From NCBI GenBank assembly GCA_964615415.1, contig CAZTNI010000002.1, positions 4,873 through 68,872 of the forward strand: 64,000 nt of DNA, written 5' to 3'. Below are positions 1 through 64,000 of this stretch, one piece after another. The stretch comes from an uncultured Candidatus Saccharibacteria bacterium (GTDB lineage Bacteria > Patescibacteriota > Minisyncoccia > Phycocordibacterales > SBAW01). A program made the translations under genes and the position numbers. How positions within the stretch are numbered: position 1 is the first letter of the stretch; each line of letters opens with the position of its first letter. The notes beneath the pieces are model-generated. The model did no database searches and was not told the DNA's origin. It was given only the letters and a program-made list of their open reading frames with translations.

Positions 1-50
1 TTGGAGATACGCTACTGTCGGCACTTTCGTGGGGCGACAAGTCAATTAAC

Positions 51-1892
51 ATGATAGGCAAGTGGAACGATCTTGGTATTGCAGTGGCGCTGCTGCTACT
101 CATCACTATTCTGCGTCTTGAGTTTTCGTCGTTGGTCCGTATGCGAGTGCTTGGTTTAGGAACACTTGTGGCCGCACTCTGTGTACTGCTTAGTTTTATT
201 AATTTCTCGTTTGTGTGGGGGTTGCTCTTTGTGGTGCTGGTGGTGGTGATCGTATTTAAACTGCTGCATGCTCCTATTGCACCTTCTGAGGAGCGACAGC
301 TTAATTGGCGTCAGCATATGCCATGGGTAAGTTTCGCTGCAGCGGCACTATTGGTGGGAGGATTGTTTTTCGGCACAACTGTTAACGCGTTCCTTACCCA
401 ATATTTCCCGGTAAGCGCAGTCGAAGTCCGTCCCTCGTTCTCTTCTACTCGTGCAGTAATAGACGCAGCTCGAGGTGACTCGGTCACAACACTGCTCCTT
501 GGCACTGGACCAACAACGTTTAACGAATCGTGGCTCATGCACAGGTCTGCTGATGTGAACCGTTCGCTCTTCTGGAATCTCGACTTTGTAGTTGGATTTT
601 CGACGGTTGTTACAGCTGTAGGGACGGTGGGTCTCGTAGGCGCACTTGCGTGGCTTGTAGCTCCACTGTTGGTGGCTGTCGCCTTTTTGCGCGCACTACG
701 TACCCAGTTGTTTCGTTCTCGAGAACGCACTATGGCACTTACCTTTAGCTTAGGGAGCCTCTTTCTCGCGTTTTCGTATATCTTCTATATTCCAAGCCAG
801 AATCTTGTGCTGCTTGCCTTTGGTACGATGGGTGTGGCCTTTGGGTTCCTTTGGCGTTCTGCGCAAAAAGAGCGAGATGTTGAAGAGGTTGATTCTACTC
901 GTATAGCTACTTTGGGTCGTGCACTTGTTGCGCTTCTTGTTGTTGTGGTGGTATTTGCGAGCGCGACACTTACGATTCGTCGTGCGCTTGCAGATGTCTT
1001 TGTGTTACAAGGACAGAGTGCTCTCGTAGCAGGGCAAACAGATGCTGCGCTATTTCAGGCAACTCGTGCTGCATGGTTTGAATCTACAGACAATGTACAC
1101 CTTCTCTCGCTCGCAGCAGGGTTTGTACAGTTACAACAAATTGCAAACGACTCTTCAGTACCTACGGCTACGGCACAAGAACGTTTTTCTACAACCCTCA
1201 CTGCTACGATTGCTACAGGAGAACAAGCAATGGTGCACATGAAGGAAGACTACCGGCCGTATGTGCTCATGGGGAACATCTACAGTTTCTTGGCGTCGCT
1301 TAAGGTCCAGGGTGCCTATGAAAATGCTCGCGCTGCGTATGAAACTGCTGCTCTGTATAATCCAAAAAATCCAGAAATCCCGCTTGCACTCGCGCGTCTT
1401 GAGGCAGCACAAGGCACTGAGGCTCGTGCTGAAGCTGCCGTAACAACCGCACTTACGTTGAAACCTGACTACACGGATGCAATTCTATTTGTTGCGCAGC
1501 TTGCAGCTGCAAAGAATGATATTCAAGGTGCGATCCGTGCGGCAGAGGTTGCGGTACAAACAGCTCCTGGTGTTTCTTCAATTTGGTTCCAGCTTGGGCT
1601 CTTGTATTACACTAACAACGCTATGGATAATGCGATTGTTGCCCTTGAACGAGCGATCCAACTCACCCCTGAATACGCAAATGCAAAATACTTCCTCGGT
1701 CTTGCGTACTACAAGCAAAATCGCGCACAAGACGCTATCCGCTTGTTTGAACAACTTCAGCGAGAAAATCCTGATAACACTGAAGTTTCTCTTATCTTGA
1801 GTAATATGCGCTTCGGTAAGCAGCCGCTCGATGGAGTACAGCCTCCAGCAACGAATCCTGAGGACCGAAGCACGGCGCCTATCTCCGAATAA
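51..1892 (+). CDS. polytopic membrane protein with C-terminal TPR repeats
   Basis: N-terminal ~300 aa of hydrophobic helices; C-terminal tandem TPR-like repeats (A..Y..A/G helix pairs, e.g. YFLGLAYYKQNRAQDAIRLFEQL). Confidence 0.6.
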   Translation: MIGKWNDLGIAVALLLLITILRLEFSSLVRMRVLGLGTLVAALCVLLSFINFSFVWGLLFVVLVVVIVFKLLHAPIAPSEERQLNWRQHMPWVSFAAAALLVGGLFFGTTVNAFLTQYFPVSAVEVRPSFSSTRAVIDAARGDSVTTLLLGTGPTTFNESWLMHRSADVNRSLFWNLDFVVGFSTVVTAVGTVGLVGALAWLVAPLLVAVAFLRALRTQLFRSRERTMALTFSLGSLFLAFSYIFYIPSQNLVLLAFGTMGVAFGFLWRSAQKERDVEEVDSTRIATLGRALVALLVVVVVFASATLTIRRALADVFVLQGQSALVAGQTDAALFQATRAAWFESTDNVHLLSLAAGFVQLQQIANDSSVPTATAQERFSTTLTATIATGEQAMVHMKEDYRPYVLMGNIYSFLASLKVQGAYENARAAYETAALYNPKNPEIPLALARLEAAQGTEARAEAAVTTALTLKPDYTDAILFVAQLAAAKNDIQGAIRAAEVAVQTAPGVSSIWFQLGLLYYTNNAMDNAIVALERAIQLTPEYANAKYFLGLAYYKQNRAQDAIRLFEQLQRENPDNTEVSLILSNMRFGKQPLDGVQPPATNPEDRSTAPISE

Positions 1893-1897
1893 CGACG

Positions 1898-3586
1898 ATG
1901 GTCCGCTTGCTTTTGTTGGCTGTTGGCAGAGAGGTCCGCGGCATGCACCAGGCCGCGTATGTGCTGGCAGGTTTTGCGTTCGGCTCGCAACTTCTGGCAC
2001 TGGTGCGTGACCGGTTGCTTGCGGGAACGTTCGGTGCTGGTTCGACACTCGACATCTATTACGCTGCGTTTCGTGTGCCGGACCTGTTGTTTGCAACCGT
2101 TGCGTCGCTTTTGTCGCTCTACGCACTGCTTCCGGTGCTCTCAAAATTTGAGACCGAAAGCAATGGGCTTGTAGCATCTTTTTTGCGACAAACACTCCTT
2201 GTCTTTTTTGTCGCAATGGGTGCCATTGCTGCGTGTGTTGCAGTGGTGGCACCGCAGTTGGTTGACCTTACTGCGCCAGGCTTAGCTGCAGACCCAGCAG
2301 CGCGGGATCAATTAATACTCTTGGTGCGCATTTTGCTGCTTCAGCCGATATTTTTAGGAGCGTCTAATATTGTTGCAGCGCTTACGCAACTTCGGCATCG
2401 TTTTTTTCTGTACTCTATTTCGCCACTTCTCTACAACATTGGCATCATTATCGGCATCGTCTGGTTGTATCCGGAGTTCGGTGTGACAGGGCTTGGATGG
2501 GGAGTAGTGTTAGGAGCGTGTTTACACCTGTTGGTGCAGCTACCCTTCTTTTTTACAGAGAAGTCTGCGGGGCATATTCCTCAGACTACGCTGTGGCGAT
2601 CTCTCGGTAAGGTGTTGGTACTCTCGGTGCCGCGCACTATCGCACTTGGTGCAGGACAAATTTCACTCCTTACGCTTATCGCTATGGCGTCCTTTTTTGC
2701 ACCGGGCTCTATTTCTGTATTTATGTTTGCGTTTAATTTGCAAGCGGTACCTCTTACTATTATTGGTGTTTCTTACTCTGTTGCTGCGTTTCCTACACTG
2801 GCGCGATTCCACGCAGAAGGGAACACTCAACAGTTTGTTGCTCATATTGAAACCGCACTACGCCACATTTTGTTTTGGTCTATTCCTGCAACGGTATTGA
2901 CGATCGTGTTGCGCGCGCAAATTGTGCGTATTGTCCTTGGTTCAGGCGCGTTCGACTGGAGCGCCACCCGTCTGACTGCGGCAGCACTCGCGTTTTTTGT
3001 TATTTCTCTTGCTGCGCAAAGCATCTCGCTCCTTATTGCGCGTGCGTACTATGCAGCGGGGCGTACTGCGACGCCGCTTGTGCTAGGTGCGCTGTCGGTG
3101 TTTGTCTCGATCGTCAGCGCGGTTATGTTAGTGAGTATCTTCCACAGCTCGGCACTCACACGCCACTTCCTTGAGGCACTCTTCCGTGTGGACGATATGC
3201 CAGGCACTACGGTGATCATGCTCGCGCTTGCGCTAACACTGGGAGCATTACTCCAAGCAGGAGTGGGGCTGTGGTGGTTTGTACGCGACTTTTCAGTGTC
3301 TTTGCGGGGCCTGGGCAGGCTCTGTTTCCAGAGTTTTGGGGCTTCAGTTGTTGGAGGTGCGTGTGCCTACATAGCGCTTACGGGCATGGGCGCACTCGTT
3401 GACATCAATACTGTGATAGGTATTGTGGCACAGGGCGCAGTCGGTACTGTGGTGGGGGTAGCAGGTACTCTCGTTATTCTGTACACTCTTGCTAATCAAG
3501 AGCTTTCAGAGGCTGTAGCGGCCCTTAAACGCCGCTTTAAGGACTCTCCGAAGGTTGTTTTGGAGCCGACAGACGTCTCTTCCTAA
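1898..3586 (+). CDS. murJ: lipid II flippase MurJ/MviN
   Basis: MviN-type N-terminus (AGTFGAGSTLDIYYAAFRVPDLLF), 14-TM-like hydrophobicity, 562 aa. Confidence 0.85.
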   Translation: MVRLLLLAVGREVRGMHQAAYVLAGFAFGSQLLALVRDRLLAGTFGAGSTLDIYYAAFRVPDLLFATVASLLSLYALLPVLSKFETESNGLVASFLRQTLLVFFVAMGAIAACVAVVAPQLVDLTAPGLAADPAARDQLILLVRILLLQPIFLGASNIVAALTQLRHRFFLYSISPLLYNIGIIIGIVWLYPEFGVTGLGWGVVLGACLHLLVQLPFFFTEKSAGHIPQTTLWRSLGKVLVLSVPRTIALGAGQISLLTLIAMASFFAPGSISVFMFAFNLQAVPLTIIGVSYSVAAFPTLARFHAEGNTQQFVAHIETALRHILFWSIPATVLTIVLRAQIVRIVLGSGAFDWSATRLTAAALAFFVISLAAQSISLLIARAYYAAGRTATPLVLGALSVFVSIVSAVMLVSIFHSSALTRHFLEALFRVDDMPGTTVIMLALALTLGALLQAGVGLWWFVRDFSVSLRGLGRLCFQSFGASVVGGACAYIALTGMGALVDINTVIGIVAQGAVGTVVGVAGTLVILYTLANQELSEAVAALKRRFKDSPKVVLEPTDVSS

Positions 3587-3589
3587 CCC

Positions 3590-5380
3590 ATGCAACACAT
3601 CCGCAATTTTTCTATCATTGCCCATATTGACCACGGCAAGTCGACCCTTGCTGATCGTTTTTTGGAGTTAACCGGCACTATCGAGAAGCGCAAAATGCGC
3701 GAACAGGTGCTCGACTCCATGGAACTTGAACGTGAGCGCGGCATTACCATTAAGATGCAGCCAGTGCGTATGCAGTGGAAGGCAGAGGATGGGAAGGAGT
3801 ACATCATTAACCTGATAGATACCCCGGGCCATATCGACTTCTCTTACGAAGTATCTCGCGCGCTTACCGCAGTAGAGGGCGCTATTTTGCTTGTGGATGC
3901 GACACAGGGAGTGCAGGCACAAACGCTGACGACGCTGCGCACTGCGCGCGATTTAGGACTCGTTATCATTCCCGCCCTTTCTAAAATTGACTCTCCGCTT
4001 GCAGAGGTTGAAAAAGTAAAAGAGCAGGTGTCCCAGCTTCTTGATGTACCTGCAGGTTCTATTTTGAGTTGCTCAGGCAGAACAGGGGAAGGCGTAGAGG
4101 AATTGCTTAAGGCCGTTATAGAGCAAGTGCCGCCTCCAAAAGCAGAAGTAGAAACCACCGCGCCGAAAGCGCTCGTGTTCGACTTTCAATATTCCGACCA
4201 TCAGGGCGTTATTGTGTACCTGCGCATGTTCGAAGGACAAATTACAAAAGGTGACACGTTAGAATTTGCTGCTAGTGGACGCAAATTCCAAGCACTTGAA
4301 GTGGGAACGTTCTCGCCACAACCAAAACCACAAGAAAAGTTAGGTACGGGAACCATTGGCTACGTAGTGACGGGCATTAAAGAACCGGGCGTATCGCGCG
4401 TGGGCGACACTATTCGCTCAAAAGTGGGGAAGACAACGCCGCTTTCCGGCTATGCAGAACCAAAGCCGGTGGTGTGGGCCAGTGTTTACCCAGAAAGTCA
4501 GGATGATTTCCCCCTCCTGCGGCAGTCTCTTTCCCGATTGCAGCTTTCGGACTCGTCATTGTCGTTTGATGAAGAATCTTCGGGCGTGCTTGGTCGCGGC
4601 TTTCGCTGCGGTCTGCTCGGTATGCTCCACTTGGAAATTGTGACCGAACGGTTGCGTCGCGAATTTAACCTCACGCTTATTGTTACAACGCCGTCGATTA
4701 CGTATGAAGTAGAGACAGGGAAAGGAAAACGCGTAACGGTATATACGCCGTCGATGTTCCCGCCGTATGGGGAAATAGAACGAGTGTGGGAACCGTATAC
4801 CAACATAGAAATTATTCTCCCTGCGCACTATTTAGGTGCTATTACGCCGCTTTTGTTTGATCATGAAGGAGTGGTTGACTCTACGGCAAACTTTTCCGAA
4901 GGACGATTGATGCTTAAGGTAACAATGCCTCTGCGTGAACTGATGCGCAACTTTTTTGATAAAATCAAAAGTCTTTCAGCAGGATATGCGTCTATTTCGT
5001 ATGAAATCCGCGAGTTACGCGAGGCGGACGTTGCACGGCTCGATATTGTGGTTGCAGAAGAGATCGTCCCTGCGTTTACTCGTATTGTTGCAAAGCGTCG
5101 AGTTGAAACAGAGGCGATAGCTGCGGTAGAAAAACTCTACGGTATTTTGCCGCGACAGATGTTCGCTACGAAAATTCAAGGTCAGGCACTGGGGCGCATC
5201 GTCTCTTCTCGCACGTTGCCTGCGATGAGTAAAAACGTGACGCAGCACATGTACGGCGGCGACAGAACTCGCAAAATGAAGCTCTGGGAGAAGCAAAAGC
5301 GAGGTAAAGCCCGCATGAAAGAAAGCGGGAAGGTAAATATCCCGGAAGAGGTCTTCCTGAAGATGGTTAAAAACGACTAA
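3590..5380 (+). CDS. lepA: translation elongation factor 4 (LepA)
   Basis: NFSIIAHIDHGKSTLADR G-domain, DTPGHIDF, LepA-specific C-terminal domain; 596 aa. Confidence 0.95.
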   Translation: MQHIRNFSIIAHIDHGKSTLADRFLELTGTIEKRKMREQVLDSMELERERGITIKMQPVRMQWKAEDGKEYIINLIDTPGHIDFSYEVSRALTAVEGAILLVDATQGVQAQTLTTLRTARDLGLVIIPALSKIDSPLAEVEKVKEQVSQLLDVPAGSILSCSGRTGEGVEELLKAVIEQVPPPKAEVETTAPKALVFDFQYSDHQGVIVYLRMFEGQITKGDTLEFAASGRKFQALEVGTFSPQPKPQEKLGTGTIGYVVTGIKEPGVSRVGDTIRSKVGKTTPLSGYAEPKPVVWASVYPESQDDFPLLRQSLSRLQLSDSSLSFDEESSGVLGRGFRCGLLGMLHLEIVTERLRREFNLTLIVTTPSITYEVETGKGKRVTVYTPSMFPPYGEIERVWEPYTNIEIILPAHYLGAITPLLFDHEGVVDSTANFSEGRLMLKVTMPLRELMRNFFDKIKSLSAGYASISYEIRELREADVARLDIVVAEEIVPAFTRIVAKRRVETEAIAAVEKLYGILPRQMFATKIQGQALGRIVSSRTLPAMSKNVTQHMYGGDRTRKMKLWEKQKRGKARMKESGKVNIPEEVFLKMVKND

Positions 5381-5518
5381 CCAGTCTTATATAAGAAGAG
5401 AGAAATATGAGAGGACCATCGAGGCGATGATCGCTACACCAAGTATCCACGCCAAAATGCGGGTGACTCTCTCTCGATTCTTTCCAAACATGCCAAACAT
5501 AAGGGTATACTACCATGT

Positions 5519-5911
5519 ATGCTCGATTACAAAAAGAACCCCCGGGCTCATGTGGTGCCGAAGTTCCTCCTCCATTGCACAATAAGCCTCTTACTGCTTG
5601 TTGTGGCAGTATTGGTAGTCCGAGCTGCTTGGCACATGTACGGCAAATTTGCGACAGCGTCTGCTGCAGCGGAAGCCGCAAAAACAGAACTCTCTCATAT
5701 GGAGGAGCAAAAAGCGAGTGTGAGCGAAGCTATAGCTGAACTGTCTTCAGAGCGAGGAGTGGAGGCAAGTGCGCGGGAAAAATTTGGTGTTGCAAAGCCG
5801 GGCGAAGGGGAAATACGCATCATCCGAGACAAGGAAGGCGTAGGAACGCTGCCTTCTCAAGATGATCAAAACATATTGAGTCGCATTTTTAATGCGCTGT
5901 TTGTGTGGTAA
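5519..5911 (+). CDS. septum formation initiator (FtsB/DivIC-like)
   Basis: Single N-terminal TM helix, coiled-coil, REKFGVAKPGE motif resembling the FtsB ARERLGLVKPGE motif. Confidence 0.55.
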   Translation: MLDYKKNPRAHVVPKFLLHCTISLLLLVVAVLVVRAAWHMYGKFATASAAAEAAKTELSHMEEQKASVSEAIAELSSERGVEASAREKFGVAKPGEGEIRIIRDKEGVGTLPSQDDQNILSRIFNALFVW

Positions 5912-5916
5912 AAATG

Positions 5917-5987
5917 TGCGGGATGCGAGAATCGAACTCGCGCCTACTGCTTGGGAAGCAGTCGTCCTACCACTAAACTAATCCCGC
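5917..5987 (-). tRNA. tRNA-Gly (anticodon CCC)
   Basis: Hand-folded cloverleaf on the minus strand: acceptor GCGGGAT/ATCCCGC, anticodon stem ACTGC/GCAGT, loop TTCCCAA, T-loop GTTCGATTC. Confidence 0.8.
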
Positions 5988-6037
5988 AGGCTTGACAGCC
6001 ATGGTATACTGAAAAGTAAGTAATAACAATAATTCCT

Positions 6038-6280
6038 ATGGACAAACACGTTACTATCTACACCACCCCGACTTGCCACTTTTGCCAAATGGCAAAGGAG
6101 TTTTTTGCTGAAAAAAATATTCAATACACTGCGTACGATGTAGCAGCAGACGCGCAAAAGCGTACAGAAATGATCCAAATGACGGGACAGCTCGGCGTAC
6201 CGGTTATCGTTATCAATGACGACATTATGGTCGGGTTTGACCGCTCGCGTATTGCACAAAAGCTCGGGGTAGAGGCATAA
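6038..6280 (+). CDS. glutaredoxin-like thioredoxin-fold protein
   Basis: 80 aa, CHFC redox motif at the N-terminus, GVPVIVIND, glutaredoxin/NrdH-like length. Confidence 0.8.
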   Translation: MDKHVTIYTTPTCHFCQMAKEFFAEKNIQYTAYDVAADAQKRTEMIQMTGQLGVPVIVINDDIMVGFDRSRIAQKLGVEA

Positions 6281-6291
6281 TCGCTGTTACA

Positions 6292-6363
6292 GCCTTCGTA
6301 GCTCAATGGATAGAGCAATCCCGTCCTAAGGGAAAGATGTAGGTCCGATTCCTGCCGAGGGCA
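6292..6363 (+). tRNA. tRNA-Arg (anticodon CCT)
   Basis: Acceptor GCCTTCG/CGAGGGC, anticodon loop GTCCTAA, T-arm GGTCCGATTCC. Confidence 0.8.
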
Positions 6364-6656
6364 TGATATGTGCTAAAAAGCGTTTTTGTGCTATAGTTTT
6401 TGGCGTGGAGTCGGAGCGTCAGCAGATAGAAGAACTCAAACAATTGGTGCGTCGGAACATTGAAGTAAGCACTGAAACGAGCAAGCTGGTACACAGCATG
6501 CAACGCCAGGCTCGTTGGAGTTCTATCTTTCGTATAATCCGCATAGTAGTGCTTATAGCGCTTGCCGGAGGTGTGTACCTCTACTTGCAGCCCTATGTCG
6601 AACAAATACGTGATGCGTACGACCAGGTGCGGGGTTTTATTCCAGGAGGAAATTAA
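6363..6656 (+). CDS. hypothetical small membrane protein (start uncertain, may be internal GTG)
   Basis: ORF with a C-terminal TM helix (IIRIVVLIALAGGVYLYL). The annotated ATG overlaps the last base of tRNA-Arg, so the true start is probably downstream. Confidence 0.3.
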   Translation: MICAKKRFCAIVFGVESERQQIEELKQLVRRNIEVSTETSKLVHSMQRQARWSSIFRIIRIVVLIALAGGVYLYLQPYVEQIRDAYDQVRGFIPGGN

Positions 6657-6662
6657 TAATAT

Positions 6663-6738
6663 GCCGAGGTAGCTCAGTTGGTAGAGCATTTCCCTGAAGA
6701 GGAAGGGGTCGCCGGTTCGAGCCCGGCCCTCGGCACCA
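6663..6738 (+). tRNA. tRNA-Phe (anticodon GAA)
   Basis: 76 nt with encoded CCA; anticodon loop CTGAAGA; GGTTCGAGCC T-arm. Confidence 0.9.
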
Positions 6739-6754
6739 AGGTTTTAAAATTTAT

Positions 6755-7264
6755 TTAGTTAGAGCGGACTTTAAGTTTTGCTTGGCGGCCTTTGTCCATT
6801 TTTGGAAGGCGGATGACGAGGAGTCCGTGTTTTTCCACTGCCTCAGCATCTTCAATATCTACTTCGACAGGAAGGACGATCGTGCGTGAAAAAGTACCCC
6901 AATAAAGTTCTTGGAAGAAAAAGTCACCAGCCGTGCCTTCAGTGTGTTGCTCGCGTTTGCCGCGGATAGTAACCATGTCGCGCGTAATGGATACATCAAG
7001 ATCTTCAGGACGGACGCCTGCGATCATGGCTTTAATAACAATATGAGTCGGCGTTTGGTATACATCAACAGAAAGCTCGCCTTCAACCTCTTCCTCAACT
7101 TCTGGAGCAGGGGCAGCTGCTAGAGGCTGTGCCGCACGTTTTTCTGATTTACGGGTAGGGACAGCAAAGCCAGAGCCGCTTTCAAGATCATCAAAAGAAA
7201 AGTCGTTGTCTGTTCCCGAGCTTCCAGTCAGCCATGTAAAGAGAGATTTCTTTTCCCGTGCCAT
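6755..7264 (-). CDS. Hsp20/alpha-crystallin small heat-shock protein
   Basis: Alpha-crystallin domain pattern (VDVYQTPTHIVIKAMIAGV...GLLVIRLPK); 169 aa. Confidence 0.85.
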   Translation of the reverse strand: MAREKKSLFTWLTGSSGTDNDFSFDDLESGSGFAVPTRKSEKRAAQPLAAAPAPEVEEEVEGELSVDVYQTPTHIVIKAMIAGVRPEDLDVSITRDMVTIRGKREQHTEGTAGDFFFQELYWGTFSRTIVLPVEVDIEDAEAVEKHGLLVIRLPKMDKGRQAKLKVRSN

Positions 7265-7270
7265 AAATAA

Positions 7271-7960
7271 TTAACAATAGTCCTTACTAGGATTTTTAAC
7301 GCGCTCTACTAAAAGTAAAATAGCGACGATGCCGAACCAGATACACAGGAATACCCAGAATGTTGCTCCACCGTCTCCTTTTAGTATAAAAAAGTTAAAC
7401 AATGTGTGCAATACAATTGCAAGGATAAGTCCTACTCCTGCAGCGAAGATGCGTACGCGAGCAGGCTTGTAGAACGAGAGTGCAAGCGCAACACCGACCG
7501 TTGCTGAGGCGAGCGTGTGGAGCAGTGTTGCGCCTATAAAGCGCAAGTCTCCCGTAACAATGGTGCGCAACATGTCTCCAGTTCCAAGCGGGCCCATAAG
7601 AAAAAGCGCATTCTCAAGCGCAGAAAATCCTAAGGCCGCGGTGACCATGTACACAACTGCATCAAGCGGCTCGTCAAACGCTCGCGAGCGGAGCGCGACA
7701 ACGTACGCCGCTAAGAACTTGAAAACTTCCTCAATACCTGCCCATGCAAGAAGGAGGAAAAAACCAGAATAGTATTCTGCCGCTAAGCGCTCAAGCTGGA
7801 GCACAAAGGGCAGTACTACCACCATACCGGCTATAAATGAAAAGAATATGTAGCGCTTCGGCTCGGGCTGACAGCGGTCTTCAAGGAGCCAGAACGCAAG
7901 CCACAGAAGGGCAGGTAGAAATCCTCCCAAAAAGGCAAGTAAAAGAACCGTAGACTCCAT
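7271..7960 (-). CDS. PrsW-family intramembrane metalloprotease
   Basis: Multi-TM protein with the EEVFKF (EExxK), FSALEN (FxxxE) and HTLFNF (HxxxN) motifs in the PrsW arrangement. Confidence 0.65.
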   Translation of the reverse strand: MESTVLLLAFLGGFLPALLWLAFWLLEDRCQPEPKRYIFFSFIAGMVVVLPFVLQLERLAAEYYSGFFLLLAWAGIEEVFKFLAAYVVALRSRAFDEPLDAVVYMVTAALGFSALENALFLMGPLGTGDMLRTIVTGDLRFIGATLLHTLASATVGVALALSFYKPARVRIFAAGVGLILAIVLHTLFNFFILKGDGGATFWVFLCIWFGIVAILLLVERVKNPSKDYC

Positions 7961-7995
7961 ACAGCTCTAGTATAAACCAGGTTTTTTGAGTGAAT

Positions 7996-10170
7996 CTACG
8001 CTGGCCACTGTTCGACCATAAGAAGGTCTTTCTTTCCTGGCATACTATCCCAAATTTCTTCTGTTACGAATGGCATAAATGGGTGGAGGAGTTTAAGCGA
8101 GTCAGAAAGTATGGCAATAAGCAGTCGTTTGCGCGAAGCAACTTCTTCCGCAGTGCCTGTTTTAAATATCTCCTTACTTTCTTCAAGAAGGTTTGCGGCA
8201 AAAATATCCCATACGTAGTGGTAGAGTTTTTCTGCGGCCATGTAGATGCGATATTCTTCCATGTCTTTGGTTGCATCTTGTGTAACTGCGTCGAATTGCG
8301 TCCAATACTCCTGATCTTTTGCTGTGTATGTAGTAGTACTATCTGCATCAGAAGCGTTTTCGAGGGTAAAACGAGTGATGTTCCAGAGTTTGTTAGAGAA
8401 AAGTTTATACCCGTTTATCTTTTGTTCATCAAATTTAACATCACTGCCGATAGCAGAGCCGACCATAAGTCCCATGCGCAGTGCGTCCGCGCCATATTTG
8501 TTGATGATATCGAGTGGGTCGACACCATTATTGAGTGACTTGCTAAACTTTCGTCCATCTTTTGCACGCACCAGACCGTGGATCAAGACTTTTTTAAACG
8601 GTACTTGCCCGAGGTGGAACCCGCTCATAAGTATCATGCGTGACACCCAAAGCGGCAGAATCTCGTACGCCGGCGACATGAACGACGTTGGATGGAACAC
8701 TTCAAGGTCTTTTGTTTTTTCTGGCCAGCCGAGGGTAGAAAATGTCCAGAGTGCGGAAGAAAACCAGGTGTCGAGTACGTCCTCGTCTTGATTCCAGCCA
8801 TCGCCCTTAGGTGCAGTAACTCCGCAATATACTTCTTTCCCCTTGTACCACACCGGAATACGGTGTCCGAACCAAATCTGGCGGCTGATGCACCAGTCGT
8901 GCAAGTTTTCTATCCAATGGAAATAGGTTTTACGAAAGCCTTCCTGTGGCATATCAACAGCGCCGCTTTCTACGGCCGCTTTCATCATCTGTGTCAGTGT
9001 GACGGTGCTGCCGCTTTTGATGCCGGGGATTTCGGAGTGGGGGATGGTAAATGGTTTATTAACGGCCACAAACCACTGTTCCATAATCTGCGGTTCAATA
9101 GTTGCTCCTGTGCGCTCTGAGGTTGCTATGTTGTGTACGTAATTGTCTTCAATTTTTACGACAAGACCTTTTTGTTGTAATTTTTCTACAATCTTCTCGC
9201 GAGCCTCGCTGATTTTCATGCCTGCAAACTCTCCAGCAATAGGAAGGAGCTTGCCGTATTTGTCGATAATCTGTTCTTTGTCGAGTTTATATTTTTCGGC
9301 CAACTCAAAGTCCACCATAGAGTGCCATGGGGTAATGGTCATGGCGCCCGTGCCTACTTCGGGGTCGCTCGCAGCGTCTTTAATAACAGTTGCAGTTATC
9401 GGGCCGTTGATCCACTCAAGGTCAATGGTTTGACCATGCGTAAATTCTTTGTAGCGAGGGTCGTCAGGGTGCACAACAATATATTTGTCACCAAACTTTG
9501 TTTCAGGACGGGCAGTGCCTATGGTGAACGGACCGTATTTGAAGTAATAAAACTTTGATTTCTCTTCTACGTATACAACTTCATCGTCAGAAATGGTGGT
9601 CTGCCCCTTTGGGTCCCAGTTAACGATGCGGTGGCCTTTGTAAATAAGCCCCGCGTCATACATATTTTTAAACGCGGTAAACACAGCTTTGTTGCGCGTT
9701 TCGTCCATCGTGTACGCGTAGCGTGACCAGTCGAGAGAAGCGCCCATACGACGCACTTGGGAGAGGATGGTGCTCTCGCTATTTTTAGCAAACTCATGGA
9801 CGCGGCGTACAAGTTCGTCGCGGCCAAGATCGTGACGACTCTTCCCTTCGTCTTTTTGAATATTTTTTTCTACACGGGCCTGGGTAGCAATTGCAGCAGA
9901 GTCTGTGCCAGGTATCCAAAGCGCTTTTTTGCCGCGCATGCGATGGAAGCGTATAACAATGTCTTGCAAGGTGTCTTCATATGCGTGACCCACATGCAAC
10001 GTGCCGGTGACGTTCGGCGGGGGAAGGACGACAGTAAATGGCTCGGTACGTTCACCAGGCAGGTTGTCTGGGTTAAAGTAGCCGCTTTGCTCCCATTTTT
10101 TATAGATTTCGCCCTCCACCTCTTGTGGGTTGTAGGGTTTTAAAAACTTCTCGGGCACCTGTTCACTCAT
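7996..10170 (-). CDS. valS: valyl-tRNA synthetase (short form, no C-terminal coiled coil)
   Basis: PPPNVTGTLHVGHA HIGH region, KFSKSLNN KMSKS motif, editing and anticodon-binding regions; 724 aa. Confidence 0.9.
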   Translation of the reverse strand: MSEQVPEKFLKPYNPQEVEGEIYKKWEQSGYFNPDNLPGERTEPFTVVLPPPNVTGTLHVGHAYEDTLQDIVIRFHRMRGKKALWIPGTDSAAIATQARVEKNIQKDEGKSRHDLGRDELVRRVHEFAKNSESTILSQVRRMGASLDWSRYAYTMDETRNKAVFTAFKNMYDAGLIYKGHRIVNWDPKGQTTISDDEVVYVEEKSKFYYFKYGPFTIGTARPETKFGDKYIVVHPDDPRYKEFTHGQTIDLEWINGPITATVIKDAASDPEVGTGAMTITPWHSMVDFELAEKYKLDKEQIIDKYGKLLPIAGEFAGMKISEAREKIVEKLQQKGLVVKIEDNYVHNIATSERTGATIEPQIMEQWFVAVNKPFTIPHSEIPGIKSGSTVTLTQMMKAAVESGAVDMPQEGFRKTYFHWIENLHDWCISRQIWFGHRIPVWYKGKEVYCGVTAPKGDGWNQDEDVLDTWFSSALWTFSTLGWPEKTKDLEVFHPTSFMSPAYEILPLWVSRMILMSGFHLGQVPFKKVLIHGLVRAKDGRKFSKSLNNGVDPLDIINKYGADALRMGLMVGSAIGSDVKFDEQKINGYKLFSNKLWNITRFTLENASDADSTTTYTAKDQEYWTQFDAVTQDATKDMEEYRIYMAAEKLYHYVWDIFAANLLEESKEIFKTGTAEEVASRKRLLIAILSDSLKLLHPFMPFVTEEIWDSMPGKKDLLMVEQWPA

Positions 10171-10221
10171 GTTGCAAATACTACGCCAAATAAGGCTTTT
10201 TTAGAAGGGTCAAGCAGACCC

Positions 10222-10250
10222 TTGACAAAATTTATGTATTGGTATATAAT
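10222..10250 (+). promoter_or_regulatory. consensus sigma70-type promoter (TTGACA-17-TATAAT)
   Basis: Exact TTGACA at 10222-10227, 17-nt spacer, exact TATAAT at 10245-10250. Confidence 0.6.
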
Positions 10251-10256
10251 TAAGTC

Positions 10257-10455
10257 AGGAAGATAGGATAGTTCTTGGGCCGATGCGGAGGTTCCGACCT
10301 TCAGCGTGACGCCGAGAAGACAGTTCTTATCGATATATTGGTCGGGATTATACTAACCGGCTAATTTCTCTCAGGAAATTCCAGAGAGATCGATATAGAA
10401 AGGAAGCATCCTTCTTCCACTCCATTCGACCCGTCACATTGTGGCGGGTCTTTTA
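10257..10455 (+). ncRNA. candidate small RNA (about 200 nt), identity unknown
   Basis: Bounded by a perfect consensus promoter and a strong intrinsic terminator. No plausible ORF. Internal direct repeats (AGTTCTT x2, ATCGATATA x2) and a GGAAGCA motif. Confidence 0.4.
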
Positions 10456-10458
10456 TTT
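10428..10458. terminator. rho-independent terminator (bidirectional; serves tsaD and the sRNA candidate)
   Basis: GACCCGTCAC-ATT-GTGGCGGGTC 10-bp stem followed by TTTTATTTTT, with an A-rich flank on the other side. Confidence 0.7.
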
Positions 10459-11544
10459 TTGTATAGAGAGATTACCGACTGCGCGGAAGTCCTCGGTTGT
10501 GGCGTCTTGTTTGCCGGACAGAGCGCGGGCAAGCGCTGCTTCGGCGATCATGATCGCGTTGTCGCCGGTTATAGAAAGTTCGGGCAGGCGGAATTCTACT
10601 TCAGGGAAATCTTTTGTAACTAATTCTTGCAATTTTTGGCGTAAAAATTTGTTTGCTGCAACGCCACCGCCAATCACAAAGGTTTGTGCGCCAGTTTCCT
10701 CAAGTGCTTTCCGGGTTTTTGCTACCAATACATCCGCTACCGCATCTTCAAACTCTTGCGCAAACGCTGCTTTTTCGTCGTCGTTCAATTCTTTACCCTT
10801 GAGTGCATACAAAGCTGCAGTTTTGAGGCCAGAAAAAGAGACGTCGCAGGTGTTTGTGCCAATCATAGGACGTGGAAGCCGAACGGAAAAATTTTCAGCC
10901 AAAGGTCCTCGGTTCTCCTCGAGGACTCGGCCAGACCTTGTGTCTGCTAATTTTTCCGTTCGGCTTTTCTCTGCTAATTTTGAAATGTGTGGGCCGCCTG
11001 GGTAGGGCAAGTTAAGCATGCGTGCCACTTTGTCGAACGCTTCGCCGACGGCGTCGTCTAATGTTTCGCCAATTTTTTCGTACTGGAACCATTCGCGCAT
11101 CAAAACAAACTCGGTGTGGCCGCCAGAAATAAGAAGGGCGAGGACGGGGAGCTGCACGTTTTCTAATTTTCCGTCGCGAACAAGAGAAGAAAGAAGGTGG
11201 CCCTCCATGTGGTTGGCCGGAATAAGAGACAAGTTCTTTTCTTGTGCAATTTGTTTCGCAAACGTAATGCCGGTCCACAGTGCTGGTTCGAGGCCAGGAC
11301 CTTGAGTTACCGCAATTGCATCGACTTCTTCATTTTTAAATTCTTCAAAGAGGACAGGAAGGTTTATTTGGTGTTCGCGCTTGGCGAGGTTGGGGTACAC
11401 GCCGCCATACTGTGCATGGAGCTGTGCTTGCGAGAGGAGGGCGTTTTTAAGTACAGAAAAAGAGAAACCGCCTTCGGTTTTGGTTCCTTCAACAAGAGCG
11501 ATGCCAGTTTCATCGCACGAGGTTTCGATCGCAAGAATTTTCAT
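10453..11544 (-). CDS. tsaD: tRNA N6-adenosine threonylcarbamoyltransferase TsaD (Kae1/Gcp)
   Basis: MKILAIETSCDETGIALVEG N-terminus and an ASKHA-fold; start taken at the internal Met because the longer ORF overlaps tRNA-Val. Confidence 0.9.
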   Translation of the reverse strand: MKILAIETSCDETGIALVEGTKTEGGFSFSVLKNALLSQAQLHAQYGGVYPNLAKREHQINLPVLFEEFKNEEVDAIAVTQGPGLEPALWTGITFAKQIAQEKNLSLIPANHMEGHLLSSLVRDGKLENVQLPVLALLISGGHTEFVLMREWFQYEKIGETLDDAVGEAFDKVARMLNLPYPGGPHISKLAEKSRTEKLADTRSGRVLEENRGPLAENFSVRLPRPMIGTNTCDVSFSGLKTAALYALKGKELNDDEKAAFAQEFEDAVADVLVAKTRKALEETGAQTFVIGGGVAANKFLRQKLQELVTKDFPEVEFRLPELSITGDNAIMIAEAALARALSGKQDATTEDFRAVGNLSIQK

Positions 11545-11620
11545 TGGTGCGCGGTAAGGGACTTGAACCCCTGGCCCTCCCCACGTCAAGGGGATGCTCT
11601 ACCAACTGAGCTAACCGCGC
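11545..11620 (-). tRNA. tRNA-Val (anticodon GAC)
   Basis: 76 nt with CCA; anticodon loop TTGACGT; acceptor GCGCGGT/ACCGCGC; abuts the tsaD start codon. Confidence 0.85.
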
Positions 11621-13468
11621 ATGTGGCAAAAACAATACCAGAATTTAGAGAGGTTGTCATTGTGGCGGTATACTATTCTAATGCCTCGGTGGATAGATTC
11701 GATAGGGAGTGCTCGTACTCCTCTGCGGTTCTTTTTTCTAGTTTCGAAACCATATCTCCGTTTCGCGGTGATTTCATCACTGTGTGTAATCGGAGCTTCG
11801 TTTTTGAATGTTTTTAGTAACTACCTTTTTAAACTTATTGTCGATAATTTAACGCTCGGTCCTCAAGGTGGAGGAGTGACGTTAGTGTGGTTTTGGACCG
11901 GAGTGTATGTGTTTGGAATCGCAGCGCAAGCCGCTTTTTGGCGTATCAGCGGTTTTGCAGGTATGCGTTGGTCGGTAGGACTGCGTGCGACGGCCGGCTA
12001 CCTGCTCTCGTTTTATGTGACGCAGCATAGTATCGACTATTTCCATGGACGTTTTGGTGGTGCTATTGGCGGCAAAATAGGAAACGCTGCCGAGTCTTTA
12101 AAAAAGATAGCCGAAGGGTATTTGTGGGGCCACTTGGATTTGTTTGTGGCTCTTGGTACTGGCGTTGTGTTGACGTTTGTTACAAGCCCGCTTTTGGGAT
12201 GGATATTTTTGAGCTGGACGGCGGGCGTGACGTCAGTGAGTTACTTTATGGCACGCAAGCGAGCGGTGTTTTCCTCGGCAGCGACCAATGAAGACACTCG
12301 GGTACGCGGACGGATTATCGATATGGTAACCAATATTGCAGCCGTACAGGATTTTGCTCGTCGAACACATGAACTTCTGTTACTACAGCCATTTTTGCTA
12401 GCTCGCTATCGTGCTGGAATACGAAACTGGACGCATGGAGAAATAAGCAGGATCTTGGTAAATATTTTTCAAGTGGTGTTTATTGCTCTTATCTCGTTTG
12501 CGTCTATATATATCTGGACTACGGGGGCACTTTCTGTCGGCGATATTGTGTTGATACTTACGCTTACCATCAGTCTCTCGTATCGTGTTGAAGAGCTAGG
12601 AAGAGCATTGAGCGATTTTGGCGAACGATATGGAGAAATTCAAAGTAGTTTGGATGATATTCTAATCACCTACAGCGTACAAGATGCTCCAAAGGCTCGC
12701 GCGCTTGTGGTAACTGAGGGGGCGATAGAATTTAAGAACGCATCTTTTGTATACGTGGACGGGAAGCGAAGTGTCCTTAACGATTTCTCGCTTACTATTC
12801 CCGCAGGACAAAAAGTCGGCTTAGTAGGAAAAAGCGGTGCGGGGAAGTCGACACTGCTCAAGCTCTTGCTGCGGCAGTATGACGTTGCGAGTGGTGAAAT
12901 AGTTATTGATGGTAAAAATATCGCACAAGTGACCCAAGAAAGTCTTCGAGCTGCTATTGCAACGGTGCCGCAAGAGCCGCTGTTGTTCCATCGCACGATT
13001 AAAGAAAATATTGCATACGGAAAGCCGGATGCGACACAGAAAGAAATTGAAAAAGCTGCAACGCTTGCGTATGCACACGATTTTATCGAAAAACTTCCAC
13101 ATAAGTATGACACGTTGGTGGGTGAGCGCGGGGTAAAACTCTCAGGCGGAGAGCGTCAGCGTGTTGCACTTGCGCGGGCTCTCTTAAAGGACGCAAAAAT
13201 TCTTATATTAGACGAAGCCACCTCGTCGCTCGACAGCGAAAGCGAAGCTGCTATTCAAGAAGCGCTTCATGCCCTCATGGAAGGTAAGACGGTTATTGCT
13301 ATTGCGCATCGCCTTTCAACGCTTAAGGAGATGGATCGTATTGTAGTTTTGCAAGAAGGAAAAATTATTGAAGACGGCTCGCATGTGGAACTGCTAAAGA
13401 AAGGAGGAGTATATGCAGGCCTGTGGGAACACCAGTCAGGTGGTTATCTCCAAGAAGATGAAGAATAG
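11621..13468 (+). CDS. ABC transporter, fused permease/ATPase (MsbA-like exporter)
   Basis: Six-TM N-terminal domain; Walker A GKSGAGKST, signature LSGGERQRVALARAL, Walker B ILILDEATS. The start is probably an internal Met (around 11681). Confidence 0.85.
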   Translation: MWQKQYQNLERLSLWRYTILMPRWIDSIGSARTPLRFFFLVSKPYLRFAVISSLCVIGASFLNVFSNYLFKLIVDNLTLGPQGGGVTLVWFWTGVYVFGIAAQAAFWRISGFAGMRWSVGLRATAGYLLSFYVTQHSIDYFHGRFGGAIGGKIGNAAESLKKIAEGYLWGHLDLFVALGTGVVLTFVTSPLLGWIFLSWTAGVTSVSYFMARKRAVFSSAATNEDTRVRGRIIDMVTNIAAVQDFARRTHELLLLQPFLLARYRAGIRNWTHGEISRILVNIFQVVFIALISFASIYIWTTGALSVGDIVLILTLTISLSYRVEELGRALSDFGERYGEIQSSLDDILITYSVQDAPKARALVVTEGAIEFKNASFVYVDGKRSVLNDFSLTIPAGQKVGLVGKSGAGKSTLLKLLLRQYDVASGEIVIDGKNIAQVTQESLRAAIATVPQEPLLFHRTIKENIAYGKPDATQKEIEKAATLAYAHDFIEKLPHKYDTLVGERGVKLSGGERQRVALARALLKDAKILILDEATSSLDSESEAAIQEALHALMEGKTVIAIAHRLSTLKEMDRIVVLQEGKIIEDGSHVELLKKGGVYAGLWEHQSGGYLQEDEE

Positions 13469-13649
13469 TTAGAGCGTTTCTATCGATGTAACGCGCATGA
13501 TGCCATCGTTCCATGATGTAAGGCATGTATGTCAGCCTCTTCTGTCTCTTCGGGGCGAATAGGGAAAATTATTGACATTTTTTGTACTTTAATGTAAAAA
13601 TCTTTTCGGTACTGAACGTCCTTTATAGGGCAAACACAAGGAGAGGGTA

Positions 13650-13883
13650 ATGAGCTTTTCAGACGCGTGGGTGTGGTTCCTTGCTGGAATCGCAATTTTC
13701 GGCGTGTTGGCGATGTATTCTTCCCGGCGACACCGCCAGGCGGTGGACAACGCTGCGCGCTCCGGTACGGGCGACGTCCGGCAACTGGACGAAGAGCTTG
13801 GCCGCGGAGGCCTTCGTCTTCTGTGGTGGGCAATCACCATCATTTTCGTTCTTCTCTTTGTCGCCTCGCTTGTTGTGAAGTAG
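13650..13883 (+). CDS. small 2-TM membrane protein (GC-rich), paralog of the 14246 gene
   Basis: Shine-Dalgarno AAGGAGAGGG before the ATG; two hydrophobic helices; own putative promoter (TTGACA at 13574) and terminator. Confidence 0.5.
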   Translation: MSFSDAWVWFLAGIAIFGVLAMYSSRRHRQAVDNAARSGTGDVRQLDEELGRGGLRLLWWAITIIFVLLFVASLVVK

Positions 13884-13910
13884 TACGTCTTCGAGCGACC
13901 TCGACAAAGC

Positions 13911-13942
13911 CGCGTCAGTGCACTGCACTGACGCGGTTTTTT
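13911..13942 (+). terminator. rho-independent terminator
   Basis: CGCGTCAGTG...CACTGACGCG 10-bp stem followed by GTTTTTT. Confidence 0.7.
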
Positions 13943-14167
13943 CTTAAAAAAGATATTACTGAATGTTAGTTACTGCTGCACCGAGGTAGTACGGCCAAAT
14001 GACGATAGCAAGCACTCCTTGCCAAAACCCTAATTGCAAATACCCAATAGTAAAAAGCCATGCTGCAAACCAAAAACCTCCTGATACTGTGTGGTTTTCA
14101 ATTTTAATTTTTTCCATATGCCTCCATCATACTCCTTTTTGGAGAAGGAAAGGGGTATGGAGAAGTA

Positions 14168-14195
14168 TTGACAAAATGATATAAAGGTGTATAAT
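14168..14195 (+). promoter_or_regulatory. sigma70-type promoter (TTGACA-16-TATAAT)
   Basis: Exact -35 and -10 hexamers 50 nt upstream of the 14246 ORF. Confidence 0.55.
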
Positions 14196-14245
14196 TAAAC
14201 AGTAAGTCCTTCCCGTTTCGGGGCAATAAACAACAGGAGACCGTC

Positions 14246-14527
14246 TTGGATTTCATCGCTCAGTATTGGTGGTTGTGGCTCATTGGCCTGCTAATCTTTG
14301 GCGGGTTGATGACCATCAATCAGCGTCGTCGCGTACGAGGCATGATGCGGCCGATGTCGAATTTCCCCTCGAACCTTTCCTTCGGGGAATTCGACAAGAG
14401 CTTCCAGCAAGCCGCCGACAGCTTCCAGAAGGGCTTCGGCTCGATGATGCTGTTCTGGGTTCTGTTCGTTGCCTCTGGCGTTCTTCTACTCATCTCTGTG
14501 GTCGTCAACATTTTCCAGGCGATCTAG
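14246..14527 (+). CDS. small 2-TM membrane protein, paralog of the 13650 gene
   Basis: W-rich first helix (WWLWLIGLLIFGGLMTINQRRRVR versus WVWFLAGIAIFGVLAMYSSRRHRQ in the paralog); own promoter and terminator. Confidence 0.5.
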   Translation: MDFIAQYWWLWLIGLLIFGGLMTINQRRRVRGMMRPMSNFPSNLSFGEFDKSFQQAADSFQKGFGSMMLFWVLFVASGVLLLISVVVNIFQAI

Positions 14528-14549
14528 CCTAGATCAAACGACACAGAGA

Positions 14550-14580
14550 AAGCCGCTGCCTTAACAAGCAGCGGCTTTCG
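14550..14580. terminator. rho-independent terminator (bidirectional)
   Basis: AAGCCGCTGC-cttaacaa-GCAGCGGCTT perfect 10-bp stem followed by TTCGATTT. Confidence 0.65.
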
Positions 14581-14649
14581 ATTTCGCCACCTGGCGATCA
14601 TGGTGGGCAAAAGAAAATACCGCCCGAAGGCGGCACTTTCTTTTACCCA

Positions 14650-14721
14650 TGACCTCACGGGGAATCGAACCCCGATTTACGCCGTGAAAGGGCGCTGTCC
14701 TAACCGTTAGACGATGAGGCC
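14650..14721 (-). tRNA. tRNA-Glu (anticodon TTC)
   Basis: Anticodon loop CTTTCAC; T-arm GGGGTTCGATTCCCC; acceptor GGCCTCA/TGAGGTC. Confidence 0.8.
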
Positions 14722-14772
14722 GTAGACACAAATATAGCCTAAAACTTGAAAAAATGGTACTTTGTGTCAATT

Positions 14773-14900
14773 GGAGAGATGGCTGAGTGGATCAAAGACA
14801 AACTGCTTTGTCTTTGATCCAGTGCCTGTGGCAAGCGCCGTTGTGAGCTTGCGAACAGGCGCTCGGTGGGCGAACTGGTTCGAACACCCAGTCCTCTCCA
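14773..14900 (+). ncRNA. aberrant tRNA-Ser-like element (128 nt) with a 28-nt palindromic insertion
   Basis: The first 18 nt are identical to the downstream tRNA-Ser (GGAGAGATGGCTGAGTGG). The acceptor 3' strand (CCTCTCC) and a T-arm-like stem (ACTGG/CCAGT) are present. The D-loop carries a perfect 12-bp hairpin, ATCAAAGACAAA-CTGC-TTTGTCTTTGAT, and the anticodon region is expanded. Confidence 0.35.
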
Positions 14901-14919
14901 GTACAGATACAAAGTATCT

Positions 14920-15009
14920 GGAGAGATGGCTGAGTGGTCGAAGGCACCGCACTCGAAATGCGGCGTACCCGAAAGGGTACCGTGAGTTCGAATCTCACTC
15001 TCTCCGCCA
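14920..15009 (+). tRNA. tRNA-Ser (anticodon CGA)
   Basis: 90 nt with CCA; anticodon loop CTCGAAA; long variable arm GTACCCGAAAGGGTACC. Confidence 0.9.
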
Positions 15010-15127
15010 GATGCGGCGCAGAAGCTGCTTTTTTAATACTCCTGTTCACCAAAAATTAATACCAAAGGTGGTCAAATGGATCGGTGTCGACAATGATTTA
15101 GTAGACATAACCGAATTCGCATCCATT

Positions 15128-15364
15128 ATGAAAACAGCAGCAAAAATTATGAGTGTTCCGCTCACGTGGGCGGTCCTTGGTGCCTCAGCAGCGCTTGCGC
15201 AAACAAGTACTACCACTATGGGAACAACTACAACACCAGGTGTACCGAACACCGGCGCAGGAGGCGATTTGCTCACCAATGTGCTCCTGCTTGGCATTTC
15301 AGCGGCAGCTGTAGTGGCAGGCATCGTGTATTTGGTTCGCATGCGTGCAACCCCAGCTGAATAA
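15128..15364 (+). CDS. minimal sortase substrate: signal peptide + Thr-rich 16-aa mature segment + VPNTG sorting signal
   Basis: MKTAAKIMSVPLTWAVLGASAALAQ signal peptide, TSTTTMGTTTTPGVPNTG, then a hydrophobic stretch and an RMR basic tail (classic cell-wall sorting signal). No good Shine-Dalgarno sequence. Confidence 0.5.
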   Translation: MKTAAKIMSVPLTWAVLGASAALAQTSTTTMGTTTTPGVPNTGAGGDLLTNVLLLGISAAAVVAGIVYLVRMRATPAE

Positions 15365-15376
15365 TATAGATCGACA

Positions 15377-16057
15377 GTGACTAGCGGATGCCTCAAGCGG
15401 CATCCGCTATTCATACTGTCTTTCGAATTGTCTCGTTACTGTATGTATATGGAGGAACGTATGCGACGCTACACACTAGTAGGTGCACTCACGTTGGTTG
15501 CAGCGTGTGTGTTTGTTGGCACGGTAGTGCGTGCAGTTTTTTATGCGCCCGATGCAGAGAGTCCGGTGCTTATGGAAGAGGTGTCGTCTGCGAGAGGAAT
15601 TGGCGTACCGACGCGCCTGCACATCCCGGCTGCGGGAGTTGATGCTTCGGTACAGCGAACAGGTATTACGACAAAAGGAGCCATGGCAGTTCCAAGTAAT
15701 TACGCTGATGTGGGGTGGTATAGGTATGGTACTCGACCAGGAGAAAAAGGGAGTGCGGTTATCTCAGGCCATCTTAATAACGGTTTTGGGCTCGATGGAG
15801 TGTTTGCAGATCTGTCGCGATTGAAACGGGGAGACGAAATTTTTGTTGAAACAGATCGTGGCGAGGAGATGCGGTTTGTTGTAGTAGAGGTGGAGACATA
15901 TCCATACACAGAGGTGCCTACAGAATTTCTGTTTAATAGGAAGGATGTTCCGCGACTCAATCTTATTACGTGCGACGGTGCATGGGTGGGGAGTGAAAAA
16001 ACTTACGATCGTCGGCTTGTGGTCTATGCTGAGTTTAGGGAAGCGGATCAAATATAG
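15377..16057 (+). CDS. sortase (transpeptidase)
   Basis: N-terminal TM anchor; catalytic His in AVISGH, Cys in LNLITCDG (TLxTC), Arg in YDRRLVVYAE. The start is probably the internal Met at about 15449. Confidence 0.8.
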   Translation: MTSGCLKRHPLFILSFELSRYCMYMEERMRRYTLVGALTLVAACVFVGTVVRAVFYAPDAESPVLMEEVSSARGIGVPTRLHIPAAGVDASVQRTGITTKGAMAVPSNYADVGWYRYGTRPGEKGSAVISGHLNNGFGLDGVFADLSRLKRGDEIFVETDRGEEMRFVVVEVETYPYTEVPTEFLFNRKDVPRLNLITCDGAWVGSEKTYDRRLVVYAEFREADQI

Positions 16058-17408
16058 ACGGCGTGAGGCGGGTGTTGGTGAGGATATCGGCAATACGTTT
16101 GCCGCCATAAACTGAGGGCAGGATGCCAACGCCATTGCAGCCTAGGTTGTACATAAGGACCGGGTTGCGTGGTTCGGTGCCGACGCGGCGCACACCGTTT
16201 GGGGTATAGCCCATGAGTCCATGCCAGCAAAATGCATACTCGGTTCCGCCCTCAGGATAATTTTTATAGTTATGCACCAAAAACTCGTCTATTTGCCCGT
16301 GCGACTCGTCCGAACAGGCGTCGCTCCGAAGATAGGTTGCTTGGTCGGGGAGTACTTTCTCTGGTCCACCGGTACATATAAGGTTATACGAAACATTGCC
16401 TTCGTGTTCGTGTGGACGACGGGTAAGGTAGTAGTACGGCTCACCCGTAGGATCCTTCGTTTGTGTAGCGTTTTTGGGGAAGTAGCTAATTGCTGTGGGT
16501 GAGTTTGCAAGTGGCTCTATGTAACCGGCCATGTAGCCGATCCGACCATTTACTAAGTGATGGAAATTTGGTTCGATCTCCTTTCCTGCGTTGTTTGTAA
16601 TATGAAAATTTTCAAAGCCGTTCGTGCAGAGAATGATGCGTGACGCGGTTATAGTATGTGTAGCGACTGTGGCTACACCGTTTGTACTCCCAAGGACCAC
16701 TGTCTTTACCGGACTTTCTTCAAAAAATGAAAATCGATCGGTATATTTCGTGGAAAGATATCCAACCAGCTCTTCTGTAAAGAGCGCACTATTCATGCAT
16801 CCTTTTTGAAAGGAGATGCATGCAATATAGTCTGTATTTTTCGCTTCAAGGAGCGATAGTATGTCTGCGTGTGGCGCGACTGTGTAAAGGTTTTTGTATT
16901 CCGGAGGGATGTGGGCAAGGATGGGCGACTCAGCGGCAACGACAATTTGTTCTGGCTGCAGTCCGCCTGCGACACGTAGCGCATTATTTTTAAAGTAGTG
17001 CAGCAGTTGTTCCTCTGTGGTAACACCGGTGTAGCCCGTAAAACGGTAGAGTGGTGTGCGTAGCTTTGCAGTAGCTAGTATCTCGTCAATAAGTGTCCAT
17101 GCAGACTCGACCGAGCGTTGTCCGTCGATGGCGCGTTCGAGTCCAAACTCTTCTACAAGTTCAAAGAGCGGCCGCTCGAAGTAACTCGTCACTTGGCCGG
17201 CGTTATGACCGGTGGCGCCATGAGCAATTTTGTCTGCTTCAAGCAATACAACCGTTTTGTCTGTTTTTGTGAGTGTAAAAAAAGCAGTAACGACTCCTGC
17301 AATACCACCGCCTACAATAAGCACGTCGGTAGAAAGGTCTTGTGCAAGGGGGATAACGGGACGAGTGCGAGCAAGTTGTTTGATCCAGGGAGATTCGTTC
17401 GGGCGCAT
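16035..17408 (-). CDS. FAD-dependent oxidoreductase (DAO family)
   Basis: N-terminal dinucleotide-binding motif DVLIVGGGIAGVVTAFFL; 457 aa. Confidence 0.75.
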   Translation of the reverse strand: MRPNESPWIKQLARTRPVIPLAQDLSTDVLIVGGGIAGVVTAFFTLTKTDKTVVLLEADKIAHGATGHNAGQVTSYFERPLFELVEEFGLERAIDGQRSVESAWTLIDEILATAKLRTPLYRFTGYTGVTTEEQLLHYFKNNALRVAGGLQPEQIVVAAESPILAHIPPEYKNLYTVAPHADILSLLEAKNTDYIACISFQKGCMNSALFTEELVGYLSTKYTDRFSFFEESPVKTVVLGSTNGVATVATHTITASRIILCTNGFENFHITNNAGKEIEPNFHHLVNGRIGYMAGYIEPLANSPTAISYFPKNATQTKDPTGEPYYYLTRRPHEHEGNVSYNLICTGGPEKVLPDQATYLRSDACSDESHGQIDEFLVHNYKNYPEGGTEYAFCWHGLMGYTPNGVRRVGTEPRNPVLMYNLGCNGVGILPSVYGGKRIADILTNTRLTPSIFDPLP

Positions 17409-17410
17409 GA

Positions 17411-18334
17411 CTAGTGAGCTTTTAGGTAAAAGTAGATATCTTCAAGTGCTTTTACTGCATCTCCAGCGGCGATGTTGTTTTGATGATAGAGGCCATCCGA
17501 GCAGTCACCCGCAGCCCAAATACCTTCTACTGAAGAGCGTTGCGATTTACCATCCACTTTGACCCGGCCCCATTCGTCCATTGCAACGAGTCCTTGTACA
17601 AGTTCGGTTGCAGGCACCATGCCGATTTCAACAAAGATGCCCATAACCGGAAGTTCAGTCTGTTCGCCGGTTGCAGTATTTTTAACTACCAAGCTACTCA
17701 CAAAATTTGTACCTTTTACTTCAGTCGGAATAGTGTTGGTGAGTGCCTTCATGTTAGGGTGCGCAAGGACTGCATCGACCGTTGCTTTGTCTGCTTTTAA
17801 GAATTCTGCGCCGCGGCTGATAAGCGTTACTGACTTGCAGTAGGCAAGGAGCTGTGCGGCGGTTTCAAACCCAGCGTTGCCGCCTCCCACAACCGCAACA
17901 TCCATACCACCGAAGAGCGGCCCGTCGCACGACGCACAGTAGGTAACACCTTTGTTTTCAAACTCTGCAGCGCCTGGAACCTCGAGCTTTCGGCGCCAGC
18001 CGCCGGTCGCAATAAGTACTGCGCGCGCTTCGTAGGTGTGTTGTGTAGTGGCGACAGAAAAACCGCCTTCTATCTTTGTTACTTTAGTGGCCTTTTCTCC
18101 TAAGCGAATGGTGACAATGTCTGCTGCATAGGCGCGTAGGTGAGCATCAAGCGACTTTCCTAAATCGAGGCCAGAGATTTTTGGCGTGCCGATCCAGTTT
18201 TGTATCTCGGTCGAGTCAGTCGACTGACCGCCAATAGTTTCAGCAATAAAAATTGTATTGAGGCGCTTACGTGCAGCGTACACTCCGGCAGCAACACCCG
18301 CAGGTCCACCACCAATAATTGCAAGATCATACAT
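17411..18334 (-). CDS. trxB: thioredoxin-disulfide reductase
   Basis: YDLAIIGGGPAGVAAGVYAAR FAD motif, CASC redox-active disulfide (CASCDGPLF), NADPH-binding motif VAVVGGGNAG. Confidence 0.9.
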   Translation of the reverse strand: MYDLAIIGGGPAGVAAGVYAARKRLNTIFIAETIGGQSTDSTEIQNWIGTPKISGLDLGKSLDAHLRAYAADIVTIRLGEKATKVTKIEGGFSVATTQHTYEARAVLIATGGWRRKLEVPGAAEFENKGVTYCASCDGPLFGGMDVAVVGGGNAGFETAAQLLAYCKSVTLISRGAEFLKADKATVDAVLAHPNMKALTNTIPTEVKGTNFVSSLVVKNTATGEQTELPVMGIFVEIGMVPATELVQGLVAMDEWGRVKVDGKSQRSSVEGIWAAGDCSDGLYHQNNIAAGDAVKALEDIYFYLKAH

Positions 18335-18449
18335 GTACTATAGGGTACTAGGTTTGCAAAGAGTAGGCAAATAATCATTGAATCTTCTAGGATGTCGTGG
18401 TAAAAAGCTGCTTAGAAACCAGGTCTTCATAGTAAAAAAGAGGTCACCA

Positions 18450-19223
18450 ATGGGACAAAATATCCCTGACTACACGCTTGATCATCCGGAAGTGCAGGAG
18501 GCAAAAAAAGCGTATCAAAAAGCACATCCAGTTGTAAGTGCACAAGAAGGTATGTTTGAGCGCCTCTTTGCTCTTTTCAAGCAACACGCCTCATTTGTAG
18601 AAATAGCGAGGAAAGTGGGCACTTCCAGGCTCCATATTAGTAAAGCGTACGCATTTTTTCGTCCCTTCTGCGAAAATAAATCCCACCGGGAACGGCGTAG
18701 TTATACTGAAGCGCGAGTGCGAGCACAGAAACGCCTTACGGTTGAGAAAACAGGAGTACCTCCTTCCCCTCAGGTTAGACTCGTGATGAATAAAGCACGA
18801 GAACTTGGATACCGGGTGGATATGGTAGCTCATTATGTAGATAAGGAAGGGATGTGGATGCCGTATAAGCGCTTGCTGCGGATAAACTGGCGCATCTGCG
18901 CAGTGATGCGAGGGACTGGCTTTTTTTCAAATGGACACCCATCAGGACGTGCAGTCTTTCATGTTTCTCAGTCAGTGGTAGTAGGTGCTGAAGCAGTGAT
19001 CTTTCTTGTAGAGACGGAGGGTAAAAGGGCACGATTCTTTATAGTGCCGTCTAGCGTAGTTGCAGCAGCTTACTTTGAAGGAACAGATAGGACGCACACA
19101 ATCATCGCCTTTTCGTTAAAGAAAAGGAAGAGATGGGGAGGGCCATCCTCTCGAGTGGACTATCTCGAATATGAGGATCGGTGGGACGTGCTCGCTGATG
19201 ATATTAAAAAAGCTCAGGCCTAA
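18450..19223 (+). CDS. hypothetical protein with a possible HTH
   Basis: Good Shine-Dalgarno (AAAAGAGGTCACCA) before MGQNIPDY; helix-turn-helix-like FVEIARKVGTSRLHISKAY; no recognisable catalytic motif. Confidence 0.5.
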   Translation: MGQNIPDYTLDHPEVQEAKKAYQKAHPVVSAQEGMFERLFALFKQHASFVEIARKVGTSRLHISKAYAFFRPFCENKSHRERRSYTEARVRAQKRLTVEKTGVPPSPQVRLVMNKARELGYRVDMVAHYVDKEGMWMPYKRLLRINWRICAVMRGTGFFSNGHPSGRAVFHVSQSVVVGAEAVIFLVETEGKRARFFIVPSSVVAAAYFEGTDRTHTIIAFSLKKRKRWGGPSSRVDYLEYEDRWDVLADDIKKAQA

Positions 19224-19239
19224 GTCTGAGCTTTTCTTT

Positions 19240-20442
19240 TTACTTAATTTTTGGTCGGCGGAGGAAGGAAGGGACTGCGCTCCACTCATCATCGTCTTTC
19301 TCTTCCGGCTTCGGCTTCATTTCAGTATTCAAGAGAGGTTTTACGTCCTCTTTTTCCTTAATAACTGGAGCTGATGGCGCGTTGTAGATTTTACCTACTG
19401 GAGGGAGGTCGAGCTCCTGTTCTTTAGGAGCGCTAGACTCGCTGCGGCTGAAGTTAAAGAGCGGTGTGCCGCGTGGAGCAATGCCGGGTGCAGGGAAGCC
19501 AGTTGCAATAACGGTAACGCGGATCTCGTTCTTCTTGAGTTTTTCGTCGCGCACTGCGCCGAAGATGATCTTTGCGTTCGGGTCGACAGACTCGGTGATA
19601 ATTTTTGCAGCCTCGTGCACTTCAAGCATACCGAGGTCTTCGCCGCCAGCGATAGCAAACAAAACACCCTTTGCGCCATTAATTGAAAGTTCGATAAGTG
19701 GAGACGACACCGCAGCTTGTGCAGCAACCTGTGCGCGATTTTCGCCCGATGCAACACCGACACCCATGAGCGCGGTGCCTGCATTTTCCATAACTGCACG
19801 AATATCGGCAAAGTCGACGTTGATGATACCCGGGTTGGTGATGAGGTCAGAGATACCCTCGACTGCTTGCTTAAGCACATCGTCACACATAGCGAACGCT
19901 TGCTTAAGCGTAGTGTCTTTACCTACCGTTGCAAGGAGGCGATCGTTCGGGATGATGATCAGTGCGTCAACTTCTTTGCGAAGTTCTTCGAGGCCTTGTT
20001 CAGCAAGACGCATGCGCTGCGCACCTTCGAATGAAAATGGTTTCGTCACAACGCCGACTGTAAGCGCACCAAGTTCTTTTGCAGTTTTTGCAACAACAGG
20101 TGCAGCGCCAGTGCCGGTACCGCCGCCCATACCACACGCAACAAAGACCATGTCAGATCCTTTAAGAACCTGCTGGACTTCTTCTTTTGTTTCTTCGGCT
20201 GCGCGCTTGCCGATGTCTGGATTCATACCAGCGCCAAGGCCGCGCGTGAGGTTTTTACCAATATGAATTTTCTTTTTAGAGAGAGATTGATGGAGATCTT
20301 GTGCGTCAGTGTTAACGTTGATGAAGTCAACGCCGCGCATCTTTGACTCAACCATGTGGTTGACCACGTTCTTGCCAGATCCGCCTACTCCGACGACTCG
20401 TATACGTGCAAATGATTCAACTTCAGGCTGTATTTGCGGCAT
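19240..20442 (-). CDS. ftsZ: cell division GTPase FtsZ
   Basis: GVGGSGKNVVNHM, tubulin signature GGGTGTGAAPVVA, C-terminal conserved peptide DDDEWSAVPSFLRR. Confidence 0.95.
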   Translation of the reverse strand: MPQIQPEVESFARIRVVGVGGSGKNVVNHMVESKMRGVDFINVNTDAQDLHQSLSKKKIHIGKNLTRGLGAGMNPDIGKRAAEETKEEVQQVLKGSDMVFVACGMGGGTGTGAAPVVAKTAKELGALTVGVVTKPFSFEGAQRMRLAEQGLEELRKEVDALIIIPNDRLLATVGKDTTLKQAFAMCDDVLKQAVEGISDLITNPGIINVDFADIRAVMENAGTALMGVGVASGENRAQVAAQAAVSSPLIELSINGAKGVLFAIAGGEDLGMLEVHEAAKIITESVDPNAKIIFGAVRDEKLKKNEIRVTVIATGFPAPGIAPRGTPLFNFSRSESSAPKEQELDLPPVGKIYNAPSAPVIKEKEDVKPLLNTEMKPKPEEKDDDEWSAVPSFLRRPKIK

Positions 20443-20522
20443 AGTGACTCGCAGTATACCACTTACACAGGGAATGCAAACCCCTACACTCAAAAACCTA
20501 TGTTTGACAACATTTTTTCCCT

Positions 20523-21701
20523 TTAGGGAAGAAACTTTTTAAACCAGCGCCAGAGGGCTTTCGGTAGCTCGCCGAGAGAACTTTCTTCTTGTGGTTCAAA
20601 GTCGCCCCCTTGGTTGAGTCCCCAGATGGTGAGACCATATGCAACAGCCCATGAACCATCTTTTAATTGCATTTTAGAGCCAGGCCCTTCTTCAATAGAG
20701 GCGGTGCGAGAAGGAAGGTGCAGTACTGCTTTTGCTAAATCTGCCATGGTCTGCACGGAGGATCCTCCACCCGTTAAAATAATGCCGCCGGGGAGGAGTT
20801 CGTTTTTACCGATCTTTTTTAGATGTGCCTCAACGAGTTTAAACATGTCCGACACGCGATGCGAAATAAGTTCGTCTATTTTTCGTTTTGGAAATGGTGC
20901 ACCAAGGACCGCGCCTTGTTTTAATTGTTCGGCTTCTTCGGGAGAAATGCGCAACCCGAGCGCGATGTCGTGTGTAATGTCAGACGATCCCATAGGAAAT
21001 ACTTTTACGGAAATCGGAATATCATCTTCAAACACGATAATCGAAAGAGTTTCTGAACCGATGTTTGCAAGGACACAGCCGACGCGCTTTTGCATTTTGC
21101 CGAGCGCGACAAAACTTGCTGCAAGCGGGGAGGCCACAACGTCTTCAACCTCGATTCCTGCTTCCTCGACAGCGCTGACCAGGTCGTGCACATGGCGCTC
21201 AAGCGCGGTGATGAATAACGTTTCAACAGAGAGGCGCATGCCTTTCATGCCGACAGGAGTTTTACCCATCACTCGCGACCCGTCGACTGCAAACCGCAAG
21301 GGAATCGTATGAATAATTTTTCGGTTAAGTGTTGCTGCTGGGGCGAGTGCGCCTTCGCTTGCTGCAATTGCGCGCGGCACATCGCGTCCCGTTATTTCAG
21401 AGTCACCCCGCTCGACAACTGTTTCTCCACGAGAAAAAGCCTCGTCGAGCCCTGCGCCGCCAACACCCACATACGCGCGTTTTACCTTAACCCCAGCGGC
21501 TTTAGAGGCCTGGTTCACCGCTGCAGCAATACTGCGTGCGACGTCTGGTGTGGAAATAATATAGCCGTGTTTGAGTCCGCGACTTTCTGCGTATCCAGTT
21601 CCTAAAATTTGAGGAGCTTCACGAGGGTTGCTTGGATGAGCGGCGATGACTACTTTGACTTGGTACGAGCCGACATCAATTCCTGTGACGATTTTTTGCA
21701 T
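20523..21701 (-). CDS. ftsA: cell division protein FtsA
   Basis: Actin/Hsp70-fold; MQKIVTGIDVGSYQVKVV N-terminus; gene order ftsA-ftsZ. Confidence 0.9.
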   Translation of the reverse strand: MQKIVTGIDVGSYQVKVVIAAHPSNPREAPQILGTGYAESRGLKHGYIISTPDVARSIAAAVNQASKAAGVKVKRAYVGVGGAGLDEAFSRGETVVERGDSEITGRDVPRAIAASEGALAPAATLNRKIIHTIPLRFAVDGSRVMGKTPVGMKGMRLSVETLFITALERHVHDLVSAVEEAGIEVEDVVASPLAASFVALGKMQKRVGCVLANIGSETLSIIVFEDDIPISVKVFPMGSSDITHDIALGLRISPEEAEQLKQGAVLGAPFPKRKIDELISHRVSDMFKLVEAHLKKIGKNELLPGGIILTGGGSSVQTMADLAKAVLHLPSRTASIEEGPGSKMQLKDGSWAVAYGLTIWGLNQGGDFEPQEESSLGELPKALWRWFKKFLP

Positions 21702-22054
21702 AGATTGAAACGCTTGAGCAACCGCTCTTCCGCGTCATCCATTGTATCACTATGTTCGTGGCCCTTTATATGGAGTAACCCGTGGATAAAGAGATATCCT
21801 ATCGTGTATTCGCCCTTCCCTGAGGGACAGATAATGATCTCTCCCACATGTGTAGAGAGGGGAAATGCGAGCACGTTCGATACTTTGTCTTTGTGCTTGG
21901 TTTGCTTTGTAATACTGCGCGATTCGGCTGCGGCAACGAATACTAAAGAGATTTCATGGCGCTTTCCAAGTACTGCCTCTTTGATGCGCTGAAAAGGCAC
22001 CGGAGGAATTTTAGTCCGGGTGCGATTAGTGATAGAGAATGAGTCGCCCGACAT
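21650..22054 (-). CDS. ybeY: rRNA maturation endoribonuclease YbeY
   Basis: HGLLHIKGHEHSD matches the H3xH5xH zinc motif. Confidence 0.8.
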   Translation of the reverse strand: MSGDSFSITNRTRTKIPPVPFQRIKEAVLGKRHEISLVFVAAAESRSITKQTKHKDKVSNVLAFPLSTHVGEIIICPSGKGEYTIGYLFIHGLLHIKGHEHSDTMDDAEERLLKRFNLCKKSSQELMSARTKSK

Positions 22055-22060
22055 TGCGTA

Positions 22061-22318
22061 TTAGCCGCGGCGTGGACCTCTGCCTGGAGTGCGTTCGAGC
22101 ATTTTGCCGAGCTTGATAAGCTCTGCAACCTCTTCGCGACGCTTGATAACCTTGAGTGTCTGCTTTTTGCGGACCTCGCGAGATTTAATGCGAGAGAAAT
22201 AGCGGCGGCCACGGACGCGCGGTACGATACCTGCTCCCTGGACACGCTTAGAAAAACGGCGGATCAAATTCACCGTCGTTTCGCCATCGTTTTTCTCTAC
22301 TTGTGCATTTACTGTCAT
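22061..22318 (-). CDS. rpsU: 30S ribosomal protein bS21
   Basis: Basic approximately 85-aa protein; IRRFSKRVQGAGIV...RRYFSRIKS aligns with the S21 RRFKR...GVL...R.FYEKP pattern. Confidence 0.7.
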   Translation of the reverse strand: MTVNAQVEKNDGETTVNLIRRFSKRVQGAGIVPRVRGRRYFSRIKSREVRKKQTLKVIKRREEVAELIKLGKMLERTPGRGPRRG

Positions 22319-22343
22319 GCCGGAAAATAATAGCACAAGGGGC

Positions 22344-23516
22344 TTATACTCGCAAGGTTTTGAGAAAACGGGGAATTTCCTTGAGTTGAACGGTTACTTG
22401 AGCGCTGTTTTTCATCGAGCGAACGATGACGGTACCGTCTAGGGCCTCGCGCTGGCCAATAATAAAGAGGTGGGACACCCCTTGGGCGTGCGCTTCGGCA
22501 AGCTGAGAAGAGAGTCGGCTTGCGTCAAACGACTGGAGCACTGGTACGTTTGCGGTGCGGAGCATGTCGAGGACAGAGAGGCCTTGGAGTTTCGCACGGG
22601 TGCCAAGCTGGGCAAAGTACACCTTCGGTTTGCGCGTGGTGACTTGGCAGGTGAATGACGACTGGGTAGCGCCCTTTTTACGGAAGAATACGCTTGCTGA
22701 GACACCGACACTGTTTTTAAAGCGATGTTCGCGCTTAAGGTATTCGTCATAGCGGCCCCCGAGCGAGCTGACAACCGTCGCATCTGCGCCATCCATGTCG
22801 ACAGCAAACGTAACGTGTTGTCCACGGTCGTCGCCCACCAAAGCGTCATCAAGTTCGTATGGGAGACCAAGGTTTTCCAAGTGCTCAAGGATCGAGCGGA
22901 AGTGCACGCGACTTTTTTCTGAAAGGAAATGCATCGGACGTGGACCTTCAAGTGCAATTTGACGGTGTGCTTCAATACCATCGCGGTAGAGGAGGAGCGG
23001 ATTTTGCAAAATGTCTCCGCGCTTCGTTTGGTCAAGACGGTCTGCGTGCTTGCGTACAAATAAAGCAATTTCGCGTTGGAAGCGCTGTTGTGAGTCTTTG
23101 TCGCCAAGTGCGTTAACCCGGATGCGCGACACGGGGAGGCCCCATTCTTCCATGATCATGGCAAGTGTTTTAAGGAGCACAATTTCTCCAACACTTTCAC
23201 TCGAGCCTATAACATGGAGGCCAAATTCCCCAACATCGCGTGGGTTGGTGTCTGCCAAGTAGGGCAGGTGGGTCGGAGACGGGGTCGCATAAAACGCCAA
23301 GACAGGCTCCTGGGGACGTAGCGACGCGTATGCGCTACAAAGTTGTGATGATGATTGGAATGTAAATGCTCCTCGTACTTTTTCAAACTGTGTGCTCGAG
23401 TTTCCCTGCTCGCGCAATGCCTTCTCTACTTCGCGCATGGGGCGGAAGCCGTAAAATGATGATACGTCTGCAGCGTGCTTAAGGAACGATGCTGGAGAGA
23501 CTCGTGCGGTTGCCAT
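22344..23516 (-). CDS. hisS: histidyl-tRNA synthetase family protein (divergent)
   Basis: Class II motif 3 GGRYD (SLGGRYDEYL) and a C-terminal anticodon-binding-like domain (SHLFIIGQREALDGTVIV); the N-terminal motifs are divergent. Confidence 0.55.
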   Translation of the reverse strand: MATARVSPASFLKHAADVSSFYGFRPMREVEKALREQGNSSTQFEKVRGAFTFQSSSQLCSAYASLRPQEPVLAFYATPSPTHLPYLADTNPRDVGEFGLHVIGSSESVGEIVLLKTLAMIMEEWGLPVSRIRVNALGDKDSQQRFQREIALFVRKHADRLDQTKRGDILQNPLLLYRDGIEAHRQIALEGPRPMHFLSEKSRVHFRSILEHLENLGLPYELDDALVGDDRGQHVTFAVDMDGADATVVSSLGGRYDEYLKREHRFKNSVGVSASVFFRKKGATQSSFTCQVTTRKPKVYFAQLGTRAKLQGLSVLDMLRTANVPVLQSFDASRLSSQLAEAHAQGVSHLFIIGQREALDGTVIVRSMKNSAQVTVQLKEIPRFLKTLRV

Positions 23517-23545
23517 ATATTGAGCGGATGTCTAAGAGCTAGTGG

Positions 23546-24235
23546 CTAAAAGGACTGAGGCGTGCTGCCGGGAAAAATTGAAAGAGTGGACAGCGGCAGG
23601 AGTCGCACTAAGGCTCGTCCTACAATATGGTCTCGAGGTAAGGGACCCCATACGCGAGAGTCAGAACTTTCGGGGCGGTTGTCGCCCATAACAAAGAATT
23701 CGTCTTGTCCGAGTGTGAGTTCTAGGTTGCCGCCGTTTCCTTCGTTTACGACGTATGATTCTTGCAGTGTCTCCCAGGTGGTGCTTTGTGCGCTGCGTAC
23801 ACTAACAATGCCGCCGGAAATGCGAACTGTTTCGCCTGGTGTGCCGATAATGCGCTTAATAAAGTACTGCGTTGGATCCTTTGGATATTTAAAGATAACA
23901 ACATCGCCGCGGTCTGGTTCTGTAACGCGGTAGGAAAGCTCATCTACAATCAAGTACTGGCCGTTTTCAAACGTTGGGTCCATTGATGCGCCGCTTACGA
24001 TAAACGGCTGGGCGATAAAAAGACGCACCGGAACAACAATAACAACCGCAATAAGAGCAAATTTAAGGAGTTCTGTGAAAAAATTCTCACTTTTCTCCTG
24101 TGGCATGCACATCATTGTATGCGACCCGCAAAACAATGCAAGCGGTTGATGCAACCACAAAGCACATAGTGCGAGAAAAATAGTCTGGCCCGAGAGGCTC
24201 CGAGCCGATACGGGAGAACCGAGGACTTTTTTCAC
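23546..24235 (-). CDS. lepB: signal peptidase I
   Basis: Catalytic Ser box SGASM, box E GDNRPESSDSRVWG. Confidence 0.85.
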   Translation of the reverse strand: MKKVLGSPVSARSLSGQTIFLALCALWLHQPLALFCGSHTMMCMPQEKSENFFTELLKFALIAVVIVVPVRLFIAQPFIVSGASMDPTFENGQYLIVDELSYRVTEPDRGDVVIFKYPKDPTQYFIKRIIGTPGETVRISGGIVSVRSAQSTTWETLQESYVVNEGNGGNLELTLGQDEFFVMGDNRPESSDSRVWGPLPRDHIVGRALVRLLPLSTLSIFPGSTPQSF

Positions 24236-24266
24236 GTACTATGTGCTTTGTGGTACTCTGTTGAGT

Positions 24267-24818
24267 ATGCAATGGGTACTAGCAGGCCTCGGAAACCCAG
24301 GTGAAGAGTATATTGGTACCCGCCATAACATTGGGCGCGACATATTGGGCGCTATTGTAGAGAAAGACGGAGAGAAAAATACTCTTTTTGGCAAGAAGGC
24401 TAAGGTTATTTTCCCCGACACCTACATGAACAACTCGGGGAAGGACATTAAGGCTGTGGTAAAGACGGTTAAAGCAGCTGAAGGTCTTATTGTGGTACAT
24501 GACGACGTCGACCTGCCGCTTGGGAGAGTAAAAATCTCTTTTGGTTCCGGTCCTGGAGGGCATAATGGCGTTAAGTCAGTGCAAGCCGCAGTGAAGACGA
24601 AAGACTTTACGCGTATTCGCGTAGGGATCTCTCCATCGACTCCTATGGGCAAGCTTAAAAAACCAGATGGTAGTGAACTCGCGGACTTTGTCTTAGGAAA
24701 ATTTAAACCAGCGGAACAAGAAACACTTAAAAAAGTCCGCAAAACGGTTGCCGATGCACTTGAACTCATTCTTACAGAAGGTAGAGAGCGTGCAATGACC
24801 GAAATAAATTCCAAATAA
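24267..24818 (+). CDS. pth: peptidyl-tRNA hydrolase
   Basis: WVLAGLGNPGEEYIGTRHNIG N-terminus and Pth-fold length. Confidence 0.9.
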   Translation: MQWVLAGLGNPGEEYIGTRHNIGRDILGAIVEKDGEKNTLFGKKAKVIFPDTYMNNSGKDIKAVVKTVKAAEGLIVVHDDVDLPLGRVKISFGSGPGGHNGVKSVQAAVKTKDFTRIRVGISPSTPMGKLKKPDGSELADFVLGKFKPAEQETLKKVRKTVADALELILTEGRERAMTEINSK

Positions 24819-24822
24819 AAAT

Positions 24823-24855
24823 AAAACAGCTCTTTAAGAGCTGTTTTATTTTCGG
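24823..24855 (+). terminator. rho-independent terminator
   Basis: AAAACAGCTC-tttaa-GAGCTGTTTT followed by ATTTTCGG. Confidence 0.7.
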
Positions 24856-24964
24856 GGCGGAGTAAAACAAGTTGAGCAGGGGCTCCGCAGGCGCGACGGC
24901 GCCGAGGCTGAGCAAATTTCTAGCAAGAAATTATGAGTACCCTGCGAGACTTCGTTTTACGGAG

Positions 24965-26080
24965 CTATTTCTTCTCTGGAGTTCCGTAGGTCAATGCCAT
25001 GCGCATGTCCTTCGGCTCGAAGAGGGAGATAGTAAACGGATAGCGCTTGCCGAGTTCGAGTGCCTGACGAAGTTTTTCCTCGCTGCCAAACTCTGAGACG
25101 TGTACCAAGCCCGCGATGCCTTCCTCGATAGAGGCGAGTGCGCCGTGCTTGTTGAACTTGATGACAACGCCTTCGACTTTGTCGCCCTTGTTGTAGCGCT
25201 TGCCAGCCTCGCTCCAAGGATTTTCCTTGAGTGCTTTGACTGAAAGCGACACTTTGCCGTCCTTGATGTCGATAATTTTTACCTTGACGCGGTCGCCAAC
25301 TTTAAAGAAGTGGCGTGGATCATCAACAAGACCCCAGTCGATTTCAGAAATGTGTACGAGACCCTCGAGACCTTCTTCAATCTTCACGAAGACGCCGAAG
25401 TCCACCATGCCGGTTACCTCGCCTTCAACAACATCGCCCACCTGGTATGCGGCGATAAGCTGCTTCTTCTCTTTGTCGTCAATACCTTTTTCAGAGAAGA
25501 TAAGTTTGCCTTCCTTTGGAGATGCGCCAATAAGCGACACTGCGAGTTTTTCGCCTACCAACTTGCGGAGTTCATCAAGGATCTTGTCCTTGTCGCCATC
25601 CATAACGCGTGGGTAGTGCTCGGCCTTAAGCTGAGATGCAGGGAGGAAGCCTGCGATACCCTGCCACTCCATAATGAGACCGCCCTTGTTTGCCTCCTTA
25701 ACAACGAGCTCGAAGATAGTCTTGTTTTTAACTGCCTCTTCTGCCTCTGCCCACATAAGAGCCTGGCGAGCTTCCTTGAGAGAAAGTTCGATGTAGCCTT
25801 CCTTGCTGGTCGTAGAGATAACCTTTGCAGCAATGCGGTCGCCAACGTTGGTGCGCTTAATAACCTCGCGGGCATTCAAGTACTCGCGACCGAAGATAAC
25901 GCCGGTACCAAACGGCGGAAGGTCGATGTAGAGGCGTGCGCGGTCGAGCGCAATAACTGGACCCTCGACAATGTCTCCTTCTTTCGGAGGAGTAGGGGCC
26001 TTCTCTGCATATCCATGCATGAGGGTAACAACAGAACCGTCTTCTTTCGCAATATCTGCGACAGATTTCATAGCTGACAT
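24965..26080 (-). CDS. rpsA: 30S ribosomal protein S1 (short, four S1 domains)
   Basis: Repeated S1 OB-fold modules (GDIVEGPV, GDRVKVKIIDI and similar); 371 aa. Confidence 0.9.
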   Translation of the reverse strand: MSAMKSVADIAKEDGSVVTLMHGYAEKAPTPPKEGDIVEGPVIALDRARLYIDLPPFGTGVIFGREYLNAREVIKRTNVGDRIAAKVISTTSKEGYIELSLKEARQALMWAEAEEAVKNKTIFELVVKEANKGGLIMEWQGIAGFLPASQLKAEHYPRVMDGDKDKILDELRKLVGEKLAVSLIGASPKEGKLIFSEKGIDDKEKKQLIAAYQVGDVVEGEVTGMVDFGVFVKIEEGLEGLVHISEIDWGLVDDPRHFFKVGDRVKVKIIDIKDGKVSLSVKALKENPWSEAGKRYNKGDKVEGVVIKFNKHGALASIEEGIAGLVHVSEFGSEEKLRQALELGKRYPFTISLFEPKDMRMALTYGTPEKK

Positions 26081-26214
26081 AAAATAATATTGATTTGTAC
26101 GATGGGTCCCTCAGGTCGAGGATTAATCCCATGCGCTTTACCTAATAATATCGAGTGAACCGATATTGCGAGCAAGAATAGCACAATTTTTAGCCTTTGC
26201 AAGGCAATAGAAAA

Positions 26215-26240
26215 GGCCGCCGCGATAGGTCGCGGCGGCC
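26215..26240 (-). terminator. rho-independent terminator (minus strand)
   Basis: GGCCGCCGCGA-tagg-TCGCGGCGGCC perfect 11-bp stem followed by TTTTCTATT on the minus strand. Confidence 0.65.
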
Positions 26241-26254
26241 TGTACTGAGTGTGG

Positions 26255-26631
26255 CTACGAGAGAGCCGGTCTGCCCCAAAGGGGAAGGTAGGAGGCCCCT
26301 CGGGAGAGAAAGGCACCGACGGAATGCAGGGCTCCCCGAAACCGATCGCCGAGTGAAGGCTGCACCAGCGCTTCGAGTTCGACGATGACGATATCGAGCA
26401 TGGGGCCGAGTTCCTTGTCGCCGGGACCGAAGTCGAGACGACCATCTTCGTTGATAGCGAAGAACGGTTCAGGAACGGGAATCACTTCTCCCCCGCGCTG
26501 GCGAGCAAACATACCCGCCTCGTTCGAGAAGAACTCCGTGGTGGAGTTCGGGTCGAGCTGGGACGCGGCCGCCGCTACGACAAAGCATGCGCAGCCAGGA
26601 CCACAGCCAACAAAGCTTCTCTGTTGCATGG
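26255..26631 (-). CDS. hypothetical protein (GC-rich island)
   Basis: Shine-Dalgarno GGAAG before ATG (MQQRSFVGCGPGCAC...); about 65% GC against a roughly 50% background. Confidence 0.4.
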
Positions 26632-26790
26632 AGCTTCCTTTCGTTGTGGGTACATCGTCCAACCAGGATGGGTGGGCATGGCTACTATACAACGATATAA
26701 GAAAAAGAAAATGCCCCCGTTTTGCTTTCACAAAACGGGGGACTTGGGGGAGCGTCAGCGTGGAAGGATGAGGGGAAAACCCCCTCGAGA

Positions 26791-27321
26791 TCAGGCAGCG
26801 ATACGCTGCCTGACGTTGTCGTTGGCGACAGTCAGCCTCTGGGCGCCGCCACCTCCGGGGCGGCGAGCCGTGCCGAAGCCGTGATCCACTTCGTGACGGC
26901 GAAGGCGGATCGTGCCACCGCGCCGGCCGAACCGAATCGTCGGGTCGTGCACGAGGGCGATGAGACCGTAGTCCGAGTCCTGGATAGGCACCGGGACGCG
27001 GTCGTTGTCGGCGCGGGCGAGGAGCATCGTGTAGAAGTCCTCGAACGGGTCGGCATCGAGCCGCGGCGGCGGTGTGGTCCAGTCATCGAGCGGATCCATC
27101 GGGATCGTGAGCGTGACCATGCCGGAGGCAGCGCCATTGCCGAAGGCGAGGTCCATCACCATGGCATCGAGAGGCGGGCCATGCAGGCCGACCATCACGA
27201 TTTCGAAGTCGGGGGTGATTCCGCCACCACCGCCAGGGTCTGCCGAAAGCGGACCGGCTGTGGCGTAGGGGCCGCAGACAGCCGCGACGGCGGCGCCTGC
27301 GAGAAGAAACGTGCGTTTCAT
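26791..27321 (-). CDS. secreted hypothetical protein (GC-rich island)
   Basis: Strong Shine-Dalgarno AAGGAGGAAGG; signal peptide MKRTFLLAGAAVAAVCG; Gly/Pro-rich. Confidence 0.55.
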   Translation of the reverse strand: MKRTFLLAGAAVAAVCGPYATAGPLSADPGGGGGITPDFEIVMVGLHGPPLDAMVMDLAFGNGAASGMVTLTIPMDPLDDWTTPPPRLDADPFEDFYTMLLARADNDRVPVPIQDSDYGLIALVHDPTIRFGRRGGTIRLRRHEVDHGFGTARRPGGGGAQRLTVANDNVRQRIAA

Positions 27322-27830
27322 TCCGCCTTCCTCCTTCTGTTGCTAAAGAGCAGTTACGCCTCCGAATATACTCCAGTTGCAAAAAAGCGCAATAAGGGGC
27401 GTGTGCATAAAAAAGCCCCTCATTTTGAGGGGCTTTGGTTTGGGAGCGGTCTGTTGGTACGAGCCCTATTTTGTTTTCTCTCTTGGTAGAGAAGAACACT
27501 CAAGGGTTGTTCGTCGCTAGACTCCTTTGCCTCGTCAGAGGCGGTTCGTCGATCGGCGTGCCGTTCGTGGCTACGCCGTCATGGATGAGAGGTCGGCGCC
27601 GGCGTCATACTACTGGAGGGTGAGCGTGCGCTTCATCGAGCACTCCTGTGGTTGGGCCCAAAAGGACAGTACTTCTTAACTATACACCCAACGGGTATGT
27701 TTGTCAAGCTCTACCAAGTGTGTTCTAAAAATGGCCTAAAATAAGGCTTTTTAAGCCTATTTGCGAGTGTATACAAAACGAGCCCCATCGGCGAATGTCG
27801 ATGGGGCAGTAGTGAAAAAGGTCGAGACGG

Positions 27831-28046
27831 CTAGTCGAACTGGCCGCCCAGCTGGTGCTGGTGTTCAGCCTGCTGTTGCTGCCGAGGCGTTGCCCAGTGT
27901 TCGCGCTGGTTAGGCTGCGGCCCAGCAACGTCGCCGTCGATGTGTACGGGTTCGTGTGCCGGTTTTGCCGCCGGTATGTCCGGCAACTTGTTGTGGGGAC
28001 TTTGGGGGACGCCGCTCTCGTGTAGCTTGTGATGACCGGAAACCAA
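27831..28046 (-). CDS. hypothetical low-complexity protein (TTG start)
   Basis: Shine-Dalgarno AGGGAGAG before TTG; followed by its own hairpin terminator (CCCCATCG...CGATGGGG plus T-run); GC-rich. Confidence 0.3.
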   Translation of the reverse strand: MVSGHHKLHESGVPQSPHNKLPDIPAAKPAHEPVHIDGDVAGPQPNQREHWATPRQQQQAEHQHQLGGQFD

Positions 28047-28197
28047 GAGACTCTCCCTATTTGTATGTGGTGGTAAGATCTTGTTCGTTCCGACAAGAAT
28101 AACTCGAGTCAGACAACCTATTTACTATAGTTTTCAAGCTACATTCAGTCAATCTGTGAGTGGTGGAAGACTCTAAAAGATGCTATAATGAAGGGGT

Positions 28198-28815
28198 ATG
28201 GTTATTAACTACCTTGGCGGCGAGTGCTTCAAGATAACTCAGGGCGACCTCACGATAGCGTTTAACCCTCCTTCAAAAGATTCTAAGTTAAAGAGCCCGA
28301 AATTTGGTTCGGATGTTGTCTTTACGTCAATGAACCATGAAGACTTCAATGGTATTGAAAACGTCTCCTTTGGCGACCGCGAGCCATTTATTGTGAGCGG
28401 TCCTGGCGAATACGAAGTAAAAGGTGTTGCGGTGCGTGGCTTCGGTACCGACTCGACCTATGGCGGTGAGAAAACGATCAATACTATTTATAGTATTTTG
28501 CTCGAGGGAACGACGCTCTGCTTCCTAGGTGCCTTGGGTACTGGCGACTTGCCGACCGCCGCGAAGCAAGAACTCGATGAGATCGACATTCTTTTCCTCC
28601 CGATTGGTGGCGAGGGAGTTTTGGACTATGCAGCTGCATACAAGCTTGCGGTACAATTAGAGCCGAAGGCGATTATCCCGATGCACTACACGCCAGAAAG
28701 TTTGAAAGCCTTTTTGAAAGAAGCGGGCGAGACGGTTGCACCGGTTGAAAAACTGACCGTAAAGAAAAAAGATCTCGAAGGTAAGGAACAAGAGATCGTC
28801 GTGCTCCAATCGTAA
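28198..28815 (+). CDS. MBL-fold (Lactamase_B_3 / UPF0173-like) hydrolase homolog, metal motif degenerate
   Basis: VINYLGGECFKIT..., DVVFTSMNHEDF in place of HxHxDH, C-terminal IIPMHYTP. Confidence 0.6.
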   Translation: MVINYLGGECFKITQGDLTIAFNPPSKDSKLKSPKFGSDVVFTSMNHEDFNGIENVSFGDREPFIVSGPGEYEVKGVAVRGFGTDSTYGGEKTINTIYSILLEGTTLCFLGALGTGDLPTAAKQELDEIDILFLPIGGEGVLDYAAAYKLAVQLEPKAIIPMHYTPESLKAFLKEAGETVAPVEKLTVKKKDLEGKEQEIVVLQS

Positions 28816-28816
28816 T

Positions 28817-29065
28817 ATGAAAAAATATATCCACCACATGCGCACTGAGCGCACACCACACCAGCGCCGACAAGCCGCACTGCAAATTGCGAGCATCGTC
28901 ACCGCGGTGTTGTTTGTGGGCTGGATAGCAACACTCGGCGTGCGCCTTGCAACGACCGACAAACTTGCAGATGAAAACACGACGCAGTTGGTGTCGTCTG
29001 TCGAAAGTGGCGTCGAGGCACTGCAAGCGGGGTGGGAAGCATCGTACTATCAAACAAATCGGTAA
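28817..29065 (+). CDS. small membrane protein
   Basis: 82 aa with one TM helix (AALQIASIVTAVLFVGWIATLGV); start overlaps the upstream stop (operon-like). Confidence 0.4.
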   Translation: MKKYIHHMRTERTPHQRRQAALQIASIVTAVLFVGWIATLGVRLATTDKLADENTTQLVSSVESGVEALQAGWEASYYQTNR

Positions 29066-29078
29066 TTACTAATACGGT

Positions 29079-31544
29079 ATGGCAGAAGAGGAGAAGAAAC
29101 CAGGGAATAATGGCAATGGCATTGTAGGCCGCAATATTTCGCAGGAAATGCGCGAAGCGTACTTGGACTACGCTATGTCCGTTATCACCTCGCGCGCACT
29201 CCCGGACGTGCGCGACGGCCTAAAGCCAGTGCACCGCCGCATTCTCTACGCGATGCATCGCATGGGTCTTACCGCAGGCAGCCGCTTCCGCAAGTCGGCA
29301 ACAGTGGTGGGCGATGTGCTTGGTAAGTACCACCCGCACGGCGACGCGTCGGTGTATGACGCGATGGTAAAAATGGCGCAGGACTTTTCTATGCGCTACC
29401 CGCTTATTTTGGGTCAGGGTAACTTCGGTTCTATCGACGGCGACTCTGCTGCAGCTATGCGCTACACCGAGGCAAAGATGTCTCGGCTTGCAGACCAACT
29501 CCTGGGCGACTTGGACAAAGACACGGTTGAGTGGCGTCCGAACTACGACGGGACTCTTAGAGAGCCTGCGGTACTTCCGGCCGCAGTGCCAAACATTTTG
29601 TTAAACGGTACGCTCGGTATCGCCGTGGGTATGGCGACGTCTATCCCGCCGCACAACCTCAAAGAGCTTTCTAACGCGCTCCAGCATTTGATAGATAATC
29701 CTTCCGCAACGGTAGAGGACTTGATGGAATTTGTGTCTGGTCCGGACTTTCCAACCGGCGCCGTTGCGTTTAATAAAAAAGATCTGCTCCATGCATACTC
29801 GACCGGCCGCGGCGGCGTTGTGGTGCGCGGCAACGCAGAAATTGTTGAAGACAAAAAGGGTAACTTCCAGATTGTTATCACCAGTCTTCCATACCGCGTA
29901 AACAAGGCAGACATGCAAGAGCATATTGCCGACTTAGTGCGCGACAAAAAACTGGAGGGCATCCGCGCAATGCGGGACGAGTCGACCCGCGACATTCGCG
30001 TTGTGCTCGACTTAAAGCAGGGTGCGCACCCGCAAAAAGTTTTGAACTATCTCTACAAGCACACGCAGCTTGAGGACACCTTCCACTTCAACATGGTGGT
30101 GTTGGTTGATGGCGTGCCGCAGACGATGTCGCTCAAGGGCATCCTTGAGGAGTTTATTAAACACCGTCGCGAGGTAGTAAAACGCCGTACGCAGTTTGAC
30201 CTTACGAAGGCACAGGACCGCGAGCATATTCTCCTTGGTCTTAAAAAAGCGCTCGACCACATCGACGAGATCATCAAGACGATCCGTGCATCGAAGGATG
30301 TTGCTGACGCTCATAAGAACTTGATGAGTAAATTTAAATTCTCTGCACTGCAGGCAACGGCTATTTTGGAAATGCGCTTGCAGAAGCTTGCAAACCTTGA
30401 GCGCAAGAAGATCGAAGACGAACTCGCAGAGGTACAGGCCCTTATTGCAGAACTGACAGACCTTTTGAAGAGCGACAAGAAGATGCTCGGCGTCGTCCGC
30501 AAGGAAATCGGCGAAGTGTCCGAGAAATACGGCGACGACCGCTTAACGAAAGTTATGAAGGGTGGCGCAGGCATCATTAATATTGAAGACTTGGTGCCAG
30601 ACGAGGAGCAGGTACTTGTTATGACGCAAGGCGGTTACGTAAAGCGTACTAACCCAGAAGAATTTAAGCGCCAGAAGCGCGGCGGTGTGGGCGTTATCGA
30701 CCTCGACACAAAAGAAGAGGACTTTGTAACGACCTTCCTGACGACCTCGACGCACAGCGACGTGCTCTTCTTCAGCGACCAGGGTAAGGCGTATCAAATT
30801 AAATTCTATGAACTTCCGGAAGGGAAGCGCTCAACTAAGGGCAAGGCGTTGGTGAACTTCCTCTCGCTGACTGACACAGAAAAAGTGTCTTCGATCCTTC
30901 CGATGCGTAAAAATCAGAAAGAGGGCGAGAAGTTCCTCTATATGATCACCAAACAAGGTGTCGCAAAGAAGGTAGATGCAACTGCGTTCCACGACGTGCG
31001 TCGCAGCGGCCTTATTGCTATTAAACTCCAAAAGGGTGACGAACTTATTGCAGCACTCTTGGTAGAAAAGGGTGATGAAATTCTCCTTGCTTCAGCAAAG
31101 GGTCAGTCGATTCGCTTTAAGGAAAGTGATATTCGCTCGATGGGTCGCGCAGCAGGTGGCGTGCGCGGTATGAAGTTGGGTAGTGGCGACACCATCGTAA
31201 GTGCCGACGTTGTTAAGAAGGGTCAGAAAAACCTAGAGATCTTGGTAGTGTCGCGCAACGGCTTTGGCAAAACAACACCAGAAAAAGAATACAAGGTACA
31301 AAAGCGCGGCGGCAGCGGCATCAAGACCGTTAAAGTAACTCCAAAGACCGGCCCACTCATTGCATCGAAAGTAATTTCGAAAGAAGAGGGTGTAGGCGAA
31401 GACGAGATTGTAGTTATCTCCCAGAAAGGCCAAGTGATCCGCACTGGTCTTGCAGAAATCCCATCACTCTCAAGAGGCACTCAAGGAGTAAGAATAATGA
31501 AACTCCGCGATGGTGACGCAATCGCCAGCTTTGTTTGTATCTAA
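29079..31544 (+). CDS. gyrA: DNA gyrase subunit A
   Basis: [28 protein letters not shown] with the active-site Tyr region; GyrA-box-like QKRGGVG; 821 aa. Confidence 0.95.
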
Positions 31545-31556
31545 GTGTACTATTCT

Positions 31557-32795
31557 ATGCCTTCCAGTAAAGAAAAGGGTGATCTGCTGGAAGAGATAAT
31601 TGAAGAACTGTGCGTAGGAATTAAAAATGTAAAAGTATCACGAAATTTAAAAATAATTGGTAAAAAAACTAAAGAAGAAAGAGAAATCGACGTTTATATC
31701 GAAGGAAAACAAGGAGTATTTGATATAAAAATTGCAATTGAATCTAAAAATTATGGAGAACCAGTGGGTGTTGAAAAAGTTGAGAGTTTCAAAGCAAAGT
31801 TAGAAGATATTGCTGCTGATTTAGGTGTAATGGTGTGTCCAACTGGATTTACAGAGCCAGCAAAAAAACGAGCAGAGTTTGACGGAATTCAATTATTTGA
31901 GGTGTATGATGAACGGCTGGGTAACAGCAAATGGTTTATTCCTATTCGTTTCATTGAACCTGAATTAACAAAACATCGCTTTACTTTTAAAGGGAGGGGA
32001 GGTGGTCCTTTCTCAATATCTATAGATTCACAAAAATGGAGATTTCATATAGAAGGGAAAATACTCACAACTGAAGAGTTCACCACCTATCTGTGGAATA
32101 AAGGAAAGATTCCTCAAAAAGCAGGTGAACATAAAATTGATCACGGCGCAGTCGTTATTAGTGAAGAAGGGAATCCAGATAAGGTGCAATATTGTGAAAT
32201 AGAAGTAGATGTTGTAGTTGAAGAGCGATATTTTTTAAAATTAATTCCAGCCTCTTTTCTTAAAAAAACTTCTGAAAATAAACAAAATTTCCAAATCAAA
32301 TTAGATCTCTATTCTAAGGAAAAAGACATGTTAAATAATGGTTGGAGAAAATTTCTCACTTTAGAAGAAATGAACCAAGCGGCAGATATTGAAAATCAAC
32401 CAGAAGGAATTAGGGGTTTAATATTGCATCCGAAGTATACGTATGAGTATGCTAAAAAGCACGAATTGCGTTTGCATCCGCGACCTTTCGAAAAGATTCG
32501 CAGCGGCAAGCAAATAATCGAGTCGCGGCTCAATGATGAAAAGCGTCAACAGATTAAAGTCGGGGACCATCTTGTGTTTGCTTTGCGGCCAGATTTTGTA
32601 GAAAAAGAAGAGGTGGAAGTGGTGGAGCTAATCCATGCGCCCACATTCCGCGACCTATTTCTTTCGCGTCCACTTACGGAATTTGGTATAGAAGATGGAA
32701 ACATTGAGCGAGTAGAAAATATGTACGAATACTACTCCAAAGAAGATGAAGCAAAATACGGAGTAGTTGGTATAAAATTTAAAAAACATGGCTAA
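31557..32795 (+). CDS. Mrr-like PD-(D/E)XK nuclease fused to a C-terminal ASCH (PUA-like) domain; candidate modification-dependent restriction endonuclease
   Basis: N-terminus: EIDVYIEGK ... IKIAIESKNYG (D...ExK restriction-endonuclease core). C-terminus: FEKIRSGKQIIESR...IKVGDHLVF...VEVVELIHAPTF...YGVVGIKFK matches the ASCH fold (compare E. coli YqfB). The N-terminal two thirds are about 32% GC; the ASCH part is about 47% GC. Confidence 0.65.
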   Translation: MPSSKEKGDLLEEIIEELCVGIKNVKVSRNLKIIGKKTKEEREIDVYIEGKQGVFDIKIAIESKNYGEPVGVEKVESFKAKLEDIAADLGVMVCPTGFTEPAKKRAEFDGIQLFEVYDERLGNSKWFIPIRFIEPELTKHRFTFKGRGGGPFSISIDSQKWRFHIEGKILTTEEFTTYLWNKGKIPQKAGEHKIDHGAVVISEEGNPDKVQYCEIEVDVVVEERYFLKLIPASFLKKTSENKQNFQIKLDLYSKEKDMLNNGWRKFLTLEEMNQAADIENQPEGIRGLILHPKYTYEYAKKHELRLHPRPFEKIRSGKQIIESRLNDEKRQQIKVGDHLVFALRPDFVEKEEVEVVELIHAPTFRDLFLSRPLTEFGIEDGNIERVENMYEYYSKEDEAKYGVVGIKFKKHG

Positions 32796-33264
32796 ACCTC
32801 CACAACAGTCGCCGGATTTTCCTGATGCTTTTTATCGTGTGACGGTAAAGGGGATCTGTGTGCGTGATGGAAAAGTGCTTTTTGTGCGCGATGTCACGAA
32901 TAAACATCGTGTAAATGGTTCTTTAGAGCTTCCTGGTGGCGGGCTCGATTTTGGCGAAGATATAGAAAAAGGTTTTGTGCGCGAGGTGCAAGAGGAAATG
33001 GGTTTGAAAGTAAAATGGATGTCCAAAAAACCTTTGTATCTCTGGACGTCGAAACAGGGGTCGAGGCGGGGAATGGAATGGTACTGGGTGCTTGTGCTCG
33101 CATATACGTTTGATGTAGAAGATTTTAACTTCACTCCTACTGACGAATGCAGAGAGTTAGTTTTTCTCTCTAAGGAAGAAATGAAAGAACGTCGCGACGA
33201 CATGGCAACCCAGATTCAATTTTTGGTTGAATATTTTGATCCAAAGGATTTTGAAAATAAGTAG
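32788..33264 (+). CDS. NUDIX hydrolase
   Basis: Nudix box GGGLDFGEDIEKGFVREVQEEMGL (GX5EX7REUXEEXGU); the ATG overlaps the upstream stop by 8 nt. Confidence 0.85.
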   Translation: MAKPPQQSPDFPDAFYRVTVKGICVRDGKVLFVRDVTNKHRVNGSLELPGGGLDFGEDIEKGFVREVQEEMGLKVKWMSKKPLYLWTSKQGSRRGMEWYWVLVLAYTFDVEDFNFTPTDECRELVFLSKEEMKERRDDMATQIQFLVEYFDPKDFENK

Positions 33265-33343
33265 AGCAGATGGTTGACTAACTGAGGTTTTTGTACTATT
33301 ATAGTTTCGGAACTTCCTTACACACAACAGGAAAGGGAATCAC

Positions 33344-33841
33344 ATGGGTTTCTTTAGCTTCTTTTTTGGCGGGAACAAGAAGCCTGCGCGCCAGCAGTGG
33401 CCGCAGGACCGCTTTGTCCCGCCTCCGCCTCCTCCTGCGTCTGCTCATACTCATCGGCGGAAGCCGAGGTATGTCATCGGTCCGAATCGGAAGGTGTTCT
33501 ACCCGCAGCCGAATGGGACCTATCAGGCCGATGACGGCGCGGTCATCAACTCTGTCATCCTCCAGGGCTTGCTCGCGGATGGTGAGGTGGGCGGGTACCG
33601 TGCGGTTGAGACGTTGCCGGCTGACCTGGTGCGTCATCCGCAGCCGCCCAGCATGGGACACGGCGTGCCGGTCTTCGACGCTCATGCGCATCATCGCCAT
33701 GACCACGGACTGCATCATCGTCATGAACCGGCTCACACGCCTTCCGGCTTCGATTCAAGCCCGTCCCTGGGTGGTGGCTCTGACACAGGCGGTGGCTCTT
33801 CTGGCGGGGGCGACTCCGGTGGCGGAGGTGGGAGCTTCTAG
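33344..33841 (+). CDS. Pro/His/Gly-rich low-complexity protein (GC-rich islet)
   Basis: Shine-Dalgarno GGAAAGGGA; PPPPPP, HAHHRHDHGLHHRHEP and GGGSSGGGDSGGGGGS tracts; own terminator. Confidence 0.5.
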   Translation: MGFFSFFFGGNKKPARQQWPQDRFVPPPPPPASAHTHRRKPRYVIGPNRKVFYPQPNGTYQADDGAVINSVILQGLLADGEVGGYRAVETLPADLVRHPQPPSMGHGVPVFDAHAHHRHDHGLHHRHEPAHTPSGFDSSPSLGGGSDTGGGSSGGGDSGGGGGSF

Positions 33842-33865
33842 CACTCTTGTTCTTCTATAATATGC

Positions 33866-33900
33866 AGCCGCGGCACAAAGTGCCGCGGTTTTTCTTTTTG
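33866..33900 (+). terminator. rho-independent terminator
   Basis: CCGCGGCAC-aaa-GTGCCGCGG followed by TTTTTCTTTTT. Confidence 0.7.
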
Positions 33901-33939
33901 TGGTATAACTCCGGTTAGAATTGAACCCGGGAGACAACG

Positions 33940-34362
33940 ATGCAGACAATTGAAGACAAACCAAAGGTAATAGAAAAGGTTGCGTGGACATACATACGCG
34001 ACGGCAAAGTGCTCATGGCTCGCTCACGTGAACAAACACTTTTTTATTGCCCTGGCGGCAAGATAGAGAGTGGCGAGACGCACGTGCAAGCGCTTGTCCG
34101 AGAAATCGACGAAGAGCTTGGTGTCAGTATTGTCCCTGACACGATAGAGGCGTTTTGTTTGGTTGAAGGTCCGGCGCATGGCCGTCAGGACACGCTGCTC
34201 CGCATGCACTGCTACACGGCAGACTATGTAGGAATGCTTACTCCTTCGGGAGAAGTCGAAGAATATGATTTTCTTGGTACTTCCAAAGAGGATCTGGCGC
34301 GAACAACCGAGTCTGGCCGCCTCTACCTTGCGCAAGTGCAGGTGCGCGGGCTTATTGCCTAA
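33940..34362 (+). CDS. NUDIX hydrolase (MutT-like)
   Basis: Nudix box GGKIESGETHVQALVREIDEELGV. Confidence 0.8.
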   Translation: MQTIEDKPKVIEKVAWTYIRDGKVLMARSREQTLFYCPGGKIESGETHVQALVREIDEELGVSIVPDTIEAFCLVEGPAHGRQDTLLRMHCYTADYVGMLTPSGEVEEYDFLGTSKEDLARTTESGRLYLAQVQVRGLIA

Positions 34363-34416
34363 GCGCCTGCATTTGCTACGATGCGCAGTATCTAGCTTTC
34401 AACAAGGGAGAGTAAG

Positions 34417-34713
34417 ATGACGCTTAAGCAGCGTCGGCGCATCAAGCGCCGGAATGGAATTCATGTGCCTACCCGCGCTTCGAAGCGCGGGTGGAAGGCG
34501 CGGGGCTTTATGGCCCTTGCTTTGGCACCGACGCCGCCGCGCGCTCCGGAGCCGGTCGCGGTACGCACTGTGGCGTCCAAGCCTCGTGTGTTGCCGGGGT
34601 CGACCCCTACGAAGCCGAGGGTCGCGCAGTTGCCGGAGTCGCTCATGAAGCCGGTCAGGCGCCCTCGGCGCAAGCAGCCGCATCCCGACGAGGAGCTTGC
34701 AGCAGCCGAATAG
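34417..34713 (+). CDS. small basic Pro/Arg-rich protein (GC-rich islet)
   Basis: Shine-Dalgarno GGGAGAGTAAG; KQRRRIKRRNG; own strong terminator. Confidence 0.5.
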   Translation: MTLKQRRRIKRRNGIHVPTRASKRGWKARGFMALALAPTPPRAPEPVAVRTVASKPRVLPGSTPTKPRVAQLPESLMKPVRRPRRKQPHPDEELAAAE

Positions 34714-34735
34714 CCTGCACTGTTCTTTTAATATC

Positions 34736-34766
34736 GCCGCACCCTCACGAGGGTGCGGCTTTTCTT
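34736..34766 (+). terminator. rho-independent terminator
   Basis: GCCGCACCCTC-acga-GGGTGCGGC followed by TTTTCTT. Confidence 0.7.
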
Positions 34767-34821
34767 AATCGTATCTTTAGCGGCACTGTAAGAAAATAAG
34801 ATCTCACACATCATATAGGGT

Positions 34822-34974
34822 ATGAGAGCGCGATATTATTACTATAGAGACACTGCTGGGGTAACCCTTCTAACACTTGCGGTAGTCACCGCATACTCGC
34901 TCTGGGGTGCCCATGTGCTTAAAGCAGAGAGTTCTGTGGGAGCGGTCTCACAGGCTGTCGCTGTAGAAAGTTAA
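34822..34974 (+). CDS. possible 50-aa hydrophobic peptide
   Basis: Hand-translated: MRARYYYYRDTAGVTLLTLAVVTAYSLWGAHVLKAESSVGAVSQAVAVES. Weak RBS; could be a leader peptide for the 34994 gene. Confidence 0.2.
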   Translation: MRARYYYYRDTAGVTLLTLAVVTAYSLWGAHVLKAESSVGAVSQAVAVES

Positions 34975-34993
34975 TAGTACTATTCACCTATAT

Positions 34994-35743
34994 ATGATGA
35001 ATAAGCAATTTATTGCAGGGTTCGTGCTCGCAGCCTTGGTGCTGGTCGGAGCAGTTACCTTTGCTTCGTGGAATGGGGGCGGCACGCCTGTGGATTCCGG
35101 CAACACGTCGAGCGGCTTGTCGCAGGCAGACAAAACTCGTTTTATTGATACTGTGCGCGCAAAGGTTGTGGCGGAAATCGGTCAGCCGATCGAAGGCTAC
35201 GAGCCGTTTATGTTTATGCGTGTGTATCCGGGGTTAATCGCGCAGGATTTCAACAACATAGATGCGCTCATTGGCCGCTATGTGGTAGCTAATGGTCAGG
35301 TAACCTACGACCTTAATGGCGAACAGGAACTGCATTCTGCAGCTCGTGCGATTTCCGACGAAGGCATGGAGCAGTTGTTTCTGAACATTCTTGCCCGCAT
35401 AAGTTTGATGGCCGGCAGCGACCAGGTTGATGGCGTCTTGAATGCAATTAGCGCAGCTCCAGGTCCGGATCCGACTGTCGGCACAGGAACTGAGACGACG
35501 CTTACGGGCAAGATCACTTGCCTCCCGCACAAGGGTGACGGTCCGCACACTATGGAATGCGCATTCGGTCTGGTGACCGCCGAGGGTAACCACTATGCGC
35601 TGCAAAATCTGTGGGATGTTGCACCGACTATTACCGACACCGAAGTGCGCGTACGTGTTACCGGCGTAGTTTCTACACCGGCAGCGAACGAAAAATACGA
35701 CATTGTTGGTGTTGTAAAAGTAACAAAAGTAGAAAAACTCTAA
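34994..35743 (+). CDS. membrane-anchored/secreted hypothetical protein
   Basis: N-terminal signal anchor (FIAGFVLAALVLVGAVTFA); followed by a terminator. Confidence 0.6.
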   Translation: MMNKQFIAGFVLAALVLVGAVTFASWNGGGTPVDSGNTSSGLSQADKTRFIDTVRAKVVAEIGQPIEGYEPFMFMRVYPGLIAQDFNNIDALIGRYVVANGQVTYDLNGEQELHSAARAISDEGMEQLFLNILARISLMAGSDQVDGVLNAISAAPGPDPTVGTGTETTLTGKITCLPHKGDGPHTMECAFGLVTAEGNHYALQNLWDVAPTITDTEVRVRVTGVVSTPAANEKYDIVGVVKVTKVEKL

Positions 35744-35755
35744 ACAATGTTTCCA

Positions 35756-35782
35756 AAACTGCCCCACTCGGGGCAGTTTTTC
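35756..35782 (+). terminator. rho-independent terminator
   Basis: AAAACTGCCCC-actc-GGGGCAGTTTTT. Confidence 0.7.
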
Positions 35783-35798
35783 GGTATATACTTGGGGA

Positions 35799-36342
35799 GA
35801 TGAACGACAGTTCGTTTTTAAATCCTCTCCAAGCAGTTGCCGCGGCGCATGTGCACGAAGGCATGCATGTTGCGGACTTTGGTAGCGGGTCCGGCTTTTT
35901 TGCTCGCGCAGCTGCGCGGGAAGTGGGCGAGCACGGGGTCGTATGGGCGATAGACATTAACCGCGATCTTCTGCCACGACTGAAAACCATCGCGCATGCT
36001 GAAGGCTTGCGTAATGTCGAAGTGCTCCACGGTAATGTGTCAGAGGAAAAGGGGAGCAACTTGCCGCCCGACTCTGTCGACCTGGTTATAGCAGCGAACG
36101 TGTTATTTACGCTTGAAGACAAAGAAGGCTGCGTTAAGGAAATAAAACGCGTACTTAAAAAGGGTGGCCGCGCTTTGGTTATAGACTGGTCGGACTCTTG
36201 GGGCGGCTTGGGTCCGCACAAAGACCATGTGCTTACGGAGGCAGATGCGCGCGAGCTGTTTGAAAAACATGGGTTTCTTACGAGCGACCCCATTCCTGCG
36301 GGTGCCTACCACTGGGGATTTATCGGTAGGAAAAAGTCGTAA
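35799..36342 (+). CDS. class I SAM-dependent methyltransferase
   Basis: Motif I VADFGSGSGFFA; motif post-I WAIDIN; Shine-Dalgarno GGGGAG. Confidence 0.8.
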
Positions 36343-36364
36343 GGTGCGGCACTATTAAGCAAAC

Positions 36365-37657
36365 ATGTCTACATTTCAAATTATTGTGCTCGGTATATTT
36401 GGCGCATTAGTGCTCCTTGGTGTCGGTGTGTTTGCTACGATGGGGGGCTTGGGTAACAGTAATGCGGTGGGGAATGTAGTGGTGTGGGGTACGCTGCCCG
36501 CACTGACGGTCAACGAGGCACTAGCAGAGGGAGACAAAGACATATTGGGAGGTGTGTCGTATGTATATAAAAATCCTGCTACGTATGAAAAAGATTTAGT
36601 AGACGCTATGGCGAGCGGCAAGGGTCCGGACCTCTTCTTGATATCGACCGAAGAGGTAACTACCTTTGCCGACAAAATCATCCCTATTCCGTATCGCTAT
36701 GTCTCGCAGGGTACGTTTTTAAACTCGTTTATAGACGGCGCACAACAATTCCTAACTCCGCAGGGCGCACTCGCGCTACCGTTTACGATCGACCCGCTTG
36801 TTATGTACTGGAACCGGGACCTCTTTGCGGGTGCAGGTGTTGCAACGCCGCCGGTCTACTGGAACGACTTTTTAGAATTGGCGCCGAAAATAACGTCGTA
36901 TAACGTTGGTTCTGCGGTAAAGAAAAGTAGCGTTGCTCTTGGCGAGTGGCGCAATGTCGACCATGCAAAAGAAATTTTATACACGCTCTTTATGCAAGCG
37001 GGTGACCGTGTTGTGGTGCGCGGGAGTAACGGTACGCCTACGTCAGTCTTTGGGGAAAATACCGCGCGCGTAAACGGTGCAGCGGAGTCTGTGGTGCGCT
37101 TTTATACCGAATTTGCCAACCCGACAAAAACCAGCTACTCGTGGAATCGTTCCCTCCCGCGCTCGCGTGAAGCATTTATTGCCGGCGACTTGGCAGTGTA
37201 TTTTGGGTTAGTGAGCGAGGGAAGCAGTTTTGTCACTCGCAACCCTAACCTGCGCTTTGGTGTAGCGGAAGTGCCGCAGATTGAGGGAAATAGCTCAAAA
37301 TTTACCTACGGCTTACTGAGTGGGCTCGCTATTGCCCGCACGGCGCGCAATCCAAACGGCGCCGTTGTTGTGGCTCAAGAGTTATCTGGACCGGCAGTTG
37401 TTGCGGCGCTTGTGGGCACGACCGGGTTGCCGCCGGTCCGACGCGATGTCTCGGTAAATACCACCGCGAACGCCAGTGTTGGAATTGCTATAAAGTCGGC
37501 GTTGTACTCGTGGGGCTTCCTTGACCCTAATCCACTGGAGACCTCTGCCGCATTTCAGACCATGATAGAATCCGTAATAAGCGGGGCAAATACGCCAAGC
37601 GAAGCAGTGCGGGATGCTGCACAGGAACTTCGTTCACTTATGCCTTCGTCTCGATAA
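36365..37657 (+). CDS. extracellular solute-binding protein (ABC transporter SBP, family 1-like), membrane anchored
   Basis: N-terminal TM anchor, then an SBP_bac_1-like pattern (GPDLFLISTEEV, DPLVMYWNRDLF, VYWNDFLEL). Confidence 0.7.
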   Translation: MSTFQIIVLGIFGALVLLGVGVFATMGGLGNSNAVGNVVVWGTLPALTVNEALAEGDKDILGGVSYVYKNPATYEKDLVDAMASGKGPDLFLISTEEVTTFADKIIPIPYRYVSQGTFLNSFIDGAQQFLTPQGALALPFTIDPLVMYWNRDLFAGAGVATPPVYWNDFLELAPKITSYNVGSAVKKSSVALGEWRNVDHAKEILYTLFMQAGDRVVVRGSNGTPTSVFGENTARVNGAAESVVRFYTEFANPTKTSYSWNRSLPRSREAFIAGDLAVYFGLVSEGSSFVTRNPNLRFGVAEVPQIEGNSSKFTYGLLSGLAIARTARNPNGAVVVAQELSGPAVVAALVGTTGLPPVRRDVSVNTTANASVGIAIKSALYSWGFLDPNPLETSAAFQTMIESVISGANTPSEAVRDAAQELRSLMPSSR

Positions 37658-37660
37658 CGT

Positions 37661-38071
37661 ATGATACGCACATTTTTTGTAACTCTGGCACTCCTCCTTT
37701 CGCCGCTATTTGTCTTTGCACAAGGAGGAGGGTTTGATACACCAGGTGGTGGTGTTGATACTGCAGGAGGAGGAGTCGACAATGCCTACTCGCTCCAGAA
37801 TCCTCTTAACGTTAGCTCTGTTCCGGAGCTCCTCGACCGATTTTTCCAAGCGATTCTTATAATTGTAGTGCCGTTTGCGGTTTTGTTTATTGTCTACGCT
37901 GGTTTTCGGCTTATTCTTGCGCGTGGTAATCCGAAGGAGCTTGCAACCGCGAAGCGTCAGCTCCTTTATACACTGCTTGGTATCGCAATTGTTATCAGTG
38001 CCTCAATCATCATCAATATCCTGATAGACACCGCGTGTCAGGTTGATATTAGAGGTGTGTCTGACTGCTAG
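37661..38071 (+). CDS. pilin-like small protein, copy 1 (signal peptide + 2 TM; VirB2/TrbC-like architecture)
   Basis: Signal peptide ...VFAQ; Gly-rich mature N-terminus; helix - NPKELATAKRQ loop - helix; ends in NILID. Confidence 0.55.
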   Translation: MIRTFFVTLALLLSPLFVFAQGGGFDTPGGGVDTAGGGVDNAYSLQNPLNVSSVPELLDRFFQAILIIVVPFAVLFIVYAGFRLILARGNPKELATAKRQLLYTLLGIAIVISASIIINILIDTACQVDIRGVSDC

Positions 38072-38073
38072 CT

Positions 38074-38409
38074 ATGTTTGAAGACGTCCGTACATTTGCA
38101 GACTTTGTGGCCGTTATAGTCGGCTATGTAAACCTTATTGTAGGGTTGTTAGCCTCGATAGCGTTGTTGATGTTTTTAGTAAACATTGTGCGTTTTGTAT
38201 TTGAAATCTCGAGCGGAAAGTATAAAGCAGAGCGTAAAAAGGCAATTATGTGGAGTGTTGTTGCGCTCTTCGTCCTTTTTTCTATTGCAGGCATTGTCCG
38301 TGTGTTGATGGTTACATTGTTGCCTAACGAAACGTACCGGGAGTCCTGGACCACAGACCGTACAAACTACCCGAACCAGTACCCGGTCGACATAGACTCG
38401 CTTAACTAG
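38074..38409 (+). CDS. pilin-like small protein, copy 2
   Basis: The same helix - basic loop (SSGKYKAERKKAIMW) - helix module; starts 3 nt after copy 1. Confidence 0.5.
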   Translation: MFEDVRTFADFVAVIVGYVNLIVGLLASIALLMFLVNIVRFVFEISSGKYKAERKKAIMWSVVALFVLFSIAGIVRVLMVTLLPNETYRESWTTDRTNYPNQYPVDIDSLN

Positions 38410-38488
38410 TTGTCCACAGGAAGGCCCGCTGGGCCTTGAGGCAGGGGTTGGGTCTGCTACAGTTAAGGCATATAAGTATTAATATTGT

Positions 38489-38836
38489 ATGAAAAAGTTA
38501 CTTGCAGCTTCGTCTTTGATATATGCTCTTCCGTTCGTTGCGTTTGCACAGACAGACGCAAAAGATACTATTACTCAGCTTGTGGAAGCACTAGGAGGTA
38601 TCGTAGATCTTCTTATCCCAATAATGATCGGTTTGGCTCTCGTTATCTTCTTCTGGGGTCTTATCCGCTTCGTATTTAACCAGGGTAGCGATAAAGCAGC
38701 AGCTGCTAAGAAGTACATGCTTTGGAGCGTTATCGCACTCTTCATCATGGTGTCTATCATGGGCATTATCGGAGTGATCCGCACCACCTTGGGTGTTAAC
38801 GAGGATTCAACTATAAAGGCTCCAAGTATTAACTAA
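38489..38836 (+). CDS. pilin-like small protein, copy 3
   Basis: Signal peptide ...AFAQ; LIPIMIGLALVIFFWGLIRFVF - NQGSDKAAAAKKY - MLWSVIALFIMVSIMGIIGVI. Confidence 0.55.
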   Translation: MKKLLAASSLIYALPFVAFAQTDAKDTITQLVEALGGIVDLLIPIMIGLALVIFFWGLIRFVFNQGSDKAAAAKKYMLWSVIALFIMVSIMGIIGVIRTTLGVNEDSTIKAPSIN

Positions 38837-38842
38837 TTCTGA

Positions 38843-39118
38843 ATGGATCCGCGCTCGTTTACACAGAGTCTCTCGGACAATGTTATCCAGCCCTTCATAC
38901 TCTTGTTCTTCGCGCTCGGGTTCCTGATCTTCGTCTACGGTATTGTGGAGTACGTGTGGGGTCTTTCGACCGACACGCTTGCTAAGGAAAACGGCAAGAA
39001 GCACATGCTCTGGGGAGTCATCGGTATGTTTATCATGGCGGGTGCGTATGGGATCTTTAACCTCATGGTGGATCTGATAGGCGCTCCAGTCGGTGTCGAC
39101 ACTATCTGGCGAGACTAA
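38843..39118 (+). CDS. pilin-like small protein, copy 4
   Basis: FILLFFALGFLIFVYGIVEYVW - AKENGKKH - MLWGVIGMFIMAGAYGIF; same module. Confidence 0.5.
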   Translation: MDPRSFTQSLSDNVIQPFILLFFALGFLIFVYGIVEYVWGLSTDTLAKENGKKHMLWGVIGMFIMAGAYGIFNLMVDLIGAPVGVDTIWRD

Positions 39119-39135
39119 AAAACAGACAAAAGAAA

Positions 39136-39170
39136 AACGGCGGGCCCTGAAAAGGGTCCGCCGTTTGCGT
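39136..39170. terminator. bidirectional rho-independent terminator
   Basis: AACGGCGGGCCC-tgaaaa-GGGTCCGCCGTT with an A-run upstream and TTGCGTT downstream. Confidence 0.7.
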
Positions 39171-39181
39171 TGTAGAAGGTA

Positions 39182-40063
39182 CTAGAAACAGACGTAGAGG
39201 CTGGTGCGTGGTGAGTGCGGAATGCAGAGCGTGTGCGAGATGGTCGCCTCTGCGGTAACTGCCTGCACCGAGTAGATGCTGTACGCAGTTACCACCACGT
39301 CGCCGCGCACACAGGCGCGGTCTATCACCACTTCGCCCGCGCGGTTGAGGAAGGCAACACAGCCCGACTCGACCACCCAGCGTAGCTCGCAGCCGTTTGC
39401 ACTGATTACTCGCGGTTCTTCTCCTGCCCGAAGGGGGAGAAGTTCCGACGTGCCAGGGCACGCGGCTGCTGCTGCACTTTCAGAAAATGGCCACCACATT
39501 GTCTCTACGATCTGGGCGCGTGCCGAGGAGACGAGCCCCAAGGTCACAACGACCGCAAAGAAGGTGAGTGCAAGATGGTTAGGCTTCATCGCGCCGGGGC
39601 TTATCATCGAAATGATGATGAGGACGACGAGGTAGGCGATCGACCCCACGAGAATACCCACCAAGATAAGAAGAGCGATGTCTGTCACGAAGGACAAGAC
39701 CGGCTCTGGGATCACCCTGGTAACATTCTCGTACACTTCCGGCGGCACAATCGTCACGAGGGCGGTCAGGCCGATGGTAAGGAAGAGAACCGGAGCCCAT
39801 GCCCACCAGTACCGCCAGATGCTGCTTCGTCCGGACGATGTGTCCGACGAAGAGGTTTCAGAGGCGTGTTCCTCGTGCCCATGATCCTCCGCGTGTTCGT
39901 CGTGGTGGTCGTCTGCATGATGGTCGGTGTGAGGTGCCGGAGCAGTCATGGTCTCCTTGATCCTTTTGGTGCGACGATGGTCGCGATACAAGCCAAGGGC
40001 GACGATACTGAAGAGCAGTAACGCCCCCACTAGAGCAAGTGTTGCTATCTGTCCTACTGTCAT
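39182..40063 (-). CDS. polytopic membrane protein with a His-rich loop and a C-terminal soluble domain (possibly NfeD-like)
   Basis: HTDHHADDHHDEHAEDHGHEEH tract; four TM helices; C-terminal approximately 100-aa soluble domain; start overlaps the upstream SPFH gene stop (ATGA). Confidence 0.45.
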   Translation of the reverse strand: MTVGQIATLALVGALLLFSIVALGLYRDHRRTKRIKETMTAPAPHTDHHADDHHDEHAEDHGHEEHASETSSSDTSSGRSSIWRYWWAWAPVLFLTIGLTALVTIVPPEVYENVTRVIPEPVLSFVTDIALLILVGILVGSIAYLVVLIIISMISPGAMKPNHLALTFFAVVVTLGLVSSARAQIVETMWWPFSESAAAAACPGTSELLPLRAGEEPRVISANGCELRWVVESGCVAFLNRAGEVVIDRACVRGDVVVTAYSIYSVQAVTAEATISHTLCIPHSPRTSLYVCF

Positions 40064-41370
40064 GGAGTGTCAGGTCCTTGTGGCGGAGTAGTGCCGCTGG
40101 TACGGTTTCTCCGGTCAGGGTTGCGCAGAGCGTCGAGAATAGCCACCTGTACTGGATCAACGGACGGGCCGCTGGTGCCAGGGAGGATAACCATTCCGCC
40201 TGCTTCGCCGGCAGCTTTCGCTGCACGGACCATTCCTTCGATGTGCGGAATCGCTTCCGCACCTGGGTGAGTCTTGAGAGCCTCGCCCTGTTCGCGAATG
40301 TCGGCTGCCTTGCCTTTTGCGCGCTCTTCCATCGCCTGACGGTCGATGCGAGCAATGGCGAGGTCGCCGAGAGCATCATATCGACTCTTGTCAGACGGGC
40401 TGATGTCGAGTACTTGGACAGAGGGAAGTGCGATGCCGAACTCAACGGCAGCGCCCTGCATGATGACGCCTCTTATAATGCGACCATTCTCGTTGAGAAT
40501 AGTTTCTTCGAGCTCGCGCACTAGCGCAGGACTTTCCGCCGACAACACAGCTTCAAGAGGCCGGGGCCTCGTATAATGCGTTACCGAGTCAGAGATCGTT
40601 GCGATAAGACGTGTACCCCAGTCGTCGTCCGAATTGTACGCAGTGAGGTGCGGATTGAATACCCGCGCTATTGCGTTGACAAGGATTTCGACCGGGATCT
40701 TGTCCTTCGTGTCGGCAGCCGGTACCCGCAAGGGGAACTGGAAGTCGCCGACGCGATAGTGGTCGCTCCAGTCAAGGAGTCGACGAAGTTCGATCTCGCC
40801 ACCGCTTTGCGTGATCTTCTTGAAGTGCTCAAGAGGATAGGTGCGGACTTTCTGGAACGGGTAGATGCCGGTAAAGACAGCACCCGTCAACCAGTACACC
40901 CACTCCTTCCACAACCAGAAGAGAATGCTGAGCGGCGAGTAGAAGATCCAGAGTATTGTCCATATCCCGTACAATCGCTTGGTGGGAAATGGAATAGGAT
41001 CTGAGCCGCCTGAGTAGATAGAAGGGACTACCTCCCAGTAGTGAACGTCTCGGATGGTGTAGCCGCTTGCAGGATCTTCGCCGAGGAACATCTTGTCGTG
41101 CGATTTCATAATCGCGTACTTAAAGAGGTCGCCTCGCTCGATTATCTTCACCTTCTCGGGTTCGATGTAGGTGAAGTAGCCAAAGTCCGACTTCTCGTGG
41201 TCTGGTGCTGTGCCGAGGTCGTCGTGCACGGTGTCCGTAGTGCCGCGGTATTTATTTGGCCTGTTGGTGAGTCTGTCGATAAGACCCGGCCACAATGGCA
41301 GCAGAAAGAGAAACAAAACTACGCTACCAAGAATGCCCAGTGCGTAGCCAAGAACCGGATCTACGATCAT
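40060..41370 (-). CDS. SPFH/band-7 (stomatin/flotillin-like) domain protein with an unusual 180-aa N-terminal 2-TM region
   Basis: SPFH core pattern (TKDKIPVEILVNAIARV...VEFGIALPSVQVLDISPSD) plus a coiled-coil tail; about 60% GC. Confidence 0.65.
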   Translation of the reverse strand: MIVDPVLGYALGILGSVVLFLFLLPLWPGLIDRLTNRPNKYRGTTDTVHDDLGTAPDHEKSDFGYFTYIEPEKVKIIERGDLFKYAIMKSHDKMFLGEDPASGYTIRDVHYWEVVPSIYSGGSDPIPFPTKRLYGIWTILWIFYSPLSILFWLWKEWVYWLTGAVFTGIYPFQKVRTYPLEHFKKITQSGGEIELRRLLDWSDHYRVGDFQFPLRVPAADTKDKIPVEILVNAIARVFNPHLTAYNSDDDWGTRLIATISDSVTHYTRPRPLEAVLSAESPALVRELEETILNENGRIIRGVIMQGAAVEFGIALPSVQVLDISPSDKSRYDALGDLAIARIDRQAMEERAKGKAADIREQGEALKTHPGAEAIPHIEGMVRAAKAAGEAGGMVILPGTSGPSVDPVQVAILDALRNPDRRNRTSGTTPPQGPDTP

Positions 41371-41485
41371 GTTTTTTCCTTTCGAAGAGCTAGGGTTGTG
41401 CGGATATGCACCGCTCTGCGGCGCATTTTATCATATTTCGAGCAAAAAGTCAAGCTACAATAGCCTTATGTTGCAACGTATTTTG

Positions 41486-41567
41486 TGGGCGAGGGGAGAC
41501 TCGAACTCCCAATCCGTGAGGAACGTGGTCCTAAGCCACGCGCGTATACCAATTCCGCCACTCGCCC
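41486..41567 (-). tRNA. tRNA-Leu (anticodon TAG)
   Basis: Long variable arm; anticodon loop CTTAGGA; acceptor GGGCGAG/CTCGCCC. Confidence 0.85.
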
Positions 41568-41653
41568 GTATAGTTCGATTGTAGTCTAAGAAAGATCATT
41601 TGTCGCCGGAGGGTATAGAAATTTTCTCATTTTTGTTGTAATTTATAGAAATC

Positions 41654-41726
41654 GCGCCCATAGCTCAGTTGGTAGAGCTGCTCCCTCTTAAGGAGAAGGT
41701 CGTAGGTTCGAATCCTACTGGGCGCA
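41654..41726 (+). tRNA. tRNA-Lys (anticodon CTT)
   Basis: 73 nt; anticodon loop CTCTTAA; GGTTCGAATCC T-arm. Confidence 0.9.
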
Positions 41727-41735
41727 CAAATTGTG

Positions 41736-42599
41736 CTAAAAAAGTTTTCCGGGCATGAATCGCCACAGGAGTGGCGGGAGTTCCACAAGGTGTGTACAGA
41801 ATTGTTTTTTAAATTGCGAAAATCCTTTCCAGTGTTTGTCTTTGCCAGGGCCCCAAAATAATCCTAAATGTACAAAGCGCACACCCCGAGTAGCTGCCTC
41901 TCGGTGCCAGTAGTCCATGAGTCCGATCATGAGCGGGTCTTTACTTACTTCGTCTTGTATAAAGCCTGCTATGTAGTAGGTGCTTTTGGTGCTAGGCGAC
42001 CATAGGGTGGAGATCCCTGCCACTACTCTTCCTTTTGCGTCGCGGACACCGTATAGCTCGGTGTACGGTGTGTTTTGTATACAGTTACGTTCTGTGTAGG
42101 CAAGTTGCTGGTCGCCAATGTTTCTATACACAAAACTTTTTTTGTATGCAGCACTAAATTCTTCCATCGTAATAGGAGTGATTGTGTATGTGTTGTTCGC
42201 AACAAGAGTGAGCCATTTTTTGCAATAGCGTTTTGCAGTCGGTGCCCACGCGTCGTGGTAATCAGAGTTAAGGCTAAGGTCCGCGAAGCCGATTATTTCC
42301 GCAGGGCGTTTTGAAAATTGGTGCCATCCTTTTGGAATATCGCGGCGCCGCACGCGCGACCATGCAATAAAGCGAGGCGGCGGTGTACCAATGCGTGCTG
42401 CACTCGCAAGGTCTGGCTCCGTGTCGCTTATATATTTTTCAAAAAAAAGAGGCCAAATACCCCAGCGCAATCCTTTAGGGTGGGTGAGCAGTTCAAGAGA
42501 TTTTTGTGAGGAGGGAGGAGCGGTGGTGAGGTGATACTCAGGCCACTCTTCTTTAAGAGAGCATTCTTGGGGAATCGTCGTTTTAAAATGATCCTCCAT
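41736..42599 (-). CDS. FemAB-family (GNAT-fold) aminoacyltransferase-like protein
   Basis: C-terminal pattern IGLMDYWHREAATRGVRFVHLGLF...WKGFSQFKKQF resembles the FemAB/MurM C-terminus. The longer ORF upstream is a translation artefact of tRNA-Leu. Confidence 0.45.
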   Translation of the reverse strand: MEDHFKTTIPQECSLKEEWPEYHLTTAPPSSQKSLELLTHPKGLRWGIWPLFFEKYISDTEPDLASAARIGTPPPRFIAWSRVRRRDIPKGWHQFSKRPAEIIGFADLSLNSDYHDAWAPTAKRYCKKWLTLVANNTYTITPITMEEFSAAYKKSFVYRNIGDQQLAYTERNCIQNTPYTELYGVRDAKGRVVAGISTLWSPSTKSTYYIAGFIQDEVSKDPLMIGLMDYWHREAATRGVRFVHLGLFWGPGKDKHWKGFSQFKKQFCTHLVELPPLLWRFMPGKLF

Positions 42600-42609
42600 A
42601 TGTACTACT

Positions 42610-42700
42610 TGGTGCCGGGAGTGGGAATCGAACCCACACGAGCGTTTAACGGCTCCCAGGATTTTAAGTCCTGTATGTCTACCAATTCCATCATCCCGGC
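42610..42700 (-). tRNA. tRNA-Leu (anticodon TAA)
   Basis: 91 nt with CCA; anticodon loop CTTAAAA; long variable arm. Confidence 0.9.
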
Positions 42701-42728
42701 AATACACGCCATGATAGATGCGTATGCG

Positions 42729-43643
42729 TTAGTACGCAATACCAGCAATAGTGTCTCCTTTGCGCAGTGACATAGTTTCCTTGCGCCACAAGACGGTACC
42801 GCTTCGAGGCGCCTGCACACTTTCTGTAAGGGTGTCCGTGTAATTTCTATAGACGCCAAGTTCTTCTCCTTCTGTAATGGTGCTGCCTTGGTGTGTCGGG
42901 GTAAACAGGCCGTTTTGTGGTGCGTGCACTTTTTCGACATGGGTAAAAATCGTAGAGGGTGCTGTAGCGCGATAAGTAGCGGGAGGGATCATCCCATACT
43001 GTTGCATGACCGATTCTGTCCATGCTACTTGTTGTGCGACCATGTGTGCCTCGCGGGTGCCGCGGCCTCCTGCTTCGGTTAGAACGTGTGCGCAGTTGTG
43101 GTTTGCAAGGATTACTGCCTGCTCGCTTCCTCTCGCTGTTTCCTGTACCACAAAAGCAGCGGGATTGGTTGCGAGCCACGCTGCAGTACGAGCATCGACT
43201 GTTTCTATTCCTGTGGTGTATACCCACACAAAAGGAGTAGGTATGGTTTCAGTGAGTGCGCCTGCGTGCAGGTCGACCCAGCAGTCGGCGTGGAACGCAT
43301 ACGTTTCGGTAAGCCAGTGCATGAGTTGGTCGGTTGCTGTGCCGTGTGCCTTGCCGGGGAATACAAACTTAGGGTACTTGTTGTCGACAGGATTCTTACT
43401 GGTTTCCGCCTTAAATCCTTCAATGTTTACAATCGGGATTAAAATAAGTCTTCCTGCAAAATCTCGAGTCTTGTATTTTTTGTGTAGCGCGTACACAGCT
43501 TCAATTCCTGTATACTCGTCTCCATCCATGCCAGCGGTAACAAGAAGAGTTTTGCCTGGGCGTGTACCGGTATGTTCGAACACCGGGATATTTTTAGTGA
43601 TGGGTTGCAAAGAAGACGATGTCTTAAAAAAACGCCGCAACAT
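42729..43643 (-). CDS. AstE/AspA-family (succinylglutamate desuccinylase/aspartoacylase-like) zinc hydrolase
   Basis: LLVTAGMDGDEYTGIEAV (GxHGxE-like Zn site) and DLHAG second metal-ligand region. Confidence 0.6.
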   Translation of the reverse strand: MLRRFFKTSSSLQPITKNIPVFEHTGTRPGKTLLVTAGMDGDEYTGIEAVYALHKKYKTRDFAGRLILIPIVNIEGFKAETSKNPVDNKYPKFVFPGKAHGTATDQLMHWLTETYAFHADCWVDLHAGALTETIPTPFVWVYTTGIETVDARTAAWLATNPAAFVVQETARGSEQAVILANHNCAHVLTEAGGRGTREAHMVAQQVAWTESVMQQYGMIPPATYRATAPSTIFTHVEKVHAPQNGLFTPTHQGSTITEGEELGVYRNYTDTLTESVQAPRSGTVLWRKETMSLRKGDTIAGIAY

Positions 43644-43686
43644 GTGCTGAGCATAGCATGCGACCCGTGCATGATAAAATGCTGCA

Positions 43687-45201
43687 ATGGACGAAACGCT
43701 GCGCGACCTTCAAGACGACCTGACGGAACTGTATGAACTCGTGATAGGGGCGCATACTAAACTAGTTGCGTATGAGCACAGGCTCGACTCTTCGCGCGCT
43801 GTGTTCTATTCTCCAACCTTTTCCTATCTCAAAACAACAAGTGCTGCGTTAAAGGAACAATGTGCTTCCGTGCGGGATGATATACAAAAGTTACTCAATA
43901 CTGTTGAGCAGTGGACTACAGAGGATGTTCCTCGACTGTGCGAAGCAAAAAAACAGTACGCAGACCTTGTGCGCGTGTTCTATAGCACGCTTGGGTCGGT
44001 ATTATCTGCCGACTTGTGGCAGTCGCCGTCGTTTGTACACTCCGCTATGTCCCAAGCTGGTCGAGAAACAGGAAGCATTGGCGCTTCAGAAAATGATTAC
44101 AAACGAGACTTACATGCCGAGGAAAAGAAATACAGTAATTTGTTCGTGCAAGAATACATTGACCACAGTATGCGATTTTCTCCCGTTGCGTATGCAACGA
44201 ATAGCGGCATGGCCGCTGTTACTACAGTGCTTACTCATCTGGTAAAAACTGTAGAGCCTCAGGACGTGGTGCTTGCGGGGAAGTCTAGTTACTTTCAAAA
44301 CAAATGGGCGCTCGAACATATATTCCCTGGAAAGGTAGTGTATGTTGATGAGTTTGATACAGAGCAGATTATCGAACTTGCGCGGACGCGTCGCCCGGCG
44401 CTGGTATTTCTCGACTCGTTGTGTGGTGCCGAAGCACTACCTGTGCCAAATCTGTCGGTGTTGCTGCGGTCATTGGTCGAGGTGTTGCCGAGTCGTGCAA
44501 CGATAGTGCTAGATAATACTGGGCTAGGAGTGCTGTATCAGCCACTTAACGATGTGCCACTTCGCGCAAATGGGCCACGGCTACTGGTGGTTGAAAGTTT
44601 GATTAAATATCATCAGTTCGGGTTTGATCGTGTAAATGCAGGAATTGTATGGGCGCCAAAATTTGCTGAACGAGGGCTTTTCCAAGCACGGATGCACCTC
44701 GGCACTATTATTCCTGAGGCGTCTGTGCTCTCACTGCCTACTCCTAATCGCGTCCTACTTGAAAAACGTATGCGTCGGGTAGGAAGAAACGCTTTCTATC
44801 TTGCACAAACTCTTGATGCTCGTCTGGTGGACAAGCAAAGCAGTATTTCCCATGTTGTATATCCAGGGTTGCCGTCGTATTCGGGATACGCGTGGACCAA
44901 AGACCTCCCATTTCAGGGTGGATTTATCGTCTTGTCGTTTAAAGAAAAATATAAAAACGTAAAACGGTACGATGCGTTTATTCAGTCCGTGCTTATGCAT
45001 GCAAAAAAAGCAGGAGTAGACCTAATTGGCGGAACGAGTTTCGGGTTTAATACGACTCGCGTGTATGTGACCGCACGCTACGCAACAGACATAACAGAGC
45101 CCTTTGTGCGTATTTCCGCAGGCACAGAGACGCGACAAGAAATTGAAGCAGTTGCCCAAGTACTTGTGCGCGCTATTGATGATGTATCTTCTGCCTCATA
45201 A
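43687..45201 (+). CDS. PLP-dependent Cys/Met-metabolism family enzyme with an extra approximately 150-aa N-terminal domain
   Basis: C-terminal two thirds match the cystathionine gamma-synthase/lyase fold (LVVESLIKYHQFGFDRVNAGIV with the PLP-Lys context; GTSFGFNTTRVYVTARYA...RISAGTE). Confidence 0.6.
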   Translation: MDETLRDLQDDLTELYELVIGAHTKLVAYEHRLDSSRAVFYSPTFSYLKTTSAALKEQCASVRDDIQKLLNTVEQWTTEDVPRLCEAKKQYADLVRVFYSTLGSVLSADLWQSPSFVHSAMSQAGRETGSIGASENDYKRDLHAEEKKYSNLFVQEYIDHSMRFSPVAYATNSGMAAVTTVLTHLVKTVEPQDVVLAGKSSYFQNKWALEHIFPGKVVYVDEFDTEQIIELARTRRPALVFLDSLCGAEALPVPNLSVLLRSLVEVLPSRATIVLDNTGLGVLYQPLNDVPLRANGPRLLVVESLIKYHQFGFDRVNAGIVWAPKFAERGLFQARMHLGTIIPEASVLSLPTPNRVLLEKRMRRVGRNAFYLAQTLDARLVDKQSSISHVVYPGLPSYSGYAWTKDLPFQGGFIVLSFKEKYKNVKRYDAFIQSVLMHAKKAGVDLIGGTSFGFNTTRVYVTARYATDITEPFVRISAGTETRQEIEAVAQVLVRAIDDVSSAS

Positions 45202-45781
45202 ATACGTTGTGCAGTCAGAAAAGAACGGCCCTATAACCGTGCAACAGTTTCTTAATCGTGTAACAGTCTACGCAGGAGGTTTCGAACAGACGGGTCCGTA
45301 TGTAACCGGGTTGTGGCGTACTGCGCTACGCAAAGTTGCGGGAGCGCCTGTAAAGCGAGTATTGCTTTTGGGGTTAGGTGGAGGTCGCCATGTAAGAGAA
45401 GTAGAAAAAGCGTTTCCGAATGCAGCGATTACGGCAATAGAGTGGGATCCTGCTATGGTTGCTATAGCAAAAAAAGTTGCAGGGTGGCACACAGAACCAA
45501 CGATAGTAGTAGGAGACGTTTATGATGTGGTTCCGACGTTGCCGTCTCATGCATACGACCTGATATGTATAGATGCATTTTTTGGTGATACTCCCGAACC
45601 TCGGATTGCGGAAGGAAACACACTCCAGGCACTACAAAAAATTCTTGCTCCGAACGGCACTATTTTGATTAATATTTCTCGGCATCTGGAGTTTATTTCA
45701 GCTTTTGAACAAGTGTTTTCAGTAGAAGAGGTGTGGAAATTTAAACAAAATACCTGCGTACGAGCGAGCGCTAAACACTAG
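45179..45781 (+). CDS. spermidine-synthase-like (class I SAM MTase fold) protein
   Basis: VLLLGLGGGRHVREV, ITAIEWDP, DLICIDAFFG - spermidine/spermine synthase family pattern. Confidence 0.55.
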   Translation: MMYLLPHKYVVQSEKNGPITVQQFLNRVTVYAGGFEQTGPYVTGLWRTALRKVAGAPVKRVLLLGLGGGRHVREVEKAFPNAAITAIEWDPAMVAIAKKVAGWHTEPTIVVGDVYDVVPTLPSHAYDLICIDAFFGDTPEPRIAEGNTLQALQKILAPNGTILINISRHLEFISAFEQVFSVEEVWKFKQNTCVRASAKH

Positions 45782-45789
45782 TTTTAAAG

Positions 45790-45817
45790 AAAAAAGCCCA
45801 GGTAAGGGCTTTTGTTT
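45790..45817. terminator. bidirectional rho-independent terminator
   Basis: AAAAGCCC-aggtaa-GGGCTTTT followed by GTTT. Confidence 0.7.
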
Positions 45818-45826
45818 AACTAAGTG

Positions 45827-46216
45827 CTAGTTGATTCTCTGAAGAAGTTCAGTCAGGTCGGTGACTTTGTCTTCGTTGATCTCTTTACGATGTTGATCGG
45901 TCACGTGCTCGTAGAGCTCGCCGAAAGGATGATGTCTGAATGAGCCTATGACCGAGTCGGTCACAGTTTCATGATAAAGCACATTTCCGTTTTCGTCTTG
46001 GAATGAGAACGCAAGATAGACCCCTTCAATCCAATTCTTTAGCTCTATGGAGACAGACAGAATTTTTCCATCACCCATTTCAAAACGATAGAGATTTTTT
46101 ATGCTTGTATCTCTTGTGAACGACTTAGAAAGAAGTCGTCGCACAATTTCGGTCTGTAGTTTCTCCTTGGGGGAGAGGTAGCGCTTCGCGAGTGCGTTGT
46201 CAATTGCTTCCAACAT
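45827..46216 (-). CDS. hypothetical protein
   Basis: ORF starting MLEAIDNALAKRY; no recognisable motif. Confidence 0.4.
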   Translation of the reverse strand: MLEAIDNALAKRYLSPKEKLQTEIVRRLLSKSFTRDTSIKNLYRFEMGDGKILSVSIELKNWIEGVYLAFSFQDENGNVLYHETVTDSVIGSFRHHPFGELYEHVTDQHRKEINEDKVTDLTELLQRIN

Positions 46217-46280
46217 TGAGACCTCCACAGAAGAACAATCAAAAAAACTATAACACAAATCTACAGAATATCAAAACTAG

Positions 46281-46352
46281 AGGCCACGGCGGGAATCGAA
46301 CCCGCGCATGAGGGTTTTGCAGACCCTTGTCTTACCACTTGACTACGTGGCC
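46281..46352 (-). tRNA. tRNA-Cys (anticodon GCA)
   Basis: Anticodon loop CTGCAAA; discriminator U73, as is typical of tRNA-Cys. Confidence 0.9.
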
Positions 46353-46389
46353 TTTTACGAACCCTTTTACTCTAGCGCACTCGGCGGAC

Positions 46390-46704
46390 TTACGAAAGTT
46401 CGTCGAGGCGCTGGCGGCTTTTCTCGCCTTTGTCGATCTGGAACTCGATGTGCGGCATAAAGACGCCCTTGATGCGTTTTTGGAAGAACTCTGAAAACTC
46501 GCCGCGGTTCCGGTTGGCGAAGGCGAGTGCGGCTTCCTCTGCACTTTCTGGAAGGACCGTAATGTAAATGATGCCGCGTTTGTTGTCGTCTGAAAGTCGC
46601 GCAGCAGTAACGGTGACGAGAGAGTTGCGATTCGCTTCGCGAACAAGGAATTCTGCAGCGACTTCTCTGAGTGCGTCAGTAATTTTGTCGTGGCGGTTAT
46701 TCAT
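46390..46704 (-). CDS. rbfA: ribosome-binding factor A
   Basis: RbfA pattern (R..KITDALREVAAEFL...LVTVTAARLSDD...IYITVL); immediately downstream of infB. Confidence 0.85.
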   Translation of the reverse strand: MNNRHDKITDALREVAAEFLVREANRNSLVTVTAARLSDDNKRGIIYITVLPESAEEAALAFANRNRGEFSEFFQKRIKGVFMPHIEFQIDKGEKSRQRLDELS

Positions 46705-46710
46705 AGAGTG

Positions 46711-48249
46711 CTACACGATAACAGTTTTAAATGACTCGATTCGGTCGCCGGCTGCAACATCAGCATTTGTTTTTACCATTGCGCCAAACTCTGATCCACT
46801 TTCAACTTTTTTCGCTGCAGTTTTTTGCGACTGGAGGCTCACAATCTCGCCCACGCCAAGTTCGAGGTCGCGGCGCATGATCTTTACTTCCGCGCCTTGG
46901 ATAAGCTCGCCCTCTTCGACACGACCGCCGAGTACGGTGCGTCCTTTGGTAGTACTAAAGATTTTTAGAATTTTTGCTGCGCCGGTTTTTTCCTGGCTTT
47001 GGTGGCGAGGGCGGCGCTTTTCGAGCTCTGCTCCTAGCCACTCAGTGAGTTTGTAAATAATGTTGAAGACAGGAATTTCTACACCAAGACGCTCGGCAAG
47101 GTCGCGCGCAGGGCTGTCTACTTTTACGTTAAAGCCTACAACGATGCCCGGGGTTTTGCCGCTCCCGACCAAGCGTACGTCGCCTTCTGAAATAGGACCG
47201 ACTCCTTGCGAAAGGACGCGCACTTCAAGCTTTTCAAACTTCGGCAGTTTTTCCATCTCGTGTACGACCGCATCGCCTGTCCCGGCAACGTCGGTTTTGA
47301 TAACCAGGGGAAGGACCATGCGCTCGCTTTCTTCGCTATCAAGAGATTGGGCCGCGCGTGTGGTGGTGCGCTTTTGGAGTTCTGCTGCAGTATCTTCTTC
47401 CGCTTCGCGTTTAGACTCTACCGCGTGCCACTTGCTGCCCACCGCAGGTAGGGTGCTGAACCCGATGATGCGAACCGGGCTTCCTGGTTTTGCTTCTTTA
47501 ATCGGTTTGCCTAAAAAGTTTTCCATGATGCGTACCGGAGCGAAGCTGCTGCCGGACACTACGTACTCGCCGCTCATAAGCGTGCCGTTTTGCACGATAA
47601 GTGTTGCAGAGAGGCCGCGCTTACCATCCACATTTGCTTCGATAACAAGGCCTTCGCCCGGAGCGTCGTGGTTTGCACTCAGTCCTTCCATTTCTGCAGC
47701 AAGGAGAATAAGGTCAAGGAGTTCTGGAATACCTGCGCCTGTTTTGCCCGAGACCGCAACGCACGGTACGGTGCCGCCCATGCCTTCTATAAATATGCTG
47801 TGTTCAAGGAGTGATGCTTTTGCGCGTTCGATATTAACGCCAGGTTTATCAATTTTAGTGAGTGCGACAATGTAGGGGATGCCAACCTCTTCGATCAGCT
47901 TCAGTGCCTCCATGGTTTGCGGCTTTACACCCTCTTCGCCAGAGACAACCAAAATAGCCACGTCTGCAACTTCCAGTCCGCGGGCGCGCATAGCCTTAAA
48001 TGCTTCGTGACCTGGCGTGTCGAGGAAAGTGATGCGGTGTTTGCCCGACGCGTTTTCGTGCTCGGCTTCATATGCCGAGAGGTGTTGTGTAATACCGCCG
48101 GCTTCTGTGTCGACGACGTTGGTGCGGCGGATATAGTCAAGAAGCGTCGACTTTCCGTGGTCGATGTGTCCCACAATAGCAACGATCGGGGGGCGGACCC
48201 CCGCTTCTAGCGCCTTATCTGCCATACTTGACGACCAGTATATATTCAA
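46711..48249 (-). CDS. infB: translation initiation factor IF-2 (N-terminally minimal)
   Basis: VAIVGHIDHGKSTLLD, DTPGHEAF, and the C-terminal IF-2 beta-barrel domains; 512 aa. Confidence 0.95.
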   Translation of the reverse strand: MNIYWSSSMADKALEAGVRPPIVAIVGHIDHGKSTLLDYIRRTNVVDTEAGGITQHLSAYEAEHENASGKHRITFLDTPGHEAFKAMRARGLEVADVAILVVSGEEGVKPQTMEALKLIEEVGIPYIVALTKIDKPGVNIERAKASLLEHSIFIEGMGGTVPCVAVSGKTGAGIPELLDLILLAAEMEGLSANHDAPGEGLVIEANVDGKRGLSATLIVQNGTLMSGEYVVSGSSFAPVRIMENFLGKPIKEAKPGSPVRIIGFSTLPAVGSKWHAVESKREAEEDTAAELQKRTTTRAAQSLDSEESERMVLPLVIKTDVAGTGDAVVHEMEKLPKFEKLEVRVLSQGVGPISEGDVRLVGSGKTPGIVVGFNVKVDSPARDLAERLGVEIPVFNIIYKLTEWLGAELEKRRPRHQSQEKTGAAKILKIFSTTKGRTVLGGRVEEGELIQGAEVKIMRRDLELGVGEIVSLQSQKTAAKKVESGSEFGAMVKTNADVAAGDRIESFKTVIV

Positions 48250-48285
48250 TTGTTCATAATTGCGAGCTGTGGTTAGATTGACTGT

Positions 48286-49488
48286 ATGTTTCCACTATTC
48301 TCAAAAAAACGCATCTATGTGGACGCAGCGGCTGCAACACCGCTCTCGGTGCGTGCAAAAAAAGAGCTGATCCGCTTGCTCAACCTCTTTGGCAACCCGG
48401 GTGCCTTGCACGACGAAGCAGTGTTTGCAAAAAACGAGCTAGAAACCGCGCGAGAAAAGATCGCCCAAGTACTCGCCGCACAAGCAGAAGAACTTATTTT
48501 TACGGCAAGCGGTACGGAAGCAAATAACTTGGCGATCCAAGGTGTGTTGCGTCCGCTTCTTGCAAAACATGGCGAGTTGCATGCAATCGCGTCGCGTATT
48601 GAACATGCGTCGGTCTTGGAACCACTGCGCGCGCTCGAACGCGAAGGACTGTACGTGACTGAACTCGAAGTAGACAGCGAAGGGTTTGTGACACTCGAGT
48701 CGCTTAAGGAGGCGATTACCGAAGAAACGGTGTTTATTTCTGTGCAGCTCATTAATAGCGAGGTTGGCACCATTCAAAACGTAAAAGAAATTTCTAAACT
48801 GGTACGCCAGGTGCGCAAAGAGCGCACTGCGAGCGGAAGTACGCTGCCTCTCTTTATACATAGCGACGCCGCACAAGCACCGCTTTGGCTTCCTCTTAAT
48901 ATAGAGAGTCTTGGTGTCGACCTCCTTACCCTTGATGCACAAAAAATACTTGGTCCAAAGGGTGTAGGGCTCCTGTATGTACGCCGCGGTGTGCCGATTG
49001 AACCGATTCTCTGGGGTGGGATGCAAGAGCGTGGATACCGCGCAGGGACAGAAAACGTGCCGCTTGCTGGTAGTTTTGCTGTTGCGTTTCTTGATGCGCA
49101 AGAGCGTGTGGAAGACTGCGCGCAACAAACGGCAGCGGTGCGCGACTTTTTAATAACAGAACTCAAAAAAGCATTCCCTGACGCAGTGATACATGGGCCT
49201 ACTGGTAAGGAGCGTGTGGCGAACAACGTCAACGTGTCTATTCCGGGTCTTCTGGGCGAGATGGCGGTTATTGCACTGAATAAGGAAGGAGTGGCAGCCT
49301 CGACGCGCTCGGCATGTAGTACCGGGGAAGAGAGTGTCTCCCATGTGTTAGAAGCGCTTGGTATATCGCAGCAAACAGCGCTCGAAGCATTTCGGCTTAC
49401 GTTGTTACCGTCAGCAACAAAAAATGAAATGAAGGCTCTCGTGCAAGCGCTGCTGAGGGTTGCTAGGACCCATCGTCGCGTGGTATAG
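48286..49488 (+). CDS. cysteine desulfurase (class V aminotransferase, IscS/NifS family)
   Basis: PLP-Lys region LTLDAQKILGPKGVGLLYVRR and the active-site Cys loop SACSTGEE. Confidence 0.9.
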   Translation: MFPLFSKKRIYVDAAAATPLSVRAKKELIRLLNLFGNPGALHDEAVFAKNELETAREKIAQVLAAQAEELIFTASGTEANNLAIQGVLRPLLAKHGELHAIASRIEHASVLEPLRALEREGLYVTELEVDSEGFVTLESLKEAITEETVFISVQLINSEVGTIQNVKEISKLVRQVRKERTASGSTLPLFIHSDAAQAPLWLPLNIESLGVDLLTLDAQKILGPKGVGLLYVRRGVPIEPILWGGMQERGYRAGTENVPLAGSFAVAFLDAQERVEDCAQQTAAVRDFLITELKKAFPDAVIHGPTGKERVANNVNVSIPGLLGEMAVIALNKEGVAASTRSACSTGEESVSHVLEALGISQQTALEAFRLTLLPSATKNEMKALVQALLRVARTHRRVV

Positions 49489-49521
49489 TTTAGGGTATCA
49501 GCGTCCTTTACTGTACACACC

Positions 49522-50325
49522 ATGGATCTAGAACAGCTTACTAAGCATCAGATCGTACTACTCACGCTTCTTGTGTCTTTTGTTACGTCAATTGCCACAG
49601 GAATCGTCACGGTCTCGCTTATGGAGCAGGCGCCGGAAGGGGTAACCAGGGTGGTCAATCAAATTGTTGAGCACACCGTCGAAAAAGTAGTTCCCTCAAC
49701 CCAAGGCGCAGCTGTCATCTCCACGGAAAAAACAGTTGTGGTGAAGGATGATGATCTTGCTGCCCAATCGATCGCGCAAGTGCGGAAGGGAATTGTCCGT
49801 GTTGTCGCAAAGGGGAGTGACGACCTTGTCGCTCGCGGCGTTATCACAAACGCAGATGGCGCAGCACTGACAGACAAAGCAGCTCTTCAACAAGCAAAGT
49901 CCGATACATTTGAAGCAATTCTCCCTTCCGGAGAGCGTGTGGCGCTGGAGGTCGTAGCAAACGGAACAAGTAGTCCCTTTGCAACACTGAAGTTAGCGCT
50001 TGGCACCACCACCGCGGTCACTCCTATTTCATTTGCCGACATCCATAAGCTATCGCTTGGTCAAAGCGTGATTCGGATCGGCGGAGTAGGAAGCGATACG
50101 GTAGGAACCGGCGTTGTTGCCTCGCTCCCTGATGCACAGCCAGGAGAATTCACAAAAGTAGAAGCAAGTGTTTCGTCAGTAACCCCCGGTTCAGTACTTA
50201 TTACCTTGTTTGGGGAAGTTATCGGTCTTGTCATTAGTGCACCTTCGGCAGATTCCACTACCTATATATCTCCTGCATCTCCTGCTGCCGCCCCAGAAGC
50301 AACTGTAACCGTTCCTAATTCTTAA
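49522..50325 (+). CDS. membrane-anchored trypsin/HtrA-like fold protein lacking the catalytic Ser and His (pseudo-protease)
   Basis: [10 protein letters not shown] in place of the ILTNNHV His box; [16 protein letters not shown] in place of GNSGGPLVNxxGEVIGIN; a retained [10 protein letters not shown]-like Asp-region scaffold. Confidence 0.4.
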
Positions 50326-50332
50326 AATACAT

Positions 50333-53029
50333 ATGCCACCATTTAATCACTTCACCACAAAAGCAAAGGAAGCGGTGCGACGAGCTCATGAGCTCGCTGT
50401 TGAGCGTGCGCAAAATCAGGTCTCTCCGATGCACCTGCTCGCGGCACTCCTTATACAAGAAGAGAGTTTGGTGACAACGGTACTCGATAAGCTCGAGGTA
50501 GACGTTGTGCTGCTTACCGACACCGTGCTCGAGTCGCTCGAAGCAGGTTCAAATGGTTCGGTGCTTTCACCGTCCTACCAGCTTTACCTGACGCCAGACT
50601 TGGTCCAGGCTCTTGAGCGTTCAAGTAAGGTTGCAGCAGAACTCCACGATGAATTTGTTTCGACTGAACACCTTTTTATTGCAATTCTCGATATTCCTGG
50701 CGCTACGCGCGACTTGCTTGCACGTTTCCGCATTGCGCGCGACAGCGTTGTTCGCACGCTTACTGAGCTTCGCTCAACAAAACCAACAAGTACCGAGCAG
50801 AAGAAATTCCGCGCGCTACCAAAATATACACGCTCACTTACCAAGCTTGCGCTTGAAAACAAACTCGACCCAGTTATTGGTCGCGACGAAGAAATTCAGC
50901 GTGTGATCCAAATTCTTTCTCGCCGTACGAAAAATAATCCGATTTTGATCGGTGAAGCCGGCGTTGGTAAAACTGCTATTGCAGAAGGTCTTGCAAGTCG
51001 TATTGCAACTGGCGACGTGCCGGACTCATTGCGCGACAAGGACCTGGTGTCGCTCGACTTGGGCTCTCTTATTGCCGGTACCAAGTATCGCGGCGAATTC
51101 GAAGAGCGCCTGAAGGCGATTATGAAAGAAATCGAGCGCTCAGAAGGGAAGATACTTCTCTTTGTTGACGAAATTCATACCATGATTGGTGCCGGTGCGG
51201 CAGAGGGCGCTATGGATGCCTCAAATATGCTGAAGCCCGCTCTGGCTCGTGGCGACCTCCACTTGATTGGCGCGACGACACTGCGCGAGTATCAGAAGCA
51301 TATTGAACGCGACCCGGCCTTCCAACGTCGCTTCCAACCGGTTCATGTGCTCGAGCCATCGCTCGACGATGCAACTTCTATTTTGCGTGGACTTAAGGAA
51401 AAGTATGAGCTCTTCCACGGTGTACACATTACCGACGACGCGATTGTGTCGGCGGTGCAGCTTTCTGCGCGCTATATTCCAGACCGCTTCCTTCCGGACA
51501 AAGCAATCGACCTTATCGACGAAGCAGCATCATCGCTGCGCATTAGTTTGGAAAATAAACCACCAGTTCTTGAAGACGCACATCGCAAGATTATGCGCCT
51601 TGAGGTTGAAAAAGAGGCGCTTCGCAAAGAAGCGGAGTCTGAAACGGGCGGCCGCGATGCAAAGGCACGCGTAAAAAACATTGAGCGCGAAATCGCAGAA
51701 CTCAAAGAAAAGACGAGTGAAATCGAGATGCGCTGGAAAAACGAGAAGCAAATTCTCGCCGACATTAAGAGCATCAAAAAAGAACTTGAAGGTTTACGCA
51801 TTGAAGCCGAGGCGGCAGAGTCGACGGTAGACCTCTCTCGTGCGGCAGAAATCCGTTACGGCGAAATTCCGTCGCTTGAACGCGAACTCGAACAAAAGAC
51901 CAAGCGTCTTAAAAAACTCCAAAGTACTCGCCGTCTGCTTAAAGAAGAAATCAGCGGCAACGATATTGCAGGAGTGGTGTCCAAGTGGACCGGTATTCCA
52001 GTCTCACGCATGCTCGAAGAAGAGGCAGAAAAACTTTCTCGCATTGAAGCGGAGTTGGAGAAGCGCGTGGTTGGACAGTCTGAAGCAGTACAAAAAGTTG
52101 CGGATGCGGTAAAACGCTCGCGCGCAGGTATTGCTGACCCGAACCGCCCCATCGCCTCATTTATGTTCCTTGGCCCAACCGGCGTCGGTAAAACAGAGCT
52201 CACGAAAGCACTCGCGGAGTTTATGTTTAACGATGACAAGGCACTCATCCGCGTCGACATGTCGGAATACATGGAGAAGCACGCCGTCTCGCGCATTATC
52301 GGTGCTCCACCAGGCTACGTGGGTCATGAAGAGGGAGGAACGCTTACAGAGTTGGTGCGTCATCGTCCATACGCGGTGGTGCTCTTCGACGAAATTGAGA
52401 AGGCTCATCCAGAAGTATTCAACATTCTTCTCCAAGTGCTCGACAACGGACATTTAACTGACTCAAAGGGTCGCAAAGTTAACTTCCGTAACACGATCAT
52501 CATCATGACTTCGAATATTGGTGCGCAGCACATCGATAAGATGGAGCAGATTGGCTTCAATATTGCAGGCAATGATGCTGAGCAGTACAAGATGGCTAAG
52601 GAACGCGTGCAGCAGTCTCTTAAGGACTACTTCCGTCCAGAATTCCTTAACCGTATCGACGAAACCATTATCTTCAACATCCTCTCTCCAGAGGCAGTTA
52701 AAGATATTGTGTCTATCCAGGTGAAGGAGGTTGTAGAGCGGCTCGCTCAAAAGGATATTACGCTCACGCTGACTCCGGATGTGTATACGTTCCTCGGTAA
52801 AGAGGGCTACAACCCACACTACGGCGCTCGACCACTCCGCCGCCTTATCCAGGACAAGATCCTGACCAAGATCGCAAGCTTAATGGTCTCGCGCGGCGTA
52901 CTCTCGGGCGGCAGCGTTACAGTAGGAATGAAAAACGGTGAGTTTATCTTCGATGTAAAGAAAACAGGGAAGAGTAAGGGGATGAAAGTAACGTCCGCCG
53001 CAATAGCAGAAGAGAAGATTGGGGCGTAA
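50333..53029 (+). CDS. clpB: ATP-dependent chaperone ClpB
   Basis: Two AAA+ modules ([15 protein letters not shown]; [15 protein letters not shown]) with the long middle coiled-coil; 898 aa. Confidence 0.95.
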
Positions 53030-53035
53030 AAGAAA

Positions 53036-53066
53036 AACCGCCGGGAATATCCCGGCGGTTTTTTGT
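53036..53066. terminator. bidirectional rho-independent terminator
   Basis: AACCGCCGGGA-atat-CCCGGCGGTT followed by TTTTGTT. Confidence 0.75.
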
Positions 53067-53431
53067 TATCGTCCGTAGCGGACTATAGGTATGAGTGCAC
53101 CGCCAACAAGAGGCGAGCTGTACATGCTCATCTGCCGCACACGAGGTGTGTAGTAGAGCGGACGGAAGACGCTTCGAGGAGACGCTCCGGCAATGCGCCA
53201 GCCATTCCACCTCAGGAACCAGGGCAGGCGGTAGGGCTTTTTCTTTGCTCGCACCAGCTGGTTGTAGCAGATGTCGAGGACGATGCCGGAGACTATGATG
53301 ATCGTAATCCCAGCTACTTCTGCGATGAAGAGTAGAGTAAGTACCAGTCCGTCCATAAGTACGAATATAAGTGGAGCAAGGAGTGTGCCCGCCGCAGTGC
53401 CCAAGGCAAACACGATAAGAAGGAGTTCCAT
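53066..53431 (-). CDS. small polytopic membrane protein
   Basis: Shine-Dalgarno GGAGG 5 nt upstream of ATG (MELLLIVFALG...); three hydrophobic helices. Confidence 0.5.
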   Translation of the reverse strand: MELLLIVFALGTAAGTLLAPLIFVLMDGLVLTLLFIAEVAGITIIIVSGIVLDICYNQLVRAKKKPYRLPWFLRWNGWRIAGASPRSVFRPLYYTPRVRQMSMYSSPLVGGALIPIVRYGR

Positions 53432-53542
53432 CACAGCCTCCGTTGAAAGTGCATTTCTGGAGACACTATACAGGAAATTTGTTTTGGGAAAAGAAAAGCC
53501 GCCCAACCGAAGTCGGGCTAAGCCTTTCTTCGGGTGGGCGGG

Positions 53543-53737
53543 TTAGGTTCTGTTGCAGCGAGTAATGATTTCGTCTTTGATAGCCGAGATCATTTCGTTG
53601 CGAACAGGATTCATGCTGTCTCCTCGTGCGCCTGCTCTGACTTCTCGCTCGAGTTTATCCACTAGCTGTTGAGGGGTTAGTGTTTTTACATGATCAGATA
53701 CGGCCACCTTGTTTTCCTTCTGTTGCGCGGGAAACAA
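53543..53737 (-). CDS. hypothetical 64-aa protein
   Basis: ORF only; no motif. Confidence 0.25.
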   Translation of the reverse strand: MFPAQQKENKVAVSDHVKTLTPQQLVDKLEREVRAGARGDSMNPVRNEMISAIKDEIITRCNRT

Positions 53738-53988
53738 CTGCTCGAAGGCGTTTTATCATAAAAATATTAAAACGTCAAATTAGAGAGGGGAGGATTCGGT
53801 CACAAATAAACTTTTATCGTCACAAAAGTTTTTCGCGACCCCGGATTGTCTTGTGCGGACACGAATAATCCTCCGCCGTCGCTACGGATTTTCGCGATCC
53901 CCGCCTCGCGGTTTTGCAAGTGCAAAACATCGCTGCGGCCGCGCACTACGCAAAAATGCCTCCCGCAGGGGAGGCATTTTTGTCTTAG

Positions 53989-54071
53989 TGCGCCGGGTAG
54001 GATTCGAACCTACGTAGCCCGAAGGCGACAGATTTACAGTCTGTTGTAATTGACCACTCTACCACCGACGC
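53989..54071 (-). tRNA. tRNA-Tyr (anticodon GTA)
   Basis: Anticodon loop CTGTAAA; long variable arm (bacterial type); followed by a hairpin terminator at 53950-53978. Confidence 0.85.
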
Positions 54072-54133
54072 ATCCACATTAAAATACACTATTTGACCAT
54101 CCTCTGCAAAAGTCGTGGTAGAGTTTTCTGTAT

Positions 54134-55270
54134 ATGCCTCGTAAGCGGAAGGCTCTTGCACTTTTTTCAATTGGTATCGCACTCCTGCTTCCTGTCTTTA
54201 CCTATGCCCAAATACAGCCGAGCGGGGCGGGACTTGTGCCGTGCGGCGTTACACAAGACAGTCCTTTAAGTACAGAAAAAGATGTTGGAGTTGCTACAGA
54301 ATGCGAAGCCTGCCACTTGGTGCAGCTTACGCAAAATATTATCCACTTCCTGATAGGCCTTGCGGTTTCAATTGCAGTATTGATGTTTGCGTGGGCGGGT
54401 ATCCTCTTCTTTACCTCGAATGCAAATCCGGAGAAGATTAACAAAGGTAAGCGCATCTTCGGACAAACATTGTTTGGGTTCCTATTAGCGCTCTGTGCGT
54501 GGATTATAGTTAACACCCTCCTTTTTATTCTTATTGACCAACAGCAGTTCCCGCAAAGCACCTGGTTTGAAGTTGAATGTGCGAAAAGTCGGGCTGTAGT
54601 GGCCGATAAGGAGTTTGGTCAAATCGTGCTCGGCGCTATTGGTAACGTAGAATCTATACCGCTCTTTAAAATACAAGATGGCACCAGGCCGGACGGACAG
54701 TATTCATGTCCTGCTGGCTTTACGTACGACACGACTGCGCGTATGTGTCTGAACGGACAAGGGGGTGCAGAAGAGCCCGACTTTATTGCGCCTCTCGGCA
54801 GTGGAGCATTCACTCCTAATAGTGAAGCTACTGTCGATTTTGGATCTTGCGGAGGGGAGGGAAGTATTGGTAGCAGAATTATGCGGTGTGCCACCTTGTA
54901 TGCGGACTCAAGAGTAAGTTCTGCTAAGTGTAGTCCCAATGTAGATGGAGGAAACCTGGCATGTGCATGTATGGTAAACAAAATTCTTAACGGCGCCGGT
55001 ATTTTGTCTATAGATGCGGACAGTGTTCCTGATATGGTTGCGGCCCTAAAAGCTGGCAGAGGAAGGCAGATTTCTATTCAATCTGCGCAGCCTGGAGACA
55101 TTGTGTTTTGGCAATACACGAGCCCAAGAAGAAGCCATGTGGGTATTTGTGCAACTCCAGGCTGTACCCAGGTATACAGTAATTCCTCAAGTCAGGCCGT
55201 TGTACGTCTCACTACAAGTGATTATCTGGGCGTCGACCCTTCATCTGTTTATCGGATAAATGACTTCTAA
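54134..55270 (+). CDS. fusion: pilin-like N-terminal module (same family as 37661-39118) + C-terminal NlpC/P60-like cysteine peptidase (cell-wall hydrolase) domain
   Basis: N-terminus: signal peptide, CxxC, then IIHFLIGLAVSIAVLMFAWAGILFFTSNANPEKINKGKRIFGQTLFGFLLALCAWIIVNTLLFILID. C-terminus: Cys in NLACACMVNKIL and His in PGDIVFWQYTSPRRSHVGIC (papain-like Cys...His order). Confidence 0.6.
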   Translation: MPRKRKALALFSIGIALLLPVFTYAQIQPSGAGLVPCGVTQDSPLSTEKDVGVATECEACHLVQLTQNIIHFLIGLAVSIAVLMFAWAGILFFTSNANPEKINKGKRIFGQTLFGFLLALCAWIIVNTLLFILIDQQQFPQSTWFEVECAKSRAVVADKEFGQIVLGAIGNVESIPLFKIQDGTRPDGQYSCPAGFTYDTTARMCLNGQGGAEEPDFIAPLGSGAFTPNSEATVDFGSCGGEGSIGSRIMRCATLYADSRVSSAKCSPNVDGGNLACACMVNKILNGAGILSIDADSVPDMVAALKAGRGRQISIQSAQPGDIVFWQYTSPRRSHVGICATPGCTQVYSNSSSQAVVRLTTSDYLGVDPSSVYRINDF

Positions 55271-55274
55271 CTAT

Positions 55275-55754
55275 ATGAATAAATCAATCACCGTACTAAT
55301 AGTTATATGTATCCTTGTGATCCTCGGTGTTGCCGCGGTCTTGTTTTGGCCACGCGCAACTATGCCTGTCCCTAATGAAACACCAGGTCTGCCTGTCTCA
55401 GGGAATTCTAATACTAACGGTACTGTTTCAATTCCGGTTCAAAACGAAGGGGGTGGCAATTCGCAGCTTTCTGCTGAACAACGCGCTGTACAGGAGACGT
55501 ACTGGGCGCCTTTTGTAACCGACGGAAATAACGATAATGTGCGGCTTGGTAATACTGCCGTAGTAGAAGAATGGGCACTCCAAAAGTGGGTAGGAGATGA
55601 GACGGGAGGAGAAGCCCTACTTCGGTACGATAGTGTAAGTAAGGCGTGGGTGGTGGTGGACGTGGGCGGTGGAGCCTGGAGCGTCGATGCACTTGTCCGT
55701 GCGGGTGTACCTGAAAGCGTGGCAGGCTCTCTCCTTAGCAAACTGCGTCAATAA
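55275..55754 (+). CDS. membrane-anchored hypothetical protein
   Basis: N-terminal TM (ITVLIVICILVILGVAAVLF); the start overlaps the upstream gene end. Confidence 0.5.
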   Translation: MNKSITVLIVICILVILGVAAVLFWPRATMPVPNETPGLPVSGNSNTNGTVSIPVQNEGGGNSQLSAEQRAVQETYWAPFVTDGNNDNVRLGNTAVVEEWALQKWVGDETGGEALLRYDSVSKAWVVVDVGGGAWSVDALVRAGVPESVAGSLLSKLRQ

Positions 55755-55812
55755 CAGGATACAGGCCTATATATTGCATATTTGGCATTCTTGGGTTATA
55801 GTCCTAGCACCA

Positions 55813-55972
55813 TATGTCACAGGATAGACTCATAAAACTCGCCTGCCAGAAGTGCAAGCGCATTAACTATTGGTCAAGCAAGAATAAGAAGCTGGTGACC
55901 CGCAAGATCGAGCTGAAGAAGTACTGCAAGTGGTGCAAGGCTTCTACGGTACACAAAGAGGCTAAGAAATAA
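55813..55972 (+). CDS. rpmG: 50S ribosomal protein bL33
   Basis: Hand-translated 53 aa: MSQDRLIKLACQKCKRINYWSSKNKKLVTRKIELKKYCKWCKASTVHKEAKK. It shows the C-x2-C...C-x2-C zinc ribbon and is followed by a terminator. It is not in the ORF track because it is shorter than 60 aa. Confidence 0.85.
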
Positions 55973-55985
55973 CTCTCCTCAACAC

Positions 55986-56015
55986 AAAACCGCCCCCGAA
56001 AGGGGCGGTTTTGTT
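55986..56015. terminator. bidirectional rho-independent terminator
   Basis: AAACCGCCCC-cgaaa-GGGGCGGTTT followed by TGTT. Confidence 0.75.
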
Positions 56016-56017
56016 AT

Positions 56018-56088
56018 CTTGGGCGGACCCACGAGGATTCGAACCTCGATCAACGGTTTTGGAGACCGCTATTCTACCATTGAACTAT
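56018..56088 (-). tRNA. tRNA-Gly (anticodon TCC)
   Basis: Acceptor GGACCCA/TGGGTCC; anticodon loop CTCCAAA. Confidence 0.85.
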
Positions 56089-56179
56089 GGGTCCTTTTTT
56101 GCGACCTTCGCCCAGTTTTCTAGAACTGCATATTCTATCCCGGAACTATGGGTCCTTGGGGTCGAGTATACCCTAAGCC

Positions 56180-57082
56180 CTACCTTTTTAAAAACGCTTT
56201 AGCTAACCGAAGCGCCTCGGTTTTGTTAGCTACCCAGTTAATTTCTTTATTCTTTTTAAACCATGTTAGTTGACGCTTGGCATACTTTTTAATTTCTTGT
56301 TCGAGTTCTGCTAGCATTTCTTCTTTTGAAAGCTTGCCTTGCAGGTGGCGGGCAAGGTAGCGATATTCAAGGCCAAGCATCTCCATGCGTGTATACGAAA
56401 GACCCGCTTTGTGGAGGCGCTTTGCTTCCACGATCATCCCCTGTTGCATGCGTGCCGCCAAACGCTTGGAAATGCGTTTATAGAGCGCAGGAAGGGGGAA
56501 GGTGATACCGAGCCAGAGAACATCATACGGGCTCTCGGTAGTGGGTTCAGGACTCTTCCCTAAAGCTGCTGCGATTTCGAGTGCGCGTACCAACCGTACT
56601 GGGTTGTGTTTGTCGATCGTTTTCGCACGAGCGGGGTCTTTTTTCTCGAGCATTGCAAAGAGTTGTTCGGTAGATTTCTTTTCTAGTTTTTTGCGCAGTG
56701 CGGGGTTTGGTGGAACTTCCGGAAGGACGAAGCGGCCGGTCAGTGTGTCTACATAAAACCCCGTGCCGCCTACAACAATCGGGATGTTGTTGTTTTTTGA
56801 AATTTTTTCAATAACTTGTGTTGCCTGCTTTTTAAAATCATCCGCAGTGAACACTACTTTAGGAGATGCGACATCAAGCAGGTGGTGGGGCACACCCGCC
56901 ATTTCTTTTTTAGTAACCTTACCAGTGCCAATGTCGAGCCCTTTATAGACCTGACGACTGTCAGCAGAAACAACCTCACCGCAAATTTTTTGCGCTAAAA
57001 AGATCCCCAGGGCGCTTTTCCCCGAGGCGGTAGGGCCAACAATGGCTATAACTTTAAGTTTAGACACCTCAAACTTGTACAA
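56180..57082 (-). CDS. miaA: tRNA dimethylallyltransferase
   Basis: VIAIVGPTASGKSALGIFLA P-loop; ADSRQVYKGLDIGTGK. Confidence 0.9.
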   Translation of the reverse strand: MYKFEVSKLKVIAIVGPTASGKSALGIFLAQKICGEVVSADSRQVYKGLDIGTGKVTKKEMAGVPHHLLDVASPKVVFTADDFKKQATQVIEKISKNNNIPIVVGGTGFYVDTLTGRFVLPEVPPNPALRKKLEKKSTEQLFAMLEKKDPARAKTIDKHNPVRLVRALEIAAALGKSPEPTTESPYDVLWLGITFPLPALYKRISKRLAARMQQGMIVEAKRLHKAGLSYTRMEMLGLEYRYLARHLQGKLSKEEMLAELEQEIKKYAKRQLTWFKKNKEINWVANKTEALRLAKAFLKR

Positions 57083-57153
57083 CGATTGTTTAAAAAAGGA
57101 AAGGAGGCTAGAATGCGGTCGGACTTGTACAACGACAAGCAGAGGAGACCGAG

Positions 57154-57822
57154 ATGCGGTCCGAACAGGAATGGGAAGACATCTGTCGTCGCCGAAAGGC
57201 GTACTGGGAACACTCTGGTGACCCCTCGCAACCGCATGTGATTATTACGAGCGAGGATCACAGCAGAGGTTACTTTAACGGAGAACAAGTTCTCCAAGAC
57301 ACGTGGCTTGCGGACGAAATGTCCCGTGAGCTGATCGAGAAACTGGTACAAGCTGGGTTCGATCTTGATTCTATCGACCGAGTGATTGGTCCTGCTATGG
57401 GTGCGGTTACTTGGGTCGACCTTCTTTCTCTTAACATTGGAAGACGTCGGGGCCGTCCGTGTTTGAGAGCGTTCGCTGAGAAAGAGAGCGAAGGAAAGGG
57501 AAAAACCTTTATCTTCAAGCGGGGCGATATTCAGCCGGGTGAACGTGCTCTGACTAGTGAGGATGCTAGCACCAAGCTCGAGAGTGTTGCAGGGACTGAT
57601 AAAGCCTTTATGGATGTCGGCGGCACCACTGTCGACTTCTATGCCCTCATTCTTAATAGATCTGGTAAGACGGAGGTCGGGCCTAAGAAAATCGTTTCAC
57701 TCTGGAAACGAGACTTGCCCACGTGGCCTAAGCACGAGTGTCCACTATGTCGTGCTGGCTCAGTCGCTTTGCGGCCGAAGGGTCGCCAGAACTGGGCTCG
57801 GCTCAACCTAGTAGCAGCGTAG
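57154..57822 (+). CDS. type I phosphoribosyltransferase-like protein (PyrE-like, PRPP motif divergent)
   Basis: N-terminal HVIITSEDHSRGYFNGEQVL...DRVIGPAMGAVTWVDLLS resembles the orotate PRTase hood/loop region; the canonical VLLVDDVLTTG motif is degenerate (ALTSEDASTKLES). Confidence 0.4.
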   Translation: MRSEQEWEDICRRRKAYWEHSGDPSQPHVIITSEDHSRGYFNGEQVLQDTWLADEMSRELIEKLVQAGFDLDSIDRVIGPAMGAVTWVDLLSLNIGRRRGRPCLRAFAEKESEGKGKTFIFKRGDIQPGERALTSEDASTKLESVAGTDKAFMDVGGTTVDFYALILNRSGKTEVGPKKIVSLWKRDLPTWPKHECPLCRAGSVALRPKGRQNWARLNLVAA

Positions 57823-57947
57823 AATGTATAAAAAGGCCGGAGGAATCCGGCCTTTATTTTTTGTGTGGAAAAAGGGAAGGAGTGGGTTGTGCTACAGTGG
57901 GGGCGGAATAGGTTCTTCGCATATATGCGAAATTAAAGGAGAGAACA

Positions 57948-58730
57948 GTGAGAGAGTTGGAGCCAAAGGACTACCTAACGGTCTCGATCGATATCAAGCC
58001 GATGCGGTCTACTGACCGCACGGTGTCGTCTATCGATAGTCGAGCTGCCGAGGCAGAAGCAAAACGCATCGTCTATTGCGTAAAGGACACCGGGGTAACC
58101 ATCAAGCTTAATACGATCCTACGCGCACGTGGCTACGGCCTCATTGCGCATGTGCGTTCGTACGGCTTGCCTATGTTCGTCGACCTAAAACTTTTAGATA
58201 CCACTGCGACGCTTGAGGGAGATGGATTGTTCCTCGAAGAAGTAAGGCCTGAAATCCTTACTGTGGCCCGGGGAGCTGGGCCAAAAGCTATTGAGGCGCT
58301 GCGCCGGCACCTCCCCAATACGGAGCTCCTTTGTGTCGGTGTGCCGACCAGTATGGACGACGAGGAGTGTCGGTGGGCGTATGGAATGACTGTTGCAGAA
58401 ACGCAAGCAGGGCTCGTTGCTTTCGCAGAAAAGGCTTCCTTGCATGGTGTTGTGTGTGCAGGCACCGAGATCGAGATGATGCGGGGTCTGGCAAACAAGC
58501 CTCTCGAGTTCAGTGCGGTTAATATCCGCCCTGCAAATATTTCAATTGTGGGAGATGATCAGAATCCTCACCGTGCCATGACCCCAACAGAGGCGATTCT
58601 GCGGGGAGCGCGTAGAGTCATCATCGGCCGCCCGGTCTGGCAGTCAGTAAACCCGTACGACACGGTTCGTCGACTGCTCGACGAAATAGCTCTGGCGCTC
58701 GAGAAGCGCAAAACGCTCATTGCAGCCTAA
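57948..58730 (+). CDS. OMP-decarboxylase-fold protein (PyrF/KGPDC family)
   Basis: FVDLKLLDTTAT (the D-x-K-x-x-D catalytic region) and a C-terminal VIIGRPVWQSVNPYDTVRRLLDEI phosphate-binding tail. Confidence 0.55.
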   Translation: MRELEPKDYLTVSIDIKPMRSTDRTVSSIDSRAAEAEAKRIVYCVKDTGVTIKLNTILRARGYGLIAHVRSYGLPMFVDLKLLDTTATLEGDGLFLEEVRPEILTVARGAGPKAIEALRRHLPNTELLCVGVPTSMDDEECRWAYGMTVAETQAGLVAFAEKASLHGVVCAGTEIEMMRGLANKPLEFSAVNIRPANISIVGDDQNPHRAMTPTEAILRGARRVIIGRPVWQSVNPYDTVRRLLDEIALALEKRKTLIAA

Positions 58731-58772
58731 AGAAAAGCCCCTGCCAAGTATGGCGGGGGTTCTTTTTACATG

Positions 58773-58856
58773 TGCCGCGGGAGAGAATCGAACTCTCATG
58801 ACCTTGCGATCGAGGGATTTTGAGTCCCTTGCGTCTACCAATTCCGCCACCGCGGC
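58773..58856 (-). tRNA. tRNA-Leu (anticodon CAA)
   Basis: Anticodon loop CTCAAAA; long variable arm; acceptor GCCGCGG/CCGCGGC. Confidence 0.9.
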
Positions 58857-58878
58857 ATGTCTGTGTTAGTATATCTGC

Positions 58879-59979
58879 ATGTCAAAGTTTTACAATAACG
58901 CCATTTTTTGGGTCGATGTCGACAAGATCAAGCCGAACCCCTTCCAACCTCGCAAAGAATTCGATCAGGCGAAGCTCGACGACCTTGCAAAGTCGATCCG
59001 TCAGTACGGCGTTATCCAACCCCTTACCGTTTCTCGTAAAGAAGTAGAGAAGGCGGAGGGCGGTCTTGCCGCAGAGTACGAACTTATTGCTGGCGAGCGC
59101 CGTTTACGTGCCTCAAAAATGGCGGGGATTGCACAGGTGCCGGTTTTAATCCGCGAGGCGTTTGATGACGACAAGACAAAGCTTGAAATTGCGATTATTG
59201 AAAACCTCCAGCGCGAAGATCTTAATGCAATCGACCGCGCAAAAGCGTTTGACCGCTTGGTAAAAGAGTTCGGCTTTAAACACACCGACATTGCAGAAAA
59301 GGTAGGGAAGAGTCGCGAGTATGTGTCGAACACGATTCGCCTCCTCATGTTGCCTCCCGAGATGCAACAAGCGCTCGCAGAGGGAAAGATTTCCGAAGGC
59401 CATACGCGCCCGCTCCTCATGCTTGCAGAGCGTCCGCAGGAGCAAAATACGCTCTTTCGAGAGATTATGTTGAAGCGCCTGACCGTGCGCGACACGGAAA
59501 GTATTGCACGCCGCATTGCGACCGACCGCGTGCGCAAGAAGGAATATCTCTTTAGTCCGGAAGTGTTGGAGATGGAGCGCGAATTGACGCAAGCACTCGG
59601 GACCCGCGTTGCTATTGAGCCGAAGGAAAACGGCGGCAAAGTTTCAATTGACTATATGAACGAGGAAGACTTGCGTGCGATCTTTGCAGCGCTCCATGCG
59701 CGTCTGCAAGGAGCGACGTCTCCTGCTGGGACACAAAAAGGTCTGGCCGAAGTGTCGCCGGAGCTTGGTGGGCAGAGCAACCCTCCTGCTGTGCAAAATG
59801 GTCTGGCCCGAGATGGCGCCGAGCCGATACGGGAGAACCGAGGACCTTTTGCACAGCAGGAGGTTGCGGCAGCTACTCCCGTCTCTTCCGAAGACAATGT
59901 AAATCCCCTTGATGATCGCTCGAAGGAGGAAAAAGAGATCGACGAAAACTCTTTTAATCCAAATTCGTTTTCTATCTAA
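58879..59979 (+). CDS. parB: chromosome partitioning protein ParB (Spo0J) with a low-complexity C-terminal extension
   Basis: ParB box GERRLRAS, HTH region, and the N-terminal IDVDKIKPNPFQPR. Confidence 0.85.
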   Translation: MSKFYNNAIFWVDVDKIKPNPFQPRKEFDQAKLDDLAKSIRQYGVIQPLTVSRKEVEKAEGGLAAEYELIAGERRLRASKMAGIAQVPVLIREAFDDDKTKLEIAIIENLQREDLNAIDRAKAFDRLVKEFGFKHTDIAEKVGKSREYVSNTIRLLMLPPEMQQALAEGKISEGHTRPLLMLAERPQEQNTLFREIMLKRLTVRDTESIARRIATDRVRKKEYLFSPEVLEMERELTQALGTRVAIEPKENGGKVSIDYMNEEDLRAIFAALHARLQGATSPAGTQKGLAEVSPELGGQSNPPAVQNGLARDGAEPIRENRGPFAQQEVAAATPVSSEDNVNPLDDRSKEEKEIDENSFNPNSFSI

Positions 59980-61509
59980 CTAGTTTTTCTTTTCCGCATC
60001 GAGTGCGTTTCTGATGTGGCGGCGGGCAAGCGTCGTTTTTGCTATATCGAGCCATTTTTGTTTCGGCCATGCAGACTTGCGGGTTTCAATATCAACAATG
60101 TCACCGTTGTGGAGCGTGGTGTTAAGCGGCACCATTTTCCCATTTACCTTAACGCCAAAGATGTGGTTGCCAACGTCCGAGTGAATAGCGTAGGCGAAGT
60201 CTATAGGACTTGAGTGTGCAGGGAGGTCGACTACGTCGCCTTTTGGTGTAAAGACGAATACTCGATGCGAAAAGAGGTCAGACTTTAAACTGGTTTCAAA
60301 GTCAGGCTCTTCCATTTCCTCGTCCAAGCGCGATAGCCACTCTGGAGCACTCGGAGGACTATATTTATTTGGGTCGCTCGGGGGTGTCGGATTCGATTTG
60401 CCGCGACGCAGCAAACTCGGGATAAGACTTTTAATCCACACAAAGCTTGAGGCTTTGCCGGTAGTGCCACCCGCCTTTGCTTGTTCCTTGTAGTTAACGT
60501 GCGCAGCGATACCAAACTGCGCCTCTTGATGCATCTCCTTGGTGCGGATCTGTACCTCGACGATCCCGCCGTCGCCAGTAAACACGGTGGTGTGTAAACT
60601 CTTGTAGCCGTTTGGTTTCGGAAAGGCGATGTAGTCTTTAATTTTATTCGGTAGCGGCTGCCAGACATTGTTCACAATACCGAGTACGCGGTAACAATCC
60701 GCCTCGTTTTCAAGTACCACGCGCACTGCGGCGATGTCATGGATATTTCCGATATCGCCTCCTTTGCGCTTGAGTTTTTGCCAGAGACTCCACAGACCCT
60801 TTACGCGGCTATCGGTTTCAAATTTAGTTATGCCTGCGCCTGCGAGTTCTTTTTTAAGTGTGCGCATCATCTTTTCGAGGCGCTCTTGGGTTTCTTTTGT
60901 TTTTTCTGTAAGGAGTCGCTTTGCTTCTGCAAATTCTTCCGGGTATGCGTATTGAAACGCAAGGTCTTCCAGTTCGCGGCGGACAACGCCCATACCAAGG
61001 CGGTGGGCGATAGCAGCGTAAATTTCAATTGTCTCAAGTGCGATGCGTTTGCGTTTTTCTTCCGGCACGTGCTGCAGCGTGCGCATGTTATGCAGGCGGT
61101 CCATCAACTTAATGATGAGGACACGTGCGTCTTCGCTGGTTGCAACAAGGAGTTTGCGCAGCGACTCTCGGTGGCGCTCGGTGCCGCGGTACTTTAGGTG
61201 GCCGAGCTTCGTAACCCCTTCGACAAGAAAGGTAATCTCTTTACCGAACTCTTTTTCAAGAGTTTCCGGCTGTACGTTAACGTCTTCAATGGAGTCGTGG
61301 AGGAGGCCCGCTGCTATCGTTTTAGCGCTCATACCGAGGTCGGCAAGGCCTTTTGCGGTCTCTACCAGGTGGATCAAATACGGCTCGCCAGAGAGGCGTT
61401 TATGGTCTTTGTGGGCCTCTAAAACAAAGTTAAAGGCCTTTTCAACTAGCGCCTTGTCCTCGGCTGTAGGCGAGCCCATCCGCTCCCAGATGTCTTTGAC
61501 AGTAGGCAT
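59980..61509 (-). CDS. rel: bifunctional (p)ppGpp synthetase/hydrolase, RelA/SpoT family (HD + synthetase + TGS)
   Basis: HD motif HLVETAKGLADL...LHDSIED; synthetase region AAVRVVL...HTTVFTGDGGIVEVQIRT; C-terminal TGS (VFVFTPKGDVVDLPAHSSPIDFAYAIHSDVG). Confidence 0.9.
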   Translation of the reverse strand: MPTVKDIWERMGSPTAEDKALVEKAFNFVLEAHKDHKRLSGEPYLIHLVETAKGLADLGMSAKTIAAGLLHDSIEDVNVQPETLEKEFGKEITFLVEGVTKLGHLKYRGTERHRESLRKLLVATSEDARVLIIKLMDRLHNMRTLQHVPEEKRKRIALETIEIYAAIAHRLGMGVVRRELEDLAFQYAYPEEFAEAKRLLTEKTKETQERLEKMMRTLKKELAGAGITKFETDSRVKGLWSLWQKLKRKGGDIGNIHDIAAVRVVLENEADCYRVLGIVNNVWQPLPNKIKDYIAFPKPNGYKSLHTTVFTGDGGIVEVQIRTKEMHQEAQFGIAAHVNYKEQAKAGGTTGKASSFVWIKSLIPSLLRRGKSNPTPPSDPNKYSPPSAPEWLSRLDEEMEEPDFETSLKSDLFSHRVFVFTPKGDVVDLPAHSSPIDFAYAIHSDVGNHIFGVKVNGKMVPLNTTLHNGDIVDIETRKSAWPKQKWLDIAKTTLARRHIRNALDAEKKN

Positions 61510-61563
61510 AGATAATTGAATAGTACATCGTTTTTACCCTTAAAATAAGGGCCTCTTGACGTA

Positions 61564-61592
61564 TTGACAAATCCGTTGTTTGGGTGTATAAT
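61564..61592 (+). promoter_or_regulatory. consensus sigma70-type promoter (TTGACA-17-TATAAT)
   Basis: Exact hexamers at 61564-61569 and 61587-61592. Confidence 0.55.
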
Positions 61593-61619
61593 AAAGGGGT
61601 AAGCACTTTCTCTTGGGAG

Positions 61620-61811
61620 ATGGAAATGGACGAAGAAGAAGTTGCTCGTATCCGCAATGAAGGTGTCCTCGAGATCAAACTCGAAAATGATCTGATGGAT
61701 CTTGATGTTCTGATGGCGGTTGCCAGGGATATCTTTCCGGAAGGTCGTCTCGTTATGACACTTCATCCTAACAAGACTGGTGTGCGTATCCTTAGTCTTG
61801 CTTCTGCGTAG
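61620..61811 (+). CDS. small acidic hypothetical protein (about 62 aa)
   Basis: Shine-Dalgarno GGGAG before ATG; MEMDEEEVARIRNEGVLEIKLEND...; followed by a bidirectional terminator. Confidence 0.4.
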   Translation: MEMDEEEVARIRNEGVLEIKLENDLMDLDVLMAVARDIFPEGRLVMTLHPNKTGVRILSLASA

Positions 61812-61884
61812 AGACAACTAGTCGAGCTCCATCTGACCTACTTCTAGGAATATCGAACTTGGGAAATATGACCCCCTGAAAGCC

Positions 61885-61912
61885 GCCTCCAACTCTGTTG
61901 GGGGCTTTCTTA
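61885..61912. terminator. bidirectional rho-independent terminator
   Basis: GCCTCCAAC-tct-GTTGGGGGC followed by TTTCTTATT; serves both topA and the small + strand gene. Confidence 0.65.
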
Positions 61913-64000
61913 TTCCGCTTTTGCTTTGCGGGCGAAGCCTCTTCGTTTCTTTTCTTCCTTTAGAATTTCGAGTGCTCTTTCAAGAGTGATGGTGTAGACG
62001 TCGTCAGTTTTAAGTGAGCGGAAGTCTGGTTTTGGTTTGGTGTTGTGTGCAATGTATGGACCAAAGCGTCCAACGTTCGCCGTAATTTTCTCTCCTGTGT
62101 CTGGGTGTACGCCAAGCTCGCGTGGGAGTGCAAGATATTTGAGCGCGTCTTCAAGCGTTACATCTTCCGGCAATTTTTCTTTAGGTATAGACGCGCGGCG
62201 CGGTTTTGTTTTTTTACCTTTTACGACTTCGCCCACCTGTACATACGGGCCAAAGCGTCCATTAAGTACATAAATAGGTTCGCCGGTCTCTGGCCAGTTA
62301 CCAAGCGGTTTTGGCGGCTCGTTTGAAATAACTTCGCCGGTTTCTGTGCGTGAACCGGTACAGTCAGGGAAGCGCGTACAGCTCATAAACTTTCCTTGGC
62401 GCGAAAGTTTATAGACCATCTTGCTGCCGCAGATGGGGCACGGGAATTCTTTCGGTGCAGGACCAAGGTCGGTAATCTTGCCGGCCTCTTTGTCTTTTAC
62501 TTTTACTTCTTTGTGGAATGGGGTATAGAAGTCGCGCAATGTTTTTTCATACTCGCGTTTGCCTTCTGCTATCTCGTCCAACTCGTCTTCCATTTCTGCG
62601 GTAAAGGTGTCGCTGATGTACGTAGGGAAGTTATCTTCCAAGAAAGTAGAGACAACATCGCCAGTTTCGGTCGGAATAAGTGTGCGGCCTTCCTTGGTAA
62701 CGTAACCGCGGTCGGCAAGCGTTTTCATAATACTTGCGTAGGTCGAGGGGCGGCCGATACCGCGCTTCTCAAGTTCTTTAATGAGTCCTGCTTCGCTGTA
62801 GCGGGTCGGTGGAGTGGTTTGCTTTTCTTCTGCAGCGACATCCTTTACGTCGAGTACATCGCCACCAGAAACTTTTGGCAATTCTACGTCCTCGCCGCGA
62901 GCATCTGGGTCGGCCTTAAGCCAGCCATCAAACACAACGCGTGAGCCGTTTGCAGCAAACTCCGGCACCTTGCTGTCTTTTGTTTTTGCAATAATCTTCG
63001 TCTTTAAGAGTTTTGCATCTGCCATCTGTGAAGCGATGGTGCGGCTCCAGATAAGTTCATAGAGTTTCTTCTGTTCTGGTGTGCCACCAACCGTCTCTTT
63101 TTCTATGTGTGTAGGGCGAATAGCCTCGTGTGCTTCCTGCGCGTTCTTCGATTTTGCTGCAAAGGTGTGTTCCTCTACATAGTTTTTGCCGTACTTCTTT
63201 TCTATGAGGCCATGCATCGCAGTCTTTGCTTGTGCGGCAAGGTTGGTCGAGTCGGTACGCATGTACGTAATGTGGCCCGCTTCGTACAATTTTTGCGCGA
63301 TGCGCATCGTGTTAGATGGCGAAAGTCCTAGGCGTGTTGATGCGGCCTGTTGCAAGGTCGAGGTAGTAAACGGCGCCTTTGGTGCGCGCTTCATGTCGCT
63401 TTCTGTTACATCAGCAACACTAAGCCCATCTTTTTTGACCGCTTCAAGAATATGATCAACTTGTTTTTTGTCGCGCGGCTCTTCAGTGCAGGTAAGCAGG
63501 AGTGCATCCTTTTTGGGAGTTATTGTGTTTGCAGTGATAACCCAGTAGGTTTCAGGTTTAAAGGCGCGGATCTCACGCTCGCGTTCCATGATGATGCGCA
63601 GCGCGGGCGACTGTACGCGACCAGCAGAAAGTCCGTAGCGCACTTTTTTCCAAATTAATCCTGAAAGGTCGTAACCCACCAGGCGGTCCAAGACACGGCG
63701 CGCCTCCTGGGCATAGCGAAGATGTTCGTCGATTTTGCGTGGGTGTTCAAGCGCTTCTTTAATAGCGTCCTTTGTAATTTCGTGGAAGGCAATGCGCTCT
63801 GCTTTTTTAAGCTTTAGTTCGTCTTGAATATGCCATGCGATAGCTTCGCCCTCGCGGTCGGGGTCGGTTGCAAGGTACACATGGTCTGCTTTGTGTGCGA
63901 GGCGACCAAGTTCTTCAATAATATCCGCCTTGCCGGGCACCACTTCGTAGTGGGGAATAAAGCCGCCTTCAATATCGATCGCTTTTTTGTTGCTCTTTGG
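61910..64000 (-). CDS. topA: DNA topoisomerase I (N-terminus runs off the window end)
   Basis: Toprim/type IA core (DPDREGEAIAWHI, the active-site Tyr region RYSEAGLIKELE) and a C-terminal zinc ribbon CPICGSKM...CTRFPDC. The ORF is still open at position 64000. Confidence 0.9.
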   Translation of the reverse strand, partial: PKSNKKAIDIEGGFIPHYEVVPGKADIIEELGRLAHKADHVYLATDPDREGEAIAWHIQDELKLKKAERIAFHEITKDAIKEALEHPRKIDEHLRYAQEARRVLDRLVGYDLSGLIWKKVRYGLSAGRVQSPALRIIMEREREIRAFKPETYWVITANTITPKKDALLLTCTEEPRDKKQVDHILEAVKKDGLSVADVTESDMKRAPKAPFTTSTLQQAASTRLGLSPSNTMRIAQKLYEAGHITYMRTDSTNLAAQAKTAMHGLIEKKYGKNYVEEHTFAAKSKNAQEAHEAIRPTHIEKETVGGTPEQKKLYELIWSRTIASQMADAKLLKTKIIAKTKDSKVPEFAANGSRVVFDGWLKADPDARGEDVELPKVSGGDVLDVKDVAAEEKQTTPPTRYSEAGLIKELEKRGIGRPSTYASIMKTLADRGYVTKEGRTLIPTETGDVVSTFLEDNFPTYISDTFTAEMEDELDEIAEGKREYEKTLRDFYTPFHKEVKVKDKEAGKITDLGPAPKEFPCPICGSKMVYKLSRQGKFMSCTRFPDCTGSRTETGEVISNEPPKPLGNWPETGEPIYVLNGRFGPYVQVGEVVKGKKTKPRRASIPKEKLPEDVTLEDALKYLALPRELGVHPDTGEKITANVGRFGPYIAHNTKPKPDFRSLKTDDVYTITLERALEILKEEKKRRGFARKAKAE

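Follow-up and report, generated by a model that had tools for sequence, protein, structure and literature searches.

We analysed a 64,000-nucleotide stretch of DNA (the window), in which two minus-strand genes lie between a tRNA gene and a convergent run of pilin genes. An earlier note, made from the sequence of the same DNA, had described both open reading frames, which were confirmed at exactly the coordinates given and lie on the minus strand. The features of the locus are listed below.

Positions 41485-41567, minus strand: tRNA-Leu(UAG) gene, directly upstream of the operon.
Positions 41425-41453, minus strand: promoter-like site, TTGACT-17 nt-TAAAAT with a TG extension (10/12 consensus matches).
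Positions 41406-41426, minus strand: leader hairpin with the core GCGCCGC-AGA-GCGGUGC and no U-tract, from the fold of the 60-nt leader.
Positions 40060-41370, minus strand: gene A, a divergent SPFH (stomatin/prohibitin/flotillin/HflKC) family protein of 436 aa.
Positions 39182-40063, minus strand: gene B, a polytopic membrane partner of A of 293 aa.
Positions 39135-39166, both strands: bidirectional intrinsic terminator shared by gene B and the convergent pilin gene (14-nt arms, 93% complementary).
Positions 37661-39118, plus strand: four tandem T4SS_pilin (PF18895/TrbC-like) genes, convergent on gene B, all four above the Pfam cut-off.

The stop codon of gene A and the start codon of gene B share the sequence ATGA (...ccATGAca...), a 4-nt overlap that had been reported before and through which gene B is translationally coupled to gene A. 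The promoter-like site lies about 55 nt 5' of the gene A start codon, between the tRNA-Leu gene and gene A, and its consensus match makes it a putative promoter. For the 60-nt leader, the folding energy is -16.6 kcal/mol (z = -2.9); its hairpin is not a terminator. The hairpin at 39135-39166 has a folding energy of -21.8 kcal/mol on the minus strand, where it is followed by a U-run (z = -4.0), and of -30.1 kcal/mol on the plus strand, with none of the shuffled sequences reaching equal folding. The genes had been described as bracketed by terminators, which is correct for the downstream side. On the upstream side, which has the tRNA-Leu gene, the promoter-like site and the leader hairpin without a U-tract, no terminator was found.

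The same arrangement recurs at about 40 related loci, in which the order SPFH gene, then partner gene, facing four T4SS-pilin genes is conserved. The recurring synteny runs from IF-2/RbfA through the SPFH gene and its partner to the facing T4SS pilins, SBP, methyltransferase and gyrA. Wherever a related locus extends far enough downstream, a positional orthologue of gene B starts between -4 and +11 nt from the SPFH stop codon. The pilin-adjacent pair spans lineages from Kaiserbacteria to Saccharibacteria. The adjacency to the pilin genes lies across the convergent terminator and may be mere synteny.

Gene A has the following parts.

Positions 41293-41364, minus strand: transmembrane (TM) anchor, aa 3-26 (AF2 helix H3-26).
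Positions 40885-41109, minus strand: insertion of about 75 aa in the SPFH domain, aa 88-162 (family alignment).
Positions 40885-40965, minus strand: hydrophobic helix closing the insertion, aa 136-162 (AF2 helix H136-162).
Positions 40201-40881, minus strand: SPFH core (aa 164-325) and long coiled-coil helices (aa 328-390), from AF2, Foldseek and hhalign.

The Pfam Band_7 profile (PF01145) matched gene A at aa 198-355 (E = 1.4e-4, 22.5 bits), just missing the gathering cut-off of 23.6, and a PF01145 match is precomputed for several members of its family. A profile of the gene A family aligned with E. coli QmcA at 95.6% probability in hhalign (E = 1.2e-8). The AF2 model of gene A (mean pLDDT 84.9) has an SPFH alpha/beta fold followed by long coiled-coil helices, including the long C-terminal helix H328-390. 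A Foldseek search of the PDB with this model gave 61 matches at E <= 1e-3, the top ones being human stomatin, HflK/C, prohibitin, MVP, flotillin and erlin. Both the sequence profile and the fold indicate that gene A, although very divergent, is a genuine SPFH protein, in agreement with the earlier description of an atypical SPFH/band-7 protein with an SPFH core and a coiled-coil tail. The long coiled-coil helices resemble those of cage-forming SPFH proteins.

The N-terminal anchor is a hydrophobic helix kept across the family. No Lys or Arg precedes it and R33, R37, K40 and R42 follow it, a charge pattern that the alignment shows to be common to the whole family. By the positive-inside rule, applied to this charge bias alone, gene A is predicted to be N-out/C-in, which would place its SPFH domain in the cytoplasm. 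The first 180 aa had been taken for an unusual N-terminal region with two TM helices. The region is present, but the SPFH beta-strands begin already at about aa 64, and it therefore consists of the anchor, a linker and an SPFH domain split by the insertion. The insertion sits between the first SPFH strands ('VKIIERG...') and 'TGAVFTGIYPFQ' and holds a YWEV...DPIP motif. The peptide YWEVVPSIYSGGSDPIPF, which had been singled out as conserved-looking, is present and partly kept in the family, with W112 nearly invariant and P125 invariant. The hydrophobic stretch of the insertion is long in Kaiserbacteria-type members; in a shorter subfamily it has about 13-17 aa and contains Arg/Lys, indicating that a membrane-spanning role of aa 136-162 is not conserved and that a second TM helix cannot be upheld. 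This helix probably dips into the membrane from the side of the inner leaflet.

Gene B has the following parts in addition to its first TM helix.

Positions 39854-39943, minus strand: His/Asp/Glu-rich low-complexity linker between TM1 and TM2, aa 41-70.
Positions 39497-39826, minus strand: TM2 to TM4, aa 80-189 (AF2 helices H80-105, H120-154 and H161-189).
Positions 39185-39478, minus strand: 6-Cys beta domain, aa 196-293 (AF2, Foldseek and phmmer).

Word-indexed homologue searches with gene B, alone and with an 11-sequence alignment, found almost nothing, and PDB sequence searches with gene A and gene B returned nothing useful. An exhaustive phmmer search with gene B recovered a conserved family of 6-Cys domains (P0050-P0062). 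Two phmmer matches were not used, namely P0048 (1356 aa, 19 matched stretches) and P0056, which is long, repetitive and Cys-rich with Ig-like repeats. The AF2 model of gene B was built from a shallow alignment of 14 sequences taken from the phmmer matches; with an overall pLDDT of 75 and a pTM of 0.39, it is confident in the C-terminal domain only. It predicts four TM helices and a C-terminal soluble domain, as the earlier note had proposed, and gene B can be regarded as a multi-TM, polytopic membrane partner in an operon with an SPFH gene. In the gene A and gene B families alike, TM1 has no Lys/Arg on its N-terminal flank and 2-5 on its C-terminal flank, and single-TM partners have a basic N-terminus. 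The linker between TM1 and TM2 (pLDDT <50) is predicted to be cytoplasmic and disordered.

The C-terminal domain of gene B carries Cys 202, 225, 235, 251, 280 and 292, and most of it is modelled at pLDDT 84-96, with one block at 66. The predicted model is a double-stranded beta-helix (jelly-roll) barrel, and we assign it a cupin-like fold on this model. The best Foldseek matches are small cupins, with E-values that are not significant (best 2.7e-3). The last 110 aa contain an even number of cysteines (2, 4 or 6) in 32 of 32 complete partners, which suggests that the domain is probably disulfide bonded. Charge bias, the four TM helices and the even Cys count together predict that the domain is extracytoplasmic. 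An HMM of the 6-Cys domain found only one further match among the positional orthologues (L025), a weak one at E = 0.004, and so did not unite them into one homologous ectodomain family. For the C-terminal domains of most positional orthologues, no sequence homology to the 6-Cys domain could be shown.

We consider it reasonably probable, taken as a whole, that the locus is a native operon of the candidate phyla radiation (CPR) encoding a divergent SPFH scaffold and a coupled non-NfeD partner that acts as an analogue of NfeD. Gene A would be held by its N-out/C-in anchor with the SPFH domain in the cytoplasm and the insertion helix probably dipping into the inner leaflet, and its coiled-coil helices would allow it to assemble into rings or cages on a patch of membrane. 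Gene B would be the obligate coupled client or partner of A, with a short N-out TM helix, a disordered cytoplasmic linker and three more TM helices; its last 100 aa or so would form a cupin-like beta-barrel outside the cytoplasm that is probably disulfide bonded. The SPFH oligomer may corral the TM bundle and linker of gene B in a membrane microdomain and so control the clustering or stability of its surface domain, comparable to HflK/C-FtsH and flotillin-NfeD. Cage assembly and the client relationship are proposed by analogy with known SPFH complexes (HflK/C-FtsH and stomatin, and FloA-NfeD [PMC11222466]). If the predicted topology is right, the membrane separates the SPFH domain from the only folded soluble domain of gene B, and contact would have to be made via the TM helices or the disordered linker.

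Both proteins are very fast evolving, and the cassette, whose locus beside the T4SS-pilin genes is fixed, is itself hypervariable and mosaic. Gene A is 40-47% identical to its closest homologues, whose partners are undetectable by BLAST from gene B. The 6-Cys domain of gene B is grouped instead with the partners encoded beside at least four SPFH-like genes that are very different and occupy the same locus. In one related locus (L016), the flanking genes are 55-61% identical, while the A gene is only 20% identical. Fast evolution and mosaicism fit a cell-surface, interaction-facing role. The pair may, tentatively, represent an undescribed SPFH class in Patescibacteria, with a fixed locus beside T4SS-pilin genes, a cytoplasmic ring with a membrane-dipping insertion, a non-NfeD partner, a disulfide-bonded cupin-like ectodomain, and independent swapping of the SPFH gene and the ectodomain; we regard this fuller reading as possible but rather doubtful. 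If it is true, the cassette would be a diversifying surface system, a platform for host attachment or phage contact, in episymbiotic ultra-small bacteria.

A related explanation is that the pair is a surface-conflict module, for example one that serves as a phage receptor, excludes phages or, together with the adjacent T4SS-like pilins, attaches the cell to its host, in which the ectodomain of gene B is the variable contact and the SPFH ring its platform. The extreme divergence of both genes at a fixed locus, the probably disulfide-stabilised, exposed ectodomain, and the position beside four T4SS_pilin genes, seen from Kaiserbacteria to Saccharibacteria, are all consistent with such a function. 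However, the pair had no match among the anti-phage defence models of PADLOC, and the adjacent pilin genes are convergent and not cotranscribed. A literature search on SPFH, stomatin or flotillin in CPR, Patescibacteria or Saccharibacteria retrieved nothing specific, and an interaction of SPFH proteins with the hosts of CPR bacteria receives a passing mention at most in the searchable literature. We consider this explanation unlikely.

Metal handling by gene B was also considered. The His tract HTDHHADDHHDEHAEDHGHEEH noted earlier is present; there are 9 His at aa 41-70, interleaved with Asp/Glu, and 13 in the whole protein. According to this explanation, the His-rich loop binds Ni, Co or Zn in metal sensing or efflux, and the cupin-like domain is a metal site. 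Cupins are often metalloproteins, and the closest full-length homologue of gene B (P0049) likewise has a His/Glu-rich linker. In composition, the linker also weakly resembles the His-rich loop found in the RcnA Ni/Co efflux family (NF007454; NCBIfam E = 4.4e-4). However, the similarity to RcnA is confined to the His/acidic composition and scores 19.6 bits where the cut-off is 195; gene B is otherwise unrelated, and no transporter fold was found. The linker of one orthologue (L038) is somewhat His-rich too, but the orthologues do not conserve the tract, and most of them have a Pro/Ala/Thr/Lys-rich linker with 0-6 His. The cupin motifs with their His/Glu metal ligands are absent from the C-terminal domain, in which conservation is limited to Cys, Gly, Arg and Ala columns; its own two His are not conserved. 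Metal binding by the His tract is chemically plausible; against it, the tract is part of a hypervariable low-complexity linker. A metal-handling module is quite improbable.

The earlier note had called gene B NfeD-like. On this reading as a classic SPFH-NfeD operon, gene B would be a diverged NfeD protein that binds the SPFH coiled coil in the cytoplasm through its C-terminal domain and helps to stabilise or turn over membrane proteins. The broad architecture of gene B, a series of TM helices with a small all-beta domain at the C-terminus, and its tight coupling to an SPFH gene as in E. coli qmcA-ybbJ agree with this, and NfeD partners may diverge past detection (Hinderhofer 2009, PMC2636767). 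However, PF01957 gave no match at E <= 1 in gene B and 10 positional orthologues, compared to 3.5e-12 for the positive control, E. coli YbbJ, and hhalign of the gene B family against YbbJ gave a probability of 0.2%. Searches for NfeD homology were negative by Pfam, NCBIfam, hhalign and two fold searches, and the C-terminus does not form a five-stranded OB-fold barrel. The even Cys count and charge-based topology predict an outside location for the domain, whereas the NfeD OB domain is cytosolic (PMC11222466). Gene B is not an NfeD protein; it is an analogue and not a homologue, and the classic operon is largely refuted and very unlikely. The SPFH-first gene order had been called reversed relative to the classic operon; it is not unusual, and E. 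coli qmcA-ybbJ has the same order.

The composition of the pair had suggested horizontal acquisition, with Actinobacteria as a candidate donor. The reported contrast of about 60% against 50% GC is real in direction but smaller in size, with 55.6% in gene A, 58.6% in gene B and 56.8% in the pair compared to 50.1% in the window. GC3 is 0.634 in gene A (+1.7 sd) and 0.680 in gene B (+2.3 sd) against a mean of 0.502 (sd 0.079), and the value for gene B is the highest among the 45 genes of at least 150 aa in the window. Equally GC-rich genes occur elsewhere in the window, e.g., at 26255-27489, and GC declines gradually along gene A to 0.52 at its 5' end, with no sharp border. In codon-usage distance, the two genes rank 17 and 26 among the 45, which is unremarkable and lends no support to a foreign origin. 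In relatives with about 50% GC, the partner gene is GC-enriched compared to its neighbours too. The GC3 excess thus belongs to the gene pair across the whole lineage and is no mark of foreign origin. All named homologues are from Patescibacteria. No mobile-element genes or flanking repeats were found at the pair, and the adjacent tRNA genes have no integrase. The recurring synteny, the restriction of named homologues to Patescibacteria, the average codon usage and the GC enrichment of the relatives' partner genes indicate that the operon is native and vertically inherited in a Patescibacteria (CPR; Kaiserbacteria-like) genome. An islet acquired from Actinobacteria or another high-GC donor is therefore hardly credible: the GC3 excess speaks for it, and exchange between CPR lineages via the conserved flanks is conceivable from the mosaic cassette, but against it stand the absence of non-Patescibacteria sequences among the named matches, the same locus in about 40 related contigs, ordinary codon usage, the gradual GC change, equally GC-rich native-looking genes, the GC-enriched partners of relatives and the lack of mobile-element signatures. 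The call of horizontal transfer is corrected accordingly, since for a gene pair in conserved synteny a modestly raised GC3 does not count as evidence of foreign origin. Both outcomes that the earlier note had named as refuting its reading were thus observed.

SPFH scaffolds are universal, and the partners known from bacteria are, to our knowledge, mostly NfeD proteins or the FtsH protease. The pair described here adds a CPR-wide SPFH subfamily with an obligate coupled partner of another kind, polytopic and with a predicted external, cupin-like, Cys-rich domain. For organisms whose episymbiotic lifestyle is governed by the biology of their surface, it offers a defined candidate as the client of an SPFH cage, and a hypervariable mosaic cassette beside conserved pilin genes could guide work in the few tractable Saccharibacteria. 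For most prokaryotic SPFH subfamilies, the partner is not known (PMC2636767).

Among known systems, the cage-forming SPFH structures (stomatin 9z7u/9oh9, HflK/C 7vhq/9cz2, prohibitin 8rrh, flotillin 9bq2 and erlin) share with the model of gene A the anchor, SPFH domain, coiled-coil helices and C-terminal helix (Foldseek E 1.6e-9 to 1e-5, probability 1.0). Identity to the best-scoring full-length SPFH structures (rank 1-23) is only 13-17%, and gene A differs from them in that the N-terminal part of its SPFH domain is split by the conserved insertion with its hydrophobic helix. The C-terminal domain of gene B is most similar to small single-domain cupins (YhaK 2vec, YhhW 6uts, RmlC 1nxm and Cupin_2), at the nonsignificant E-values given above. 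Unlike these, it has no Pfam cupin match and no His/Glu metal motifs; it has six conserved Cys, which suggest disulfides, and it is membrane tethered and probably extracellular. As a pair, A and B are most like the SPFH-NfeD operons (E. coli qmcA-ybbJ and yqiJK, S. aureus/B. subtilis floA/floT-nfeD and Pyrococcus PH1511-PH1510), in which an SPFH gene is coupled to a multi-TM protein with a small all-beta end; E. coli qmcA-ybbJ also has the same 4-nt overlap. FloA-NfeD is a known SPFH complex (PMC11222466). In contrast to the partners in these operons, gene B has neither the NfeD (PF01957) domain nor the OB fold, and it carries an additional TM helix at the N-terminus as well as a long linker that is predicted to be disordered. 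The globular domain of gene B has a cupin-like fold, is rich in Cys and is predicted to lie outside the cytoplasm, not in the cytosol; if that topology is right, the contact of gene B with A would differ from the contact between the NfeD OB fold and the SPFH coiled coil.

Gene A, encoding the divergent SPFH protein, and gene B, encoding its membrane partner, were found exactly at the coordinates claimed in the earlier note, both on the minus strand, together with the following features.

39135-39166: GC-rich hairpin of 14 bp downstream of B, between B and the convergent pilin gene
39182-40063, minus strand: gene B, open reading frame of 293 aa
40060-41370, minus strand: gene A, open reading frame of 436 aa
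41453-41425: sigma-70-like site (TTGACT-17-TAAAAT with a TG extension), a good match, between tRNA-Leu(UAG) and the start codon of A
41485-41567: tRNA-Leu(UAG) gene, upstream of gene A

The minus-strand junction reads ...GAC ACT CCA TGA CAG..., with ATGA common to the stop of A and the start of B. The downstream hairpin has a folding energy of -21.8 kcal/mol (z = -4.0) on the minus strand, where it is followed by UUUUUCUUUUGUCUGUUUUUU, and of -30.1 kcal/mol on the plus strand. With the promoter-like site upstream and this bidirectional hairpin downstream, A and B thus form a self-contained bicistronic operon with its own promoter and bidirectional terminator. The pair had been described as bracketed by terminators, which holds for the downstream side but not upstream, where the hairpin in the 5' leader of gene A has no U-tract behind it. 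Three tRNA genes lie on the upstream side (Leu-UAG, 41485-41567; Lys-CUU, 41654-41727; Leu-UAA, 42610-42700). The mechanically called open reading frame at 41736-42707 overruns tRNA-Leu(UAA), and the real gene start must be downstream of 42610; its 290-aa remainder had no Pfam match. On the other side, four tandem small genes (37661-39118, plus strand) each have a T4SS_pilin (PF18895) match, with a TrbC/VirB2 match as well for the first, and are preceded by a gene for a membrane-anchored solute-binding protein (36365-37657). Relatives ranging from Kaiserbacteria to Saccharibacteria also carry this pilin block, oriented towards the SPFH pair in the same convergent way.

Gene A scored 22.5 bits against Pfam Band_7 (gathering threshold, 23.6; E = 1.4e-4; aa 198-355) and had no match in NCBIfam. 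A database search returned 44 homologues at 30-48% identity, and the named ones were Patescibacteria in every case (e.g., Kaiserbacteria and 'Patescibacteria group'). A profile of 29 homologues matched E. coli QmcA with 95.6% probability (E = 1.2e-8, aa 215-387). The AF2 model built on the family alignment was confident (mean pLDDT, 84.9), and its closest PDB structures were human stomatin (E = 1.6e-9), HflK/C, prohibitin, major vault protein, flotillin, and erlin. By family profile and fold, gene A is a true SPFH protein, though one that has diverged strongly. The AF2 model contains the following elements.

aa 3-26: TM helix
from aa 66: beta-strands
aa 136-162: long hydrophobic helix, followed by the SPFH core
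aa 328-390: coiled-coil helices, after the SPFH core

In the family alignment, what had been seen as an unusual 180-aa N-terminal region resolves into a TM anchor, a short variable linker, and SPFH strands interrupted by an insertion. The linker leads to the motifs SxFGFFT and PGxVKIIERG, which we take to be the probable first SPFH strands; TGAVFTGIYPFQxVRxYPLE is presumably the next canonical strand (compare 'pGlhfiiPf'). Between those motifs lies a conserved insertion of ~75 aa with YWEV...D(S/T)HPxP as well as the hydrophobic helix. In a shorter, Saccharibacteria-type subfamily (homologous proteins P0033-P0044), the hydrophobic stretch is just ~13-17 residues long and contains Arg/Lys, which rules out a conserved membrane-spanning segment. 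The insertion helix is better read as a membrane-dipping or in-plane element. It arises from the region between the putative first SPFH strands, which, by analogy with solved SPFH cages, probably faces the membrane.

A word-indexed homologue search with B returned only B itself. Its positional orthologues, taken as the genes that directly follow the homologues of A in related loci, are only 12-19% identical to B. They have in common TM1, a low-complexity linker, ~3 more TM helices, and, at the C-terminus, a beta-rich domain of ~100 aa. phmmer, run exhaustively against 1.84 billion representatives, gave 16 matches and brought out a conserved C-terminal six-Cys domain (CPGxP...C-x-LRW-x-I-xx-GC...C...C...C); the proteins that carry it are 136-278 aa long and have either one or four TM helices. 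In the AF2 model of B, made with the phmmer sequences, this domain is all-beta, with pLDDT 84-96 in most blocks and 66 in one, and Foldseek placed small cupins and cNMP-binding jelly rolls first. The domain has neither cupin metal-ligand motifs nor a cupin Pfam match; it is cupin-like in its modelled fold rather than an established member of the cupin family.

TM1 in both families has no Lys/Arg on its N-flank and 2-5 on its C-flank, which points to an N-out/C-in orientation. The SPFH domain of A would then be cytoplasmic, and A-family members with extra N-terminal helices have the same parity. For B, the linker is predicted to be cytoplasmic and the C-terminal domain to emerge outside after helices H80-105, H120-154, and H161-189. 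Single-TM relatives of B have basic N-termini, suggesting N-in/C-out. The Cys count in the last 110 residues is even (2, 4, or 6) in 32/32 complete partners, and the gene A protein has no Cys, which supports an extracytoplasmic, disulfide-bonded C-terminal domain. The pair is an SPFH-fold scaffold and a polytopic partner that is translationally coupled to it, co-occurs with it universally, and has a confidently modelled cupin-like domain. We propose that A would assemble into a ring or cage at the cytoplasmic face, with TM1 and the insertion helix as its anchors, and that the TM bundle and linker of B would be kept within the enclosed membrane patch. Such enclosure could organise how the external domain is displayed or kept stable.

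In the related loci L003-L008, A is 40-47% identical, yet the B counterpart is undetectable by BLAST. The six-Cys domain of B instead has 33-40% identity with partners that, at the same locus, follow SPFH-like genes very different from A. Locus L016 has flanks as close to the window as the nearest relatives (solute-binding protein, 55% identity; methyltransferase, 61%), and despite this its A gene is just 20% identical. SPFH-like genes at the same chromosomal position are as follows.

L015, 3846-4988: SPFH-like gene
L017, 364-1722: SPFH-like gene
L019, 295-1392: SPFH-like gene
L055, 2-712: SPFH-like gene, fragment
L057, 2-544: SPFH-like gene, fragment

Compared with A and with one another, these genes reach at most 21% identity or show no BLAST similarity, and each is followed by a partner with the six-Cys domain. 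The L015 gene is 21% identical to A; for the L017 and L019 genes, as for the fragments in L055 and L057, BLAST gave no similarity to A. Band_7 matches were significant for L017 (5e-10) and weak for the others (9e-4 to 0.04). The recurrence of the six-Cys domain with dissimilar SPFH genes and the divergent A of L016 between close flanks suggest reassortment of SPFH genes and partner ectodomains while the locus itself stayed fixed, possibly by cassette exchange between CPR lineages. L055 and L057 also have an extra gene of ~150-170 aa between partner and pilin cluster (L055:1465-1968, plus strand; L057:1395-1853, minus strand), which has no Pfam match and is absent from the window. The hypervariable, mosaic pattern of the pair would fit surface-exposed, interaction-facing proteins, as in a surface-conflict or host-attachment module, a reading compatible with the SPFH scaffold model.

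The earlier note remarked that His-rich loops like that of B often bind divalent metals; if this one did, the pair might be a metal module. Nine His residues are interspersed with Asp/Glu in aa 41-70, a segment modelled as disordered (pLDDT < 50), and the 19.6-bit match of B to the RcnA His-rich loop is compositional. The linker is again His/Glu-rich in P0049, the closest full-length B homologue, and somewhat His-rich in L038; metal binding as a lineage-specific feature is chemically plausible. However, nearly all orthologues have a Pro/Ala/Thr/Lys-rich linker at the equivalent position, and metal binding is not the conserved function of the pair.

Horizontal acquisition had been proposed from a GC content of about 60% against about 50% and from the flanking terminators. 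The background value was right (window, 50.1%), but A and B measured 55.6% and 58.6%. GC3 lies above the window mean by 1.7 sd (A) and 2.3 sd (B), with ordinary GC1 and GC2, and equally GC-rich genes occur elsewhere (e.g., 26255-27489). GC declines gradually along A, without a sharp boundary, to 0.52 at the 5' end, and in RSCU distance to other genes B ranks 17th and A 26th among 45. A genome scan found 8 loci, Patescibacteria throughout (including Kaiserbacteria and Saccharibacteria MAGs), and a metagenome scan a further 33; in every locus with enough downstream DNA, a partner gene begins within -4 to +11 nt of the stop codon of the SPFH gene. Window and related contigs have a common neighbourhood: IF-2/RbfA ... 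SPFH and partner, facing four T4SS_pilin genes, solute-binding protein, methyltransferase, and gyrA. Partner GC is 0.56-0.57 versus 0.49-0.50 in the ~50%-GC relatives L015, L017, L019, and L020, indicating that the bias is a property of the partner gene within this lineage. An origin of the pair in a high-GC phylum, as a foreign islet, is refuted.

A 416-aa Mrr_cat restriction-endonuclease/ASCH frame directly after gyrA (31545-32795, plus strand) is truly anomalous and the strongest compositional outlier in the window (GC, 0.361; GC3, 0.276), has the second-largest codon-usage distance, and is a much better candidate for horizontal transfer than the A/B pair. The two opposite-strand genes in 26255-27489 overlap by ~10 nt at their 5' ends and equal or exceed the pair in GC (0.58 and 0.625); the gene at 26722-27489 has the largest codon-usage distance. 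Frames 33291-33860 and 34491-34799 (both plus strand) have GC2 (0.64) >= GC3, unusual for real coding frames, and may be mis-framed mechanical calls; 33344-33841 is an alternative frame overlapping the former.

Gene B is not NfeD, and a diverged NfeD is improbable: it had no NfeD match in Pfam or NCBIfam (best matches were noise), PF01957 matched 0/11 of B and its positional orthologues versus 3.5e-12 for E. coli YbbJ as positive control, hhalign gave 0.2% probability for the B family aligned with YbbJ, and OB-fold or NfeD structures were absent from both fold-search lists. The earlier description was largely right, with the NfeD-like and horizontally acquired labels both unsupported. We classify A/B as a CPR-restricted subfamily of SPFH proteins paired with a partner that is not NfeD and carries a cupin-like ectodomain; no description of such a cassette in CPR bacteria was found in the literature searched. 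NfeD pairing is known for prokaryotic SPFH subfamilies 1, 2, and 5, the others having no known partner (PMC2636767). The gene order, noted earlier as reversed, is not unusual, since E. coli qmcA-ybbJ is likewise SPFH-first with a 4-nt overlap. The proposed mechanism is analogous to HflK/C-FtsH and flotillin-NfeD. The NfeD OB domain is cytosolic (PMC11222466), whereas the C-terminal domain of B is predicted on the opposite side of the membrane.

Follow-up and report, generated by a model that had tools for sequence, protein, structure and literature searches.

A VirB2-like pilin module fused to a divergent NlpC/P60–CHAP-type peptidase domain in Patescibacteria: a candidate membrane-anchored cell-wall hydrolase

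Why should a pilin carry a peptidase domain at its C-terminus? The question is raised by a gene at 54134..55270 (+) in a 64,000-nucleotide stretch of DNA from an uncultured Candidatus Saccharibacteria bacterium, referred to here as the window. The gene is an ATG-to-stop open reading frame encoding 378 aa plus stop, with exact ends according to the ORF listing and a checked translation; its start codon is backed by homologues that share an initial M-x-R-K-R/Q-K, and a protein identical to its product is already recorded in NCBI. Its GC content is 47.8%, compared with 50% for the window, and a scan for promoters and terminators around it gave none beyond shuffle expectation. A literature search found no papers mentioning pilin–hydrolase fusions. 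The product is a Sec-exported membrane protein composed of a PF18895 hairpin, a flexible linker and a divergent NlpC/P60–CHAP-type cysteine peptidase domain.

The N-terminus had been assigned in a preliminary description to the same family as an array at 37661..39118 (+), of which the fusion would be the fifth pilin-like member, and both assignments were borne out. Residues 62–129 matched PF18895 (T4SS_pilin) with 39.5 bits (E 5.9e-10, profile positions 5–71 of 71), above the gathering cut-off of 26.6 bits. The array consists of four stand-alone pilin genes (37661..38071, 38074..38409, 38489..38836 and 38843..39118), paralogues of the N-terminal module of the fusion, and all four passed the same cut-off, the scores being 54.0, 34.5, 32.5 and 27.7 bits. 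A local pilin HMM run against all six frames of the whole window recovered the same five ORFs and no sixth. Pairwise identity was 23–40%; by BLASTP, the fusion N-terminus was 27% identical to the first array pilin over 124 aa. With the related TrbC profile (PF04956, cut-off 27.9 bits), that first array pilin scored exactly 27.9 bits and the fusion fell below, at 19.3 bits (E 0.0013).

Hydropathy peaks in the fusion protein at residues 5–27, 62–97 and 107–137 correspond to helices at 3–24, 54–94 and 99–133 in the full-length model, the latter two with pLDDT 80–90. The protein thus has the PF18895-type layout, a signal peptide followed by a two-helix hairpin with a short positive loop. The signal peptide, residues 1–25 (54134..54208, +; MPRKRKALALFSIGIALLLPVFTYA, followed by QIQ), is of the Sec type, with a predicted cleavage point at an A-x-A-like site. 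The VirB2/TrbC-like hairpin, residues 62–135 (54317..54538, +), comprises a first transmembrane helix at approximately 66–94, a K/R-rich loop at 95–108 containing the positively charged stretch SNANPEKINKGKRI, and a second helix at approximately 109–135. Between signal peptide and hairpin lies a Cys-rich extracytoplasmic segment, residues 26–61 (54209..54316, +; GLVPCG ... ATECEACH), which was modelled with low confidence and in which G31, G33, L34–G38, C37, C57, C60 and H61 are invariant in eight homologues. Its cysteines may pair with C149 of the linker as disulfides.

We also considered a type IV pilus pilin. Inspection of the N-terminal sequence MPRKRKALALFSIGIALLLPVFTYAQ showed a classical Sec-type signal and no class III prepilin motif (G|FTLIE), and these features, together with the two transmembrane helices, rule that assignment out. 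The evidence therefore supports a VirB2/TrbC-type T4SS pilin of the PF18895 family. A Foldseek search of the PDB with the full-length model was uninformative on the pilin fold because a two-helix hairpin is too simple; the sole pilin match, the archaeal conjugation pilus of A. pernix (8dfu), was non-significant (E 3.6, probability 0.44).

The linker, residues 136–233 (54539..54832, +), had no Pfam match. It contains a conserved W-F-x-V/I-x-C motif ending in C149, with a small beta module further on (approximately 189–218), and W144, F145, C149, C192 and C205 are invariant in the eight homologues. Model confidence was below 50 (pLDDT) for residues 152–186 and about 85 for the beta module, which includes C192 and C205. 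Because the protein has a signal peptide, two transmembrane helices and a K/R-rich loop between them, residues 136–378 should, as predicted from this arrangement, lie outside the cytoplasmic membrane.

The C-terminus had been described as a papain-like domain of about 200 aa. The fold assignment stood; the size did not, since the domain covers only about 145 aa (residues 234–378; 54833..55267, +) and 136–233 is mostly low-confidence linker. In Pfam it just missed both proposed families: against NLPC_P60 (PF00877, cut-off 23) the whole protein scored 20.1 bits and the isolated domain 22.5 bits, and against CHAP (PF05257, cut-off 26) the scores were 20.2–22.5 bits. Despite these sub-threshold scores, deeper profiles and the fold settle its identity. 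A profile built from 62 sequences matched CwlO (E 3.7e-7) and MepS/Spr (2–3e-4). The AF2 model of residues 230–378 (pLDDT 89.2, pTM 0.86) has the papain-like alpha+beta fold of NlpC/P60 peptidases; the top ~30 structural matches were peptidoglycan hydrolases, the closest solved relatives being CwlO, MepS, LytE and SagA, and the fold also resembles the T6SS amidase effectors Tae3, Tse1 and Tae4. A shallower profile of five sequences had a GLI zinc finger as its best PDB match (E 2e-4); this was spurious, caused by the C-x-x-GC-T ... SNSS stretch, and disappeared with the deeper profile.

Conservation within the domain picks out a putative catalytic triad in and near the motifs NLACACMVNKIL (274–285), PGDIVFWQY (320–328) and SHVGIC (334–339). 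Cys277 (codon 54962..54964, +, checked), the predicted nucleophile, lies near the N-terminal end of the modelled helix 274–287; it is present in all 62 aligned sequences and invariant in a 100-sequence alignment. The preliminary description had placed a catalytic-looking Cys here; the conserved residue is the first Cys of ACAC and not the second, since C279 is Trp in 53 of the 62 relatives. The His that it had singled out in SHVGIC also held. This residue, His335 (codon 55136..55138, +), is the predicted general base, sits in strand 334–339 and lines up with the His of the HVGI motif in CwlO and MepS, which is the catalytic His of those enzymes; it is present in 61/62 sequences, the sole exception being truncated, and is invariant among the 100. 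Asn350 (codon 55181..55183, +), within the SNSSS motif, is equally well conserved (61/62, and invariant among the 100) and is a candidate third member of the triad. On alignment grounds the third catalytic residue is likely to be Asn350 and not His; the corresponding position of MepS and CwlO aligns to 348–350 with an ambiguous register in HMMER, which makes S349 an alternative.

The NlpC/P60 (MEROPS C40) DL-endopeptidases CwlO, LytE, MepS/Spr and SagA, and the Thermus thermophilus enzyme 4xcm, share with the fusion domain a PGD-hVhh ... HVGI motif and the Cys ... His order. The fusion domain differs from them in that identity is only 16–21% and in having a signature of its own, GPDGGNLACAWAVN ... 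SNSSS, or, with the histidine motif that it shares, GPDGGNLACAWAVN ... HVGI ... SNSSS for the whole subfamily. We conclude that the evidence supports a divergent papain-like hydrolase domain of the NlpC/P60–CHAP type, with predicted activity.

How widely is this arrangement distributed? The C-terminal domain was found in 878 clusters at 50% identity. Among the best 150 of these, the local HMM detected the pilin module in 66, and Pfam detected PF18895 in 48 of 100 domain relatives, so that retention of the fusion in orthologues, raised as a check at the outset, was confirmed. At E <= 1e-3, CHAP matched 23 of these 100 relatives and NLPC_P60 matched 5. Given the 23 CHAP matches, the subfamily is intermediate between these two families, inside the superfamily that they share. 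It is mostly missed by curated Pfam models, and these clusters define a large, uncurated NlpC/P60-like subfamily.

The pilin half has a distribution of its own. Close homologues of this pilin subfamily share 47–67% identity, with many invariant residues outside the transmembrane cores and with extra invariant cysteines (C37, C57, C60 and C149). Elsewhere the same subfamily is joined to SLT (PF01464; 51.5 and 52.3 bits) or to SLT_3 (PF18896; 31.3 bits), all above the respective cut-offs; it is also found as a stand-alone pilin at this chromosomal position, and it leads a pilin array. Three relatives have the same pilin and linker followed by a different C-terminus, which had no match in Pfam, in PDB profiles (even at E 10) or in PHROGs; its motifs S-x-H-x-x-G ... 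A-V-D and H-V-H prompt a guess at a LAS/M15 zinc peptidase. There is, then, a large family in Patescibacteria in which a conserved pilin scaffold bears swappable peptidoglycan-degrading domains (NlpC-like, SLT or SLT_3) or none. The exchange of these three domains on one scaffold points to peptidoglycan as their shared substrate.

The slot in which the fusion lies has the order ClpB, fusion, (partner), L33, miaA, ParB, and several variants of the family share it; in other Patescibacteria its occupant is this pilin joined to SLT or SLT_3, or the pilin by itself. The fusion thus has housekeeping genes around it (ClpB, L33, miaA, ParB and RelA). Scanning most ORFs of at least 150 aa in the 64-kb window revealed no members of the VirB3, VirB4, VirB6 or VirD4 families, and the ~6-kb flanks of nine related loci held no T4SS core genes. 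Pilin genes of Patescibacteria lie near virB4 in 1135 of 1948 assemblies, with many elsewhere, and such proximity is thus usual, not obligatory (PMC12102498). In the present case a T4SS link would follow only from the assignment of a simple two-helix hairpin to a pilin family, and because no T4SS ATPase gene is nearby the association with a pilus or T4SS is one that we infer.

Directly downstream, and overlapping the fusion gene by 11 nt, is the gene in the partner position (55260..55754, +; 164 aa in the ORF listing). Its product has an N-terminal transmembrane anchor, a low-complexity linker and a domain of ~75 aa (GGEALLRYD ... GGGAWSV ... GVP), the ectodomain lying at about residues 85–164. 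Neither Pfam nor PHROGs gave a match, and the NCBIfam model NF033672 ('copper uptake system-associated protein') scored 33.5 bits, below its cut-off of 50. The family has 64 members, and those with an organism name all belong to Patescibacteria; one further homologue, divergent and 200 aa long, comes from a genome that is probably non-CPR and has no hydrolase neighbour. Each of the NlpC-type fusions examined was immediately followed by the partner gene, and the type of partner gene changes with the type of catalytic domain; SLT_3-type fusions have an 'FSFCPGAT' partner (loci L010 and L013). These NlpC-type cases all fall within one conserved syntenic block (ClpB–L33–miaA), and the adjacency may therefore reflect shared ancestry. 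The SLT-type fusion of a Saccharibacteria locus, L006, has no partner gene. The partner proteins are candidate cognate partners of the catalytic domains.

With modest confidence, we lean towards the view that the fusion is a pilin-anchored, VirB1-like wall hydrolase that is targeted to a T4SS or pilus site, and that the downstream partner is its cognate regulator or inhibitor. The catalytic domain would cut peptide stems of peptidoglycan at the outer face of the cytoplasmic membrane. The pilin module would bring the enzyme to the site of pilus or T4SS assembly, or into the pilus as a minor subunit, and the protein would act in the manner of the VirB1-type hydrolases that are anchored in the membrane in Gram-positive conjugation systems, making local openings in the wall. 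The partner, membrane-anchored and translationally coupled, would most likely regulate or inhibit the catalytic domain. That a lytic enzyme might in this way sit on a filament or secretion conduit had been proposed in the preliminary description; the proposal gains from the occurrence of SLT and SLT_3 on the same scaffold elsewhere, and loses from the lack of a T4SS core gene nearby.

In Agrobacterium, VirB1* promotes T-pilus formation, so that a wall hydrolase is coupled to the VirB2 pilin. The two are separate proteins there, soluble and secreted, and VirB1 is an SLT-type enzyme. The fusion would be the 'Rosetta stone' version of this coupling, with the differences that its link would be covalent and that the organism is probably monoderm. 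Similar in architecture are the VirB1-type hydrolases TraG of pIP501, PrgK of pCF10, CwlT of ICEBs1, Orf14 of Tn916 and CTn1-Orf17/CTn7-Orf16, which like the fusion have an N-terminal membrane anchor and extracellular CHAP/NlpC-P60 or SLT domains. All VirB1 homologues of Gram-positive systems have a membrane anchor and extracellular domains of the CHAP, SLT, MUR or LytM type (PMC12857230). In contrast to these, the fusion has a VirB2-like pilin module for its anchor and carries one catalytic domain, the alternatives being found in other genomes, and its gene occupies a chromosomal housekeeping slot outside any T4SS cluster. For this last reason we propose that the fusion would work like VirB1, and do not count it as a member of the VirB1 family.

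Compared with the pilins described in Patescibacteria, the fusion is alike in scoring above the PF18895 cut-off, in its topology of signal peptide plus hairpin, and in sharing a window with a typical four-gene array; arrays of 2–11 pilin genes are known in these bacteria (PMC12102498), and tandem ones have been described in Saccharibacteria. The described pilins are small and stand-alone, whereas the fusion carries an enzymatic C-terminal extension of ~240 aa. A survey found that most Patescibacteria genomes with VirB2-like pilins are without a recognizable VirB1, and suggested that pilus biogenesis may not need it (PMC12102498). Pilin–hydrolase fusions may be the missing VirB1-like hydrolase, hidden among proteins counted as pilins, in a group, the Patescibacteria (CPR), that accounts for much of the diversity of bacteria.

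Another reading is that the fusion is a housekeeping autolysin. Its task would be to remodel the wall of its own cell during growth or division; the pilin-derived hairpin would be just a membrane anchor, with no functional tie to a T4SS or pilus. We consider this rather unlikely. It would account for the deeply conserved housekeeping slot devoid of nearby T4SS core genes and for a GC content close to that of the window; moreover, the nearest solved relatives, CwlO, MepS, LytE and SagA, are growth-related autolysins, and a neighbouring inhibitor would parallel the LytE–IseA complex (chain 8i2f). However, the anchor is no generic transmembrane segment but belongs to a strongly conserved pilin subfamily, which also appears as a stand-alone pilin in the slot and as the leading gene of a pilin array, and this single scaffold has acquired hydrolases of three unrelated folds.

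Might the target be the wall of another cell? In VirB2/TraA-type pili the pilin C-terminus is on the filament surface, so that an enzyme attached there would be exposed. The fusion could then be a minor or tip subunit of a VirB2-like pilus that breaches the peptidoglycan of the host bacterium carrying the epibiont, with the partner as the producer's immunity protein, a reading that we regard as improbable. Swappable catalytic domains with their own downstream partners do resemble effector–immunity pairs, and the similarity in fold to Tae3, Tse1 and Tae4 is in keeping with this. Furthermore, one Saccharibacterium cannot grow as an epibiont without its T4SS and pilin array (PMC10633639, PMC11665869). 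Against this, these pilins are not known to form a filament in this lineage, a C-terminal load of ~240 aa may fit a pilus lattice poorly, and the SLT-type fusion of L006 has no partner; in addition, the partner is anchored in the producer's membrane like the enzyme, and regulation fits as well as immunity.

Generalized to the whole family, the same idea would have VirB2-like pili of Patescibacteria bear a modular 'warhead' subunit with an NlpC-like, SLT, SLT_3 or further unclassified domain, each with a membrane-anchored immunity protein or regulator, that opens the host wall. We hold this to be similarly doubtful. If true, it would give a concrete mechanism to a T4SS that is essential and functionally unexplained: in the one species of Patescibacteria tested, neither the T4SS nor the VirB2-like pilin arrays are dispensable, and the role of the system has been called 'completely unknown' (PMC11665869, PMC10633639).

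Finally, it is very improbable that the C-terminal domain is no wall hydrolase at all, being instead a catalytically dead adhesin that binds the wall, or a papain-like enzyme that acts on something else, for example in pilin processing or acyl transfer: the Pfam scores below the cut-offs and the proposal that inactive VirB1 homologues act as adhesins in some Gram-positive systems (PMC12857230) would allow it, but the leading structural matches are all peptidoglycan hydrolases, the domain is exchanged with the lysozyme-like SLT and SLT_3 on the same scaffold, and the preservation of Cys277, His335 and Asn350 in essentially all relatives argues against a dead domain.

Among the orthologues, we note that tractable Saccharibacteria have an SLT-type fusion, which adjoins rpmG (locus L006).

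The fusion gene, an ATG-to-stop reading frame of 378 codons in the ORF listing (54134–55270, plus strand), has a GC content of 47.8%, close to the 50.1% of the window, and a protein identical to its product is recorded on one 294-kb NCBI contig. Its start codon is supported by the N-terminus M-x-R-K-R/Q-K with which its homologues begin. Hydropathy gives three hydrophobic stretches, residues 5–27, 62–97 and 107–137; the first, ending TYA/QIQ, looks like a Sec signal peptide, and between the second and third lies the basic loop SNANPEKINKGKRI. Once the signal peptide has been cleaved off, this loop would by the positive-inside rule be cytoplasmic, and residues 26–61 and all those beyond 135 would lie outside the membrane.

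The preliminary description had taken the N-terminal part for the fifth member of a pilin-like family in the window, and rightly so. Residues 62–129 match the Pfam family T4SS_pilin (PF18895) with 39.5 bits (E 5.9e-10), above the cut-off of 26.6 bits that all four small ORFs at 37661–39118 also pass, and a local pilin HMM run over all six frames of the window yielded these five ORFs and no sixth. TrbC/VirB2 (PF04956) scored 19.3 bits, under its cut-off of 27.9 bits. By sequence, the family is the VirB2/TrbC-like one of type IV secretion systems (T4SSs). A type IV pilus pilin was ruled out, because a class III signal motif is absent and there are two transmembrane (TM) helices. The AF2 model of the full-length protein (pLDDT 75.7) contains a helical hairpin (residues 54–94 and 99–133, pLDDT 80–90), followed by a linker (136–233) mostly of low model confidence, which encloses a small beta module, two cysteines of which are invariant.

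The C-terminal domain had been proposed to be of NlpC/P60 or CHAP type, a view upheld by fold and by deeper profiles, but not by the named Pfam models, whose sub-threshold scores (NlpC/P60, 20.1–22.5 bits against a cut-off of 23; CHAP, 20.2–22.5 against 26) are consistent with it. A five-sequence profile of the domain recovered 156 relatives in a word-indexed search, some labelled NlpC/P60 family protein by their source records, and 878 clusters with E ≤ 1e-3 (340 with E ≤ 1e-10) in an exhaustive search of 1.84 billion representatives, where the domain lies essentially always at the C-terminus. The catalytic-looking Cys and His are indeed conserved: in a 62-sequence alignment C277 occurs in every sequence (62/62) and H335 and N350 each in all but one (61/62), with G273, A276 and G321 invariant and C279, the second Cys of 'ACAC', replaced by Trp in 53 of the 62 relatives. 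A276, C277, H335 and N350 are still invariant across 100 sequences. The family signature reads GPDGGNLACAWAVN ... PGDIVI ... HVGI ... SNSSS, and N350 or S349 is a candidate for the third catalytic residue. The AF2 model of residues 230–378 (pLDDT 89.2, pTM 0.86) matches 4xcm in Foldseek (E 3.6e-4), and the 62-sequence profile matches CwlO (E 3.7e-7) and MepS/Spr (E 2–3e-4), with H335 aligned to the HVGI histidine of both. From residue conservation, predicted fold and profile matches, we conclude that the domain is a divergent member of the NlpC/P60–CHAP superfamily with its catalytic residues intact. The uncurated GPDGGNLACAWAVN/SNSSS subfamily is not confined to Patescibacteria: it has members in Myxococcota, Deltaproteobacteria, Cyanobacteria, Mesorhizobium/Rhizobium and one eukaryote record, where the domain either forms a short protein by itself or ends a secreted protein of 700–1100 aa (examples of proteins with the domain are P0033, P0034, P0084, P0144 and P0219). 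Glyco_hydro_19 is also present in 5 of 100 NlpC-like relatives.

The fusion is widely conserved among orthologues, in a pattern richer than the preliminary description expected, and its hydrolase domain is exchanged with other wall hydrolase folds. Its architecture is shared by the homologous proteins P0002–P0004 (47–48% identity) and P0008 (34%). A local HMM found the N-terminal pilin module in 66 of the 150 best representative clusters with the catalytic domain, mostly with a signal peptide and two TM helices; Pfam reports PF18895 in 48 of 100 relatives. A pilin-motif scan of one genome per species gave 11 loci, 10 in labelled Patescibacteria MAGs and one labelled only uncultured bacterium, whose ORFs belong to one pilin subfamily (C..C..QLIQNIINF, then W..I.C after the second TM helix) and differ in their C-termini. 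These are NlpC-like at locus L008 (a Candidatus Adlerbacteria genome), SLT (PF01464) at L006 and L007 (51.5 and 52.3 bits), SLT_3 (PF18896) at L010 (31.3 bits) and lysozyme-like, with weaker matches, at L005 and L013; L011, L012 and L014 encode the pilin alone (131–133 aa), without any C-terminal domain. P0005–P0007, proteins absent from the window, have the pilin and linker of the window protein (49–67% identity) and a fourth, Cys/His-rich C-terminal domain of ∼130 aa (SCHYGGRTCVG.SYAVDFG ... NHVHAS ... CGCQ), which has no match among Pfam, PDB and PHROG profiles and, going by motifs alone, may be a zinc peptidase. Many family members (P0008, L004:5311-7113, L005:5500-6936, L006:5443-7035, L010:5461-6810 and L013:5482-6912) have an extra ∼100-aa module between signal peptide and pilin hairpin, with the motif C.(I/L)(T/S/K)(V/A).P..(I/V/L)..G..(V/A/T).(L/V).W.S.N(A/V/T)..G.I...G.V...G; in appearance it resembles Ig or PKD modules (PKD at just E 0.078), and the window fusion is without it.

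The window comes from the chromosome of a small genome and is a housekeeping region, with gyrA, murJ, lepA, valS, ftsZ/ftsA, infB, clpB, miaA, parB, relA, topA and 13 tRNAs. Around the fusion gene, the window reads IF2, aminotransferase, trypsin-like protease, ClpB, tRNA-Tyr, fusion, partner, L33, tRNA-Trp, miaA, OMP decarboxylase, ParB, RelA, TopA, an order repeated around the NlpC-type fusions of L001, L008, L015, L016 and one JGI contig. SLT-type fusions of L004, L005, L007 and L009 are flanked by ClpB and/or miaA, that of L006 (Saccharibacteria) is followed by L33, and in L011 a pilin-only gene occupies the miaA–ParB–RelA–TopA slot. Because the slot is common to NlpC, SLT and pilin-only types, we conclude that wall-degrading domains were gained or exchanged, in different lineages, at a single orthologous pilin locus. 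The fusion is built from known families, and T4SS-associated wall hydrolases with a membrane anchor are likewise known; in open-access papers we found no description of a covalent fusion of VirB2-like pilin and wall hydrolase, nor of modular domain exchange at one pilin locus. The architecture is visible in precomputed Pfam annotations and may therefore have been noticed informally before.

The partner gene (55260–55754, plus strand) lies directly 3' of the fusion gene and overlaps it by 11 nt. Its 164-aa product consists of an N-terminal TM anchor and a conserved ∼75-aa domain, joined by a low-complexity linker. Its homologues lie directly 3' of every examined NlpC-type fusion; this partner type is a ∼150-aa 'GGEALL...GGGAWSV' protein. 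Behind the SLT_3-like fusions of L005, L009, L010 and L013 comes an unrelated protein of ∼190 aa, likewise TM-anchored, that ends NL.FSFCPGAT.L (L005:6966-7571, L009:7141-7698, L010:6820-7398, L013:6923-7495; mutual identity 40–48%), from MAGs labelled Patescibacteria group, Nomurabacteria and Saccharibacteria. At L004 the downstream protein is of a third type, also TM-anchored (L004:7132-7821), and the SLT-type fusion of L006 has no downstream partner. Because the downstream protein switches between NlpC, SLT_3-like and L004 types, the partner follows the catalytic domain rather than the pilin, pointing to a cognate regulator, inhibitor or immunity protein. All NlpC-type cases sit within one syntenic block, so that their adjacency may reflect shared ancestry. 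In L016 (a JGI contig), the public gene call is a 228-aa minus-strand ORF where tblastn shows a plus-strand pilin–NlpC fusion (2780–3988); given this wrong-strand call, annotation-based surveys could undercount fusions.

We propose that the fusion protein would be inserted via Sec, with the hydrolase domain facing the wall and cutting peptide stems, and that the pilin module would bring the hydrolase to the assembly site of VirB2-like pilins, or make it a minor subunit of the pilus itself. This mode is that thought for the VirB1 homologues of Gram-positive T4SSs, which are membrane-anchored (PMC12857230). A recognisable VirB1 is missing from most Patescibacteria genomes with VirB2-like pilins (PMC12102498), which, if the proposed mechanism is true, would be because pilin–hydrolase fusions do its job. 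The main alternative, a housekeeping autolysin for which the pilin-derived hairpin is merely the anchor, is favoured by the housekeeping context, which is conserved, and by the lack of neighbouring T4SS genes (no VirB4, VirB6 or VirD4 core family among the scanned window ORFs or related-locus flanks); however, the pilin module is strongly conserved, and it also stands alone in the same slot and heads an array (L014), and we consider this alternative unlikely. A host-directed enzyme displayed on the pilus, with the partner as its immunity protein, seems to us less likely still.

The neighbourhood of the pilin array in the window (29079–41370) runs from GyrA to a solute-binding protein (36365–37657), the four pilins (37661–39118), a His/Asp-rich TM protein (39182–40063, minus strand) and an SPFH/Band_7-like protein (40060–41370, minus strand), with a gap of 3 nt between the stop of the solute-binding protein and the first pilin start. 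The arrangement is conserved in L014:984-8708, where the order is GyrA, solute-binding protein, three pilins, SPFH; the GyrA homologue of this related Patescibacteria MAG (L014:984-4613) contains an intein (Intein_splicing, E 1.2e-20). Just 3' of gyrA in the window, an ORF with Mrr-type restriction endonuclease and ASCH domains (31545–32795) is followed by a NUDIX gene. A 323-aa ORF (41736–42707, minus strand) with zero Pfam matches overlaps at its 5' end the same-strand tRNA-Leu(taa) gene (42610–42700); because of this overlap, its real start probably lies further downstream, or the ORF is spurious.
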